From: an uncultured Micavibrio sp.
GTDB lineage: Bacteria; Pseudomonadota; Alphaproteobacteria; Micavibrionales; UBA1664
Length of the DNA: 43,154 bases
Assembly: GCA_937896295.1 (NCBI GenBank)
Contig: CALBME010000181.1
Span: 1 to 43,154 of the forward strand
Reading direction: 5' to 3'
The notes beneath the pieces were generated by a model. That model was not told the origin of the DNA and made no database searches. It saw nothing but the letters and a program-made list of their open reading frames with translations. Within the stretch, counting starts at the first letter, position 1, and each line of letters opens with the position of its first letter. This document shows, piece after piece, positions 1 through 43,154 of this stretch. Position numbers and translations under genes: made by a program.

Positions 1-1
1 G

Positions 2-292
2 CCCATCATCCAGCCCGCGGCAGAAATCCGCATGGGGCAGCCCGCCAACCAGTCGATGCTGGTCAGCGCCCTCGTGGCCGACAATGTGCCGGAAAACGTC
101 TACGCCATCGTGCAGGGCCCGAACGACGCGGTGCTGGCCACCGTCTACAAGACAGGCATTGTCGCCACCAGCAACGAAATCAGCGCCAGGATGGCCGCGG
201 AATTTGAAAAAACCGACGATCCCGAAGCCCGGGCGCAGGCCATTGCACGCGCATTCGGCGGCACGGTGGTTCACCGCGAAAGCCAGAAATAA
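2..292 (+). CDS. C-terminal part of a hypothetical protein (5' end outside the window)
   Basis: Frame is open from the left edge to TAA at 290-292. Strong G/C bias at third codon positions. A hairpin terminator follows. No family recognised. Confidence 0.5.
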   Translation, partial: PIIQPAAEIRMGQPANQSMLVSALVADNVPENVYAIVQGPNDAVLATVYKTGIVATSNEISARMAAEFEKTDDPEARAQAIARAFGGTVVHRESQK

Positions 293-315
293 CAAAACAC
301 ATCCAGACAATCAAA

Positions 316-340
316 AGCCCCGCAATTGCGGGGCTTTTTT
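316..340. terminator. Bidirectional intrinsic terminator between convergent genes
   Basis: AGCCCCGC-AATT-GCGGGGCT stem-loop with an A-run upstream and a T-run downstream. It lies between the stop at 292 (+) and the petC stop at 371 (-). Confidence 0.75.
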
Positions 341-370
341 AATCTCTTTCAGGATGCCAAAGGGCCCTGA

Positions 371-1360
371 TTAGTGGACGTCTTTCCAGACCTTGCGCTT
401 GGTCGCGTACATCAGGCCGGCAAAGGCAAACATGAACAGCATGACCTTCAGGCCCACCTGTTTGCGTTTTTCCATGTTGGGTTCAGATGCCCAGGTCAGG
501 AAGGCAGTGACGTCGCGCGACATCTGGTCGATGGTGTTCGGCGTGCCGTCTTCATACGTGACGGACCCATCCATCAACGGCTGCGGCATCGCAATCTGAT
601 GACCGGCGAAGTACTTGTTGTAGTGCATGCCCTGCGTCAGCGTGAAGCCGGCAGGCGCCGCCTCGTACCCGGTCAGCAGCGCGTGAACGTAGTTCGAACC
701 ATCGGCCCGGGCGCGCACGATGAGCGACAGATCCGGCGGCAGTGCGCCGCCATTGGCAGCGCGCGCGGCGTTGTCATTGGCAAACGGCGACTTGAAGTGG
801 TCGGACGGGCGGCCCGGACGCTCGAACATGTCGCCGGAATCATCCGGACCGTCCATGACCTGCGTTTCGGCGGCGATCGACTTGATCTCGGCCTCGTTAT
901 AACCAAGGGCCGAGAGGTTGCGGAAATAAATGCGGCTCAGGCCGTGGCAGGACGCGCAGACCTGTTTGTACACCTGGAAACCGCGTTGCAGCTGGTGACG
1001 GTCGAACACACCGAACGGGCCGGACCACGACCATTCTTCCTGGGGAAGGCTGGGGGCGTGGTGACCGCCCTCTTCAGCGGGGGCGGCGCCGTGCGTTTCG
1101 GCCGCGGTCTTGCCGTCGGCCTCCATCGTCTGGGCGTCGCCATCCGTCTTGGTCATGGCATTACCGTCAGCGGCCGGGGCCGGTGCGGCGGGCGTGGCGT
1201 CACTGGCCGCGTCCGTGGCGGCGGCGCCTTCGGTGGCGGTGGCCGCGGGCGCGCTGCCCTCGACCGTGGCCTTGACCGGCGCGGCTTCGGGGGCGGCATG
1301 GGCCGGCGCTGCGATCAGCAGCGCGGCAAAGCTAAGGGTGAGCAGAAATTTTTGCTGCAT
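371..1360 (-). CDS. petC: Cytochrome c1 of the bc1 complex, with a long Ala/Pro-rich segment after the signal peptide
   Basis: Signal peptide ending AHA, heme motif CASCHG, and a C-terminal TM anchor (VMLFMFAFAGLMYA). Last gene of the petA-petB-petC order. Its ATG overlaps the petB stop (TAATG). Confidence 0.9.
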   Translation of the reverse strand: MQQKFLLTLSFAALLIAAPAHAAPEAAPVKATVEGSAPAATATEGAAATDAASDATPAAPAPAADGNAMTKTDGDAQTMEADGKTAAETHGAAPAEEGGHHAPSLPQEEWSWSGPFGVFDRHQLQRGFQVYKQVCASCHGLSRIYFRNLSALGYNEAEIKSIAAETQVMDGPDDSGDMFERPGRPSDHFKSPFANDNAARAANGGALPPDLSLIVRARADGSNYVHALLTGYEAAPAGFTLTQGMHYNKYFAGHQIAMPQPLMDGSVTYEDGTPNTIDQMSRDVTAFLTWASEPNMEKRKQVGLKVMLFMFAFAGLMYATKRKVWKDVH

Positions 1361-2817
1361 TATTTTTTCTCCGCCAGGACGGCTTCATGAATGCTGTTGG
1401 GCAGGACTGCGACCGGTTCGTTATGCGACAACCACGGCACGATCACCAGCAGGAAGCCGAAGTAATACAGCGTCGCCAGCTGGCCAATGGTGATGAAGGG
1501 CTGCTCGGCCGGTTTGGCGCCGATATAACCCAGCAGGACGGCGGACGCGACGAACGCGATCAGCGCCACGCGGTACCACGGGCGGTAACGGCCCGAACGC
1601 ACCGGATGACGGTCCAGCCACGGCAGGACGGCCAGCAACAGGATCGAACCGAACATGGCCAGCACGCCGCCCAGTTTCGCCTCGATCAGGTGCACGCCCG
1701 CAAAGGGGATCATGCCGATAATGCCTTTCAGCGCCTCGACATCCTTGAAGAATGCCAGCAGCACGGCGGGAATACCGAAGATCACGGCGACCGCGATCAG
1801 GGCCGGGAAGAACGGCTTGGTTTTCTCGCACGGCGTTTTGCGCCAGCAGTAGTTATAGATCAGGACGGCGCCGGCAGCCCCGGCCACGATCAGGTAGATG
1901 GTGAAGTCGAACGTGATCGAACGCAGGATCGCGTAGAACGGCAGGAAGTACCATTCCGGCACGATATGCGCGGGCGTGACCATCGGGTTGAAGGGCACGA
2001 AGTGATCCTGGTGGGTCAGCAGCGTGGGCGCGTAGAAAATCAGGAACGCATACGCGATCAGGAAGATCGACAGGCCGAACATGTCCTTGATCGTGTAGTA
2101 CGGATTGAACGGCAGCGTGTCCTGCGGACCTTTCGGATCGATGCCCGTCGGGTTGTTGGAACCCACCACATGCAGCGCCCAGACGTGCAGGCCGACCACG
2201 GCGCAGATCAGGAACGGCAGCAGATAATGCAGCGCAAAGAAACGGTTCAGCGTCGGGTTGTCGACCGAGAAACCGCCCCACAGCCACGTGACCAGCCCCT
2301 CGCCCACCAGCGGGATGGCCGAGAACAGCGAGGTGATGACGGTAGCGCCCCAGCCGGACATCTGCGACCACGGCAGGGTGTAGCCCATGAAGGCCGTCGC
2401 CATCATCAGAAGGAAGATGATGATGCCGAAAATCCAGAGCAGTTCGCGCGGCTGTTTGTACGAACCGTAATACAGCCCGCGGAAGATATGGATGTAGACG
2501 GCGATGAAGAACATCGATGCGCCGTTCATGTGCAGGTAACGCAGCAGCCAGCCGTAATTGACGTCACGGGTGATGCGTTCGACCGAATTGAACGCCAGCG
2601 CCGCGTTGGGCGTGTAATGCATGGCCAGGATGACGCCTGAAGCGATCATGGTGACGAGCATGACCATGGCAAGGGCGCCGAAATTCCAGAAATAGTTGAA
2701 GTTTTTCGGCGTCGGGAAAACGCCGTATTCCTTCTGGATCATCGTAAAGACGGGAAGACGCGAGTCGACCCATTCGACGAATTTATTTTCAAAAGGTTCG
2801 CGGTTGGCATTGGCCAT
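1360..2817 (-). CDS. petB: Cytochrome b of the bc1 complex (long form, 485 aa)
   Basis: Conserved cytochrome b blocks ([32 protein letters not shown]). Lies between the Rieske and c1 genes. Confidence 0.95.
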
Positions 2818-2822
2818 GGTGG

Positions 2823-3365
2823 TTATCCGATCTTGATGACGGTATCGCTGGTGAAATTATAGGGCGGGACGTGCAGGTTCGTCGGTGCCGGGCCTTTACG
2901 GATACGGCCGGCCGTATCATAGACCGAACCGTGGCACGGGCAGAACCAGCCGCCGAATTCGCCCTTGGGTTCATTGGGCTTGGCGCCCAGCGGCACGCAG
3001 CCCAGATGGGTGCAGATGCCAACGACGACCAGCCATTCTTCCTTGCCGGCCTGAACGCGCTGCGCGTCCGTCTGCGGGTCGCGCAGTTCGGAGACGTTGA
3101 CGTCCTGTGCGGATTTGATTTCCTCCGGCGTGCGGCGGCGCACGAAGACCGGCTTGCCCTGCCACGTCACGACGACGGACTGGCCCGGCTGGATGGAGGA
3201 GATGTTCACTTCCGTCGTGGCCAGCGCCAGCGTGTCGGCGGCGGGGTTCATCGTGTCGATGAAGGACCAGCCAGTGACGCCTGCGCCCACCGCGGCGACA
3301 GCGCCCGTGGTCAGGTACAGGAAATCGCGGCGTGCCGGATTATCGGGAAGGGTATGGTCGGTCAT
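2823..3365 (-). CDS. petA: Ubiquinol-cytochrome c reductase Rieske iron-sulfur subunit
   Basis: Tat-like N-terminus ([18 protein letters not shown]). Rieske 2Fe-2S boxes CTHLGC and CPCHGS. Confidence 0.95.
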
Positions 3366-3534
3366 GGTTTTGAAAGCCTTGATAGAATCTCTAATGCGCT
3401 ATGCTAGCTTGCATAATCGCCGCTGAAAATACCCAAAGATAGCCGCCGCGCAACAGATTTGTGGATCGCCGCGCGCGTTTCCCACCGGACCGGTTGATAA
3501 AATCCGCTGTACAGATGCGCGCGCTTTCGGCTCT

Positions 3535-4014
3535 ATGACCGCCATGGCCGGAAAAGCCCCGATCAGCCTTGCCTTTTACCAGCCTGACATTCCCCAGAAT
3601 GTCGGGGCCGCCATGCGTCTGTGCGCATGCCAGGACGTGCCCATGCATGTGATCGAACCCACCGCCTTCCCGTGGAAAGAGGCGGAATTCCGCCGCTCCG
3701 GCATGGATTACGTGGCGCAGGCCGATGTCCGGCGGCATACATCATGGGACGCCTTTTTCCGGGACCGGCCCGGCCGCCTCGTTCTGGTGGAAACCGACGG
3801 TGCCAGCGAGCTGTGGGATTTCGCCTTCCAGCCCGGCGACGTGCTGATCCTTGGCCGCGAAAGCGCGGGCGTGCCGCAAAGCCTGTATGCGCAGGTCGAC
3901 GCGACGTTACGGATACCGATGAAACCGGGGGTGCGATCGATGAACGTGGTCACAGCCGCCGCTTTTGCCCTGTCCGAAGCCCTGTGCCAGACGAGAAAAC
4001 GAACCGGCACATGA
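3535..4014 (+). CDS. trmL: SpoU/TrmL-type tRNA 2'-O-methyltransferase
   Basis: About 159 aa. Motifs PDIPQNVGAAMR, LILGRESAGVP and IPM..GVRSMNVVTAAA are typical of the SPOUT TrmL family. The start could instead be Met4 at 3544. Confidence 0.8.
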   Translation: MTAMAGKAPISLAFYQPDIPQNVGAAMRLCACQDVPMHVIEPTAFPWKEAEFRRSGMDYVAQADVRRHTSWDAFFRDRPGRLVLVETDGASELWDFAFQPGDVLILGRESAGVPQSLYAQVDATLRIPMKPGVRSMNVVTAAAFALSEALCQTRKRTGT

Positions 4015-4081
4015 CAAAAGTCAAAAACCACCCCTGCTTGGCGCTTGCGCCCTGCCCAACCTTGCCGCATAGCTTCTGACC

Positions 4082-4963
4082 ATGACACAGACTATCACCG
4101 ATTTTGATCTTGAATGCGCCGCCGGTTTCCGGTCCCTGCGCGACCGCATCTGCGCGGCCTTCGAAGCCCTGGAAGACCAACTGGTCAGCGGACCGCACGC
4201 TGACCTGCCACCCGGCCGTTTCGAGCGGAAAACCTGGGTTCGCGAGCATCACGATTCTAGTCAGCAGGCCGATACCGGCGGCGGCGAGATGTCGATCATG
4301 CGCGGCCGCGTTTTCGAGAAAGTGGGGGTCAACATCTCGACCGTTTTTGGTCAGTTTTCACCCAGCTTCCGGGCCCAGATACCGGGCGCGGTGGAATCCG
4401 ACGGGGCCTTCTGGGCTTCCGGCATATCGCTGGTCGCGCATATGCGCTCCCCCCTCGTCCCCGCCGTCCACATGAACACGCGCCGCATCGTGACGTCCAA
4501 GGGCTGGTTTGGCGGTGGCGCCGACCTTACCCCCATGCTGCCGGACCCCGAGAATGCGGCCATTTTCCACGCTGCATTCAAGAAAACCTGCGACGGCCAT
4601 GGCGCTGACTACTACGAACGCTTCAAGAAATGGGCGGATGAATACTTCTTCATCAAGCACCGGAACGAGGCCCGCGGCGCCGGCGGCATCTTTTACGACT
4701 ACATCGACACCGGCGACCAGCGTGCTGACCAGGCGTTTTCCCGCGATGTCGGTGACACCTTCCTCCAGATCTATCCACAGATTGTGGAAAAGACGATGCA
4801 CCTGCCATGGACGGAAGAACAGCGCCAGCAGCAGCTGGTCAAACGCGGCCGCTATGTCGAGTTCAACCTGCTCTATGACCGCGGGACCATTTTTGGCCTG
4901 CAGACCGGTGGCAATGTCGAAGCCATCCTGATGTCACTGCCGCCCGAAGTCCGCTGGCCATAA
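4082..4963 (+). CDS. hemF: Oxygen-dependent coproporphyrinogen III oxidase
   Basis: 293 aa with HemF blocks [29 protein letters not shown] and [16 protein letters not shown]. Confidence 0.9.
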
Positions 4964-5076
4964 ACAGATAACCATAATCAAGAACACTTCGTCGCCGCCT
5001 TGGAGCGTCCGCGTTCGCATGCCGCATGCCTTACGCGGTATGGAAACGGTTTGTGACAGCGACCGAAAAACCGTTG

Positions 5077-6318
5077 TTACATTCCGGTTTTAATCAGCTG
5101 GCGGGCGTAATCGACACACTGTTGCATATCGACAACACCATCACTTTCGAGCCACCACGATTCAACTTTTTTTAGAACATTTCCAAGGTCTTTCCCTTCG
5201 CTCAGATTGAGCATCAGCATCAGCTCGCGCGCGTTCACAGGTAACCTTAAAAGTGGTGCACGAAGAACATTGATACCCGCACCCTCAAGTGCCGCAGGAT
5301 CGGGAATGGAAGACTTGAAAACATTGGATAAAAGCGTGGCAGCGACCACGACGTCACGGCCGTATTTATAGACCGTTTGTTTAACGGTTTCAGCAGGTTT
5401 TAAAATACAGCTGAGAACATCATGCAGGAATTTTTTCTGCCTGTTTGAAAGAACGAAGAATTCTGCACAGACCTGATGCAGAACATCTGCATTTTCCGGC
5501 TTCATGCAGTACATCAGAAGAACAAGATCCAGATGTTCAACTTCCAGTTTCACTGCAACGGATTGGAGAAGACCAAACGCATTTTCAGACCAGTCTTTCT
5601 GCCACAGCCCTTCTAAGATATTACCTTCACGCATCGCGCTAATCGCAGCACCGGCACGCGGCGCCAGTAGCAGTTTCAGAACCTCGTCCGTCACGCGTTC
5701 GCGCGAAAGCGTTTTCAATAATAACCGGTTGTGAACGCAGGCCTGATAGCCTGTAACATCCGCTGCACCCTTTCCGTACCGCGCATGGAACCGGAAAAAC
5801 CGCAAAATGCGTAAGGCATCTTCCTTGATCCGCGTGTCGGCATCCCCGACAAAGCGCACAACCCCGGTCCGCAGGTCCGCCACCCCCTGTCCCGTTGGAT
5901 CGAACACCTGCCCGTCCATATCCATCAGCAGGGTGTTCATGGTGAAGTCGCGGCGCTGGGCATCCTCTTCCCAGGATTCCGTAAAGGCCACAACCGCCCG
6001 CCGGCCATCGGTTTCCACATCCCGGCGCAGCGTGGTGATCTCGAACGCCTGAGGGCCGGGAATGACCGTCACCGTGCCATGGTCGATACCCGTGGGTACG
6101 GCGCGGATGCCCGCATCCTCGAACCGGCGCATGACGTCCTGAGGCAACAGGATCGTGGCGATATCGATATCCAGATAGGCGCGCGCATCCCCCAGCACGG
6201 CGGCCCGGACGCACCCGCCCACCATCATGGCGTTGCCAGTCCCCAGCACATCGAACGTGGTTTTAAGGCCGGGCGAGCTGAATTGCGCCATGGGTAATGT
6301 CAGTACAGGGGTCATCAT
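5077..6318 (-). CDS. cca: CCA-adding tRNA nucleotidyltransferase / poly(A) polymerase family protein
   Basis: N-terminal GGCVRAAVLGD...DIDIAT nucleotidyltransferase motif and RRDFTMN motif. 413 aa. The 3' half is markedly AT-richer than its surroundings. Confidence 0.8.
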   Translation of the reverse strand: MMTPVLTLPMAQFSSPGLKTTFDVLGTGNAMMVGGCVRAAVLGDARAYLDIDIATILLPQDVMRRFEDAGIRAVPTGIDHGTVTVIPGPQAFEITTLRRDVETDGRRAVVAFTESWEEDAQRRDFTMNTLLMDMDGQVFDPTGQGVADLRTGVVRFVGDADTRIKEDALRILRFFRFHARYGKGAADVTGYQACVHNRLLLKTLSRERVTDEVLKLLLAPRAGAAISAMREGNILEGLWQKDWSENAFGLLQSVAVKLEVEHLDLVLLMYCMKPENADVLHQVCAEFFVLSNRQKKFLHDVLSCILKPAETVKQTVYKYGRDVVVAATLLSNVFKSSIPDPAALEGAGINVLRAPLLRLPVNARELMLMLNLSEGKDLGNVLKKVESWWLESDGVVDMQQCVDYARQLIKTGM

Positions 6319-6806
6319 GCGGCCTCTCCCAGCGGGTGTGGAACCCCGCCGCTTGTCAGGTGTAACAGACCCGCAGCATCGGGCACCCCTTCGCGCAGCG
6401 CCAGATCGATCAGGTCATAATAGACAGATGTATTCAGCCGCGCCTCCACCCCGCCCGGCAACTGGTGATACGGCACCGCGGGGCCGGTACCGCCGCGGGG
6501 CACCCGTAAGGCCAGCGGACAGGTCGCATCGACCGGCGTCTCGCGCCCCAGATTGTCGGTCAGGAAAAGGACATCGCCCTCGCGCCGCCAGGCCACGGCG
6601 ATAAAGGGTGCATCCTCGACCACGATGCGCCCCCGCTCGACCGGGGTGATCAGCCAGTAATCCCCGGCGGCGTCGCGCCTGAGGATCGACGCAAACAGCC
6701 TGACCAGCGGCATGCGCGTCATCGGCACGCCCTGATGGGTCCAGGTGCCGTCAAATCTGATCGCTATGTCGAATTGCTCGATGCCGGAATAGGCAGGCGT
6801 TTCCAT
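6315..6806 (-). CDS. DUF1285-like protein
   Basis: 163 aa. The block FDIAIRFDGTWTHQGVPMTR..LVRLFASIL..YWLITPVE resembles the DUF1285 family as I remember it. 4-nt overlap with cca. Confidence 0.6.
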   Translation of the reverse strand: METPAYSGIEQFDIAIRFDGTWTHQGVPMTRMPLVRLFASILRRDAAGDYWLITPVERGRIVVEDAPFIAVAWRREGDVLFLTDNLGRETPVDATCPLALRVPRGGTGPAVPYHQLPGGVEARLNTSVYYDLIDLALREGVPDAAGLLHLTSGGVPHPLGEAA

Positions 6807-6830
6807 ACCGCAAAGGGTATCACAGCACGC

Positions 6831-9038
6831 CTACCCCGCCAAAACCTCATGCACGCGCTTGATAAGCTCGGCCGATGTGACGGGCTTTTTGATGACGTCC
6901 CTGATGACCGGCACGGCAGCCAGTTTTTCGCGCGTCTGCGCCTCGGCATAGCCGCTGATCAGGACGAACTTGATATCGGGCGCCAGCGCAACCGCCGCCA
7001 TGGCCAGTTCCGCGCCCGTCATCTCGGGCATGGAATAATCGGTCAGGACCAGATCGAAATGCGAGGGGTTGTCGCGGATCAGGTCCAGAGCCTCGCTCGG
7101 AAGTTTACTGTCGAACACCTCGAACCCGGCACGCTGCAGCATCAGGCATGTGGTCGTGCGCACCTCGTCGTGGTCGTCCACCACCATGATGCGGGCGGAC
7201 GTATCGATGGCGATCGGCTGGACCTCCTCTTCCTCCTCGTCAACGCCGGTACGTTCCACCACCGGGAACAGCAGGGAAAACGTGCTGCCCTCGCCCAGCG
7301 TGCTGTCGACGCTCAAAACCCCGCGATGCGAAACGACGATGCCATGCACCGCCGCAAGGCCGAGACCGGTGCCCTTGTTCACCTCCTTGGTGGTGAAGAA
7401 GGGTTCGAACATATGTTCCATGACATCACGCGCGATGCCGGAACCGGAATCACGCACGCTCAGGCGCGCATAGACCTGACCGGTGACGACATGCCCCACG
7501 GTCATCACCGTCCGCCCCTGCCCGAGAGAGTCGATATAGACGGGCGCGGTGCGGTTGCCGTCCGGGTAATCGTCGACCATCTGCGTCGGCGGCAGGTCCA
7601 GCGCATCGGCCTGCACGCTGTCCAGCGTGATGGTCAGACGTCCGCGCCCTTCCATGGCGTCCTGCGCGTTCACGCACAAATTCATGAGCGCCTGGTTGAT
7701 CTGCGTCGGGTTGGCGCTGATATACGTCGTGGGCCCAGAATCCATCATGTCGATGGAAATACCGGATGGCAGCGACGCGCGCAGCATGGTGATGACTTCG
7801 GCGACCGTCTCGGTCAGGTTCAGGTCGCCCTTGCGCTGGTCGTTGGTACGGGAAAAAGTCAGGATCTGTTCAATCAGGCTTTTGGCGCGGGATGTCGCCA
7901 GAATGATTTTTTCGGCAAAGCCGTGCGTGGACGTGCCTTTCTCCAGATCCTGCGTCAGGAATTCAGCGTAGCCCGCAATGGCGGCCAGAATATTGTTGAA
8001 GTCATGCGCAATACCGCCGGCCAGACGCCCAAGGGAGTCCATTTTCTGTGCCTGGTAATATTGCAGACGCAGGTTTTCAGTTTCCTTTTCGCGCTCGCGC
8101 TTTTCGCGCGTGTCCTGCGCCGTGCCGATGAAACCGCCATCCGGCAGGGCAGTAAGCGAGAGGTATGCGGTAAAGGGCTGGCCCCGCGTATTCACCAGCG
8201 TGCTTTCGCCATGCCAGAACCCCTTGTCCCGCGCGGCCGGCAGGATTTCATCGCGCACCATTTCGCTGCTGCGCGCATCATACAGGCGCGACCATTTCAT
8301 CCCGATGGAATCCTTGCGCCCAAGACCCGAAAGATAATGCAAAAGCGCGAATGCGCGGTTCATGAAAATGATGCGGCCTTCATCGTCCAGAATGACGATA
8401 CCGTCGCGCGAGGTTTCGATGGCAGCCAGCTGGGTATCTTTTTCGACCTGCATCGTCTGCATCGAATTGGACTGGCTGATCAGGATTTTGCCGATCATGA
8501 ACAGCAGCGTAATGGCTGCAAGCCCCATCAGCCCTTCCGCGATCAGGTGGGCCGACTGGGTTGCGCTCAGCTCCGCCCCGCGCTGCGCCATGCGCATGTC
8601 GATACCAAGGAAACGTTCGCGGATTTCGGTCATCGCCGCCACGACGTCACTGCGGTCCGGGCTGTTGAACACGGCCGGGTTGATCCGCGGCAGCATGTCG
8701 TGAATGTCTTTCAGAGCCGCGATGTTTTTGGGATTGGTGGCAATGCGGCGCAGATCGGCCAGACGCCTTTCCACCTCCTCAAACTGTTTTTGTTCCTGCG
8801 CCTGCTGCACGGCGGACGCATCCGTGATTTCCGTCAGCATCAGCGCCTGATAGTCGTTATAGGCCCCTTTCAGGGTCAGATAGACGCTGCTTTTGATACG
8901 GTAGGCGTCGCGTGCCTTCTGTTCTTCGTGCACGACGGCAAAGACCAGAAGAAGGAACCCAAGAATGCAGACAATGCCCGTGACCGACAGGACCCGCGGC
9001 GAGACCCGTTCTTTAATCCGCTGATACAGGTCTTTCAC
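6831..9038 (-). CDS. Hybrid sensor histidine kinase (TM, PAS, HisKA, HATPase, C-terminal receiver)
   Basis: H-box GGIAHDFNN, N/G boxes (NLCVNAQDAM, DSGSGI, GTGLGL) and receiver (IMVVDDHDE...LTDYSMPEMTG). The track ORF runs to 9104. I prefer GTG at 9038, which forms a GTGA overlap with the stop of the upstream regulator gene. Confidence 0.85.
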   Translation of the reverse strand: MKDLYQRIKERVSPRVLSVTGIVCILGFLLLVFAVVHEEQKARDAYRIKSSVYLTLKGAYNDYQALMLTEITDASAVQQAQEQKQFEEVERRLADLRRIATNPKNIAALKDIHDMLPRINPAVFNSPDRSDVVAAMTEIRERFLGIDMRMAQRGAELSATQSAHLIAEGLMGLAAITLLFMIGKILISQSNSMQTMQVEKDTQLAAIETSRDGIVILDDEGRIIFMNRAFALLHYLSGLGRKDSIGMKWSRLYDARSSEMVRDEILPAARDKGFWHGESTLVNTRGQPFTAYLSLTALPDGGFIGTAQDTREKREREKETENLRLQYYQAQKMDSLGRLAGGIAHDFNNILAAIAGYAEFLTQDLEKGTSTHGFAEKIILATSRAKSLIEQILTFSRTNDQRKGDLNLTETVAEVITMLRASLPSGISIDMMDSGPTTYISANPTQINQALMNLCVNAQDAMEGRGRLTITLDSVQADALDLPPTQMVDDYPDGNRTAPVYIDSLGQGRTVMTVGHVVTGQVYARLSVRDSGSGIARDVMEHMFEPFFTTKEVNKGTGLGLAAVHGIVVSHRGVLSVDSTLGEGSTFSLLFPVVERTGVDEEEEEVQPIAIDTSARIMVVDDHDEVRTTTCLMLQRAGFEVFDSKLPSEALDLIRDNPSHFDLVLTDYSMPEMTGAELAMAAVALAPDIKFVLISGYAEAQTREKLAAVPVIRDVIKKPVTSAELIKRVHEVLAG

Positions 9039-9697
9039 GCAAGCCCCAGGTTCTGGGCGAACAGCGCCGCCTGGGTGCGGTTTTTCGCACCCAGTTTGCG
9101 GCAAACCCCGGCGACATGCAGCTTGATGGTAGGCAGCTGCAGATTAAGGTCGCGGGCGATTTCTTTGTTCGAAACACCGCGGGCGAGGTAAATCAGCACC
9201 TCTTTCTCGCGCGGGGTCAGGGTTTCCAGCAACGCAACATCGGCGGCGCTGACCGGGCCTGCCTGACGCTCCGGCGCATCGGCATAATGGGACGGCATGA
9301 CATCCATGCCCTGATTGAGCGGGACGAAACGCTCACCCGCCAGCACCAGTTTGATGGCATTGAGCAGCGATGCCCCCGACATGGTCTTGGGAAAATACGC
9401 AACCGCGCCGCGCCCAAGGGCGCCCTTGACGTCCTCTTCCTCGGCGGTGCCGGACAGGATGGCGACTTTCTGGCCCGGAAACTTCGCCTGCAGCTGGGAA
9501 AGCCCCTCAAGACCCGCCATGCCCGGCATGCGCAGGTCCAGCAGGACCAGATCCACCTTCTTCAGAAGGGCCATCTGGTCCATCGCCTCAGGCAGCGACT
9601 TGGCCACGTCAATCTGCGCGCCCGGATTTTCGCGGCGCATGAATTCGACCAGAGCGTCGCGGAAAAGGGTGTGGTCGTCGGCAATCAGAAGATGCAT
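9035..9697 (-). CDS. NarL/FixJ (LuxR-type HTH) response regulator
   Basis: Receiver domain (MHLLIADDH...LLDLRMPGM) plus C-terminal LuxR HTH (LTPREKEVLIYLARGVSNKEIA). Confidence 0.9.
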   Translation of the reverse strand: MHLLIADDHTLFRDALVEFMRRENPGAQIDVAKSLPEAMDQMALLKKVDLVLLDLRMPGMAGLEGLSQLQAKFPGQKVAILSGTAEEEDVKGALGRGAVAYFPKTMSGASLLNAIKLVLAGERFVPLNQGMDVMPSHYADAPERQAGPVSAADVALLETLTPREKEVLIYLARGVSNKEIARDLNLQLPTIKLHVAGVCRKLGAKNRTQAALFAQNLGLA

Positions 9698-9765
9698 GGC
9701 TACCAGTCTAACCTATTCCGGCTGGGCTGGGAATCCGGCATGACCCCGTCCAAAGGATAGGGTGT

Positions 9766-11703
9766 TTATTTGTTGTAGGAAATACGGTCGATCTGAAGCG
9801 CAGGCTGGCGGCTGTTGGACAGCTTGGCCTGGTAGACGGCATAACCTTCCATGACGCGCTGGACATAGTTGCGGGTCTCATACACCGGGATGGATTCCAT
9901 CCAGTCGATGACATCCAGACGCCCCGAACGCGGATCGCCGAACTGCTTGACCCACTGGTTCACGCGGCCCGGACCGGCGTTATACGCAGCAATCGCCATG
10001 GGCAGCGAACCGTCGAAGCGATCCATCAGCTCGCTGATATACATCGAGCCGAGCGCGACATTGTGTTCGGGCTTCGAGGTCAGCCATGCGGTGTTGTGCA
10101 CCAGCTTGTTCTTCTTGGCCGTATGGGTACCGGTGGCCGGCATGATCTGCATCAGGCCAAGCGCGCCCGCGGATGAAACCGCGTTGGGATCGAACTGGCT
10201 TTCCTGGCGGATCAGCGCGTGGACAAGCGCCTTGTCGGCACCCGACATGCCCCCCATGGCAGGCAGCGTCGGAAACTCGTAATCGGCCAGGTAAATACCG
10301 GCCTTGCCCGCTTCCTTGGCGACCTTGACCGCGACATCGATCTGCCCGATCGACGATGCAAAACCGGCCAGCTGGGCGTAATCCTGCGGCGTCTGGGCCG
10401 ATTTCATCATGGCGCGCATGAACTGGGCACGCTGTTCCTTCAGCCCCGCCTTGTGCAGCATTTTGGCGGCCTGCGTGAGGCTGTTGTTTTCAAACGCCGC
10501 CTTGTCGGCCGGGGTGATGACGGGGCGGTCCCCGTTCGCAAGGTCCAGCGGCATGTGAATGCGCGCAGCCGCCTGCTGGCCGTAAAACGTGGTCGGGAAA
10601 CGCGCAGCGACCTGGTACCACTGCAGCGCGATATCGCGGCTGCCCATGACCTCGGACGCGCGGCCCGCCCAATAGGCGGCACGCGAACGGGTAATCGGCG
10701 TCTGGGCGCTGTTGAACAGGCGCTCAAAGTGATCGAACGCCTGCCCCGGCTGATTGGTGAAGCGCAAGGCAAGCCAGCCGGCAAAGAATTCAGCGGTGGC
10801 GAAATCCTGCCCCTCCGGCGGAAGGCCGTGATTGGCGGCCAGACGGTAGGCCGTGCGGTAATCGCCCTGTTCGAATTTACGGCGGGCCAGAATGTTGCGT
10901 TCTTTCCACCATGCCGCCGGGTCGGTCGTGGATGCGGCGGGCGGCGCATCGTTCAGCAGGGCGATGGCATCGTCCGTGTCGTCGTTGTTGCGGCGGAACT
11001 GCACGCGCGAGAGCAAAAGCCCCGTATCGTTGAGCAGGCCGCGCGGCACCGCACCGATGCGGGCGGCAGCCCCCTTGTCACCTTCCTGCAGGGCGACGCG
11101 CGCCTCGACCACCTGCTGGTAGCCACGCCCGATCATGGCGGCAAGCGCACGCGCAGGCGTGTATTGTTTTTCGCCCATAATACGCTCAAGGCGGCGGACA
11201 TGGTCGGCCTGCCCCAGATAATTGCCGTAGCGTTCGATGATTTCGTTCTGTTCGTCGACGCTTAAATTCGCATCGACCCACCACGGACGGATCACGTTGG
11301 CCGCCTCGCCCGAACGGCCCTGACGCTCCATCGCCGCCATGTAACGTTTCATACCCGCCGCGGTGACGGGCGTATTGCGGGCGAACCAGTTGAGGACCTG
11401 CGCATCGCTCAGATCGGAAGGCAGGCGCGTTTCCGCGGCGCGGCTCAGCCTGTCGGCCCCCGGCCAGTCGGGATGGCGGCTGACAAAGGCGGCAATGTCG
11501 GAAAAGCTGACATTCGGATCGCCCGAGGTCAGATACATCCACGTGACCACGTCGCGGGCGGTGCCCGAGCCGGCCTCGGACCGGGCGGCGGACCAGTTCC
11601 CGCGCGAGGCGTCTTTGAGGGCCTGGGTGGTGTTGGCGGCATGCGCCGTCCCCACACCGAGAAGGCCCAAAGCAAAAAGTGTTAATGCGGCATGGCGGAT
11701 CAT
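9766..11703 (-). CDS. slt: Soluble lytic murein transglycosylase (Slt70-like)
   Basis: Signal peptide ending AHA, a long helical superhelix region, and the C-terminal SLT catalytic block LIRQESQFDPNAVSSAGALGLMQIMPAT. Confidence 0.85.
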   Translation of the reverse strand: MIRHAALTLFALGLLGVGTAHAANTTQALKDASRGNWSAARSEAGSGTARDVVTWMYLTSGDPNVSFSDIAAFVSRHPDWPGADRLSRAAETRLPSDLSDAQVLNWFARNTPVTAAGMKRYMAAMERQGRSGEAANVIRPWWVDANLSVDEQNEIIERYGNYLGQADHVRRLERIMGEKQYTPARALAAMIGRGYQQVVEARVALQEGDKGAAARIGAVPRGLLNDTGLLLSRVQFRRNNDDTDDAIALLNDAPPAASTTDPAAWWKERNILARRKFEQGDYRTAYRLAANHGLPPEGQDFATAEFFAGWLALRFTNQPGQAFDHFERLFNSAQTPITRSRAAYWAGRASEVMGSRDIALQWYQVAARFPTTFYGQQAAARIHMPLDLANGDRPVITPADKAAFENNSLTQAAKMLHKAGLKEQRAQFMRAMMKSAQTPQDYAQLAGFASSIGQIDVAVKVAKEAGKAGIYLADYEFPTLPAMGGMSGADKALVHALIRQESQFDPNAVSSAGALGLMQIMPATGTHTAKKNKLVHNTAWLTSKPEHNVALGSMYISELMDRFDGSLPMAIAAYNAGPGRVNQWVKQFGDPRSGRLDVIDWMESIPVYETRNYVQRVMEGYAVYQAKLSNSRQPALQIDRISYNK

Positions 11704-11843
11704 GATTCAAAGCCTAAATGCTTCGCCCGGAAAAAGCCAAGCAAAACGACTGTTTATGTATTGCCAGTTTCATGCCAGATTCAGCACAAAGAAACGGGTC
11801 CCCGCGCACCAAGGGTTGGTGTGGCGGCTTGGGGCGCGGGGTA

Positions 11844-12344
11844 ATGAGCGTGAGCGATAACAAAGATAAAAAACGTAAGAATTTCCTCACGGCCGGGCAA
11901 CCGATCGCCGTCAACAAGCGCGCGCGCTACGATTATTTTCTCGAAAGCCCGATTGAGGCGGGCCTGCAGCTGACCGGGTCCGAGGTCAAATCGCTGCGGT
12001 CCGGCCATGCCTCGATTGCCGAGGCATATGTCGCGGAATATGGCGGCGAACTGTTCCTCGTCAACGCCTCGATCGAGGATTACAAGATGGCCAACGCCCT
12101 GGCCACCCACGCCCCCAAGCGCCCGCGCAAATTGCTTCTGCATAAAAAGGAAATCGCCCGCTTCATCGGCGCGATCCAGCGCGAAGGCTACACCGTCATC
12201 CCCACCCGCCTGTACTTCAACGCCCGCAACACGGCCAAGATCGAAATCGCACTGGGTCAGGGCAAGAAATTGCATGACAAGCGCGCAACCGAAAAGAAAC
12301 GCGACTGGAACCGCGAAAAGCGGCGCCTTCTGAAAAAAGACTGA
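11844..12344 (+). CDS. smpB: SsrA-binding protein SmpB
   Basis: Blocks [23 protein letters not shown] and LLLHKKEI. The track ORF starts at 11718, but ATG 11844 gives the normal length of about 166 aa. Confidence 0.9.
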
Positions 12345-12594
12345 CGCCCGTTTGCGTTTTACGCATGGCTTCCCCGCTTAAACCGCAAAGGTCGCCAGGC
12401 CCTTGTTGGGGAAATAGCAATACACCTGCTGCAACGCAAAACCGCGCAATTGCGCTGGCTTATGACCATTCCCCTACTCGCGCCCACACAAAGAACTTTG
12501 TTTTTTACAAATCAATAATGGTCAAAAAATAAATTGGACTCTTGTCAAAAGAGGATTATGGCTCGCCCCATAACTGACAAGGAAATGAAAACAA

Positions 12595-13485
12595 ATGTCC
12601 CGCCCGATCGTCCCTCAGAGCGTCATCATGCGTTATCTGAGCGGCTACTCCGAACGCCAGCTCAATGAAATCGAAGACACATACGAAAAAATTCACGCCG
12701 AACTCTTCGCAGGCCCCCTCTTCCTGAAACAGGACCGCATCCTGCTCCTGACTGCCGGCGCTGCCGGTGCAGGAAAATCCACCCATCTCAAGGCCAAGGT
12801 CGATAAAATCGCCCGCACCGAAGGCCGCCGTTTCGTTCATATCGACATCGACCAGATCCTGCCCCAGTTCCCGTCCTTCAAATGGTGCGCAGGCCAGCTG
12901 AGCGAATATTTCATGGATGTGAAGACCGACGAGCATCGCCGCGCCCTGCGCGAAACGACGACGGAATGGACGCTGGCTGCCAAGCACGTGGCCGACCGCC
13001 TGCTCAACGATGCGGTCGCCCTGGGCGTGCCGGTGGCGTTCGAGACATCCGCGCACAACAACCACATTCAGGATTTCTTCGAAGGTGCCCGCGCCAACGG
13101 CTATCAGATCGAAATTGACCTGTGCGATGCCCCCCTCTCGGTCAAGCAGGACGCAAGCCGCGAACGTTTTGACCGCGGCGAAGCCTATGTCGATCCCGCC
13201 GCCATTACGCGCAAGCACGAAGACGTCATCACGAACATGCCGAACTTTGCGCGCAACGCCGACCGCCTCAACATTCTGTGGCGCGAACATGCGCACAAGG
13301 ATCTGACGCTGGTGGCAACGTCGGAGCCGTCCGGCAATACGATCCACGACCGTCACGGCGCCAAATGCTTCGATGACACCCATCGCGGCGACGCCGGAAT
13401 CACGGTCGGCACCATGCTGCAGATGACCATGCATGCCCGCGCCCAGCGCGCCAACCAGAGCTTCCCCCGCACGACCCTGGGCTAA
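12595..13485 (+). CDS. Zeta-toxin-like / P-loop kinase family protein, with no adjacent antitoxin gene
   Basis: Walker A GAAGAGKST (aa 54-63), followed by hydrophobic-Asp RFVHIDID. The size and layout fit zeta toxin/AAA_33-like kinases. Only one in-frame start exists, with an AAGGAAA SD. An AT-rich 125-nt leader precedes it. Confidence 0.5.
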   Translation: MSRPIVPQSVIMRYLSGYSERQLNEIEDTYEKIHAELFAGPLFLKQDRILLLTAGAAGAGKSTHLKAKVDKIARTEGRRFVHIDIDQILPQFPSFKWCAGQLSEYFMDVKTDEHRRALRETTTEWTLAAKHVADRLLNDAVALGVPVAFETSAHNNHIQDFFEGARANGYQIEIDLCDAPLSVKQDASRERFDRGEAYVDPAAITRKHEDVITNMPNFARNADRLNILWREHAHKDLTLVATSEPSGNTIHDRHGAKCFDDTHRGDAGITVGTMLQMTMHARAQRANQSFPRTTLG

Positions 13486-13511
13486 ACCAAAACCTTAAAA
13501 ACGCACAAAAA

Positions 13512-13537
13512 AGAGCCGCCCTGCAACAGGCGGCTCT
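13512..13537. terminator. Intrinsic terminator, best on the recA strand, shared by convergent genes
   Basis: AGAGCCGCC-N8-GGCGGCTCT. On the minus strand it is followed by CTTTTTTGTGCGTTTTT. Confidence 0.75.
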
Positions 13538-13566
13538 TATGTGCTGGGTAACCGGGGGTTAACTGG

Positions 13567-14730
13567 TTATCCCGCTTTCTTTTTGATCGGGGCGACCTTG
13601 GTCTTCGGGGCGTCGTCGCCCTCCGCTTCCGGGTTGGTGCCCTCGGCATCGTCCTCTTTCTCGCCCGTCAGCATGTTCTCGGCGATATGGCCGGCATTGC
13701 CGCGGATCTTGTCCTCAATCGCCTTGGCGATGTCGGGATTGGTTTTGAGGAATTCGCGGGCGTTCTCACGGCCCTGTCCGATGCGCTGGCCATCATACGA
13801 GAACCATGCGCCCGATTTTTCGACCAGGTTGGCCGCGACGCCCATGTCGAGCACCTCGCCCATCTTGGAAATGCCCTGACCGTAGAGAATGTCGAAATCG
13901 ACAACGCGGAACGGCGGGGCCAGCTTGTTTTTCACGACCTTGGCGCGGGTCTGGTTGCCGATCACTTCCTCGCGTTCCTTCAGCTGACCGATACGGCGGA
14001 TATCGATACGCACCGACGCATAGAATTTGAGTGCGTTGCCGCCCGTCGTCGTTTCGGGATTGCCGAACATGACGCCGATTTTGCTGCGGATCTGGTTGAT
14101 GAAAATAACACAGGTGCGCGACTTGGAAATCGACCCCGTAAGCTTGCGCAGCGCCTGCGACATCAGGCGGGCCTGCAGGCCCATGTGGCTGTCGCCCATT
14201 TCGCCTTCCAGTTCGGCACGCGGCACGAGGGCGGCAACCGAGTCGACCACCAGCACATCGATCGCGCCGGAACGCACCAGCGTATCGGCGATTTCAAGCG
14301 CCTGTTCGCCGGCATCGGGCTGCGAGATCAGCAGTTCGTCCAGGTTGCAGCCCAGTTTGCGGGCATAGACCGGGTCCAGCGCGTGTTCGGCGTCGACGAA
14401 GGCGCAGGTGCCGCCGGTTTTCTGGGCCTCGGCAATGATCTGCAGGGCCAGCGTGGTTTTACCAGAGCTTTCAGGCCCGTAAATTTCAACGATACGGCCG
14501 CGGGGCACGCCGCCGATGCCAAGCGCGATATCGAGACCGAGCGAACCGGTCGAAATCGATTCAACCTCCATCGCCATGGCAGCATCGCCGCCCAGCTTCA
14601 TGATCGACCCCTTGCCGAAGGCACGTTCGATCTGGCCCAGGGCCGCGTCGAGGGCTTTGTTGCGTTCGGCAGTCTGGGCGGGTGTTTTGCTCATGGCATC
14701 TTTCTTTGCTTTGAAGTCTTCAACGGACAT
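13567..14730 (-). CDS. recA: Recombinase RecA (387 aa, with an extended acidic/lysine C-terminal tail)
   Basis: Blocks [19 protein letters not shown], Walker [10 protein letters not shown] and [18 protein letters not shown] sits upstream of ATG 14730. Confidence 0.97.
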
Positions 14731-14775
14731 GTGGTGTTCCCCTTATTAGCGTGTTTTCTCTGTGATTCCGAGGAT

Positions 14776-14790
14776 GAACAAAAATAGAAC
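14776..14790 (-). promoter_or_regulatory. Alphaproteobacterial-type LexA (SOS) box 1, upstream of recA
   Basis: Plus strand reads GAACAAAAATAGAAC, which is GTTC-N7-GTTC on the recA strand. It lies 46 nt upstream of the recA ATG. Confidence 0.75.
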
Positions 14791-14799
14791 ATCGGTCAA

Positions 14800-14814
14800 G
14801 AACAAAAAAAGAAC
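14800..14814 (-). promoter_or_regulatory. Alphaproteobacterial-type LexA (SOS) box 2, upstream of recA
   Basis: Plus strand reads GAACAAAAAAAGAAC, which is GTTC-N7-GTTC on the recA strand. Confidence 0.75.
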
Positions 14815-14864
14815 ATTTCCGCTTGACGGTGCATAAGGAACCGGATTAGCTTGTGGAACGTTTG

Positions 14865-14879
14865 GAACATTAGAAGAAC
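14865..14879. promoter_or_regulatory. Third LexA-type box, proximal to the divergent 101-aa gene
   Basis: GAACATTAGAAGAAC (GAAC-N7-GAAC). It lies 39 nt upstream of ATG 14918. A perfect TATAAT hexamer is at 14897-14902. Confidence 0.6.
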
Positions 14880-14917
14880 AAACACCCACCCGTCCTTATA
14901 ATCCTTAGGAGTTTATC

Positions 14918-15223
14918 ATGCCGAACAAGTTTGAAGTCAGAATCGACAAAATCCGCCTGCGTGGCGACGGCCGCAACGTCCCGGCCCTGCAGGACAAGTA
15001 TATCGCCCGTGCCGGCGGCGGCGCCTATATGGCCGTCGCCCCGTCCGAAGACGGCGCCATCCGTGAAGTCCTGCGCAACATGCGCATGCATTACCGCCGC
15101 ATGGGCGTAGGGTCGCACAGCATGTCCGACCGTATCCTCAAGGCGCTGCACACCCCCGTGGAACGCGTGCCGGGGGCCGCCAACGACATCCGCACCTTCC
15201 CGGTCGCGGTCCTGAATTCCTAA
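14918..15223 (+). CDS. Hypothetical 101-aa protein, putatively SOS-regulated
   Basis: Strong AGGAG SD 7 nt upstream of the ATG. Very high G/C at third codon positions. A LexA-type box lies just upstream. No family recognised. Confidence 0.65.
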   Translation: MPNKFEVRIDKIRLRGDGRNVPALQDKYIARAGGGAYMAVAPSEDGAIREVLRNMRMHYRRMGVGSHSMSDRILKALHTPVERVPGAANDIRTFPVAVLNS

Positions 15224-15792
15224 ACCTGTGAGATGAAATCGCGGTGCATGGGGGATGGATAATCCATCGTCAGCTCCGCGTGAAAGGATGAAAGCCGATG
15301 CTGACCGTATTTGAGCCACACCGGGATGTCGCCCTCTTTCGCGAGAATCTCTACCGTATCCGCCACATGCGTCACCACGGGTGCGCGGATGAAGCTGACC
15401 TCGTAGCCGGCGATGGTGCCGATATGGCTGTCCAGCTGTCGTCCGTATCCGTTGCGAACGATTTCTACGGGCATTAGGCCGAAACTTTTCTGTGTTTTGG
15501 TTTTGCTTTCATCCACCCAGACCTTGTCGGCCATCAGAATGGACCCCGCGCAAATGCCCCAGACGGATTTTCTAGCGAAATTGGACGCCAGCACGTCCCA
15601 AAGGCCGAAGGTTTCGATCAGCTTCAACATGGTCGTGCTTTCGCCGCCCGGCAGGATATAGGCGTCCGCCCCATCAATCTCTGCTGCCGTTTTGACGGCC
15701 CTGAACACACCGCCCGCAGCCTCGATATGCGGCTGGTGCCGATCGACACAGCCCTGCAGGGCCAGAACACCGATGATGGGTTTATGCGGCAT
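15220..15792 (-). CDS. pdxT: Pyridoxal 5'-phosphate synthase glutaminase subunit PdxT
   Basis: Blocks GVLALQGC, ILPGGESTTM and WGICAGSILMA (class I amidotransferase Cys). Lies in a pdxS context. Confidence 0.9.
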   Translation of the reverse strand: MPHKPIIGVLALQGCVDRHQPHIEAAGGVFRAVKTAAEIDGADAYILPGGESTTMLKLIETFGLWDVLASNFARKSVWGICAGSILMADKVWVDESKTKTQKSFGLMPVEIVRNGYGRQLDSHIGTIAGYEVSFIRAPVVTHVADTVEILAKEGDIPVWLKYGQHRLSSFHAELTMDYPSPMHRDFISQV

Positions 15793-16219
15793 GGCGTTGC
15801 CCCAGATCCTGATAGAACCGTAACAGATAGCCGTCCGGATCGCTGACGATGAACTGGCGGTTACCTACCTCGTAATCCGTCTTGCGATACCAACGTGTTT
15901 CAATGGGCAGGAAAATGGAGGCGTTTGCGGCGTTGACGGCAGCGTATAAAGCCTCAACCTCGCTGACCTCGATCTGGAAGTTGATGCCGCGCCCGAATGG
16001 CGCCTCCAGCGACCCTGATATCCACGCGCGGGTGGTGTCTTCGCCGGGTGCCGGGACCTCTCCCAGCATCAGTTCCGCGCCCTCGCGCTCCAGATAGGCA
16101 AAGCCGGACTCCGGGCGGTCGTAGAGAATGCGGAAGCCCGCAATGCGGGTGTAGAAATCAAGACTGACCCGCAGATCCCGGCACAAAAGTTCCGGGACCA
16201 GCGTAGGCTTACCAGCCAC
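15782..16219 (-). CDS. VOC (glyoxalase/bleomycin-resistance) family protein
   Basis: 145 aa. N-terminal L.CRDL..SLDFY...GF and C-terminal [14 protein letters not shown] are typical of the bleomycin-binding/VOC fold. The GTG start overlaps the pdxS stop, and its stop overlaps the pdxT start by 11 nt. Confidence 0.7.
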
Positions 16220-17090
16220 GGTTCGCCATCAGCATGGGCGCATCGATCTTGGAAATCTCGATGCCCGTCATGGCGATGCCAAGGCCCTTGCTGGCTTCCA
16301 GCACCATTTTCGGATCGTTGAAATGGGCGGTCGCCTTCACGATGGCCTTGGCGAATTTCGCCGGCTCTTCCGATTTGAAGATGCCCGAACCCACGAACAC
16401 GGTTTCGGCACCCAGTTGCATGCACAATGCCGCGTCCGCAGGCGTTGCGATACCGCCGGCGGCAAAATTCGGCACGGGCAGCTTGCCGTCACGTTTGATC
16501 ATTTTTACGAGTTCGAATGGCGCGCCGAGGGTCTTGGCCTCGGTCATCAGTTCGCTGTCATCCAGCAGCTGGATGCGGCGCATCGCCTGGTTCATCGCGC
16601 GCAAGTGGCGCACGGCCTCGACAATATTGCCAGTCCCCGGTTCGCCCTTGGTGCGCATTAGCGCCGCGCCCTCGCCGATCCGGCGCAGAGCTTCGCCAAG
16701 GTTCTTGGCGCCGCATACGAAAGGCACTTTGAAGTCGTGTTTGTTGATATGGTATTCGTCGTCAGCCGGGGTCAGCACTTCGGACTCGTCGATATAGTCG
16801 ACGCCGATGGACTCGAGGATCTGCGCCTCGGCGAAATGGCCGATGCGGCATTTGGCCATGACCGGGATGGACACGCTGTCCATGATGCTCTGGACCAGTT
16901 CGGGCGGGCTCATGCGGGCGACGCCGCCGGCTGCGCGGATGTCGGACGGCACGCGCTCCAGCGCCATGACGGCGACGGCCCCGGCGTCTTCGGCAACCTT
17001 GGCCTGGTCGGCGGTGACCACGTCCATGATGACGCCGCCTTTCAGCATTTCGGCAAGACCGGTTTTGAGATTGATGACGTTATTGGCCAT
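16209..17090 (-). CDS. pdxS: Pyridoxal 5'-phosphate synthase lyase subunit PdxS
   Basis: Blocks [34 protein letters not shown] and [14 protein letters not shown]. The track ORF starts at GTG 17138. ATG 17090 gives the canonical length of about 293 aa. Confidence 0.95.
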
Positions 17091-17185
17091 GGCTTCGAAC
17101 ACTTTCCAAAGGGGATTTTCGGAGGCTAGTAATTGCACCCCGATACCGGAAAATCAAGGTTCTTAGGCGGACGGCAGCCCTTTTT

Positions 17186-18994
17186 TCAGGACGGCCCGCC
17201 CACGGCCCCCCTGGCCGGTACGACCACCGCTGCCGGACGCCGGTACGCAGGCCCGCCACGTTCGCCTTTGAGCTTTGCCCGGAAGCCTATGCTGGGTTCG
17301 TTATCGGCCACCTGCTGTTCCAGAAGGCGGACATTGCGCACGTCATCCGGCGTGGGGCTGACCAGCGTGTCCTGCGCGCTGCCCTTAAAAATACGCCGCA
17401 ACGCCTCGATGCGCGTTTCTCCCTGATTGGCGGGCATGGGCGTCAGAACGCCGGAACTGTACAGACGGCCCGCCATGGTCTGCTTGAGGGCAGCCGTAAA
17501 ATTACGCACATACCGTCCGTTGCCGAAACTATGTTCGTCGCTTGCATCCATGTCGTTGGCAATGCGCATTTCCACGGCTTCCCGTGTCTCGTCCGTGATG
17601 CGCAGACCCGCATTGCGTGCCTTGAGATCGAAAATCGCCATAAGCTCGTCCAGCGTGTAGGCGTTAAAATAAATCTCCTGCCGAAAACGCGACGCAAGCC
17701 CCATGTTCAAACGCAGCAAATTTTTCATGGCATCCGGGTAACCGGCCATGATGACCACCAGCCGGTCGCGCCTGTCTTCCATGTCGCCCATGATCTCGGT
17801 CAGGGCTTCCTTGCCGAAATCATTGCTGCTGCCATCCAGTTCGTAAGCCTCGTCGACGAACAGGACGCCGTCCTTGGCCTCGTCCAGTTTCTTACGGGTC
17901 TTCGGCGCGGTCTGGCCAATATACTCGGCGACAAGGTCACGGCGGCGGACCTCAACCAGATGTCCTTTTTTGAGAATGCCAAGCTCGCGGTACATGCTGC
18001 CGACCATGCGGGCAAACGTGGTCTTGGCCGTACCCGGCGCACCGATGAACAGCAAATGGTGCCCCACGTCTTCATCGCCTTTCGTATCCACGCCCAGCGC
18101 CTTCAACACCTCTTCATGCGCAAGCGACGCCTGAAGGTTGCGGAAGGCGTTTTTGGCGTCATGCAGGCCGATCAGCTTATCCATCTGGCCCGCGAAGGGG
18201 TCCTTCGCCTCCTGCAGGCGCATCTGTGTGAAATCGTCGGGGCGCTGCGAAACAACATCGCCGATGCGTGATGTATTCATGCGGATATCCTCGAACCTGA
18301 AATTGATTTTGATGGCCGGGCCGGTGATCCATTCCGGTATGGTGGTAAGGCTGCCTTTCGGCTTGCCCTCCATCATCGATGTGATGTTGTTTGCCAGCGT
18401 CTGGATGAGATCCGGATAATCGGAAACCCTGATCATCCCGAACAGCCTTTCGCGTTCGGCGGCAAAGGCGCGGCTTTTGCGGTATTTATTGATACGGCCC
18501 AGCGTGCGCAGCGCGTGCTGCTGCATGTTCCACACGGCCTTGCGCGTCATCGAATTGCGGCTGCCGCCAATATCGGGCCTGCGGAAAAATTCCAGCAGCG
18601 TCATCCACATCAGAAACCCCTCCTGCGCGCGCATGGGGGATTCCAGCGGGTTGCTCATCCGGTCGATCAGGTTTTGAGGAATTTCATGCGACATCACCCG
18701 GCTGTCGGTGTGATAGGTCAGATGGTCGTCCTCATACATGCTGCGAATCTGACGGTCGGGGGGCACATGCCCCTCGAACGACGCGACCAGGCGTCCATAC
18801 GCCTCGTAGGTTTGCGGCTTCGGCAAGGGTTCGACCGTCAGAAGCGGGACCAGCAGGTCCATGATATCCGTATGGATGCGCTTGCGTCCTTCGGCGGGTG
18901 CGGCACCTTCATCCGGCGCCCGGAAGGTGGTCGGGGAGTATAGAAGATCGCTCAGCTCTTCGGCTGCAGCGACGATCATCGCTGAATAGTTCAT
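17186..18994 (-). CDS. CbbX/SpoVK-type AAA+ ATPase with an unrecognised N-terminal domain of about 300 aa
   Basis: Walker A GAPGTAKT and Walker B VLFVDEAY. The LGILKKGHLVEV..DLVAEYIGQTAPKT block is typical of the CbbX/SpoVK/EccA clade. The N-terminal 300 aa and the C-terminal tail match nothing I recognise. Confidence 0.75.
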   Translation of the reverse strand: MNYSAMIVAAAEELSDLLYSPTTFRAPDEGAAPAEGRKRIHTDIMDLLVPLLTVEPLPKPQTYEAYGRLVASFEGHVPPDRQIRSMYEDDHLTYHTDSRVMSHEIPQNLIDRMSNPLESPMRAQEGFLMWMTLLEFFRRPDIGGSRNSMTRKAVWNMQQHALRTLGRINKYRKSRAFAAERERLFGMIRVSDYPDLIQTLANNITSMMEGKPKGSLTTIPEWITGPAIKINFRFEDIRMNTSRIGDVVSQRPDDFTQMRLQEAKDPFAGQMDKLIGLHDAKNAFRNLQASLAHEEVLKALGVDTKGDEDVGHHLLFIGAPGTAKTTFARMVGSMYRELGILKKGHLVEVRRRDLVAEYIGQTAPKTRKKLDEAKDGVLFVDEAYELDGSSNDFGKEALTEIMGDMEDRRDRLVVIMAGYPDAMKNLLRLNMGLASRFRQEIYFNAYTLDELMAIFDLKARNAGLRITDETREAVEMRIANDMDASDEHSFGNGRYVRNFTAALKQTMAGRLYSSGVLTPMPANQGETRIEALRRIFKGSAQDTLVSPTPDDVRNVRLLEQQVADNEPSIGFRAKLKGERGGPAYRRPAAVVVPARGAVGGPS

Positions 18995-19094
18995 GGACCC
19001 TGTTCTTCATTTTTTTTGTTATGAAGCCCAAGTATTGGACAGGCCAAAAACGCTTTTCAAGTTTTTCTTATGGAATGATCACAGGGCCCGGCCC

Positions 19095-21641
19095 TCAGGC
19101 CAGCACGTCCTTAACCTTTGCGGCCAGCTGCTGCAGGGTGAAGGGCTTGGGCAGGAAATAGGTATTCTCGCCAAACTGGCCCTTGAACTTGTCTTCCGTA
19201 TAACCGGACACGAAGATGACCGGCACGTCCGGGTAAATGGCGCGCAGCTTGGTCACCAGCGTGGGGCCGTCCATTTCGGGCATGATGACGTCTGTCACGA
19301 CCAGATCCGGCGCCTGACCATGGTTTTTAACGATGTCCAGCGCGGTTTCCCCGCCCGGCGCATCCAGGACCTGGTACCCCTTGTTGGCCAGTGCCCGGGC
19401 GCTGAAGGCGCGCACGGCGTCCTCGTCCTCGACCAGCAGGATGGTGGCGGTTCCGGTAAGGTCGGCGGCCTTTTCCTCGATCTTCGCGGCGGCGGCCTTG
19501 GCGGTCACCCCTTGCGCCGAACGCGGCAGGTAGATCGAGAAAGTCGTCCCCTGCCCGATGACCGAATCTACATGCACATATCCGCCCGTCTGGCGGATAA
19601 TGCCGTAAACGGTGGACAGGCCAAGGCCCGTGCCCGACCCCACCGGCTTGGTGGTGAAGAACGGCTCGAAAATGCGGCTGATATTCTCGCGCGGGATGCC
19701 GCAACCGGTATCCGCAACCGAGATGCAGACCCAGTCGCCCGCCGGCATGGTATCGGCCCCGCGTTGCTGCGGGGCGGTAGTGACGATCTGCTGCGTTTTG
19801 ATGGTCAGCTTGCCCTGGCCGTTCATGGCATCGCGCGCGTTGACGACAAGGTTGATCAGCACCTGTTCCATCTGGCCTTCGTCGGCCTTGATGAGACCGC
19901 TGGCCGCGTCATGGACGATATCCAGTTCGATCATCACGCCGATCAGGCGGCGCATCAGGTGGCTGAGTTCGGTCAGGGTTTCGGTGACGTCCAGCACCTT
20001 GGGCTGCAGCGTCTGCTGGCGCGAAAACGCCAGAAGCTGGCGCACAAGGTTGGCCGCCCGGTTCGCGTTCTGCTTGATCTGCATGATGTCGTTGAACGAC
20101 GGATCGCCCGGCTTGTGGCGCAGCAAAAGCAGGTCGCAGAAACCGATCATGGCGGTCAGCAGGTTGTTGAAGTCATGCGCGACGCCGCCGGCCAGCTGGC
20201 CCACGGCCTGCATTTTCTGCGACTGCGTGAACTGCGCCTCGAGCGCCTTCTGCTCGGTCAGGTTGATGAAGTGGACGACCGTATTGCGCCCGCGGTATTT
20301 CCGCGCGTGCATCTGCACCACCACGTCGCGGTCCTGCCCTTTGAGCGTGACCTCAAGCGGGTCCATCGACCGGCCTTCCTCGATCGTGGTCATCGCGCTT
20401 GTCAGCTTGGCGCGGTCGCTGTCGGCAATGACGGAGTCGAAATTGCGCCCTTCGATGGATTCCACCGGCATGCCCAGCATCAGGCTCAAGGCCTTGTTGC
20501 AATCGGACAGGACGCCGTGATTGTCGATCAGGGCGATGCCCAGCGGCGCCTCGTTGAAGAAGGTCTGGAAACGGTCTTCCGACTCTTTCAGGGCCTGGCG
20601 CATTTCGCGCTCGGATGTAAGGTCGTGCACGACCGCGCGGGTACGGACCATGCCGTCGGCCTCCAGCATCGCAGACTGGTTGATGGAGGCGAGGAAGATC
20701 TTGCCCGCCGGTCCCTTCATCTTGAGTTCCGCCACCTGACGCTGGCCGCCTTCGGTGGTGATGTCATAGGGCTTGGCCCCTTCCGGCGGATCGACCAGAT
20801 AGGTGTGGACACGGCCCACGGTCAGCAGGGTTTCGATATCGGTACCCAGCCACCGCGCAAGGGTCGCGTTGACGAACAGGAAACGCCCGTCTTCCCCGGC
20901 GGAGAAAAACCCGACCGGCGCATTGTCGGTAAAATCGATCAGCTTCTCACGCTCGGCCCGCACGGCCGCGTCCAGTTCGTGACGCTCTGTAATATCTTCG
21001 ATGCGCCAGTTGACCGTCCCGATCCAGCCCGGCACGGGTTGCGCCTCCACCTTGATCCAGCGGCGATAGCCATGGGTCATGGTGGAAAGCTCGATCCGCT
21101 CGGCCGTCCCGCGATAGGCAAGGTCGATCATCAGGTCGATCCGCTCAAGGCTTTCCGGCACCGGCTCGAACACCTTACGCAAGGATTTGAGCGAAATATC
21201 ATCCGCGCTGCCCGTCAGGTCCGCGCACAGGGCGCGCCATGTCTCGTTCATCAGGATGGTGCGGCGGCTGAAATCGGTGACAAGGCGCCCGGTCTTGTGG
21301 CTGCCATGAAATATCTCGTCCAGAATGCTGCGTTCCCGGCTGACATTACGGGCGGCCTGAATGACGAAGCCAAGGCTGGTGACGACCAGAATACCCAGCC
21401 CGAGGATAGCCAGCTGGATGTGGTGACGCTCGAGATTGAGTTTGCCGGCATGCCAAAGGACCAGCAGGGCCACCAGCACAAGGCTGCCGGTCAGCAGGAC
21501 GGTCCAGTAAACAGTGGTGTCCGTCCCTGCCGGACGCTGGGCGGACGGGCGCAGAACCGCCTCGGTACGGTCGGGGCGGATCATGCTCTCGGTCGATTGC
21601 GACAGCGGATCTATGGAGGAATGGTCGGGACGGTCAGACAT
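19095..21641 (-). CDS. cckA: Hybrid PAS histidine kinase, CckA-like
   Basis: Two N-terminal TM helices, PAS repeats, H-box region QLAGGVAHDFNNLLTAMIGFCDLLLLRHKPGDPSFNDIMQIKQNANRAANLVRQLLAFSRQQ (as I remember CckA), HATPase and a C-terminal receiver. It starts 12 nt after the flhB stop. Confidence 0.6.
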   Translation of the reverse strand: MSDRPDHSSIDPLSQSTESMIRPDRTEAVLRPSAQRPAGTDTTVYWTVLLTGSLVLVALLVLWHAGKLNLERHHIQLAILGLGILVVTSLGFVIQAARNVSRERSILDEIFHGSHKTGRLVTDFSRRTILMNETWRALCADLTGSADDISLKSLRKVFEPVPESLERIDLMIDLAYRGTAERIELSTMTHGYRRWIKVEAQPVPGWIGTVNWRIEDITERHELDAAVRAEREKLIDFTDNAPVGFFSAGEDGRFLFVNATLARWLGTDIETLLTVGRVHTYLVDPPEGAKPYDITTEGGQRQVAELKMKGPAGKIFLASINQSAMLEADGMVRTRAVVHDLTSEREMRQALKESEDRFQTFFNEAPLGIALIDNHGVLSDCNKALSLMLGMPVESIEGRNFDSVIADSDRAKLTSAMTTIEEGRSMDPLEVTLKGQDRDVVVQMHARKYRGRNTVVHFINLTEQKALEAQFTQSQKMQAVGQLAGGVAHDFNNLLTAMIGFCDLLLLRHKPGDPSFNDIMQIKQNANRAANLVRQLLAFSRQQTLQPKVLDVTETLTELSHLMRRLIGVMIELDIVHDAASGLIKADEGQMEQVLINLVVNARDAMNGQGKLTIKTQQIVTTAPQQRGADTMPAGDWVCISVADTGCGIPRENISRIFEPFFTTKPVGSGTGLGLSTVYGIIRQTGGYVHVDSVIGQGTTFSIYLPRSAQGVTAKAAAAKIEEKAADLTGTATILLVEDEDAVRAFSARALANKGYQVLDAPGGETALDIVKNHGQAPDLVVTDVIMPEMDGPTLVTKLRAIYPDVPVIFVSGYTEDKFKGQFGENTYFLPKPFTLQQLAAKVKDVLA

Positions 21642-21653
21642 TGCGATTCAGCA

Positions 21654-22724
21654 TTATAGCTTCTTCTTGAGCCGGAAGACATACGAGATCACCTCGGCCA
21701 CCGCCTTGTAATGCTCGGCCGGGATGACGTCATCGACCTCGATGGCCTTGTGCAGCGTCCGGGCCAGCGGCGGGTTCTCGACTATGACCACCCCGTTCTG
21801 TTCGGCGATTTCGCGGATGCGCAAGGCCACGTTGTCCAGCCCCTTGGCGGTACAGATCGGCGCGTCCATTTCCTGCGGCTCGTATTTCAGGGCGACCGCA
21901 TAGTGGGTCGGGTTGGTGATGACCACGGTCGAGGACGGCACGTTGTTCATCATGCGCTTGCGCGCGCGTTCCATGCGGATCTGGCGCAGGCGCGAACGCA
22001 CATGCGGGTCGCCCTCGCTCTGCTTGTATTCGTCGCGGATTTCCTGACGGCTCATGCGCATCTGCATGTAATGCGTATAGCGCTGGAACACGAGATCGGC
22101 CCCCGCCAGCAGGAAATACACCATCAGGATGGCCGTCATCAGCTTGATGAACAGGCGCATCATCAGCGCCGTCAGATCCGTAAGCGGCATGGCGATCATC
22201 GTATCGAGACTGTCGATGGTGGATTTGAGCACCTCCCACGACACCCACGAGATGATGACAACCTTGCAAAGACCTTTGAGGAATTCAAACAGCGATCGGC
22301 CGGAAAAAATCCGCTTGAAGCCCGCCATGGGCGACACCTTGTCAAGCTTGGGCATGATGCTTTCGATGGAATAAAGCGGCCCCACCTGAGCAAAGGGGCC
22401 GACGCCGGCGGCAATGAACAGCACCAGAATGGGCGCCATCATGATCGCCAGCACGTCGAAGAACAGGGCCTTGAGAACCTGGATCGTCCCGGGACTGCCG
22501 AAGACCTGCCACGACTGGTCTAAAAACGCATGCAGCAGATAGGCCAGTTGCTGCATCATATGCGGCCCCATCGCGGCCACCACGATGGTGGCGATGAGCA
22601 GCATGAACCACGTATTGGCCTCCTTGCTCATCGGGACCTGGCCGCGTTTGCGCGCCTCTTCCAGTTTTTTGGGGGTCGGGTCTTCGGTACGCTGGGAATC
22701 GTCGCCGTCGTCGCTCTCGGACAT
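21654..22724 (-). CDS. flhB: Flagellar export apparatus switch protein FlhB
   Basis: N-terminal TEDPTPKKLEEARKRGQV, four TM segments, and the autocleavage motif NPTH (VITNPTHYAVALKY). Confidence 0.95.
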   Translation of the reverse strand: MSESDDGDDSQRTEDPTPKKLEEARKRGQVPMSKEANTWFMLLIATIVVAAMGPHMMQQLAYLLHAFLDQSWQVFGSPGTIQVLKALFFDVLAIMMAPILVLFIAAGVGPFAQVGPLYSIESIMPKLDKVSPMAGFKRIFSGRSLFEFLKGLCKVVIISWVSWEVLKSTIDSLDTMIAMPLTDLTALMMRLFIKLMTAILMVYFLLAGADLVFQRYTHYMQMRMSRQEIRDEYKQSEGDPHVRSRLRQIRMERARKRMMNNVPSSTVVITNPTHYAVALKYEPQEMDAPICTAKGLDNVALRIREIAEQNGVVIVENPPLARTLHKAIEVDDVIPAEHYKAVAEVISYVFRLKKKL

Positions 22725-23509
22725 CAGCCACCCCGCGGCACTAGAAACATGGACACGGCTTCCTGATACGACGAAAGCCAGTACATCATGCCGGCACTGA
22801 CAACCAGCGTGAAGATCAAAAGCCCGGCCATGATCTGCACGGGCATGAACAGCACGAACACCTGCAATTGCGGCATGACGCGCGACAAAATCCCCATGGC
22901 CACATACACCATCATCGTGACCAGAATGAACGGCATGCTGATATGAAAGCCGACGGCGAAGGACTGGGTGACGGCGGTCGCATAACTGTCGGCCATGGCG
23001 CCGGACAGGCTCATGCCGATATCGCCGGGCGGAAAGGTGCGATAGGAATCCATCAGCGCCTGTAAAACCAGATGATGCATGTTGGTGGCAAACAACAGCA
23101 GCGCGCCGGTCACCGACATGAACGCGCCCATGATAGAGCCCTGCGTCGCCATGGCAGGGTTGAAGATCTGCGCGTTCGCAAGCCCCATATGCATGGAAAT
23201 GAACATGCCTGCCGTATCCAGCGCGGCCATCATGGCCCGTGCGATACCGCCGATGAAGGCCCCCATCACGAATTCACCGACCAGAAGCGAAAGAAACCCC
23301 ATGCCCGCCCCCGTCCCCGGCGGCAGCGTGGCCGCAAGAACAGGCGTAAGGATGGCCGAAAACCCAAGCGCAAACAGCAGCCGCACGCGGCCCGGCACGA
23401 AGCCGTCACCGATACCCGGCATGATCATCATGGCCGTGCCGACCCGCACGAAGACCATCATGAAAGCATAGACTTGGCCGACAGCGAGGGTTTGGATCAG
23501 GGATTCCAT
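22724..23509 (-). CDS. fliR: Flagellar export apparatus protein FliR
   Basis: 261-aa polytopic membrane protein between fliQ and flhB, with an ATGA overlap with flhB. Confidence 0.85.
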   Translation of the reverse strand: MESLIQTLAVGQVYAFMMVFVRVGTAMMIMPGIGDGFVPGRVRLLFALGFSAILTPVLAATLPPGTGAGMGFLSLLVGEFVMGAFIGGIARAMMAALDTAGMFISMHMGLANAQIFNPAMATQGSIMGAFMSVTGALLLFATNMHHLVLQALMDSYRTFPPGDIGMSLSGAMADSYATAVTQSFAVGFHISMPFILVTMMVYVAMGILSRVMPQLQVFVLFMPVQIMAGLLIFTLVVSAGMMYWLSSYQEAVSMFLVPRGG

Positions 23510-23560
23510 GGCGGTTAAAGGATACTCTCGTCTTTTAAACGCGTGAAACGAAAAGCCGTA

Positions 23561-23833
23561 TCAGTTGATCGGCATGCCAATCATCTGGTCGGCCAGACGG
23601 CGCGTGAAGTCGATCAGCTCGTGCCCCATATAGGGAATGACCGCAAAAAGCGTGAGGAACATCGCCACGATCTTGGGCACGAAGGACAATGTCATTTCCT
23701 GAATTTGGGTCAGCGCCTGCAGAAGGCCGATCAGCACGCCGACCACCAGCGCCACGATCAGCACGGGCGCGCCCAGCTTCAGGGTCAGCATGATGGCCTC
23801 GCGACCGTAATCCAGGATAATGCCTTGGTCCAT
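23561..23833 (-). CDS. fliQ: Flagellar export apparatus protein FliQ
   Basis: Block GLLQALTQIQEMTLSFVPKI. ATG 23833 gives 90 aa and aligns with E. coli FliQ. The track ORF starts at TTG 23851. Confidence 0.9.
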   Translation of the reverse strand: MDQGIILDYGREAIMLTLKLGAPVLIVALVVGVLIGLLQALTQIQEMTLSFVPKIVAMFLTLFAVIPYMGHELIDFTRRLADQMIGMPIN

Positions 23834-23914
23834 ATCCCTATGGTATCTCAAAGGCTTGGATGCGGTCCATCCCGGAATTCAAAATATTACGAAAGGCAGT
23901 GCGTAACCCGGCGG

Positions 23915-24223
23915 TTAAATTGGCATCCGCATGATGTCCTGATACGCGCTGACCAGCCGGTCGCGCACGCTCATGACGGTTTGCAGGGTCATTTCCGCGT
24001 CCGTGACGGCGCTCACCACATCGGTAAGGTCGGCCTTGCCCAGAACGGCCTGCGCCGAAACGGCCTCGGAGGTTTTCTGGGTCTTGATGACCGAGTCGAT
24101 GGCGCCCTTGATCATGGAACCGAAGGAAAACGCGTCGTTATCCTCGCCCCCGCCGACGGATTTGTCGGCGATCTTGGCGGTATTCATATACGCACCGATG
24201 GCTTGGGATACTTTGTCGACCAT
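23915..24223 (-). CDS. fliE: Flagellar hook-basal body protein FliE
   Basis: 102 aa. The C-terminus VSAYQDIMRMPI is typical of FliE. It follows flgC. Confidence 0.9.
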   Translation of the reverse strand: MVDKVSQAIGAYMNTAKIADKSVGGGEDNDAFSFGSMIKGAIDSVIKTQKTSEAVSAQAVLGKADLTDVVSAVTDAEMTLQTVMSVRDRLVSAYQDIMRMPI

Positions 24224-24251
24224 GTCTGGCTCCTGTTCCTTATTATCTCAC

Positions 24252-24665
24252 TTAGCCGCGCAGCAAATCAAGTGTGCGGCTCATCATGGATTTGGCGATT
24301 TCGATCATACCCAGATTGGCCTCGTAGGAGCGCTGCGCCTCGCGCATGTCCATGGTTTCGATCAGGGTATTCACGTTGGGCATTTTGACATAGCCGTTGG
24401 CGTCCGCGCCGGGATGGTCGGGCATGAAGCGCAGGCGGAACGGGGTTTTGTTGTCTTCCGCGATGCCGCCGTCCTTCACGATTTCGGCGCCCATCGATTT
24501 GTCCATCACGGTCTTGAAGGTGATGGTCTTGCGGCGGTACGGGTCTTCGCCGGGGGCGGTTGCCGCTGTGTCGGCGTTGGCGATGTTCTGCGAAATGACC
24601 CGAAGGCGTTCGCCCTGCGCCCGCATGCCTGAAGCCGAAATACCGATTGCGTTCATGATTTCCAT
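24252..24665 (-). CDS. flgC: Flagellar proximal rod protein FlgC
   Basis: N-terminal ISASGMRAQGERLRVISQNIANADT and C-terminal SYEANLGMIE rod motifs. Confidence 0.95.
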   Translation of the reverse strand: MEIMNAIGISASGMRAQGERLRVISQNIANADTAATAPGEDPYRRKTITFKTVMDKSMGAEIVKDGGIAEDNKTPFRLRFMPDHPGADANGYVKMPNVNTLIETMDMREAQRSYEANLGMIEIAKSMMSRTLDLLRG

Positions 24666-24680
24666 GGGTCAGGTCCTTTC

Positions 24681-25127
24681 TTATCCGCGTTCGCCCAGCG
24701 CCATGCGCAGCATGCCGACATTACGGCGGTAAAGGTTGGTGGCCAGCTGGTAATCCATCTGGTTGCGGTTCGCCTTGAACAGCTGTTCCTCGATCACGAC
24801 CCCGTTATTGTCCGGGCTTGCCTCGTAGACCGTTCTTTGCGCCTTTTCGGCCGCCGGGGTCTTGGTGCCGGGCTGCGTGCCGAAATGCATGCTGTTGCTG
24901 GCTTCCAGCGTGACAGGTGTCATTTTCAGCTGCGGCGCGGTGCCGGCGCCGGACTTGGCGGACGCGCCAAGCACGGATTCAAAATCAGCGGGCTTCAGGC
25001 TCATGGGCTGGTAGCCCGGCGTGTCGGCATTCGCGATGTTCTGCGACAGGACGCGCTGGTTCTGGTCAAGCCAGTCCATTTTCGACATAATGCCTTTCAG
25101 AAGGCCAATTCCAGAGAGCATTGTCAT
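24681..25127 (-). CDS. flgB: Flagellar proximal rod protein FlgB
   Basis: Rod N-terminal motif QRVLSQNIANADTPGY. ATG 25127 (MTMLSG...) is preferred over the track start at 25205, which would run through the sigma54 promoter. Confidence 0.9.
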   Translation of the reverse strand: MTMLSGIGLLKGIMSKMDWLDQNQRVLSQNIANADTPGYQPMSLKPADFESVLGASAKSGAGTAPQLKMTPVTLEASNSMHFGTQPGTKTPAAEKAQRTVYEASPDNNGVVIEEQLFKANRNQMDYQLATNLYRRNVGMLRMALGERG

Positions 25128-25167
25128 TTTTGTTTCTCGCTCAAGTTCAGGTACCCACCAACCTATT

Positions 25168-25183
25168 TGCGAAAACCGTGCCA
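25168..25183 (-). promoter_or_regulatory. Sigma54 (-24/-12) promoter for the flgB operon
   Basis: Minus strand reads TGGCACGGTTTTCGCA (TGGCAC-N5-TCGCA, with GG and GC at canonical spacing). The predicted 5' UTR to the flgB ATG is about 30 nt. Confidence 0.6.
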
Positions 25184-25540
25184 AACTTTTCAGACGACGA
25201 CACACCCTTTAAGCCCCTGAATGCGGAGGAAATTCCCCATCGCCAGACGGCCGTCGCCCTGAAAGACCGCAGCCTTCTGGGCCAGGTGCCGGAGATTACG
25301 GCAGCCGGACGCGGGGAAATTGCCCGTCAAATCATTGAAATTGCATATCAAAACGGCATAAAGGTGCGCGAGGACGCGAACCTTGCCGAAATCCTGGCCC
25401 GGTTTGAACTGGACTCCCCCGTTCCGACCGAGGCGCTGATGGCCGTGGGGGAAATTCTTGCCTATGTCTACCAGGCCAACGGGGAACCCAACCCGTTCGA
25501 CGCCGTGCTGAAGGCCGAACTCGCCAAGGGGGATGCATGA
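25178..25540 (+). CDS. FlhB C-terminal-domain-only paralog (EscU/YscU/FhlB-like small protein)
   Basis: The block AVALKD...PEITAAGRGEIARQIIEIAYQNGIKVREDANLAEIL...VPTEALMAVGEILAYVY matches the FlhB cytoplasmic domain downstream of NPTH. The start is uncertain: TTG 25121 in the track, GTG 25178 used here. Confidence 0.55.
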   Translation: MPNFSDDDTPFKPLNAEEIPHRQTAVALKDRSLLGQVPEITAAGRGEIARQIIEIAYQNGIKVREDANLAEILARFELDSPVPTEALMAVGEILAYVYQANGEPNPFDAVLKAELAKGDA

Positions 25541-25800
25541 CCCCCCGCCCCACCCCTTCCGCCCATGACCGGATGGAGGCGCTGATCGCCAAAATCGAAG
25601 AAGCCACCGCCGTGACGCAGAATGGCCGGCGCATAGACATCCGGTCGCTGGACGCGGAGTCGGCGGCGCTGGCCAAAATGCTGAAAGGCAAACCGGACGA
25701 AACCATCAAGCCCCTGCTGGCCCGCGCCGTACTGGCGATCGAACGCCTGACCCACGCGCTGGAGGACCAGGTCGCGGCGCTGAAGGACAAGAAAAAATAA
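25537..25800 (+). CDS. Hypothetical 87-aa helical protein in the flagellar locus
   Basis: ATGA overlap with the preceding gene. High G/C at third codon positions. Predicted helical with a Lys-rich end. No family recognised. Confidence 0.5.
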   Translation: MTPRPTPSAHDRMEALIAKIEEATAVTQNGRRIDIRSLDAESAALAKMLKGKPDETIKPLLARAVLAIERLTHALEDQVAALKDKKK

Positions 25801-25841
25801 CCGCCCTTGCGGACCTGTTTAAAACCCCGCACACTTCGAAA

Positions 25842-26126
25842 ATGGAATGGTCTGAATACCTGCGTTTTGTCTTTGCGCTGGCCTTTGTGCTGGCGTTGAT
25901 GGGTCTGCTCGCCCTGCTGGCGCGGCGCACCGGCCTGGGCCGGATGGCGCTGGGGTCCGGCCGCCGCCTTGCCCTGATCGAACTGCGCAGCATTGATACG
26001 CGCCACAAACTGGCGCTGGTCAAATGCGACGACCGCGAACACCTGATCGTTCTGGGCCCGCAGGGCCAGACCGTGATCGATACCAACGTCACCCCGGTGA
26101 CCACCCCGGTAAAGGCCCCTGAATGA
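25842..26126 (+). CDS. fliO: FliO-like flagellar export protein
   Basis: 94 aa with a single N-terminal TM (FVFALAFVLALMGLLALLA), then L.LIE..SID.RHKLALVKCDDREHLIVLG. ATGA overlap with fliP. Confidence 0.55.
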   Translation: MEWSEYLRFVFALAFVLALMGLLALLARRTGLGRMALGSGRRLALIELRSIDTRHKLALVKCDDREHLIVLGPQGQTVIDTNVTPVTTPVKAPE

Positions 26127-26905
26127 CCCGCTCCAGAAAAATCTGCATCTATCTTTTATGCCTGCTGGGCGCCGCCATGATCCTTGGCGCCCCCATCGCG
26201 ATGGCGCAGGAACTGACCCTCGACATGGGGGGCGATGACGGCACCCTCGCCTCCCGCGTGGTCCAGCTTCTGGCCCTGCTGACGGTGCTGTCGCTGGCAC
26301 CCAGCATTCTCATCATGATGACCAGCTTTACGCGCATCATCATCGTCCTGTCCTTTCTGCGGACGGCGCTGGGCGTACAACAGACGCCGCCAAACACGGT
26401 GCTGATGTCGCTGGCCCTGTTCCTGACCTTTTTCATCATGTCGCCCGTCCTGACCCAGGCCTATGAGCAGGGCATCAAACCCCTGATGGCGCAGGAAATT
26501 GACGAAACGCAGGCCCTGACACGCACCACCGACCCGTTCAAGGCCTTCATGCTGCGCAACACGCGCGAGGCCGACCTGACCCTGTTCATGGACATGTCCA
26601 AGACGGAAGCCCCCAAAACCGCCATGGAAACTCCGCTTCAGGTGGTGATACCGGCCTTCATGATCTCGGAACTGCGCCGCGCCTTCGAAATCGGCTTCAT
26701 GCTGTTCCTGCCCTTCCTGATCATCGACATGGTGACGGCCTCCATCCTGATGTCGATGGGTATGATGATGCTGCCGCCCATCATGATCTCGCTGCCGTTC
26801 AAGATCATTTTCTTCGTCATGGTCGATGGATGGCACCTTGTGGTCGGATCGCTGGTCAAAAGCTTCGACACGGTGCAGGCCGGCGTCGGGGTTACAACAC
26901 CCTGA
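26123..26905 (+). CDS. fliP: Flagellar export apparatus protein FliP
   Basis: Signal peptide plus FliP blocks LTVLSLAPSILIMMTSFTRIIIVLSFLR.ALG.QQ.PPN and FMISELRRAFEIGF. Confidence 0.95.
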   Translation: MTRSRKICIYLLCLLGAAMILGAPIAMAQELTLDMGGDDGTLASRVVQLLALLTVLSLAPSILIMMTSFTRIIIVLSFLRTALGVQQTPPNTVLMSLALFLTFFIMSPVLTQAYEQGIKPLMAQEIDETQALTRTTDPFKAFMLRNTREADLTLFMDMSKTEAPKTAMETPLQVVIPAFMISELRRAFEIGFMLFLPFLIIDMVTASILMSMGMMMLPPIMISLPFKIIFFVMVDGWHLVVGSLVKSFDTVQAGVGVTTP

Positions 26906-27752
26906 ACTGGCGGCTGAAGCCGTCTTTAAGCGCCTGCGCGGTCCATTGATACCGGCGGATGTTATCGGCCACCTTCGGCCCCGCCCCGGCATGGACCAGC
27001 CGTGCATATAACCCCGTCACCTGCGGAAGGCGTTCCGCCAACCCCCGGATCCGGCCGGGCCGGGATGCCATGACATAGGCATTCACCACACGCTGGCCGA
27101 TATGGGGCATATCCTTGGCAAACGGCCAGTGCCCGTGCGCCAGCAGCCAGATATCGCGCAGCTGGGCATCGGCCACCCCCATGACCTTTTCCACGTCGTC
27201 TTCAAGATCGATGAAATGAATCGCCCCACTGGCATCCACCGTCAGGTTCTTGGGATAGGGCTGGCCGTGGAACTGCTCGTCATTATGCAGCGCCGCCATG
27301 GCCTCGCCCACCTTGCGGATCAGATCGCCGCGCTGCGCCCGCCCGCTTCCGTGCAGGGCAAGCCAGATGGATGTACCGGCATCGCTTAAGACAAGGTGGT
27401 CGGAGGTCTGGTCGAAAATATGGGGCACGTTGTGGCCGCGGCCGGCCAGATGCCGCAGGCGGCCCGCTTCAAACGCCAGCGCACGCTTGCGGTTAAAGAT
27501 ATGACTGCAGCGAAGCACGGGCGGCATCAGGGGCGTGCGCACCGCGCGTTGAAACAGCGGGGCCAGCGGAAAGGACTTGTCCTGCGCCAGCTTGACCCAT
27601 GCCGGCTGGCCCGCAAACGTCGTACGGTAGGTACGCTGACGGGCCTGAGGGGCGATATCCGTATCGGGCGGCAACATGGACAGGGACATATGACTCACGT
27701 GAAACGGCTGTTTTGCGCCATTCTTATAGCCGATTGCGTGGACGGCATGCAA
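26892..27752 (-). CDS. LPS-kinase/RIO-like protein-kinase-fold protein with a substituted catalytic Asp (possible pseudokinase)
   Basis: AWVKL (N-lobe Lys), catalytic-loop-like LHNDEQFHGQPYPKNLTV and metal-binding-like HFIDLED. The usual HGD is HGQ (Gln164, codon 27261-27263). The start is uncertain. The 3' end overlaps fliP by 14 nt (convergent). Confidence 0.5.
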   Translation of the reverse strand: MHAVHAIGYKNGAKQPFHVSHMSLSMLPPDTDIAPQARQRTYRTTFAGQPAWVKLAQDKSFPLAPLFQRAVRTPLMPPVLRCSHIFNRKRALAFEAGRLRHLAGRGHNVPHIFDQTSDHLVLSDAGTSIWLALHGSGRAQRGDLIRKVGEAMAALHNDEQFHGQPYPKNLTVDASGAIHFIDLEDDVEKVMGVADAQLRDIWLLAHGHWPFAKDMPHIGQRVVNAYVMASRPGRIRGLAERLPQVTGLYARLVHAGAGPKVADNIRRYQWTAQALKDGFSRQFRVL

Positions 27753-27814
27753 ATTTCGCCACTCACGTACAAAGTCTCTCGACTTAGGATAAAATCTCAG
27801 GCAAAAACAACACT

Positions 27815-28432
27815 ATGAGCAATCCGGAATTTCAGGCCGCGCGTGCGCAAAAGAGCCGTGAGAAAATTTTACAGGCCGCACTCGGTTTATTTGTCGAGCG
27901 CGGATACGATGAAGTCTCGCTCAAGGACATCTCCAAAGCCGCCAAGGTTTCCACGGCCACGCTGTTCGCACATTACCCTCATAAAGAAAGCCTTTTGACC
28001 GGCGCCATCGCCCTGCTGGCCCAGATGCGGGACGAAACGCCGACCAGGAACACCCTGCCCGTGGCCGAGGCGCTGCGCGCCATCGGCCAGTCCTATGCCC
28101 GCCGCCTTGATAACCCCATGCTGCTGGGCCTGATCCGCATGGGTGTATTGATGAAGCAGAATGCGCAAGGTCTGGGACAGGCCGTGAATGACGCGTGGCG
28201 CATGCCCTTTCTGGCCCGGCTCAACGATGTGCTCGATCAGGGCATCGCACAGGGACGCTGGCTGGTGCCGGACCGCAACGTCGCCTCGCGCCAGTTCTTT
28301 GGCATGATTACAGATGCCATTTTATGGCCCCGCCTGTTCGCCATCAGCGACAGCGCCCCGGCCGGTTATCGGGAAGCCGTGGTGGATGAGGCGATCAAGA
28401 CCTTCACCGCCCGGTACGCCGTCACATCCTGA
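27815..28432 (+). CDS. TetR/AcrR family transcriptional regulator
   Basis: N-terminal HTH (ILQAALGLFVERGYDEVSLKDISKAAKVSTATLFAHYPHKESL). 205 aa. Divergent from the kinase-like gene across a 62-nt spacer. Confidence 0.85.
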   Translation: MSNPEFQAARAQKSREKILQAALGLFVERGYDEVSLKDISKAAKVSTATLFAHYPHKESLLTGAIALLAQMRDETPTRNTLPVAEALRAIGQSYARRLDNPMLLGLIRMGVLMKQNAQGLGQAVNDAWRMPFLARLNDVLDQGIAQGRWLVPDRNVASRQFFGMITDAILWPRLFAISDSAPAGYREAVVDEAIKTFTARYAVTS

Positions 28433-28439
28433 AAAGAGA

Positions 28440-31400
28440 TTATTCCTTGGTGGCCTGACGGGCGGCCTCGGCCGCCTGCCCCGGCTCGTTCGGGGCCTGC
28501 GCCCCCGCGGGGGCGTCAGCGGCGGGCACCGCAGGGGCATCCCCCACCTCCCCGGCCTTCGGTTCGACCTTGGCGGGTTCAGTCTTGGCGGGTTCCGGTT
28601 TGGGAGCCGCGTCCTTGGCTGCGGCGGGTTTTTCCGCCACCGCTTTGGCAGGCGCCTGATAAGCCTTAAGCACGTCCTGGAACATGTTCACTTCCGACAC
28701 CAGCTGCAGCAATGTTTCGCGGTCGGCCAGCGTCGCTTCCTGCGCCGTGCGCGTGACCAGCTGGAACGGCTGGTTCAGGTCGGAGCGGCGCATGATGTCC
28801 GAATACGCCACGCGCAGGTCTTCCAGTTTCTGTGTTTCCCCCGACAGGTTCAGGGCCAGCGCCTGGTTGAGCACCAGTTGCGCCTGCTCATGGGTGGGCG
28901 CGCGCGTGGCGCTGAGATTGGCGGCCTTCACCAGCTTGCCGAAGGCGTCCGCCGCAACCGGCCATTTCTGCGAAGCCCACGCGATATCGGCGGTCAGTTT
29001 CAGCGTCTCGGAGTCTTCCTGCAGGGCCGAAAGTTCCGCCAGCGCGTCATCCGCGCGTTTCAGCTGGCCCTTGGCCTTGGCGCGCAGCAGGGCAAAGCGC
29101 TTCGCGTCCACATCGGCAACCTTGCCCGCAACATCAGTGCGGTTAAGCGCCTTATCGATGATCTTGAGCGCATCATTGGGCTGGTCGTTCAGGATACGGA
29201 TCGCCGCCGCACGCTGCGCATAGCGGACGGAATCCTGCGGTGTCGCCGTGGTCACGACCATGGGTTCGATCAGGTCCGCCGCGCGTTCCAGAAGATCGAC
29301 CTGCACCATCTTGTCGGCAATAGCCAGCGTGATCTGTTCACCGTCCGCGCCCGCGGGCATCAGTTCGTTGAATTCGGCGGCAACCGCCGCCGCCTCGATC
29401 GGGGACATGGCTTCACGCGTCTTGCCTGAGAAAAGTTCGCGGAAGGCCTTTTGCATCACCGCCACCAGTTTTTCGCGCGTGCCCGCGTCCTGCGTCATGG
29501 CCGCCGCATCCCGCAGGATGGTCAGCCCCCTTCGCTGCTGTCCGCCGGTCACGTAAATCAGCCCCAGACGTTCGAGCGTCTGGCTTTCAAGGTCATCGCC
29601 CCGCCATCCATAGCGAAAGCGTTCCAGTTTGCGGACTGCATCATCCCGCGCGATGGTGCGGGCCGACAGTCCGCGTTCCACAAGGGCAAGCGTCGACCGC
29701 AGCGGATAAGGACCGTCCAGCCCTTCCGACGACTCGCGGTAGAATTCTGACGCGCCCGTCATGTCGCCGCGTAACGCAGCAATACGGCCGCGGTAAAACG
29801 CCAGCGCCGTATCGCGGTCCAGCGTCAGGCTTTCGCCCGACGCCTTGTCGAACATATCAAGCATGGTGTCCGCGACATTCACATCGCCGCGTGCCAGCAC
29901 CGCCTCGATCAGCGGGGGCAGGACAAGGGTCTGAAGCCGCGCGGGATAGGTGCTCAGTATTTTTATGGCGTTAACGGGCATGGCCTTTTGCGCCTCAGGC
30001 AACTGCCCGGCCTGCGCCAGGTTGAACGACTTCCACAGGGCGATTTCGTTCAGCGTCTCAAGACCCGGCGTGGCAAAGGCCCGCGCCGCATCGTCCGTTT
30101 CACCCTTCAGGGCTGCCACTGCGCCACTGATCGCCTGAAAGTCGGGCGAGCTGCGCAGGTCCGGCATGAAGGACAGCGCCATCGACAGGAACCCTGTCGC
30201 TTCGTGTGGCAATCCCTGTGCCAGCATGAATTTCGCGCCCGAAATGATTTCCGGCAGTTTGCGGTTATCCGGGGCCGTGGCGATCTTCGCGTCGATGGAA
30301 TGACGCATGTCCAGGAACTGTTTGGGCCCGCCCAGCGCCCAGTCCTTGAAGGCAAAAATGGTGGTCGGGGCATTTTCCTTGGTGTCGGCGGGCTTGTCGT
30401 CGGTGCTGGCGGCAGCCACGCGCGCGCCGGCCGCCGGGCGCGGTCCCGTGGCAGACAGGCGTAAGCCCCCCTGCCGCGCAATCACGACTTCGGTCGGCAG
30501 AACCGAAATGCGGATACCGTCCGCCTTGGGTTTGATGACCACACCGACAATCGCCGGGATGGTTTCAAAATCGACGTAAGAATCGGTGTTGATCAGGCGG
30601 CTGTCGGCGCGCCCCACCGTAATGACGGCCAGATCGTCACCGATGAGCGGATCCGGCAGGCGCAGAGCGCCGACCGCATTGGTCATGGGAATATGCACGA
30701 TGGGGCCTGCCGCCGTATCCGCAAAATCACGCTCCATGGATGCGGACTTCAGGTCGCTTTTCTGGCCGGTGATATAAAGACGCCAGACCAGCCCCGCCCC
30801 TTCGGGCCGTACATAGGCCCCCGCCGGCAGGCGGATGCGGTAGGCGGACCCGCCATCGACGCTGACCTTGTCCACCGGCCCCAGCGCCTTGGCATCGGGC
30901 CCGGAAACCTGCGGGGGGACGGACAGTTCTTCCTGGCTTAAGACCATCCACAGATACCCGCCCCGCACAAAAGCCGCGAGGGCAAGGCCCTGCGTCGAGC
31001 CAACAGTGATCAGCGCCGATCCGGTAAACGGCACCGGCGTGGTAGCGGCAGGCGTAAGGTTGATGGGCGCATCCGGCCCCGCCGGCGTAGCGGCGGCCAT
31101 GACACCCGCCGGAGTGTCCAGCGACGGGGCGGTCGATGTCGATGCAGGCAAGGCCGGCGTTTCTTTCTTTGGATCGACCGGATTTGCGTTTGCTGCGTTT
31201 TCAGTGACCAGCGAGGTCGATGTTTCCGTCGTTTTCGCCGGAGCGATTTTCTCCTGGACCTTGGCCTTGGCTTCATCGGCGGCAGCAACCGGCGACACGG
31301 TCTTTTCCGGCACGGATTCAGGTGCCGTGACTTTTGCGGCTGCTGCCTTTGCTGCAGCAATCGCCGCTGCAACGGCATCTTTGGGCGCAGCATCCGGCGT

Positions 31401-31874
31401 ACCGGCAGCCGGTGATTCTTCCGTCAGGCGGGCGGGAACGGAGGGCGTTTTGGCAGAATCCTCTTTTTTCGGGGCGGCCTGCGGCACGGCTGACAGGACC
31501 TGCGGAACCGGGTCTTTGGGATAAAGATCGACGAACAGGCGGTTGCCCAGGGTCAGGGTGCGGTGACGGGCCATCGCGCCCGTCTTCACGACATACGCAT
31601 TCGCCCCCTCCGCCGTAATGGTGGTCGCCGGGATCACGCCGCGCAGGGCACCCGCACCCTCCACGCTGACGGGTCCGTCGAACTGTATTTTGAGGGTCGT
31701 ATCCCCGGCTTCGGTCACGGTGGCCTTGGGCAGCCCCGCGCCTGAAAACACCAGCCGAATGAAGTCGGCCTTCTTTTCACCGCGCACGGCGACGCGGGCA
31801 GCGTCCTGCGCTTGGGCGGCAAGGCTGCAAAACAGACCTAAAAGAATTACGGCAAGAAGAGAGATTCTGCGCAT
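28440..31874 (-). CDS. 1144-aa exported protein: beta-rich (AMIN-like?) N-domain, Ala/Pro-rich linker, second beta-rich region, long TPR-like helical repeat region
   Basis: Signal peptide MRRISLLAVILLGLFCSLAAQA/QD. Low-complexity stretches of A/P/K/E near both ends. About 600 aa of helical repeats. Lies directly downstream of two MotB-like genes. Confidence 0.7.
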   Translation of the reverse strand: MRRISLLAVILLGLFCSLAAQAQDAARVAVRGEKKADFIRLVFSGAGLPKATVTEAGDTTLKIQFDGPVSVEGAGALRGVIPATTITAEGANAYVVKTGAMARHRTLTLGNRLFVDLYPKDPVPQVLSAVPQAAPKKEDSAKTPSVPARLTEESPAAGTPDAAPKDAVAAAIAAAKAAAAKVTAPESVPEKTVSPVAAADEAKAKVQEKIAPAKTTETSTSLVTENAANANPVDPKKETPALPASTSTAPSLDTPAGVMAAATPAGPDAPINLTPAATTPVPFTGSALITVGSTQGLALAAFVRGGYLWMVLSQEELSVPPQVSGPDAKALGPVDKVSVDGGSAYRIRLPAGAYVRPEGAGLVWRLYITGQKSDLKSASMERDFADTAAGPIVHIPMTNAVGALRLPDPLIGDDLAVITVGRADSRLINTDSYVDFETIPAIVGVVIKPKADGIRISVLPTEVVIARQGGLRLSATGPRPAAGARVAAASTDDKPADTKENAPTTIFAFKDWALGGPKQFLDMRHSIDAKIATAPDNRKLPEIISGAKFMLAQGLPHEATGFLSMALSFMPDLRSSPDFQAISGAVAALKGETDDAARAFATPGLETLNEIALWKSFNLAQAGQLPEAQKAMPVNAIKILSTYPARLQTLVLPPLIEAVLARGDVNVADTMLDMFDKASGESLTLDRDTALAFYRGRIAALRGDMTGASEFYRESSEGLDGPYPLRSTLALVERGLSARTIARDDAVRKLERFRYGWRGDDLESQTLERLGLIYVTGGQQRRGLTILRDAAAMTQDAGTREKLVAVMQKAFRELFSGKTREAMSPIEAAAVAAEFNELMPAGADGEQITLAIADKMVQVDLLERAADLIEPMVVTTATPQDSVRYAQRAAAIRILNDQPNDALKIIDKALNRTDVAGKVADVDAKRFALLRAKAKGQLKRADDALAELSALQEDSETLKLTADIAWASQKWPVAADAFGKLVKAANLSATRAPTHEQAQLVLNQALALNLSGETQKLEDLRVAYSDIMRRSDLNQPFQLVTRTAQEATLADRETLLQLVSEVNMFQDVLKAYQAPAKAVAEKPAAAKDAAPKPEPAKTEPAKVEPKAGEVGDAPAVPAADAPAGAQAPNEPGQAAEAARQATKE

Positions 31875-31925
31875 CGGATTCCTTAAAATTCAACCTGCCA
31901 TGGGGTCCTGATCCGGTCAACGCAA

Positions 31926-31945
31926 AGGGGGGTTTTTACCCCCCT
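31926..31945 (-). terminator. GC hairpin (possible attenuator/terminator) between the MotB-like gene and the 1144-aa gene
   Basis: AGGGGGG-loop-CCCCCCT, followed on the minus strand by TTTGCG. The U-tract is weak. Confidence 0.35.
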
Positions 31946-31957
31946 GCTTTCACGGCC

Positions 31958-32821
31958 CTATTGCATATTCCCGTCATCGGCATCGACGCGGATTTCAATA
32001 CCCGGCTGTTTGCCCGTCCCCTGCGCGATCACGACAAAAGGTTTGCGATACCCCGCATCCCGGAAAAGCGCGGCAAAGGCCGATACCTGCGCAAGCGCGC
32101 TATCCCAGTCGCCGGAATCATCGGGAATACCGACCACGGTGATGCGGTTCGACAGGGTGGCAAGCCGGTTCGCCAGCCCCTTGGTGATGCGCTGCCCGTC
32201 CGCCGACAGGGCGTTGCCGCTGAAAATCTTGTCGGCATCGAGTACCAGGCGCAAGTGATCGCGGGCGGGCATAATACGCACATCGTCCTGAAGCTTCACC
32301 TGCGCGACTGCGTCCTTGAGAATGCCCTGCAGATAGCCAAGGTCGAGGCCCGAGCCGAAACTGGTGCGTGAAATATTCTGCCCGGCCTGGCTGCCGGCTT
32401 CGCCCCGCCCCGCCCCGCCATGCATGTTGCGGGCGTTCACGTCAGCAGTGTTCGGCGCCTGAATATTGGCCGGGTCCTTCATGGAATACAACATCAGGAA
32501 GAAACACAGCATGATGGAAAAAAGGTCCGTAAACGAAATCAGCCACATCCGGCCCTGAACCAGTTTGGCTTCCCGGTCGTCATAGGCATATTCACGTGGC
32601 TGGTGACGCTCGACGCTTCCGGCCACCGTATTCGAGGCCGCGCTGGCAAAGGCCATGGCATTCAGGTCGTGCGACAGGTGCGAGCTATGCGCGGTTTGGT
32701 TTGCTGCGTTTAGCGGCCCCTCATGCAGCGGCCCGGAGGTCAGGCCCCGTTCTGCACTGGCTTTCTTTTCCTCCTTCTCCAGGAGGTCCAGCGCCGCAAG
32801 GATCTTGTCCATGTTATCCAT
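31958..32821 (-). CDS. MotB-family protein (conserved TM Asp, long cytoplasmic N-extension, divergent OmpA-like C-domain)
   Basis: The TM segment WLISFTDLFSIMLCFFLMLYS aligns with E. coli MotB YADFMTAMMAFFLVMWLIS, including the Asp (D99). The C-terminal alpha/beta region is OmpA-like in layout, but I could not find the N..LS..RA motif. Confidence 0.6.
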   Translation of the reverse strand: MDNMDKILAALDLLEKEEKKASAERGLTSGPLHEGPLNAANQTAHSSHLSHDLNAMAFASAASNTVAGSVERHQPREYAYDDREAKLVQGRMWLISFTDLFSIMLCFFLMLYSMKDPANIQAPNTADVNARNMHGGAGRGEAGSQAGQNISRTSFGSGLDLGYLQGILKDAVAQVKLQDDVRIMPARDHLRLVLDADKIFSGNALSADGQRITKGLANRLATLSNRITVVGIPDDSGDWDSALAQVSAFAALFRDAGYRKPFVVIAQGTGKQPGIEIRVDADDGNMQ

Positions 32822-32823
32822 GC

Positions 32824-33420
32824 TTATCCCCCGCCCCGCACGAAGCGCAGTTCAATGGAAGGTCTTCCGCGATCGGCATAGCCAATACCGATAAGGTCAG
32901 CGTCCAGCCCGTCATCCACCAGTTCCCGCGCCATGGCGGGCAGATCGCCGGTGCCGTCCGCACCGTCAAGCGCAATGATCTGCAGCATGAATTTTCCGCC
33001 GCGGTTATACGTCGTCATGACACTGCCAAGGCGCGCGCGCAGTTCGGGCCAGCGCTCTGCGAACTGGTCACGGGGAATATCCACTACCATCATTTGGCCG
33101 GAACTTCCCACGCGCGTCTGCTGAAACCCGACATCGGGAAGAACGCTGCGCAGGCCTGCGGCGGCGGCCTCCTCCGCATCGCCGTTCGTCCCGGCATCGT
33201 CGCCGCCAGCCGTATCCGAACGCCCGTAACCGACAAAACCGAACGTATTGCTTAAGGACGCCTGCAGCATTTTCTGTTTGATGCTGGATTCAGGCGACAG
33301 GGCGTTCAGGACAATGAAGAAAGCCAGGAGCGCGATGAACACCGACACGGTCAGTGTCAGGGTCAGGGTGCGCATATCGACGGGCGATACGTGGTCGTCG
33401 CGGGTTTTCTTGTCACGCAT
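32824..33420 (-). CDS. MotB-like protein lacking the conserved TM Asp
   Basis: The single TM TLTVSVFIALLAFFIVLNALS has the MotB-like AFF..L..S pattern but Ser at the Asp position. The C-terminal alpha/beta region resembles the neighbouring MotB-like protein. 2-nt gap to the next gene. Confidence 0.5.
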   Translation of the reverse strand: MRDKKTRDDHVSPVDMRTLTLTLTVSVFIALLAFFIVLNALSPESSIKQKMLQASLSNTFGFVGYGRSDTAGGDDAGTNGDAEEAAAAGLRSVLPDVGFQQTRVGSSGQMMVVDIPRDQFAERWPELRARLGSVMTTYNRGGKFMLQIIALDGADGTGDLPAMARELVDDGLDADLIGIGYADRGRPSIELRFVRGGG

Positions 33421-33440
33421 GCAGCAAAGTTTACCACGAA

Positions 33441-33463
33441 AAACGGCCCCTGTGGGGCCGTTT
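33441..33463 (-). terminator. Intrinsic terminator/attenuator after cheZ
   Basis: Minus strand reads AAACGGCCCC-ACA-GGGGCCGTTTTTCG. It sits 34 nt after the cheZ stop and ends about 15 nt before the next ATG (33420). Confidence 0.65.
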
Positions 33464-33496
33464 CATCTATCCGGTTTTATGCAATATAAATAGCGC

Positions 33497-34075
33497 TCAA
33501 TCAAAGCTGGCCAGCAGCTTGTCGATATCTTCCTGGCTCATGGCATTGGCGGGCATTTGCGGACCGTTCAGCAGGCGGGCATCCCCGGTGCGCGTATCCT
33601 GGGAAACCGTATCGTCATTATGACCGACGATTTCCAGCAGGTGTTCGACCTTGGACTGGATTTCACCCAGCACGCCCACGACCTTTTTAATACGCTGGCC
33701 GGTAACGTCCTGAAAGGAACAGGCCTCATAGATCTTGGTGACTTCATCGGAAACCGTCTGTGCCAGCGGGTCAGCTTTGCCGGCAGCGGCCTTTTCCATG
33801 ACTTCGCACGACGACATGATGGTATCGGTCGCCTGTTTGGTCGCGGTCACGACGGCATCCAGTTCATCGGTGGCGCCGGGCACGTGCTTGGCGGTCAGGT
33901 CCTGCGGGCGCAGGCCGGCAATGTCCTGACGGAACGCCTGAATGACATCCAGAACGCCGCGCAGTTCCTTGATGACGGCTTCCTGATTGGCGTCGGTGGA
34001 ATCCGCCATTTTCGCAATGACGGAATTGACGATGGTGACTACCTTGCTGCGATCGTACTGATTTGCGGCTGACAT
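33497..34075 (-). CDS. cheZ: CheZ-family CheY-P phosphatase (short, 192 aa)
   Basis: FQDVTGQ matches E. coli FQDLTGQ (catalytic D143/Q147). LLNGPQ block is present. The C-terminal SQEDIDKLLASFD matches the CheY-binding tail SQDQVDDLLDSLGF. Confidence 0.85.
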   Translation of the reverse strand: MSAANQYDRSKVVTIVNSVIAKMADSTDANQEAVIKELRGVLDVIQAFRQDIAGLRPQDLTAKHVPGATDELDAVVTATKQATDTIMSSCEVMEKAAAGKADPLAQTVSDEVTKIYEACSFQDVTGQRIKKVVGVLGEIQSKVEHLLEIVGHNDDTVSQDTRTGDARLLNGPQMPANAMSQEDIDKLLASFD

Positions 34076-34078
34076 GGC

Positions 34079-34468
34079 TTAGAGCGCCCCCAGCACGGCC
34101 GTGATCTTGGCCTTCAGCGTTTCCGCATTGAATGGCTTCACGATGTAATTGTTCACGCCGGCCTGTTTGGCCGCGATGATGTTCTCGGTCTTGCTTTCCG
34201 CCGTCACCATGATGAAGGGGACGCTTTTGTTTTCGCTGGCGCTGCCGCGAATGCCTTTCAGCAGGTCCATGCCGCTCATCGGCTCCATGTTCCAGTCGGA
34301 AACGATCATGCCGTATTTTTTCTCACCGAACATTTTGAGCGCGGCGCTGCCATCGCTGGCTTCGTCGATATTGGGAAACCCGATCTGGTTGAGAAGGTTG
34401 CGGATGATGCGGCGCATGGTGGCGTAATCATCCACGACCAGCACGTTCATAGTTTTATCGACTGCCAT
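34079..34468 (-). CDS. cheY: Chemotaxis response regulator CheY
   Basis: 129-aa single receiver domain: VLVVDDYATMRR, SDWNMEPMSG, PFIMVTAE and YIVKPF. Confidence 0.9.
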   Translation of the reverse strand: MAVDKTMNVLVVDDYATMRRIIRNLLNQIGFPNIDEASDGSAALKMFGEKKYGMIVSDWNMEPMSGMDLLKGIRGSASENKSVPFIMVTAESKTENIIAAKQAGVNNYIVKPFNAETLKAKITAVLGAL

Positions 34469-34623
34469 AATAACCCCGGAAGAATTGTAAGAATTACGAA
34501 AAAGACTAGGAAATACCAGCCTTTGAGGATTTGATTCTGCCCCGATTTGGTTAAGACGTCATGAATAAAAGGACCTGTATGACGCAGCGGCAGAATGTCG
34601 CAGTTTTTTGGAAAATATATAGA

Positions 34624-35550
34624 TCAGGGCCGTCCCAGTGCATCGAGGCCAGGGAGCGCCGCTGAACCGGCAGGCGCGGGCGTCGCCAGCGGCGCGCCGG
34701 TATTGGCCCCCATGAACCCGGTCGGCTGGGGCTGGGCCCTTGCCTGTGGTTTCTGGTCGGGCAGCTTGTTCATCTCGGTCAGACGCACCGTCAGCTCGTT
34801 CGCCTTTTGCGTATCCATGGCGGCGATGATGGGCGCACTTTTACGTTCCGACATTTTGGAAACAACCTGCAGCAACACGGTCATGTCCATCTGGTTGAAA
34901 ATGGCCGCGGCCTCTTTCGGCTTCATCTGCTCATAGATTTTCACAAGACTGGTGATCTTGGAATTCTGTTCCTTCTGCTGCTGCCCCAGCAGTTTTTCGA
35001 TCTGATCCTTCAGACCCGTCAGTTCGGCAATCTTGGTGTCGATCTGCTTTTCGGACGCCTTCATCAGCGCCTCGCGCGTATCGAGGGCCTTTTCCCGGGC
35101 CTCCAGCTGCTGGCGGCGCTTGGCCAGATCGGCCAGAAGCTGCATTTGTTCCGGGGAATCGGCCATCTGCTGGCTGGCCGGATCCGCCCATACCTCAGGC
35201 AGAGTCGCGTTGGGATTGGGCAGCGTCACCTTGGGCTGGTTGTCCTGGGATGGCTGTGCCTCCCCTTCCGCAGCTGGCAGGATGCCGGGATCATTGGTTA
35301 TGGATGATGCCGCCGGAGCGGCCTTATCCGAAGGCGGGGTTTTGACCGGGGCGTTCGCGGCATCGGCCTTGGGCTCCTCCCCGGCGGCGGGCTGCACCTC
35401 GGCCAGTGCCGACGCGGTCAGGTCCTTCACGTCGGTCACGGTTTCCCCCATGCGCACGGCAAAGGCGGCCATGGCGACCAGGACAAGAAGTGGCAGGATA
35501 CGAAAGCGGGTGAGAAAATCGTTCATCATGAGAATTCTATCATAATGCAA
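34624..35550 (-). CDS. MotE/FlbB-like (MgtE-N-like) flagellar motility protein
   Basis: N-terminal TM, Pro/Ala-rich region, coiled coil, then VKIYEQMKPKEAAAIFNQMDMTVLLQVVSKMSERKSAPIIAAMDTQKANELT, which is typical of MotE-type proteins. Confidence 0.55.
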   Translation of the reverse strand: MHYDRILMMNDFLTRFRILPLLVLVAMAAFAVRMGETVTDVKDLTASALAEVQPAAGEEPKADAANAPVKTPPSDKAAPAASSITNDPGILPAAEGEAQPSQDNQPKVTLPNPNATLPEVWADPASQQMADSPEQMQLLADLAKRRQQLEAREKALDTREALMKASEKQIDTKIAELTGLKDQIEKLLGQQQKEQNSKITSLVKIYEQMKPKEAAAIFNQMDMTVLLQVVSKMSERKSAPIIAAMDTQKANELTVRLTEMNKLPDQKPQARAQPQPTGFMGANTGAPLATPAPAGSAALPGLDALGRP

Positions 35551-35587
35551 AAAGAAGGCCCATGCCGGGCAGACGGGATATTAACCC

Positions 35588-36238
35588 CTACCTGCCGCGG
35601 TTTTTAATCGCCCGGAACAGGTCGCGCTCGGCTTCCGAATACAGGCTGTCGTCATCGGCGGCGGCCAGCGGGTCGACCCCGCGCTCAGCATCCGGGTCCC
35701 GGATGGCGAAAGGACTACCCGCCGGGGACGAAGACGCAGGCGGCACCACCGACGCGTCCAGTTTGCGCAGATGCTGGACATAGGATGCCTGCACACCCTG
35801 CGGCTGACTATCCTGACCAGAACGGCGCTCAGGGGCGGATTTGGAGGGCTCCGAGATGGTCCGGGGCGAAGGCGCCGGTTGGGGGGCATTGATGGCAGGA
35901 GCCATGGGACGCGCCTTGTCGACCAGCCCTTCAAGACGGCTGGCCAGCCGGTCGCCGCTATCCGTGATCAATTGCAGCTCGTCCGACAGGGCCATGGCCT
36001 TGTCCACGGCGGCCTGAAGTTCAGAACCGGAGTCGCGGGCCGCTTCTTTCAGGCCGGATATGGCCCGGTCGGCACGGTCGAGGTTTTTGATGAGATCGCG
36101 GACGACCTTGTCGAGGTCCGACTTGGAATCGCGCAGACGGCGCAGCTGCAGCGACAGGCGCGCGGCATAGACAATCGTCAGGCCCAGCAGGACCACCACG
36201 ACAACGTCGAGAATGAGGGAAACGGGAGCGCCTTCCAT
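35588..36238 (-). CDS. Membrane-anchored coiled-coil protein downstream of fliM (possibly the DUF6468 family)
   Basis: N-terminal TM (LILDVVVVVLLGLTIVYAA), a coiled-coil segment of about 90 aa and a disordered Pro/Ser-rich C-terminus. The family name is from memory only. Confidence 0.5.
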   Translation of the reverse strand: MEGAPVSLILDVVVVVLLGLTIVYAARLSLQLRRLRDSKSDLDKVVRDLIKNLDRADRAISGLKEAARDSGSELQAAVDKAMALSDELQLITDSGDRLASRLEGLVDKARPMAPAINAPQPAPSPRTISEPSKSAPERRSGQDSQPQGVQASYVQHLRKLDASVVPPASSSPAGSPFAIRDPDAERGVDPLAAADDDSLYSEAERDLFRAIKNRGR

Positions 36239-36289
36239 AAGAGCTCAAGCTAGAGCGTTATGGCTATTCTTACAAGCGCCATGGGGGGA

Positions 36290-37429
36290 TTATTCAGACT
36301 TCTTTGCCGGCGGAATGTACTTGTCGATCCGCACGGCAAGGTTGCCCTTTTTCTGTCCGGTCGATGCCTTGTACATCGGGAACTGGCCACAGCGCACCTC
36401 GATCCGATCGGACGGCGACGCATTGAAAAAGACAGTCGAACCGGGCTTCCAGTTCAGCAACTCACCCAGCGGGACCGTCTTCTCGGCCAGCACGGCCTGA
36501 AGGTCAATATCCGTTAAATACAATTCGTTAGTGAGGTGAGTTTCCCAAATCGAGTCACGGCCGAACTTCTCGCCCATGAACATCTGGAGCAGAAGTTCGC
36601 GGATGGGTTCGAGGGTAGCATACGGCAGCAGGATTTCCACCCGGCCGCCACGATCGCCCATGTCGATCCGCAGGCGCGCGAGCACGCAGGCATTGGAACC
36701 CTGGGTGATGGCGGCAAAGCGCGGGTTGGTTTCCATCCGCTCCATCGTGAAGCTGACGGGGGACAGGGGGTCGAACGCCGACGACATGTCGGACATGACC
36801 ACCCCGACCATGCGTTCGATCAGTTTGGTTTCGATGGTGGTATAGGGGCGCCCCTCGATCCGGATGGCAGGGGTGCCTTTACGACCCCCGAGCAGGACGT
36901 CGACGATGGAATAGATCAGGGCGGAATCCACCATCAGCAGGCCGCCGTTATCCCACTCCTCGGCCTTGAATATAGACAACATCGCCGGCAGCGGGATGGA
37001 GTTCATGTAGTCGCCAAAGCGCACCGTGGACACCTGGTCCAGCGACACTTCGACGTTATCCGATGTCAGGTTGCGCAAGGACGTCGACATCAGGCGGACC
37101 AGCCGGTCGAACACGATGTCGAGCATCGGCAGGCGTTCGTAATTGACCAGCGCCGAATTGATGAGCGCCATGACGCCGGAGGCCTGCTCCTGCCCCGATG
37201 CGTCGTTGAATCCTAAAAGGGAGTCGATTTCATCCTGGTTGAGGATACGGGTGCCGCCGCTGTCGTCGGTCTCGGCCGCCTCGCCGCCCCCCACGGGACG
37301 CCCATCGACACCAAGAGCCTGCGATGCCATTGCTTCCCACTCGGCCATCATCGCCTTTTCCTCATCGCTCATCGGGGTGTCGGTCGACCCCTGCGGCGTT
37401 GTGTTCGGCGGTGCGTCTGTATCGGCCAT
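36290..37429 (-). CDS. fliM: Flagellar motor switch protein FliM (with an N-terminal extension of about 60 aa)
   Basis: CheY-P binding motif LNQDEIDSLLGF at aa 63-74, a FliM middle domain and a C-terminal SpoA-like region (GELLNWKPGSTVFF). Confidence 0.93.
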   Translation of the reverse strand: MADTDAPPNTTPQGSTDTPMSDEEKAMMAEWEAMASQALGVDGRPVGGGEAAETDDSGGTRILNQDEIDSLLGFNDASGQEQASGVMALINSALVNYERLPMLDIVFDRLVRLMSTSLRNLTSDNVEVSLDQVSTVRFGDYMNSIPLPAMLSIFKAEEWDNGGLLMVDSALIYSIVDVLLGGRKGTPAIRIEGRPYTTIETKLIERMVGVVMSDMSSAFDPLSPVSFTMERMETNPRFAAITQGSNACVLARLRIDMGDRGGRVEILLPYATLEPIRELLLQMFMGEKFGRDSIWETHLTNELYLTDIDLQAVLAEKTVPLGELLNWKPGSTVFFNASPSDRIEVRCGQFPMYKASTGQKKGNLAVRIDKYIPPAKKSE

Positions 37430-37523
37430 GCTGAATCGTTGATGCGTTAACGTTAGTTAACAATATAGCACAGATCGTGCCAAAAAAGCGGAAAAACGAA
37501 AAACCCCAGGTCTGTCCCGGCTT

Positions 37524-38105
37524 TTACTGGATCAGGATTTCCTGAAACAGAACGTCCTGCACCTTCACCGGCTGGGCCGCCAGATTGACACGGTAAAGAA
37601 GCTCCTGCCGTAATCTGTAAATACCAGCTGAGCCGCGCAGGTCCTGCACGCGCATTTCGCGCAAGAAAGTCTGGAACTGATCGACCACGCGCGGGGCCAC
37701 CGTGTTCAGGGACTCAAGGTCGGCGGGGTTCGCCACCTCCAGCTTGACCTTCAGCTTCAGGAACCGCGACGGTCCGCCTGCACTGGAAAGATTGACGAGC
37801 AGATCCGGCAATTCCATAAACTGCGGACCGCCGGCGGCATGATCGCCGCCCTCGCCGCCCGCCTCGCCGCCGCCTTCATGTTCGGCACTGACCGCAGCCT
37901 CGCCTTCGGCCGGGGTCTTCTTGGGTCCGATCACGCCGGTGAAATACAGCCCCGCCCCCACCCCGATGAGGAGCAGCGGGATCACGATCAGCAACAGCTT
38001 CTTCGCGCCAAATCCTTTACCGCCTTCATCATCCAGCGGTTTGACTTCGCCTTCCGCGCCTTCGGCAGCGGCGGCTGCGGGTACGTCTTCGTCTTTTTTG
38101 GCCAT
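37524..38105 (-). CDS. fliL: Flagellar basal-body-associated protein FliL
   Basis: Single TM (LLLIVIPLLLIGVGAGLYF) and a C-terminal FliL domain (FMELPDLLVNL...FLKLKVKLEV...FQEILIQ). Confidence 0.9.
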   Translation of the reverse strand: MAKKDEDVPAAAAAEGAEGEVKPLDDEGGKGFGAKKLLLIVIPLLLIGVGAGLYFTGVIGPKKTPAEGEAAVSAEHEGGGEAGGEGGDHAAGGPQFMELPDLLVNLSSAGGPSRFLKLKVKLEVANPADLESLNTVAPRVVDQFQTFLREMRVQDLRGSAGIYRLRQELLYRVNLAAQPVKVQDVLFQEILIQ

Positions 38106-38216
38106 GGCTCTTTAAAGGAATCCAAAGGTTGTATTCAAAAAGGTTAACACAAAGCCCGCACCCATGAAAGCCGCGGCAATTTTTTCCATACAGCCTGAAC
38201 AGGTCACGGCATACGA

Positions 38217-38252
38217 CTCGGGAAACGCACGGTACCCGAGCGGGAAACACGG
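38217..38252. promoter_or_regulatory. Repeat/dyad element upstream of the flgF sigma54 promoter (candidate enhancer-binding-protein site)
   Basis: GGGAAACGCACGG (38220-38232) and GGGAAACACGG (38242-38252). CTCGGG (38217-38222) and CCCGAG (38235-38240) form an inverted repeat. The element is 35-70 nt upstream of the -24 element. Confidence 0.35.
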
Positions 38253-38286
38253 TGAAAACCCATTGAAAATGCGGACCAATCCGCTC

Positions 38287-38302
38287 TGGCACACCCTGTG
38301 CA
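38287..38302 (+). promoter_or_regulatory. Sigma54 (-24/-12) promoter for flgF-flgG-flgA-flgH
   Basis: TGGCACACCCTGTGCA (TGGCAC-N5-gTGCA), with GG and GC correctly spaced. It ends 38 nt before the flgF ATG. Confidence 0.55.
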
Positions 38303-38339
38303 AAGACATCATGCGGTAAAACTTTTTGGGAAACCGATC

Positions 38340-39065
38340 ATGGAAAACACCATCTACATTGGCCTTTCGCGCTTAAGCGCCCTGCAGACCAATATGGACA
38401 TCATCGCGAACAACATCGCCAACATCAACACGCCCGGCTACAAGGCCAGCAAGATGGTGTTCGCCGAATACCTCGACAAACCCCGGGCCATGAACGAGAC
38501 GCTGTCGATGGTCGAGGACTACGGCAATTTCCGCGTCGCCGCCAACGGCCCCATCAAGATGACGGGCAACCCGCTGGACGTCGCCCTTCAGGGCCCCGGT
38601 TACTTCGGCGTGCAGGGTCCCAACGGCAAGACCATGTATACGCGCGCCGGTGCCTTCATGACCGACCCCGAAGGCAACCTGGTCACACAACAGGGATACA
38701 AGGTGCTGGATTCCGGCGGCGCCCCGATCACCATCCCCGTTGGCGCCCGCGATATCGTCATCGACCCGACCGGATCCATCGCCACGGAAGAAGGCACCGT
38801 CACCAGCCTGATGGTGCAGGAATTCGCCAATATCCAGTCCCTGACGCCCTTTGGGGATACCCTTTATGAAACCAAGGAAGCTGGTACCCCTGCGGTGAAA
38901 ACGCAGGTCGTCCAGAACGGCCTTGAAGGTTCCAACACGCAAGGCGTGGTAGAGATGACCGATATGATCGACGTCTCGCGCAGCTATCAGAGTGTCGCAA
39001 AAATGCTGCAGAACGAACATGACCGCATGCGCTCCACCATCAAGAGCCTGACCACCGCAACCTGA
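38340..39065 (+). CDS. flgF: Flagellar rod protein FlgF
   Basis: Rod N-terminus MENTIYIGLSRLSALQTNMDIIANNIANINTPGYK and C-terminal SNTQGVVEMTDMIDVSRSYQ. ATG 38340 is preferred over the track's GTG 38298, which lies inside the promoter. Confidence 0.9.
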   Translation: MENTIYIGLSRLSALQTNMDIIANNIANINTPGYKASKMVFAEYLDKPRAMNETLSMVEDYGNFRVAANGPIKMTGNPLDVALQGPGYFGVQGPNGKTMYTRAGAFMTDPEGNLVTQQGYKVLDSGGAPITIPVGARDIVIDPTGSIATEEGTVTSLMVQEFANIQSLTPFGDTLYETKEAGTPAVKTQVVQNGLEGSNTQGVVEMTDMIDVSRSYQSVAKMLQNEHDRMRSTIKSLTTAT

Positions 39066-39109
39066 TCATAAACGCAGCAAGAATTTAAACCTTTTAGGAG
39101 ATTAAACAG

Positions 39110-39895
39110 ATGCTTTCCCTCGATATCGCCGCCACCGGCATGCAGGCCCAGCAGATGAACGTGGATACCATATCCAACAACATCGCCAACATGACGACCA
39201 CAGGCTTCAAACGCCAGCGCGCCCAGTTCCAGGACCTGATCTACCAGACCAAGGTGCGCCCGGGCGTGACCTCCTCCAATGTCGGCTCGATCCTGCCCTC
39301 GGGCATCCAGCTTGGCCTTGGCGTCAAACCGGGGTCCATCTATCGCATCAACGAACAGGGCCCGATCCAGATCAGCGGCAACACTTATGATCTGGCGATC
39401 GCGGGTCGCGGATTCTTCCAGATCGCCATGCCGGACGGCACCACCGGCTACACCCGCGACGGCAGCTTCAGCATCAATGCCGACGGCCAGATCGTCAATT
39501 CGCTGGGCTATGCCCTTGAACCGGCCATCACCATTCCGTCCGACGCCACGTCCGTGAACATCACCGAAGATGGGCTGGTGCAGGTTAAAATCCCCGGCAC
39601 CACCGCCACGCAGCAGGTCGGCCAGATCCAGATCGCGATCTTCCAGAACGATGCGGGCCTTGAGGCGATCGGCAACAACATCCTGCTGGAAACCGACGGC
39701 TCGGGCACGCCCACGGTCGGCAATCCCGTCGATGTCGGCTTCGGCAAACTGCAACAGGGTGCGCGCGAAGCCTCCAACGTCAACGTGGTCGATGAAATCA
39801 CCACCCTGATCACGGCCCAGCGCGCCTATGAGATGAATTCGAAGGTCATCCAGACCTCCGACGACATGCTCGGCACCCTGACCCAGTTACGCTAA
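39110..39895 (+). CDS. flgG: Flagellar distal rod protein FlgG
   Basis: Blocks MLSLDIAATGMQAQQMNVDTISNNIANMTTTGFK and EASNVNVVDEITTLITAQRAYEMNSKVIQTSDDML. 261 aa. Confidence 0.95.
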   Translation: MLSLDIAATGMQAQQMNVDTISNNIANMTTTGFKRQRAQFQDLIYQTKVRPGVTSSNVGSILPSGIQLGLGVKPGSIYRINEQGPIQISGNTYDLAIAGRGFFQIAMPDGTTGYTRDGSFSINADGQIVNSLGYALEPAITIPSDATSVNITEDGLVQVKIPGTTATQQVGQIQIAIFQNDAGLEAIGNNILLETDGSGTPTVGNPVDVGFGKLQQGAREASNVNVVDEITTLITAQRAYEMNSKVIQTSDDMLGTLTQLR

Positions 39896-39918
39896 TTACA
39901 AAGAAGGAGCCTAGTCCC

Positions 39919-40929
39919 ATGACAGCAGCATCCATCACCTTCAAACGCAGCAATCCCCGCGAACTTCCTGCCTCGCTGGCCGGCAAGCTGCTTCTGGTCG
40001 TGCTGGCTCTGATGCTGGTCATGGGGCTGGTTCTGACCTCAGCCACCAAGGCATTCGCCAATGCGGGCATCAGCCCGGCGATCAAGGGCAATGTCGTCGT
40101 GACCAACGGCAGCGTGAAGCTGGGCGACGTGTTCGAAAACGTGCAGCAAAATGCCGACTTCGTTCTGGCCCCCGCCCCCCAGCCGGGCGAGGAACTGGTC
40201 TGGAACGAAGCCACGTTGCTGCGCATCGCGACCGCGTTCAACATGCCCTGGCGCCCGGAAAGCGGACAGGAAGTGCGCATCCGCCGCGATGCCACCCTGA
40301 TCGACCGCGACACGCTGAAATCGGTGCTGCGCGACCATCTCACCGGCCTGGGCGACCCCGCCCTGTATCAGGTCAACCTGACCTCGGAGATTCCCGAGAT
40401 CATCGTATCCAATAAGGGAACCCCCCGTATCGACGTGGCGGACTTTAACATGCAGCCGGTCGGTGGCACGTTCTCGGCCCTGATCCGGGTGTCGGAAGCC
40501 GACGGCAGCAACAGCCAGACGGTCAATGTCCGGGGCGTGGCCGACCGCGTCGTCAGCGTCCCCGTCCTGAAGGCCGATAAACGCAACGGCGAAGTCATTA
40601 CATCCGGCGACATTACATATATTACCCGCAAGGCCACCACCGTCGGGGCCAATGTGGTGCGCAGCCCCGGCGAAATGATCGGATCGACCCCCCGCCGCGC
40701 CATTGCTGCGGGCACGCTGATTACGCCCAACGACCTGCAGATGCCCCAGATGGTATCGCGCGGGGACCTGATCACCATGGTCTACAAACAGGGTGGCATG
40801 TACCTGACCGTCAAGGGCCGCGCCCTTGAAGATGGTGCCATCGGCCAGAGCATTAAAGTATCGAATACCGGTTCCAACCGCACACTCGAGGGACGTGTGA
40901 CCGCCACCAAACAAGTGACGATCAACTAA
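39919..40929 (+). CDS. flgA: Flagellar P-ring assembly chaperone FlgA (long form, 336 aa)
   Basis: N-terminal signal/TM segment. C-terminal SAF/FlgA blocks (GEVITSGDI, VSRGDLITMVYKQGGMYLTVKGRALEDGAIGQSIKVSN). Lies between flgG and flgH. Confidence 0.8.
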   Translation: MTAASITFKRSNPRELPASLAGKLLLVVLALMLVMGLVLTSATKAFANAGISPAIKGNVVVTNGSVKLGDVFENVQQNADFVLAPAPQPGEELVWNEATLLRIATAFNMPWRPESGQEVRIRRDATLIDRDTLKSVLRDHLTGLGDPALYQVNLTSEIPEIIVSNKGTPRIDVADFNMQPVGGTFSALIRVSEADGSNSQTVNVRGVADRVVSVPVLKADKRNGEVITSGDITYITRKATTVGANVVRSPGEMIGSTPRRAIAAGTLITPNDLQMPQMVSRGDLITMVYKQGGMYLTVKGRALEDGAIGQSIKVSNTGSNRTLEGRVTATKQVTIN

Positions 40930-40939
40930 GGATAGGCCC

Positions 40940-41698
40940 ATGAAACAGATGAACGCACTCAAACTCCTGACCCTTGGCACCATTGCGGCCCTCGGCCTGT
41001 CCGGCTGCAACGCCGCCGACCGCCTGGCCAGCATCGGGGAAGCCCCGCGCCAGTCCGACATCATCAACCCCACCGCCAAGGCCGGATACAAGCCGGTCAC
41101 CATGCCGATGCCGGTTCAGGAGGTCGTCGAACGCCAGCCCAACAGCCTGTGGGCCGGCGGAAGCCGCAAAACCTTCTTCAAGGATCAGCGCGCCAAGGAT
41201 ATCGGCGACATTCTGACCGTGAACATCGACATCACCGACGAAGCCAACCTGAAAAACGAAACCAGCCGCGACCGCACCGCATCGGAAGACAGCGCCCTGC
41301 CCGATGCACTCGGCTTCCAGAACTATCTCGACAAGGTTTTTCCGGGCGGCGTGAACCCGGCATCCCTTCTCGACGGGGACACCAGTTCCAAGTTTGAAGG
41401 CACCGGCGAAGTCAAACGCAACGAGGACATCAAGCTCAAGGTCGCCGCGACCGTGGCCCAGATCCTGCCCAACGGGAATATGGTGATCCAGGGCCATCAG
41501 GAAGTGCGCGTGAATTTTGAGAACCGGATTCTGAACGTCGCCGGTATCATCCGCCCCGAAGACATCTCGATCGACAACACGATCCCCTACGAGAAAATCG
41601 CCGAAGCCCGCATCGCCTATGGCGGCCGCGGCCAGATGACGGACGTTCAGCAGCCGCGCTATGGGCAGCAGGTGCTCGACATCCTTTCACCTTTCTAA
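40940..41698 (+). CDS. flgH: Flagellar L-ring lipoprotein FlgH
   Basis: Lipobox LGLSGC. FlgH blocks DQRAKDIGDILTVNI, ILPNGNMVIQG.QEVRVN and ARIAYGGRG. Confidence 0.95.
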   Translation: MKQMNALKLLTLGTIAALGLSGCNAADRLASIGEAPRQSDIINPTAKAGYKPVTMPMPVQEVVERQPNSLWAGGSRKTFFKDQRAKDIGDILTVNIDITDEANLKNETSRDRTASEDSALPDALGFQNYLDKVFPGGVNPASLLDGDTSSKFEGTGEVKRNEDIKLKVAATVAQILPNGNMVIQGHQEVRVNFENRILNVAGIIRPEDISIDNTIPYEKIAEARIAYGGRGQMTDVQQPRYGQQVLDILSPF

Positions 41699-41735
41699 GC
41701 TATTACCCCGTAGTTTCTCCAGAAGGACCCAACCT

Positions 41736-41766
41736 GGCCCCGCCGTCAAAAGCGGGGCCTTTTTTG
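41736..41766 (+). terminator. Intrinsic terminator after flgH
   Basis: GGCCCCGC-N8-GCGGGGCC followed by TTTTTTT. Confidence 0.85.
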
Positions 41767-41770
41767 TAAC

Positions 41771-41864
41771 TTTAAAGGCAACACTTTAAATGTATCACTT
41801 TTGATTCAACGCTTTTAAAGCAGCGCATTTGAATCAGAACATTTAAAGCGACACTTTTAAAGCA
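41771..41864. repeat. AT-rich structured element: five TTTAAA(G) motifs, a ~20-nt direct repeat pair and a central inverted repeat
   Basis: TTTAAA starts at 41771, 41785, 41814, 41842 and 41856 (spacing 14/29/28/14). DR1 is TTTAAAGGCAACACTTTAAA and DR2 is TTTAAAGCGACACTTTTAAA. The inverted repeat is TGATTCAA (41802-41809) and TTGAATCA (41829-41836). Confidence 0.7.
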
Positions 41865-41881
41865 ACACCTAAGCGCATGAT

Positions 41882-41906
41882 AAAAAACCCGCCACGAGGG
41901 CGGGTT
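41882..41906 (-). terminator. Intrinsic terminator after dksA
   Basis: Minus strand reads AACCCGCC-CTCGT-GGCGGGTT followed by TTTTTA. Confidence 0.8.
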
Positions 41907-41931
41907 CATGTAAAATATACGAAAGATGCGA

Positions 41932-42366
41932 TCAGTCGTCGCGGTGCGTTTTCTCAAGACGCTCGTGACGTTCCTGCGCCTCAATCGACAGGGTCGCGGT
42001 CGGACGGGCGTCCAGACGGGCAACGGTAATCGGCTCTCCGGTCTCTTCGCAGTAACCGTAACTGCCGTCATCGATCCGCAGCAGGGCTTCGTTGATCTTG
42101 CCGATGAGTTTGCGTTCGCGGTCGCGGGTACGCAGTTCAAGCGCATGGTCGGTTTCGGCCGCCGCACGGTCGGCAATATCCGGCTTTTGCAGTTCGGTGC
42201 TTTGCAGGGTGTTGTGGACGGTTTCTTCCGAGCCGTGCAGAAGTTCGGCACGCCAGGCGATCAGCTTCTTTTTGAAATAGGCGGCCATCACGGGATTCAT
42301 GAATTTGCCCTTGTCCTTTTTCGGGTCGTAATCCGGCGGGACAGTGACGGTGCTGGGTGTACTCAT
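41932..42366 (-). CDS. dksA: RNA polymerase-binding transcription factor DksA (one-Cys variant)
   Basis: Coiled-coil tip DIADRAAAE...LELRTRDRERKLI. The C-terminal region YGYCEETGEPI..RLDARPTATLSIEA aligns with E. coli FGYCESCGVEI..RLEARPTADLCIDC, with 3 of the 4 Cys replaced. Confidence 0.9.
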   Translation of the reverse strand: MSTPSTVTVPPDYDPKKDKGKFMNPVMAAYFKKKLIAWRAELLHGSEETVHNTLQSTELQKPDIADRAAAETDHALELRTRDRERKLIGKINEALLRIDDGSYGYCEETGEPITVARLDARPTATLSIEAQERHERLEKTHRDD

Positions 42367-42399
42367 TCGTGAAATCCCCTTAATTGAATGAAGGCAACA

Positions 42400-42428
42400 T
42401 ATATAGAAATGGTTGTGTGATTCCGCAA
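42400..42428 (-). promoter_or_regulatory. Candidate sigma70-type promoter for dksA
   Basis: Minus strand reads TTGCGG-N17-TATATA. The -10 hexamer ends 33 nt upstream of the dksA ATG, which has an AAGGGGA SD. Confidence 0.3.
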
Positions 42429-42467
42429 GGGAAACAAGGCGTTTTACCCTTTAATAATAAGGCTTTG

Positions 42468-42911
42468 TTATTTATGTCCTTTTTCGCGGGCTAATTCCAT
42501 CTTGGCCAGTTCGACCTGCGCCCTTAGGTCCACCTCGTTCAGAATCTCGGTCAGGCGGGGGTCGTCCACGCTCTCCCGCCCCTCGCGCACCGCGCGGCTG
42601 ACGTCATTCATGTCGGCGGACGACAGATTGCCCTGCACCAGCCCCTTGTGAACCTGCCCCAGCGCATCCAGTACCTTATGCGCGCGCTCCATCATCTTTT
42701 TCCGGCGCTTGCCTTCCGCCGGGTCGTCGGCCCCCTGCACGGCCAGAAGATTACCGATTCCGGCCATCGGCGATGCGCCGCGCAGCTGGGGGGCGCTGGA
42801 TGCGCCCTCATCCTCCAGCATGGCGCTGAAAACGCCGCCTGACCCGCTGCTTTTGCGGGTTTTTTCAGACTTCTTGATCTCGGATGTGGATTTGGGTCCC
42901 TCGATGCGCAT
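42468..42911 (-). CDS. fliX: FliX-like flagellar assembly regulator
   Basis: 147 aa with a Gly/Ser-rich N-terminus and a C-terminal DPRLTEILNEVDLRAQVELAK block, as I remember for FliX. It is divergent from flgI, as in Caulobacter. Confidence 0.6.
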   Translation of the reverse strand: MRIEGPKSTSEIKKSEKTRKSSGSGGVFSAMLEDEGASSAPQLRGASPMAGIGNLLAVQGADDPAEGKRRKKMMERAHKVLDALGQVHKGLVQGNLSSADMNDVSRAVREGRESVDDPRLTEILNEVDLRAQVELAKMELAREKGHK

Positions 42912-43054
42912 GACCGGTATTGTCCGGGCAAACCTTTAATACTTCAAGAACAACTGCCAACGGGTCCCCACCGAATATGGGGTTGGCGGGGCCGCCACGT
43001 CCATGGGGATAAAAGCGTATGTGGGCCAGCCCTGCGCACGGGGCTGACCCCAGT

Positions 43055-43070
43055 TGGCACGCTTCTCGCA
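43055..43070 (+). promoter_or_regulatory. Sigma54 (-24/-12) promoter for flgI
   Basis: TGGCACGCTTCTCGCA has the same TGGCACG..T.TCGCA pattern as the flgB promoter. It ends 25 nt before ATG 43095. Confidence 0.6.
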
Positions 43071-43094
43071 AAGGTAGACCGGGAAAGGATTACC

Positions 43095-43154
43095 ATGCGC
43101 AGATACGCCCTTACCTTTATGGCTCTGGCCCTCTTCAGTTTCGCCTTCGCCGGC
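43095..43154 (+). CDS. flgI: Start (20 codons) of a signal-peptide protein, probably P-ring protein FlgI (3' end outside the window)
   Basis: GGAAAGGA SD, then ATG. MRRYALTFMALALFSFAFAG is a signal peptide. The call rests on the position divergent from fliX and behind a sigma54 promoter. It is too short to confirm by sequence. Confidence 0.45.
   Translation, partial: MRRYALTFMALALFSFAFAG

Follow-up and report, generated by a model that had tools for sequence, protein, structure and literature searches.

A Putative Stator-and-Scaffold Module Downstream of fliL and fliM in an Uncultured Micavibrio, Including a MotB Paralogue without the Proton-Binding Asp

Introduction

Three genes without a standard flagellar name lie downstream of flagellar genes in a DNA stretch of 43,154 nucleotides from an uncultured Micavibrio sp. 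(hereafter, the window). The initial annotation, made from the letters, read them as two MotB-like proteins and a giant exported protein, together forming a periplasmic flagellar motor assembly of a kind not described for this lineage. Here we ask what each protein is, whether the three constitute a stator-associated module, and which part of it is new.

Organization of the Locus

The three ORFs were confirmed on the minus strand with the coordinates, lengths, and 2-nt gap originally given: 32824-33420 (198 aa), 31958-32821 (287 aa), and 28440-31874 (1144 aa). Each has homologues of 41–98% identity, and the gene order is kept in independent assemblies, which indicates that they are genuine genes and not chance ORFs. 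Further upstream, the same strand carries fliL, fliM, genes for a DUF6468 protein and an MgtE_N/FlbB-like (MotE-type) protein, cheY, and cheZ, so that the locus is composed as follows.

36290-38105, minus strand: fliL (37524-38105) and fliM (36290-37429), the operon head (Pfam, NCBIfam)
35588-36238, minus strand: DUF6468 protein, PflI-like by position (Pfam DUF6468, E = 1.9e-18)
34624-35550, minus strand: MotE-type protein of 308 aa with an N-terminal TM helix, a coiled coil, and an MgtE_N-like domain
33497-34468, minus strand: cheY (34079-34468) and cheZ (33497-34075), which separate motE from the MotB pair (Pfam, NCBIfam)
32824-33420, minus strand: MotB', 198 aa, a MotB paralogue without the proton-binding Asp (ORF, profile comparisons, AF2 model)
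31958-32821, minus strand: MotB orthologue, 287 aa (MotB_plug, hhalign, PDB profile match, synteny)
31928-31944, minus strand: GGGGG-loop-CCCCC hairpin in the gap separating motB from the 1144-aa gene (consensus scan only)
28440-31874, minus strand: MotK/FssB/PflA-type periplasmic scaffold protein, 1144 aa (homologues, AF2, Foldseek, literature)

The DUF6468 gene occupies the place that pflI has in the operons of Cereibacter and Caulobacter (PMC10954123). The MotE-type protein matched Pfam MgtE_N with 27.5 bits (cut-off 25.9) and NCBIfam collar_FlbB (E = 7e-7), and is a candidate for an E-ring component that partners the 1144-aa protein; MotE, FlgY, and FlbB are covered by a 2026 review of the E-ring (PMC13023049). 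Insertion of cheY and cheZ between motE and the MotB pair recurs in loci L002-L006, L043, L046, and L051. The hairpin, as judged from its letters, is a possible weak attenuator. In every relative examined the three genes are syntenic with fliLM, which upholds the original proposal of a flagellar, stator-associated module of the periplasm and inner membrane. The window appears to lack motA, as had been stated, since a MotA_ExbB domain was detected in none of its large ORFs.

The 287-aa Protein as the MotB of the Cluster

An Asp equivalent to D32 of E. coli MotB had been assigned to the 287-aa protein, and a Ser at that position to the 198-aa protein. Both assignments agree with our alignments and correspond to the following codons.

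32525-32527, minus strand: Asp99, the putative proton-binding residue of the 287-aa MotB, invariant in alignments A2 and A6
33343-33345, minus strand: Ser26 of MotB', in the alignment column of MotB Asp32 (E. coli numbering) and of Asp99 of the 287-aa protein

The 287-aa protein consists of a poorly conserved cytoplasmic extension of ~90 aa, a TM helix containing Asp99, a plug region, and a degenerate OmpA-like domain. Its family aligned with 31 canonical MotBs at an hhalign probability of 99.35% (E = 6e-21) across the TM, plug, and OmpA-like domain, and its profile matched MotB 6ysf in the PDB (E = 7.6e-8). The HMM searches proposed in the initial annotation were partly positive: MotB_plug was found in the 287-aa protein (34 bits, above the cut-off of 24) and stayed below the cut-off in the 198-aa protein (17.7 bits), and Pfam OmpA matched neither of them. 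A Pfam OmpA domain is still present in syntenic orthologues of the 287-aa protein (loci L046, L048, and L052), and the motifs GHxD, NWxLSxxRA, and NRRVxI decay by degrees across the orthologues in alignment A6. In the 287-aa protein itself, GHxD has become GIPDD and NWxLSxxRA has become DWDSALAQV, with its Arg replaced by Gln, and the loops flanking both motifs are deleted. Alignment and profile comparison located the canonical peptidoglycan-binding motifs in neither of the two MotB-like proteins, as had been noticed at first reading. On sequence grounds, the 287-aa protein is the MotB of this cluster, with peptidoglycan-contact motifs that have decayed in this lineage, and not the novel accessory for which it was initially taken.

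The loss of these motifs from both proteins, together with the missing motA, may alternatively suggest that the two are accessory or degenerating paralogues, and that the flagellum is driven by a canonical motAB pair located elsewhere in the genome. We regard this as quite unlikely, as the 287-aa family is well conserved (mean column identity 54%), with no variation at Asp99 or anywhere in the TM segment, and relatives have an ordinary MotB with an OmpA domain as the orthologue at the matching position. Separation of the stator genes is also normal in Caulobacter, where motA and motB are unlinked (CCNA_00787 and CCNA_01644; PMC7885107).

The 198-aa MotB Paralogue

MotB' is composed of a short basic cytoplasmic N-terminus, a TM helix (residues ~17-41), a plug-like helix (43-60), a disordered linker (61-83), and a small α/β periplasmic domain (~100-195); the AF2 model as a whole has moderate confidence, with pLDDT 80-87 in this C-terminal domain. 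The profile of its close family aligned with canonical MotBs at an hhalign probability of 94% over the TM/plug segment only, while that of the broad family aligned at 98.7% (E = 3e-16) over residues 15-180, and with the 287-aa family at 97.6% over the full length. The match of the broad family to MotB persisted at 98.1% after removal of members with canonical OmpA motifs. For the C-terminal domain alone, the probability against OmpA-like domains was only 65%, and Foldseek with the MotB' model found no OmpA match; some family members contain a full Pfam OmpA domain. The family comprises at least 492 clusters at 50% identity. Among 143 members, the column equivalent to the Asp is occupied by S (119), G (12), A (11), or C (1), and never by D, and nearly invariant positions include FF, N39, K/R48, S55, and F60. 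The 198-aa protein is, from these profiles, a full-length MotB paralogue, of which the TM/plug segment is strongly conserved and always devoid of the Asp. A description of this family was not found in the literature, and MotB' is apparently the part of the trio that is still uncharacterized, representing a large conserved family.

In each of the 15 loci inspected, the MotB' gene directly preceded motB, frequently with an overlap of 4–8 nt. In the window the 2-nt gap is preceded by a Shine-Dalgarno-like GGGGGA run inside the 3' end of the MotB' gene. Such strict adjacency and frequent overlap suggest equimolar co-production, which is commoner for subunits of one complex. A non-alphaproteobacterial locus, L050, shows the order motA-motB'-motB with no gene for the 1144-aa protein nearby.

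The conserved TM/plug segment without Asp could also belong to a decoy or brake: MotB' would form non-conducting MotA5(MotB')2 complexes or cap MotA to tune the number of active stators, acting as a regulator and not as a structural partner of MotB. Its position beside cheY and cheZ, which are genes for behavioral control, in several loci is consistent with such a function. Equimolar co-production is less expected of such a regulator, and the MotB'-motB pair also occurs in loci without cheYZ, which makes the decoy or brake function unlikely. It is similarly doubtful that MotB' is a TonB/TolA-like third single-pass subunit, which, attached to the exterior of the MotA ring or to the periplasmic domain of MotB, would connect stator and MotE/MotK scaffold and aid plug release. 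Periplasmic heterodimers of the B subunit with a third, single-pass protein do occur in 5:2 motors, for example in ExbBD-TonB (PMC9389320). In Caulobacter, plug mutations of MotB suppress the motility defect of FssA, which is secreted or anchored and whose fold is unknown (PMC7885107), indicating that plug-release helpers exist in this flagellar type. However, it is MotB, and not TonB or TolA, to which MotB' is homologous, and this homology spans the whole protein and takes in the pore-lining TM segment; moreover, L050 carries MotB' without a MotK-like scaffold gene nearby.

The 1144-aa Periplasmic Protein

The AF2 model of the 1144-aa protein exhibited exactly the domain layout that had been read by eye.

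31809-31874, minus strand: signal peptide, residues 1-22 (N-terminal signal-like helix)
31518-31799, minus strand: N-terminal AMIN-like β-sandwich, residues 26-119
30474-31505, minus strand: Ala/Pro-rich disordered linker (residues 124-279, pLDDT < 50), then a second β-rich region (287-467, pLDDT 80-90)
28656-30350, minus strand: TPR-like α-helical superhelix, residues 509-1073 (pLDDT ~90, all helical)

A disordered Pro/Ala/Lys tail follows the superhelix. In the model, the N-domain has nine short strands and a single short helix (pLDDT ~85), and so closely resembles that of MotK, which is described with 8 strands in residues 23-119 plus a short helix (PMC10954123). For the suspected AMIN assignment, the match to Pfam AMIN-like PF24837 was sub-threshold (E = 0.0057), and among PDB sequences this domain matched M. 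xanthus PilQ best, in its AMIN region (E = 0.12). AMIN-like and AMIN were matched by 4 and 3 of 16 N-domains of the family, respectively. Pfam TPR_2 was found in 4 of 21 family members, and a profile match was obtained with the TPR-like domain of MalT (E = 5.8e-4); the protein itself had no Pfam or NCBIfam match.

The top PDB match of the model in Foldseek came from 9HMF, the periplasmic scaffold of C. jejuni, and was its chain K (9hmf_K, E = 4.5e-10), in line with the PflA/PflB analogy originally drawn, although the TM-scores were low (0.17–0.24) and other TPR proteins, which made up the remaining matches, were only about 30-fold worse in E-value. We infer that chain K is PflA, because its 773 residues fit residues 16-788 of PflA as modelled in PMC12222027. 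Profile searches of the PDB gave generic TPR matches only, with no sequence-level match to PflA. Bradyrhizobium, Humitalea, and many MAGs encode homologues at the matching position of the flagellar cluster, downstream of fliL-fliM-DUF6468-motE. The 1144-aa protein is, as modeled, a Sec-exported protein of the MotK/FssB/PflA type, with an AMIN-like β-sandwich, a long disordered linker, an extra β region, and a TPR superhelix.

The initial annotation regarded such an assembly as undescribed and merely analogous to PflA/PflB or MotX/MotY/FlgT. A scaffold without described counterpart would indeed agree with the absence of Pfam, NCBIfam, and sequence-level PflA matches. This is highly improbable, however, given that the operon position and domain order are those of MotK and FssB, that the Campylobacter scaffold chain is the top fold match, and that CC_2058, MotK, and PflA were already equated as MotE/FlgY partners in the 2026 review (PMC13023049). 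An AMIN-like plus TPR protein encoded after fliL-(fliM)-pflI-motE, the loss of which paralyzes the flagellum, is described as MotK, which interacts with MotE (PMC10954123), and as FssB/CC_2058 (PMC7885107), as well as in that review.

Proposed Mechanism

Our preferred explanation, which we hold as a whole to be rather probable, is that an alphaproteobacterial fliL operon ends here in its stator and scaffold genes, and that the trio is a stator module in which MotB and a non-conducting partner, MotB', are recruited and anchored by a MotE/MotK-type scaffold. TM-anchored MotE would form an E-ring-like structure near the MS-ring, and the 1144-aa protein would use its TPR region to bind MotE and its AMIN-like domain to bind the cell wall. 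By gripping the periplasmic domain of MotB, it would recruit, unplug, and mechanically anchor stator units, whose MotA would be encoded elsewhere. Because both MotB and MotB' lack the peptidoglycan-binding residues here, stator anchoring probably relies mainly on the protein scaffold. MotB', which would be translationally coupled to MotB, most likely pairs with it as a non-conducting structural or regulatory partner, and might be placed as the second B chain inside the MotA5 ring or at an OmpA-like dimer interface. Such a heterodimer, and the heteromeric MotB-MotB' stator built on it, is conjecture; we know of no precedent for a single-Asp stator.

Comparison with Known Systems

Canonical MotB (e.g., PDB 6ysf and 6ykm) and the 287-aa protein share one order of parts: a TM helix bearing the essential Asp, a plug, and an OmpA-like domain. 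The 287-aa protein differs in its decayed GHxD and NWxLSxxRA motifs with deleted flanking loops, its non-conserved cytoplasmic extension, and the lack of an adjacent motA. For the MotB/MotB' pair, AglQ/AglS with AglR and ExbD with TonB are comparable, as two co-encoded single-pass MotB/TolR-like proteins presumably share one A-type pentamer in these 5:2 motors, as heterodimers or as homodimers (PMC9389320). Both AglQ and AglS are predicted to have a conserved mid-membrane Asp (PMC9389320), which MotB' never has, and these systems are non-flagellar.

MotK of Cereibacter sphaeroides Fla2 (RSWS8N_12065; reported in 2024) is, like the 1144-aa protein, Sec-exported, with an N-terminal β domain of ~100 residues modeled as AMIN-like, and its published description also gives it disordered, Pro-rich stretches and a C-terminal region of TPR-like helices. 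Its gene likewise ends a fliL-pflI-motE operon and has a stator gene as its neighbor; MotE and MotB2 are both bound by MotK, and rotation requires it (PMC10954123). It is shorter (652 aa), whereas the 1144-aa protein has a much longer linker, the extra β-rich region, and a longer TPR array, and the neighboring stator gene is motA2 instead of motB and MotB'. FssB (CC_2058) of Caulobacter crescentus, reported in 2021, is described with a Sec signal and a TPR domain and is encoded after fliL-fliM-pflI(CC_2060)-motE(CC_2059), in an operon that, unlike the present locus, lacks stator genes; its deletion leaves assembled but paralyzed flagella (PMC7885107), and it is PflA-like according to PMC13023049. 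Campylobacter jejuni PflA (PDB 9HMF) similarly combines an N-terminal β-sandwich, an unstructured linker, and a long TPR superhelix, and its spokes position the stators with PflB, FliL, and MotB (PMC12222027). PflA has no second β-rich region and no detectable sequence similarity to the 1144-aa protein, and no gene for a PflB-like partner is evident in the window. The MotC/MotE system of Sinorhizobium meliloti differs in that MotC lacks an AMIN-like domain and is encoded elsewhere in the cluster. As is proposed for the 1144-aa protein, MotC is periplasmic and rich in TPRs, has MotE as its partner, and acts on MotB (PMC13023049).

Gene Organization of the Flagellar Cluster

The left half of the window is occupied by housekeeping genes, and the flagellar cluster begins at flhB (~21.6 kb). 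The three ORFs of interest were located at exactly the coordinates and on the strand given in the initial annotation:

32824–33420, (−) strand, 198-residue protein, hereafter MotB′
31958–32821, (−) strand, 287-residue protein
28440–31874, (−) strand, 1144-residue protein

Searches against Pfam and NCBIfam identified fliL, fliM, a DUF6468 protein, an MgtE_N/FlbB-like protein, cheY, and cheZ upstream of this trio, in agreement with the earlier reading of the neighborhood. The 198- and 287-residue genes are separated by 2 nt, as had been noted, and a GGGGGA run lies directly 5′ of the ATG of the latter. The absence of motA also held, as a MotA_ExbB domain was found in no large ORF of the 43 kb; it was not found in the flanks of the alphaproteobacterial-type relatives either. 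An Rfam search of the window gave no match. The gap separating motB from the 1144-residue gene contains, at 31928–31944 (−), a GGGGG-loop-CCCCC hairpin followed by a weak T tail, which might lower read-through into this scaffold gene. The MgtE_N/FlbB-like protein consists of 308 residues with a TM helix at its N-terminus, which fits the CC_2059 kind of MotE. Its TTG-started reading (34624–35550, (−) strand) was absent as an exact sequence from the protein collection; a downstream ATG (MMNDF...) is probably the start chosen in the deposited annotation.

Several further genes of the window were recorded. A 286-residue ORF without a Pfam match (26892–27752, (−) strand) lies between fliP and a TetR gene, contains a kinase-like stretch (HG..YPKNL...IDLEDD), and shares 45% identity with its counterpart in L002, the locus of a close relative. 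At 25121–25800 (+), a 139-residue protein comprises the FlhB C-terminal domain only (Bac_export_2 positions 261–335) and is followed, just before fliO-fliP, by a conserved 87-residue ORF of unassigned function; both are kept in L002 and L003. A hybrid histidine kinase (19095–21641, (−) strand; PAS x2-HisKA-HATPase-REC), CckA-like by architecture, abuts flhB, and a second hybrid kinase (6831–9104) and a LuxR-type response regulator (9035–9697) lie further left. CtrA-phosphorelay genes of Rhodospirillum rubrum were reported in a preprint to adjoin flagellar operons. A 296-residue Zeta_toxin/AAA_33-like P-loop protein is encoded between smpB and recA (12595–13485, (+) strand).

The 287-Residue Protein as a MotB Ortholog

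The 287-residue protein has a single N-terminal TM helix, and its Asp99, located in WLISFTDLFSIMLCFF, is invariant in both the alignment of its own family and the joint alignment of MotB orthologs; the surrounding WLISFTDLFSxxLCFF is likewise invariant in the family alignment. It matched Pfam MotB_plug above the gathering score (34 bits, cut-off 24), and its family profile found MotB (6ysf) in the PDB with E = 7.6e-8 in an alignment extending into the OmpA-like domain. A genome scan using the family alignment with narrow patterns gave only seven alphaproteobacterial loci together with many canonical MotBs from other phyla, and 31 MotBs from the scanned loci were aligned as a canonical reference. 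Against this reference, hhalign gave 99.35% (E = 6e-21), with the alignment spanning the plug and OmpA-like domain as well as the TM helix. The protein itself had no Pfam OmpA match; a C-terminal OmpA-like domain is indicated by the hhalign coverage and by Pfam OmpA matches of syntenic orthologs. Indeed, an ordinary MotB with Pfam MotB_plug and OmpA occupies the same position in the syntenic but more distant loci L046, L048, and L052, while the OmpA match is weak for the gene at that position in L051.

The canonical peptidoglycan motif is missing from the 287-residue protein, as was previously remarked, with VVGIPDD and DWDSALAQV in place of GHxD and N..LS..RA. An Arg invariant in the 31 canonical MotBs is replaced by Gln, and 12 of the 14 family-alignment sequences lack it. 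The loops flanking the motifs are also deleted in this protein. When the orthologs were aligned jointly, the peptidoglycan-contact motifs were found to decay stepwise:

Peptidoglycan-contact motifs of MotB orthologs
L046: GHSDP...NNWDLSLARA...SRRVDI
L044: GHTTP...SKWGLSLSRA
L006 / L008: GGVGQ...WELALARA
Window (287-residue protein): GIPDD...DWDSALAQV

The cytoplasmic extension of approximately 90 residues is conserved in neither length nor sequence in the two alignments. Because of the profile matches, the invariant Asp99, the OmpA-bearing syntenic MotBs, and the graded motif decay, the 287-residue protein is assigned on sequence grounds as the MotB ortholog of this cluster with a degenerate peptidoglycan-binding site. 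The idea that it is a new MotB-like accessory is not supported in view of this orthology (99.35% in hhalign; syntenic OmpA-bearing MotBs). Another arrangement, in which the 287-residue protein and MotB′ both serve as accessories beside another motAB pair, has to be weighed against the same orthology and alongside the missing motA, and we consider it quite improbable.

MotB′, a MotB Paralog Family without the Proton-Binding Asp

The 198-residue protein carries Ser26 at the position where MotB has its proton-binding Asp, as recognized at the outset. Asp was found in none of the 143 aligned family members, where this column contains S (119), G (12), A (11), or C (1). In the same alignment FF is invariant, and N39, K/R48, S55, and F60 are nearly so. 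Such a pattern, in which the proton-binding residue is lost and the neighboring positions are retained, speaks for a role of MotB′ as a decoy or brake; its strict adjacency to motB, often with overlap, speaks against this role, which we regard as unlikely. Alone, the 198-residue protein matched Pfam MotB_plug weakly (17.7 bits), and its close family matched canonical MotB at 94% in hhalign, where the alignment covered only the plug and the latter half of the TM helix. An exhaustive HMMER search with the family profile detected 492 clusters at E < 1e-3, of which 19 scored below 1e-10 and 10 below 1e-30, so that the family comprises 492 or more clusters at the 50% identity level. Of the 150 matches listed, nearly all are 200–260 residues long and have the signature L-S-L-F-I-x-L-L-A-F-F-I-V-L-N. 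Complete Pfam OmpA domains occur in a subgroup (E = 1e-10 to 5e-16), and two members tested gave a weak OmpA match. The broad profile built from the family matched canonical MotB over residues 15–180 (98.7%, E = 3e-16) and the 287-residue family over the full length (97.6%). Removal of members with the canonical OmpA motif left a match of 98.1% to canonical MotB, and the C-terminal domain alone gave only 65%. The near full-length similarity to MotB does not favor the notion that MotB′ is a TonB/TolA-like adaptor, which is in our judgment improbable.

An AlphaFold2 model of MotB′ (mean pLDDT 66; 80–87 in the C-terminal domain) consists of a TM helix, a further helix, and a b-b-a-b-a-b-b domain, whose element order is compatible with an OmpA-like fold. 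A Foldseek search with this model returned nothing below E = 1e-3 and no OmpA or MotB match, giving weak IspF-like matches only. Because Foldseek gave no OmpA fold, the fold assignment rests on the profile comparisons. From these we conclude that the 198-residue protein is a full-length MotB paralog lacking the Asp. A decayed OmpA-like domain is the probable, though not demonstrable, nature of its periplasmic part. No description of MotB′ was found in the literature on DUF6468, on the follow-up of FssA, or on Asp-less or paired MotBs. Caulobacter FssA (CC_1064) is a lead as to its candidate identity, and CP1-4 of Rhodobacterales were judged unrelated.

Synteny of the Pair and the Trio

The MotB′ gene was located directly upstream of a MotB or MotB-like gene in every locus inspected, often with an overlap of 4–8 nt:

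Loci containing the MotB′/MotB pair
Window: MotB′ gene, then motB
L002–L005 (four close MAG species): MotB′ gene, then MotB gene
L006 (Rhodospirillaceae-labeled) and the L008 fragment: MotB′ gene, then MotB gene
L044, L046–L049, L051, L052 (seven distant metagenomic loci): pair between motE (or cheY/cheZ or cheW) and the gene for the 1144-residue type of protein
L050 (46% GC): fliI-fliJ-MgtE_N-fliK-flgD-flgE-motA-motB′-motB-fliL-fliM-fliN

In the seven distant loci the large protein beside the pair is 925–1141 residues long and is cut by the contig end in L048. In L050 the MotB is fully canonical and no such large protein is encoded nearby, which indicates that MotB′ travels with MotB rather than with the scaffold. 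Since this locus has motA and both B genes, the Asp-less paralog is not restricted to MotK-type clusters. Conversely, the large protein is present in Bradyrhizobium and Humitalea, where the MotB′/MotB pair is absent at the locus. The three genes thus occur together often but not always. The invariant flagellar synteny led us to reject a non-flagellar interpretation of the Tol/Exb type.

The L050 operon is of non-alphaproteobacterial type (L050:7177–9518, GCA_029979985.1), and in it two B genes follow motA; the product of the first (P0092, 250 residues) has no Asp and a full Pfam OmpA domain, and that of the second is a canonical MotB. Taxon labels of all loci are MAG titles only. L006, L007, and L008 encode very similar proteins under the titles Rhodospirillaceae, uncultured Rhizobium, and Asaia bogorensis; errors of binning or naming probably account for two or more of these labels.

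Structure of the 1144-Residue Protein

No Pfam or NCBIfam match was obtained for the 1144-residue protein. Its close homologs form a metagenomic family with 50–75% identity, and distant homologs occur in Bradyrhizobium and Humitalea (25–28%), where the gene follows fliL-fliM-DUF6468-(270 aa) and fliL-fliM-DUF6468-(207 aa)-cheY-cheZ, respectively. An AlphaFold2 model built from a 21-sequence alignment (mean pLDDT 74.6) was divided into the following parts:

Residues 2–18: signal-like helix
Residues 26–119: beta-sandwich
Residues 124–279: disordered segment
Residues 287–467: beta-rich region
Residues 509–1073: all-helical repeats (pLDDT ~90)
C-terminal to residue 1073: disordered tail

The signal peptide proposed initially, here read off the sequence as MRRISLLAVILLGLFCSLAAQA/QD, is in accord with the N-terminal model helix 2–18, and the protein is predicted to be Sec-exported and hence periplasmic. 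The proposed TPR-like helices are likewise borne out by the all-helical region, the Foldseek TPR matches, and TPR Pfam matches in relatives. Foldseek against the PDB placed 9HMF chain K first (E = 4.5e-10, with a TM of only 0.17/0.24), followed by generic TPR proteins; there were 196 matches at E ≤ 1e-3, and among those listed almost all are TPR or helical-repeat proteins. From its length of 773 residues we take chain K to be PflA 16–788. The sequence profile gave generic TPR matches only in the PDB, PflA not being among them. The N-domain matched Pfam AMIN-like below the cut-off (E = 0.0057), and in relatives similarly sub-threshold signals were observed for AMIN-like (4/16) and AMIN (3/16). 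The best PDB match of the N-domain profile, a weak one (E = 0.12), was the AMIN-rich N-terminus of M. xanthus PilQ. The giants of the Bradyrhizobium type (L001:10001–13792; P0015–P0018) have two tandem N-terminal beta domains with an F.R...D signature in both, and the window protein has one.

Possible Mechanism and Significance

Among published homologs and analogs, MotE-type proteins are located at the motor and bind a TPR partner (PMC10954123; PMC13023049), which in turn binds MotB and is needed for rotation (PMC10954123; PMC7885107; PMC13023049). By extension, MotE and the 1144-residue protein may form an E-ring/spoke scaffold, in which the putative AMIN-like domain and long linker would reach the cell wall and the TPR array would grip the B subunits by their periplasmic domain. 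With their own peptidoglycan site decayed, the stators could be recruited, unplugged, and anchored by this grip. MotB′, whose TM/plug segment is strongly constrained, would be co-translated with MotB; the two most likely pair, with MotB′ as a second chain inside the MotA pentamer or via a periplasmic dimer interface. A bolder version supposes that many flagellated bacteria, this lineage included, use a heteromeric MotA5-MotB-MotB′ torque unit with one proton-binding Asp and an asymmetric 5:1:1 composition, and that in this lineage both B periplasmic domains lack direct peptidoglycan binding, so that the stator is held wholly by the MotE/MotK scaffold. We put this forward as a speculative and rather doubtful proposal.

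The more useful result lies in the B subunits, namely a large MotB paralog family that never has the proton-binding Asp among the 143 aligned members and whose genes, in the loci inspected, directly precede motB whether the operon is of alphaproteobacterial or of non-alphaproteobacterial type. In the accepted picture, two equivalent Asp residues alternate in the MotA5MotB2 unit. This picture would change if MotB′ enters the stator; should MotB′ rather assist in plug release or anchoring, it would provide a handle on stator activation. The graded loss of peptidoglycan residues in MotBs encoded beside a MotK-type scaffold gene (with a sub-threshold AMIN-like signal) offers natural variants that could test whether the scaffold replaces cell-wall anchoring. 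The scaffold and the principle behind it have been described before, and the 287-residue MotB is a new variant form of a known protein. The MotB′ family, for which no description was found in the searchable literature, is the part worth pursuing.

Comparison with Known Motor Scaffolds

The initial annotation knew of no such assembly in this lineage, which is contradicted by MotK (PMC10954123), FssB/CC_2058 (PMC7885107), and a 2026 review (PMC13023049). MotK is encoded last in the Cereibacter sphaeroides operon fliL2-pflI-motE-motA2-motK; it is Sec-exported, with an eight-strand N-terminal domain modeled as AMIN, proline-rich disordered parts, and a TPR-like region, and it is found at the flagellated pole (PMC10954123). 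Rotation depends on MotK, which binds MotE and MotB2, and a distant counterpart was recognized by the same authors in Caulobacter CC_2058 (PMC10954123). CC_2058 is FssB, a Sec-signal TPR protein whose deletion leaves flagella assembled yet paralyzed (PMC7885107). The review proposed that MotE, FlgY, and FlbB form the E-ring, with MotC, MotK, CC_2058, PflA, and FlcB as their TPR partners (PMC13023049). The 1144-residue protein is likewise encoded downstream of fliL-(fliM)-pflI-motE, and the strand number of its beta-sandwich (26–119) is near that of the MotK N-domain; its putative likeness to MotK (Q3IY86) and CC_2058 (Q9A6M9) is one of operon position and domain order. The suggested analogy to PflA/PflB was apt, as the top Foldseek match is a Campylobacter jejuni chain of 9HMF, the motor periplasmic scaffold (PMC12222027), in which PflA without its signal peptide begins with a beta-sandwich, continues with an unstructured linker, and ends in 16 TPR motifs (PMC12222027). 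The best fold match is thus probably PflA (9hmf_K), yet with low TM (0.17/0.24) and no sequence-level match. Because MotK, CC_2058/FssB, and the review already describe such proteins, the 1144-residue protein is by analogy a new, large member of the known MotK/FssB/PflA kind. It adds an unusually large representative to this group and supports the recent view that E-ring and TPR-spoke scaffolds are widespread outside Campylobacterota and spirochaetes.
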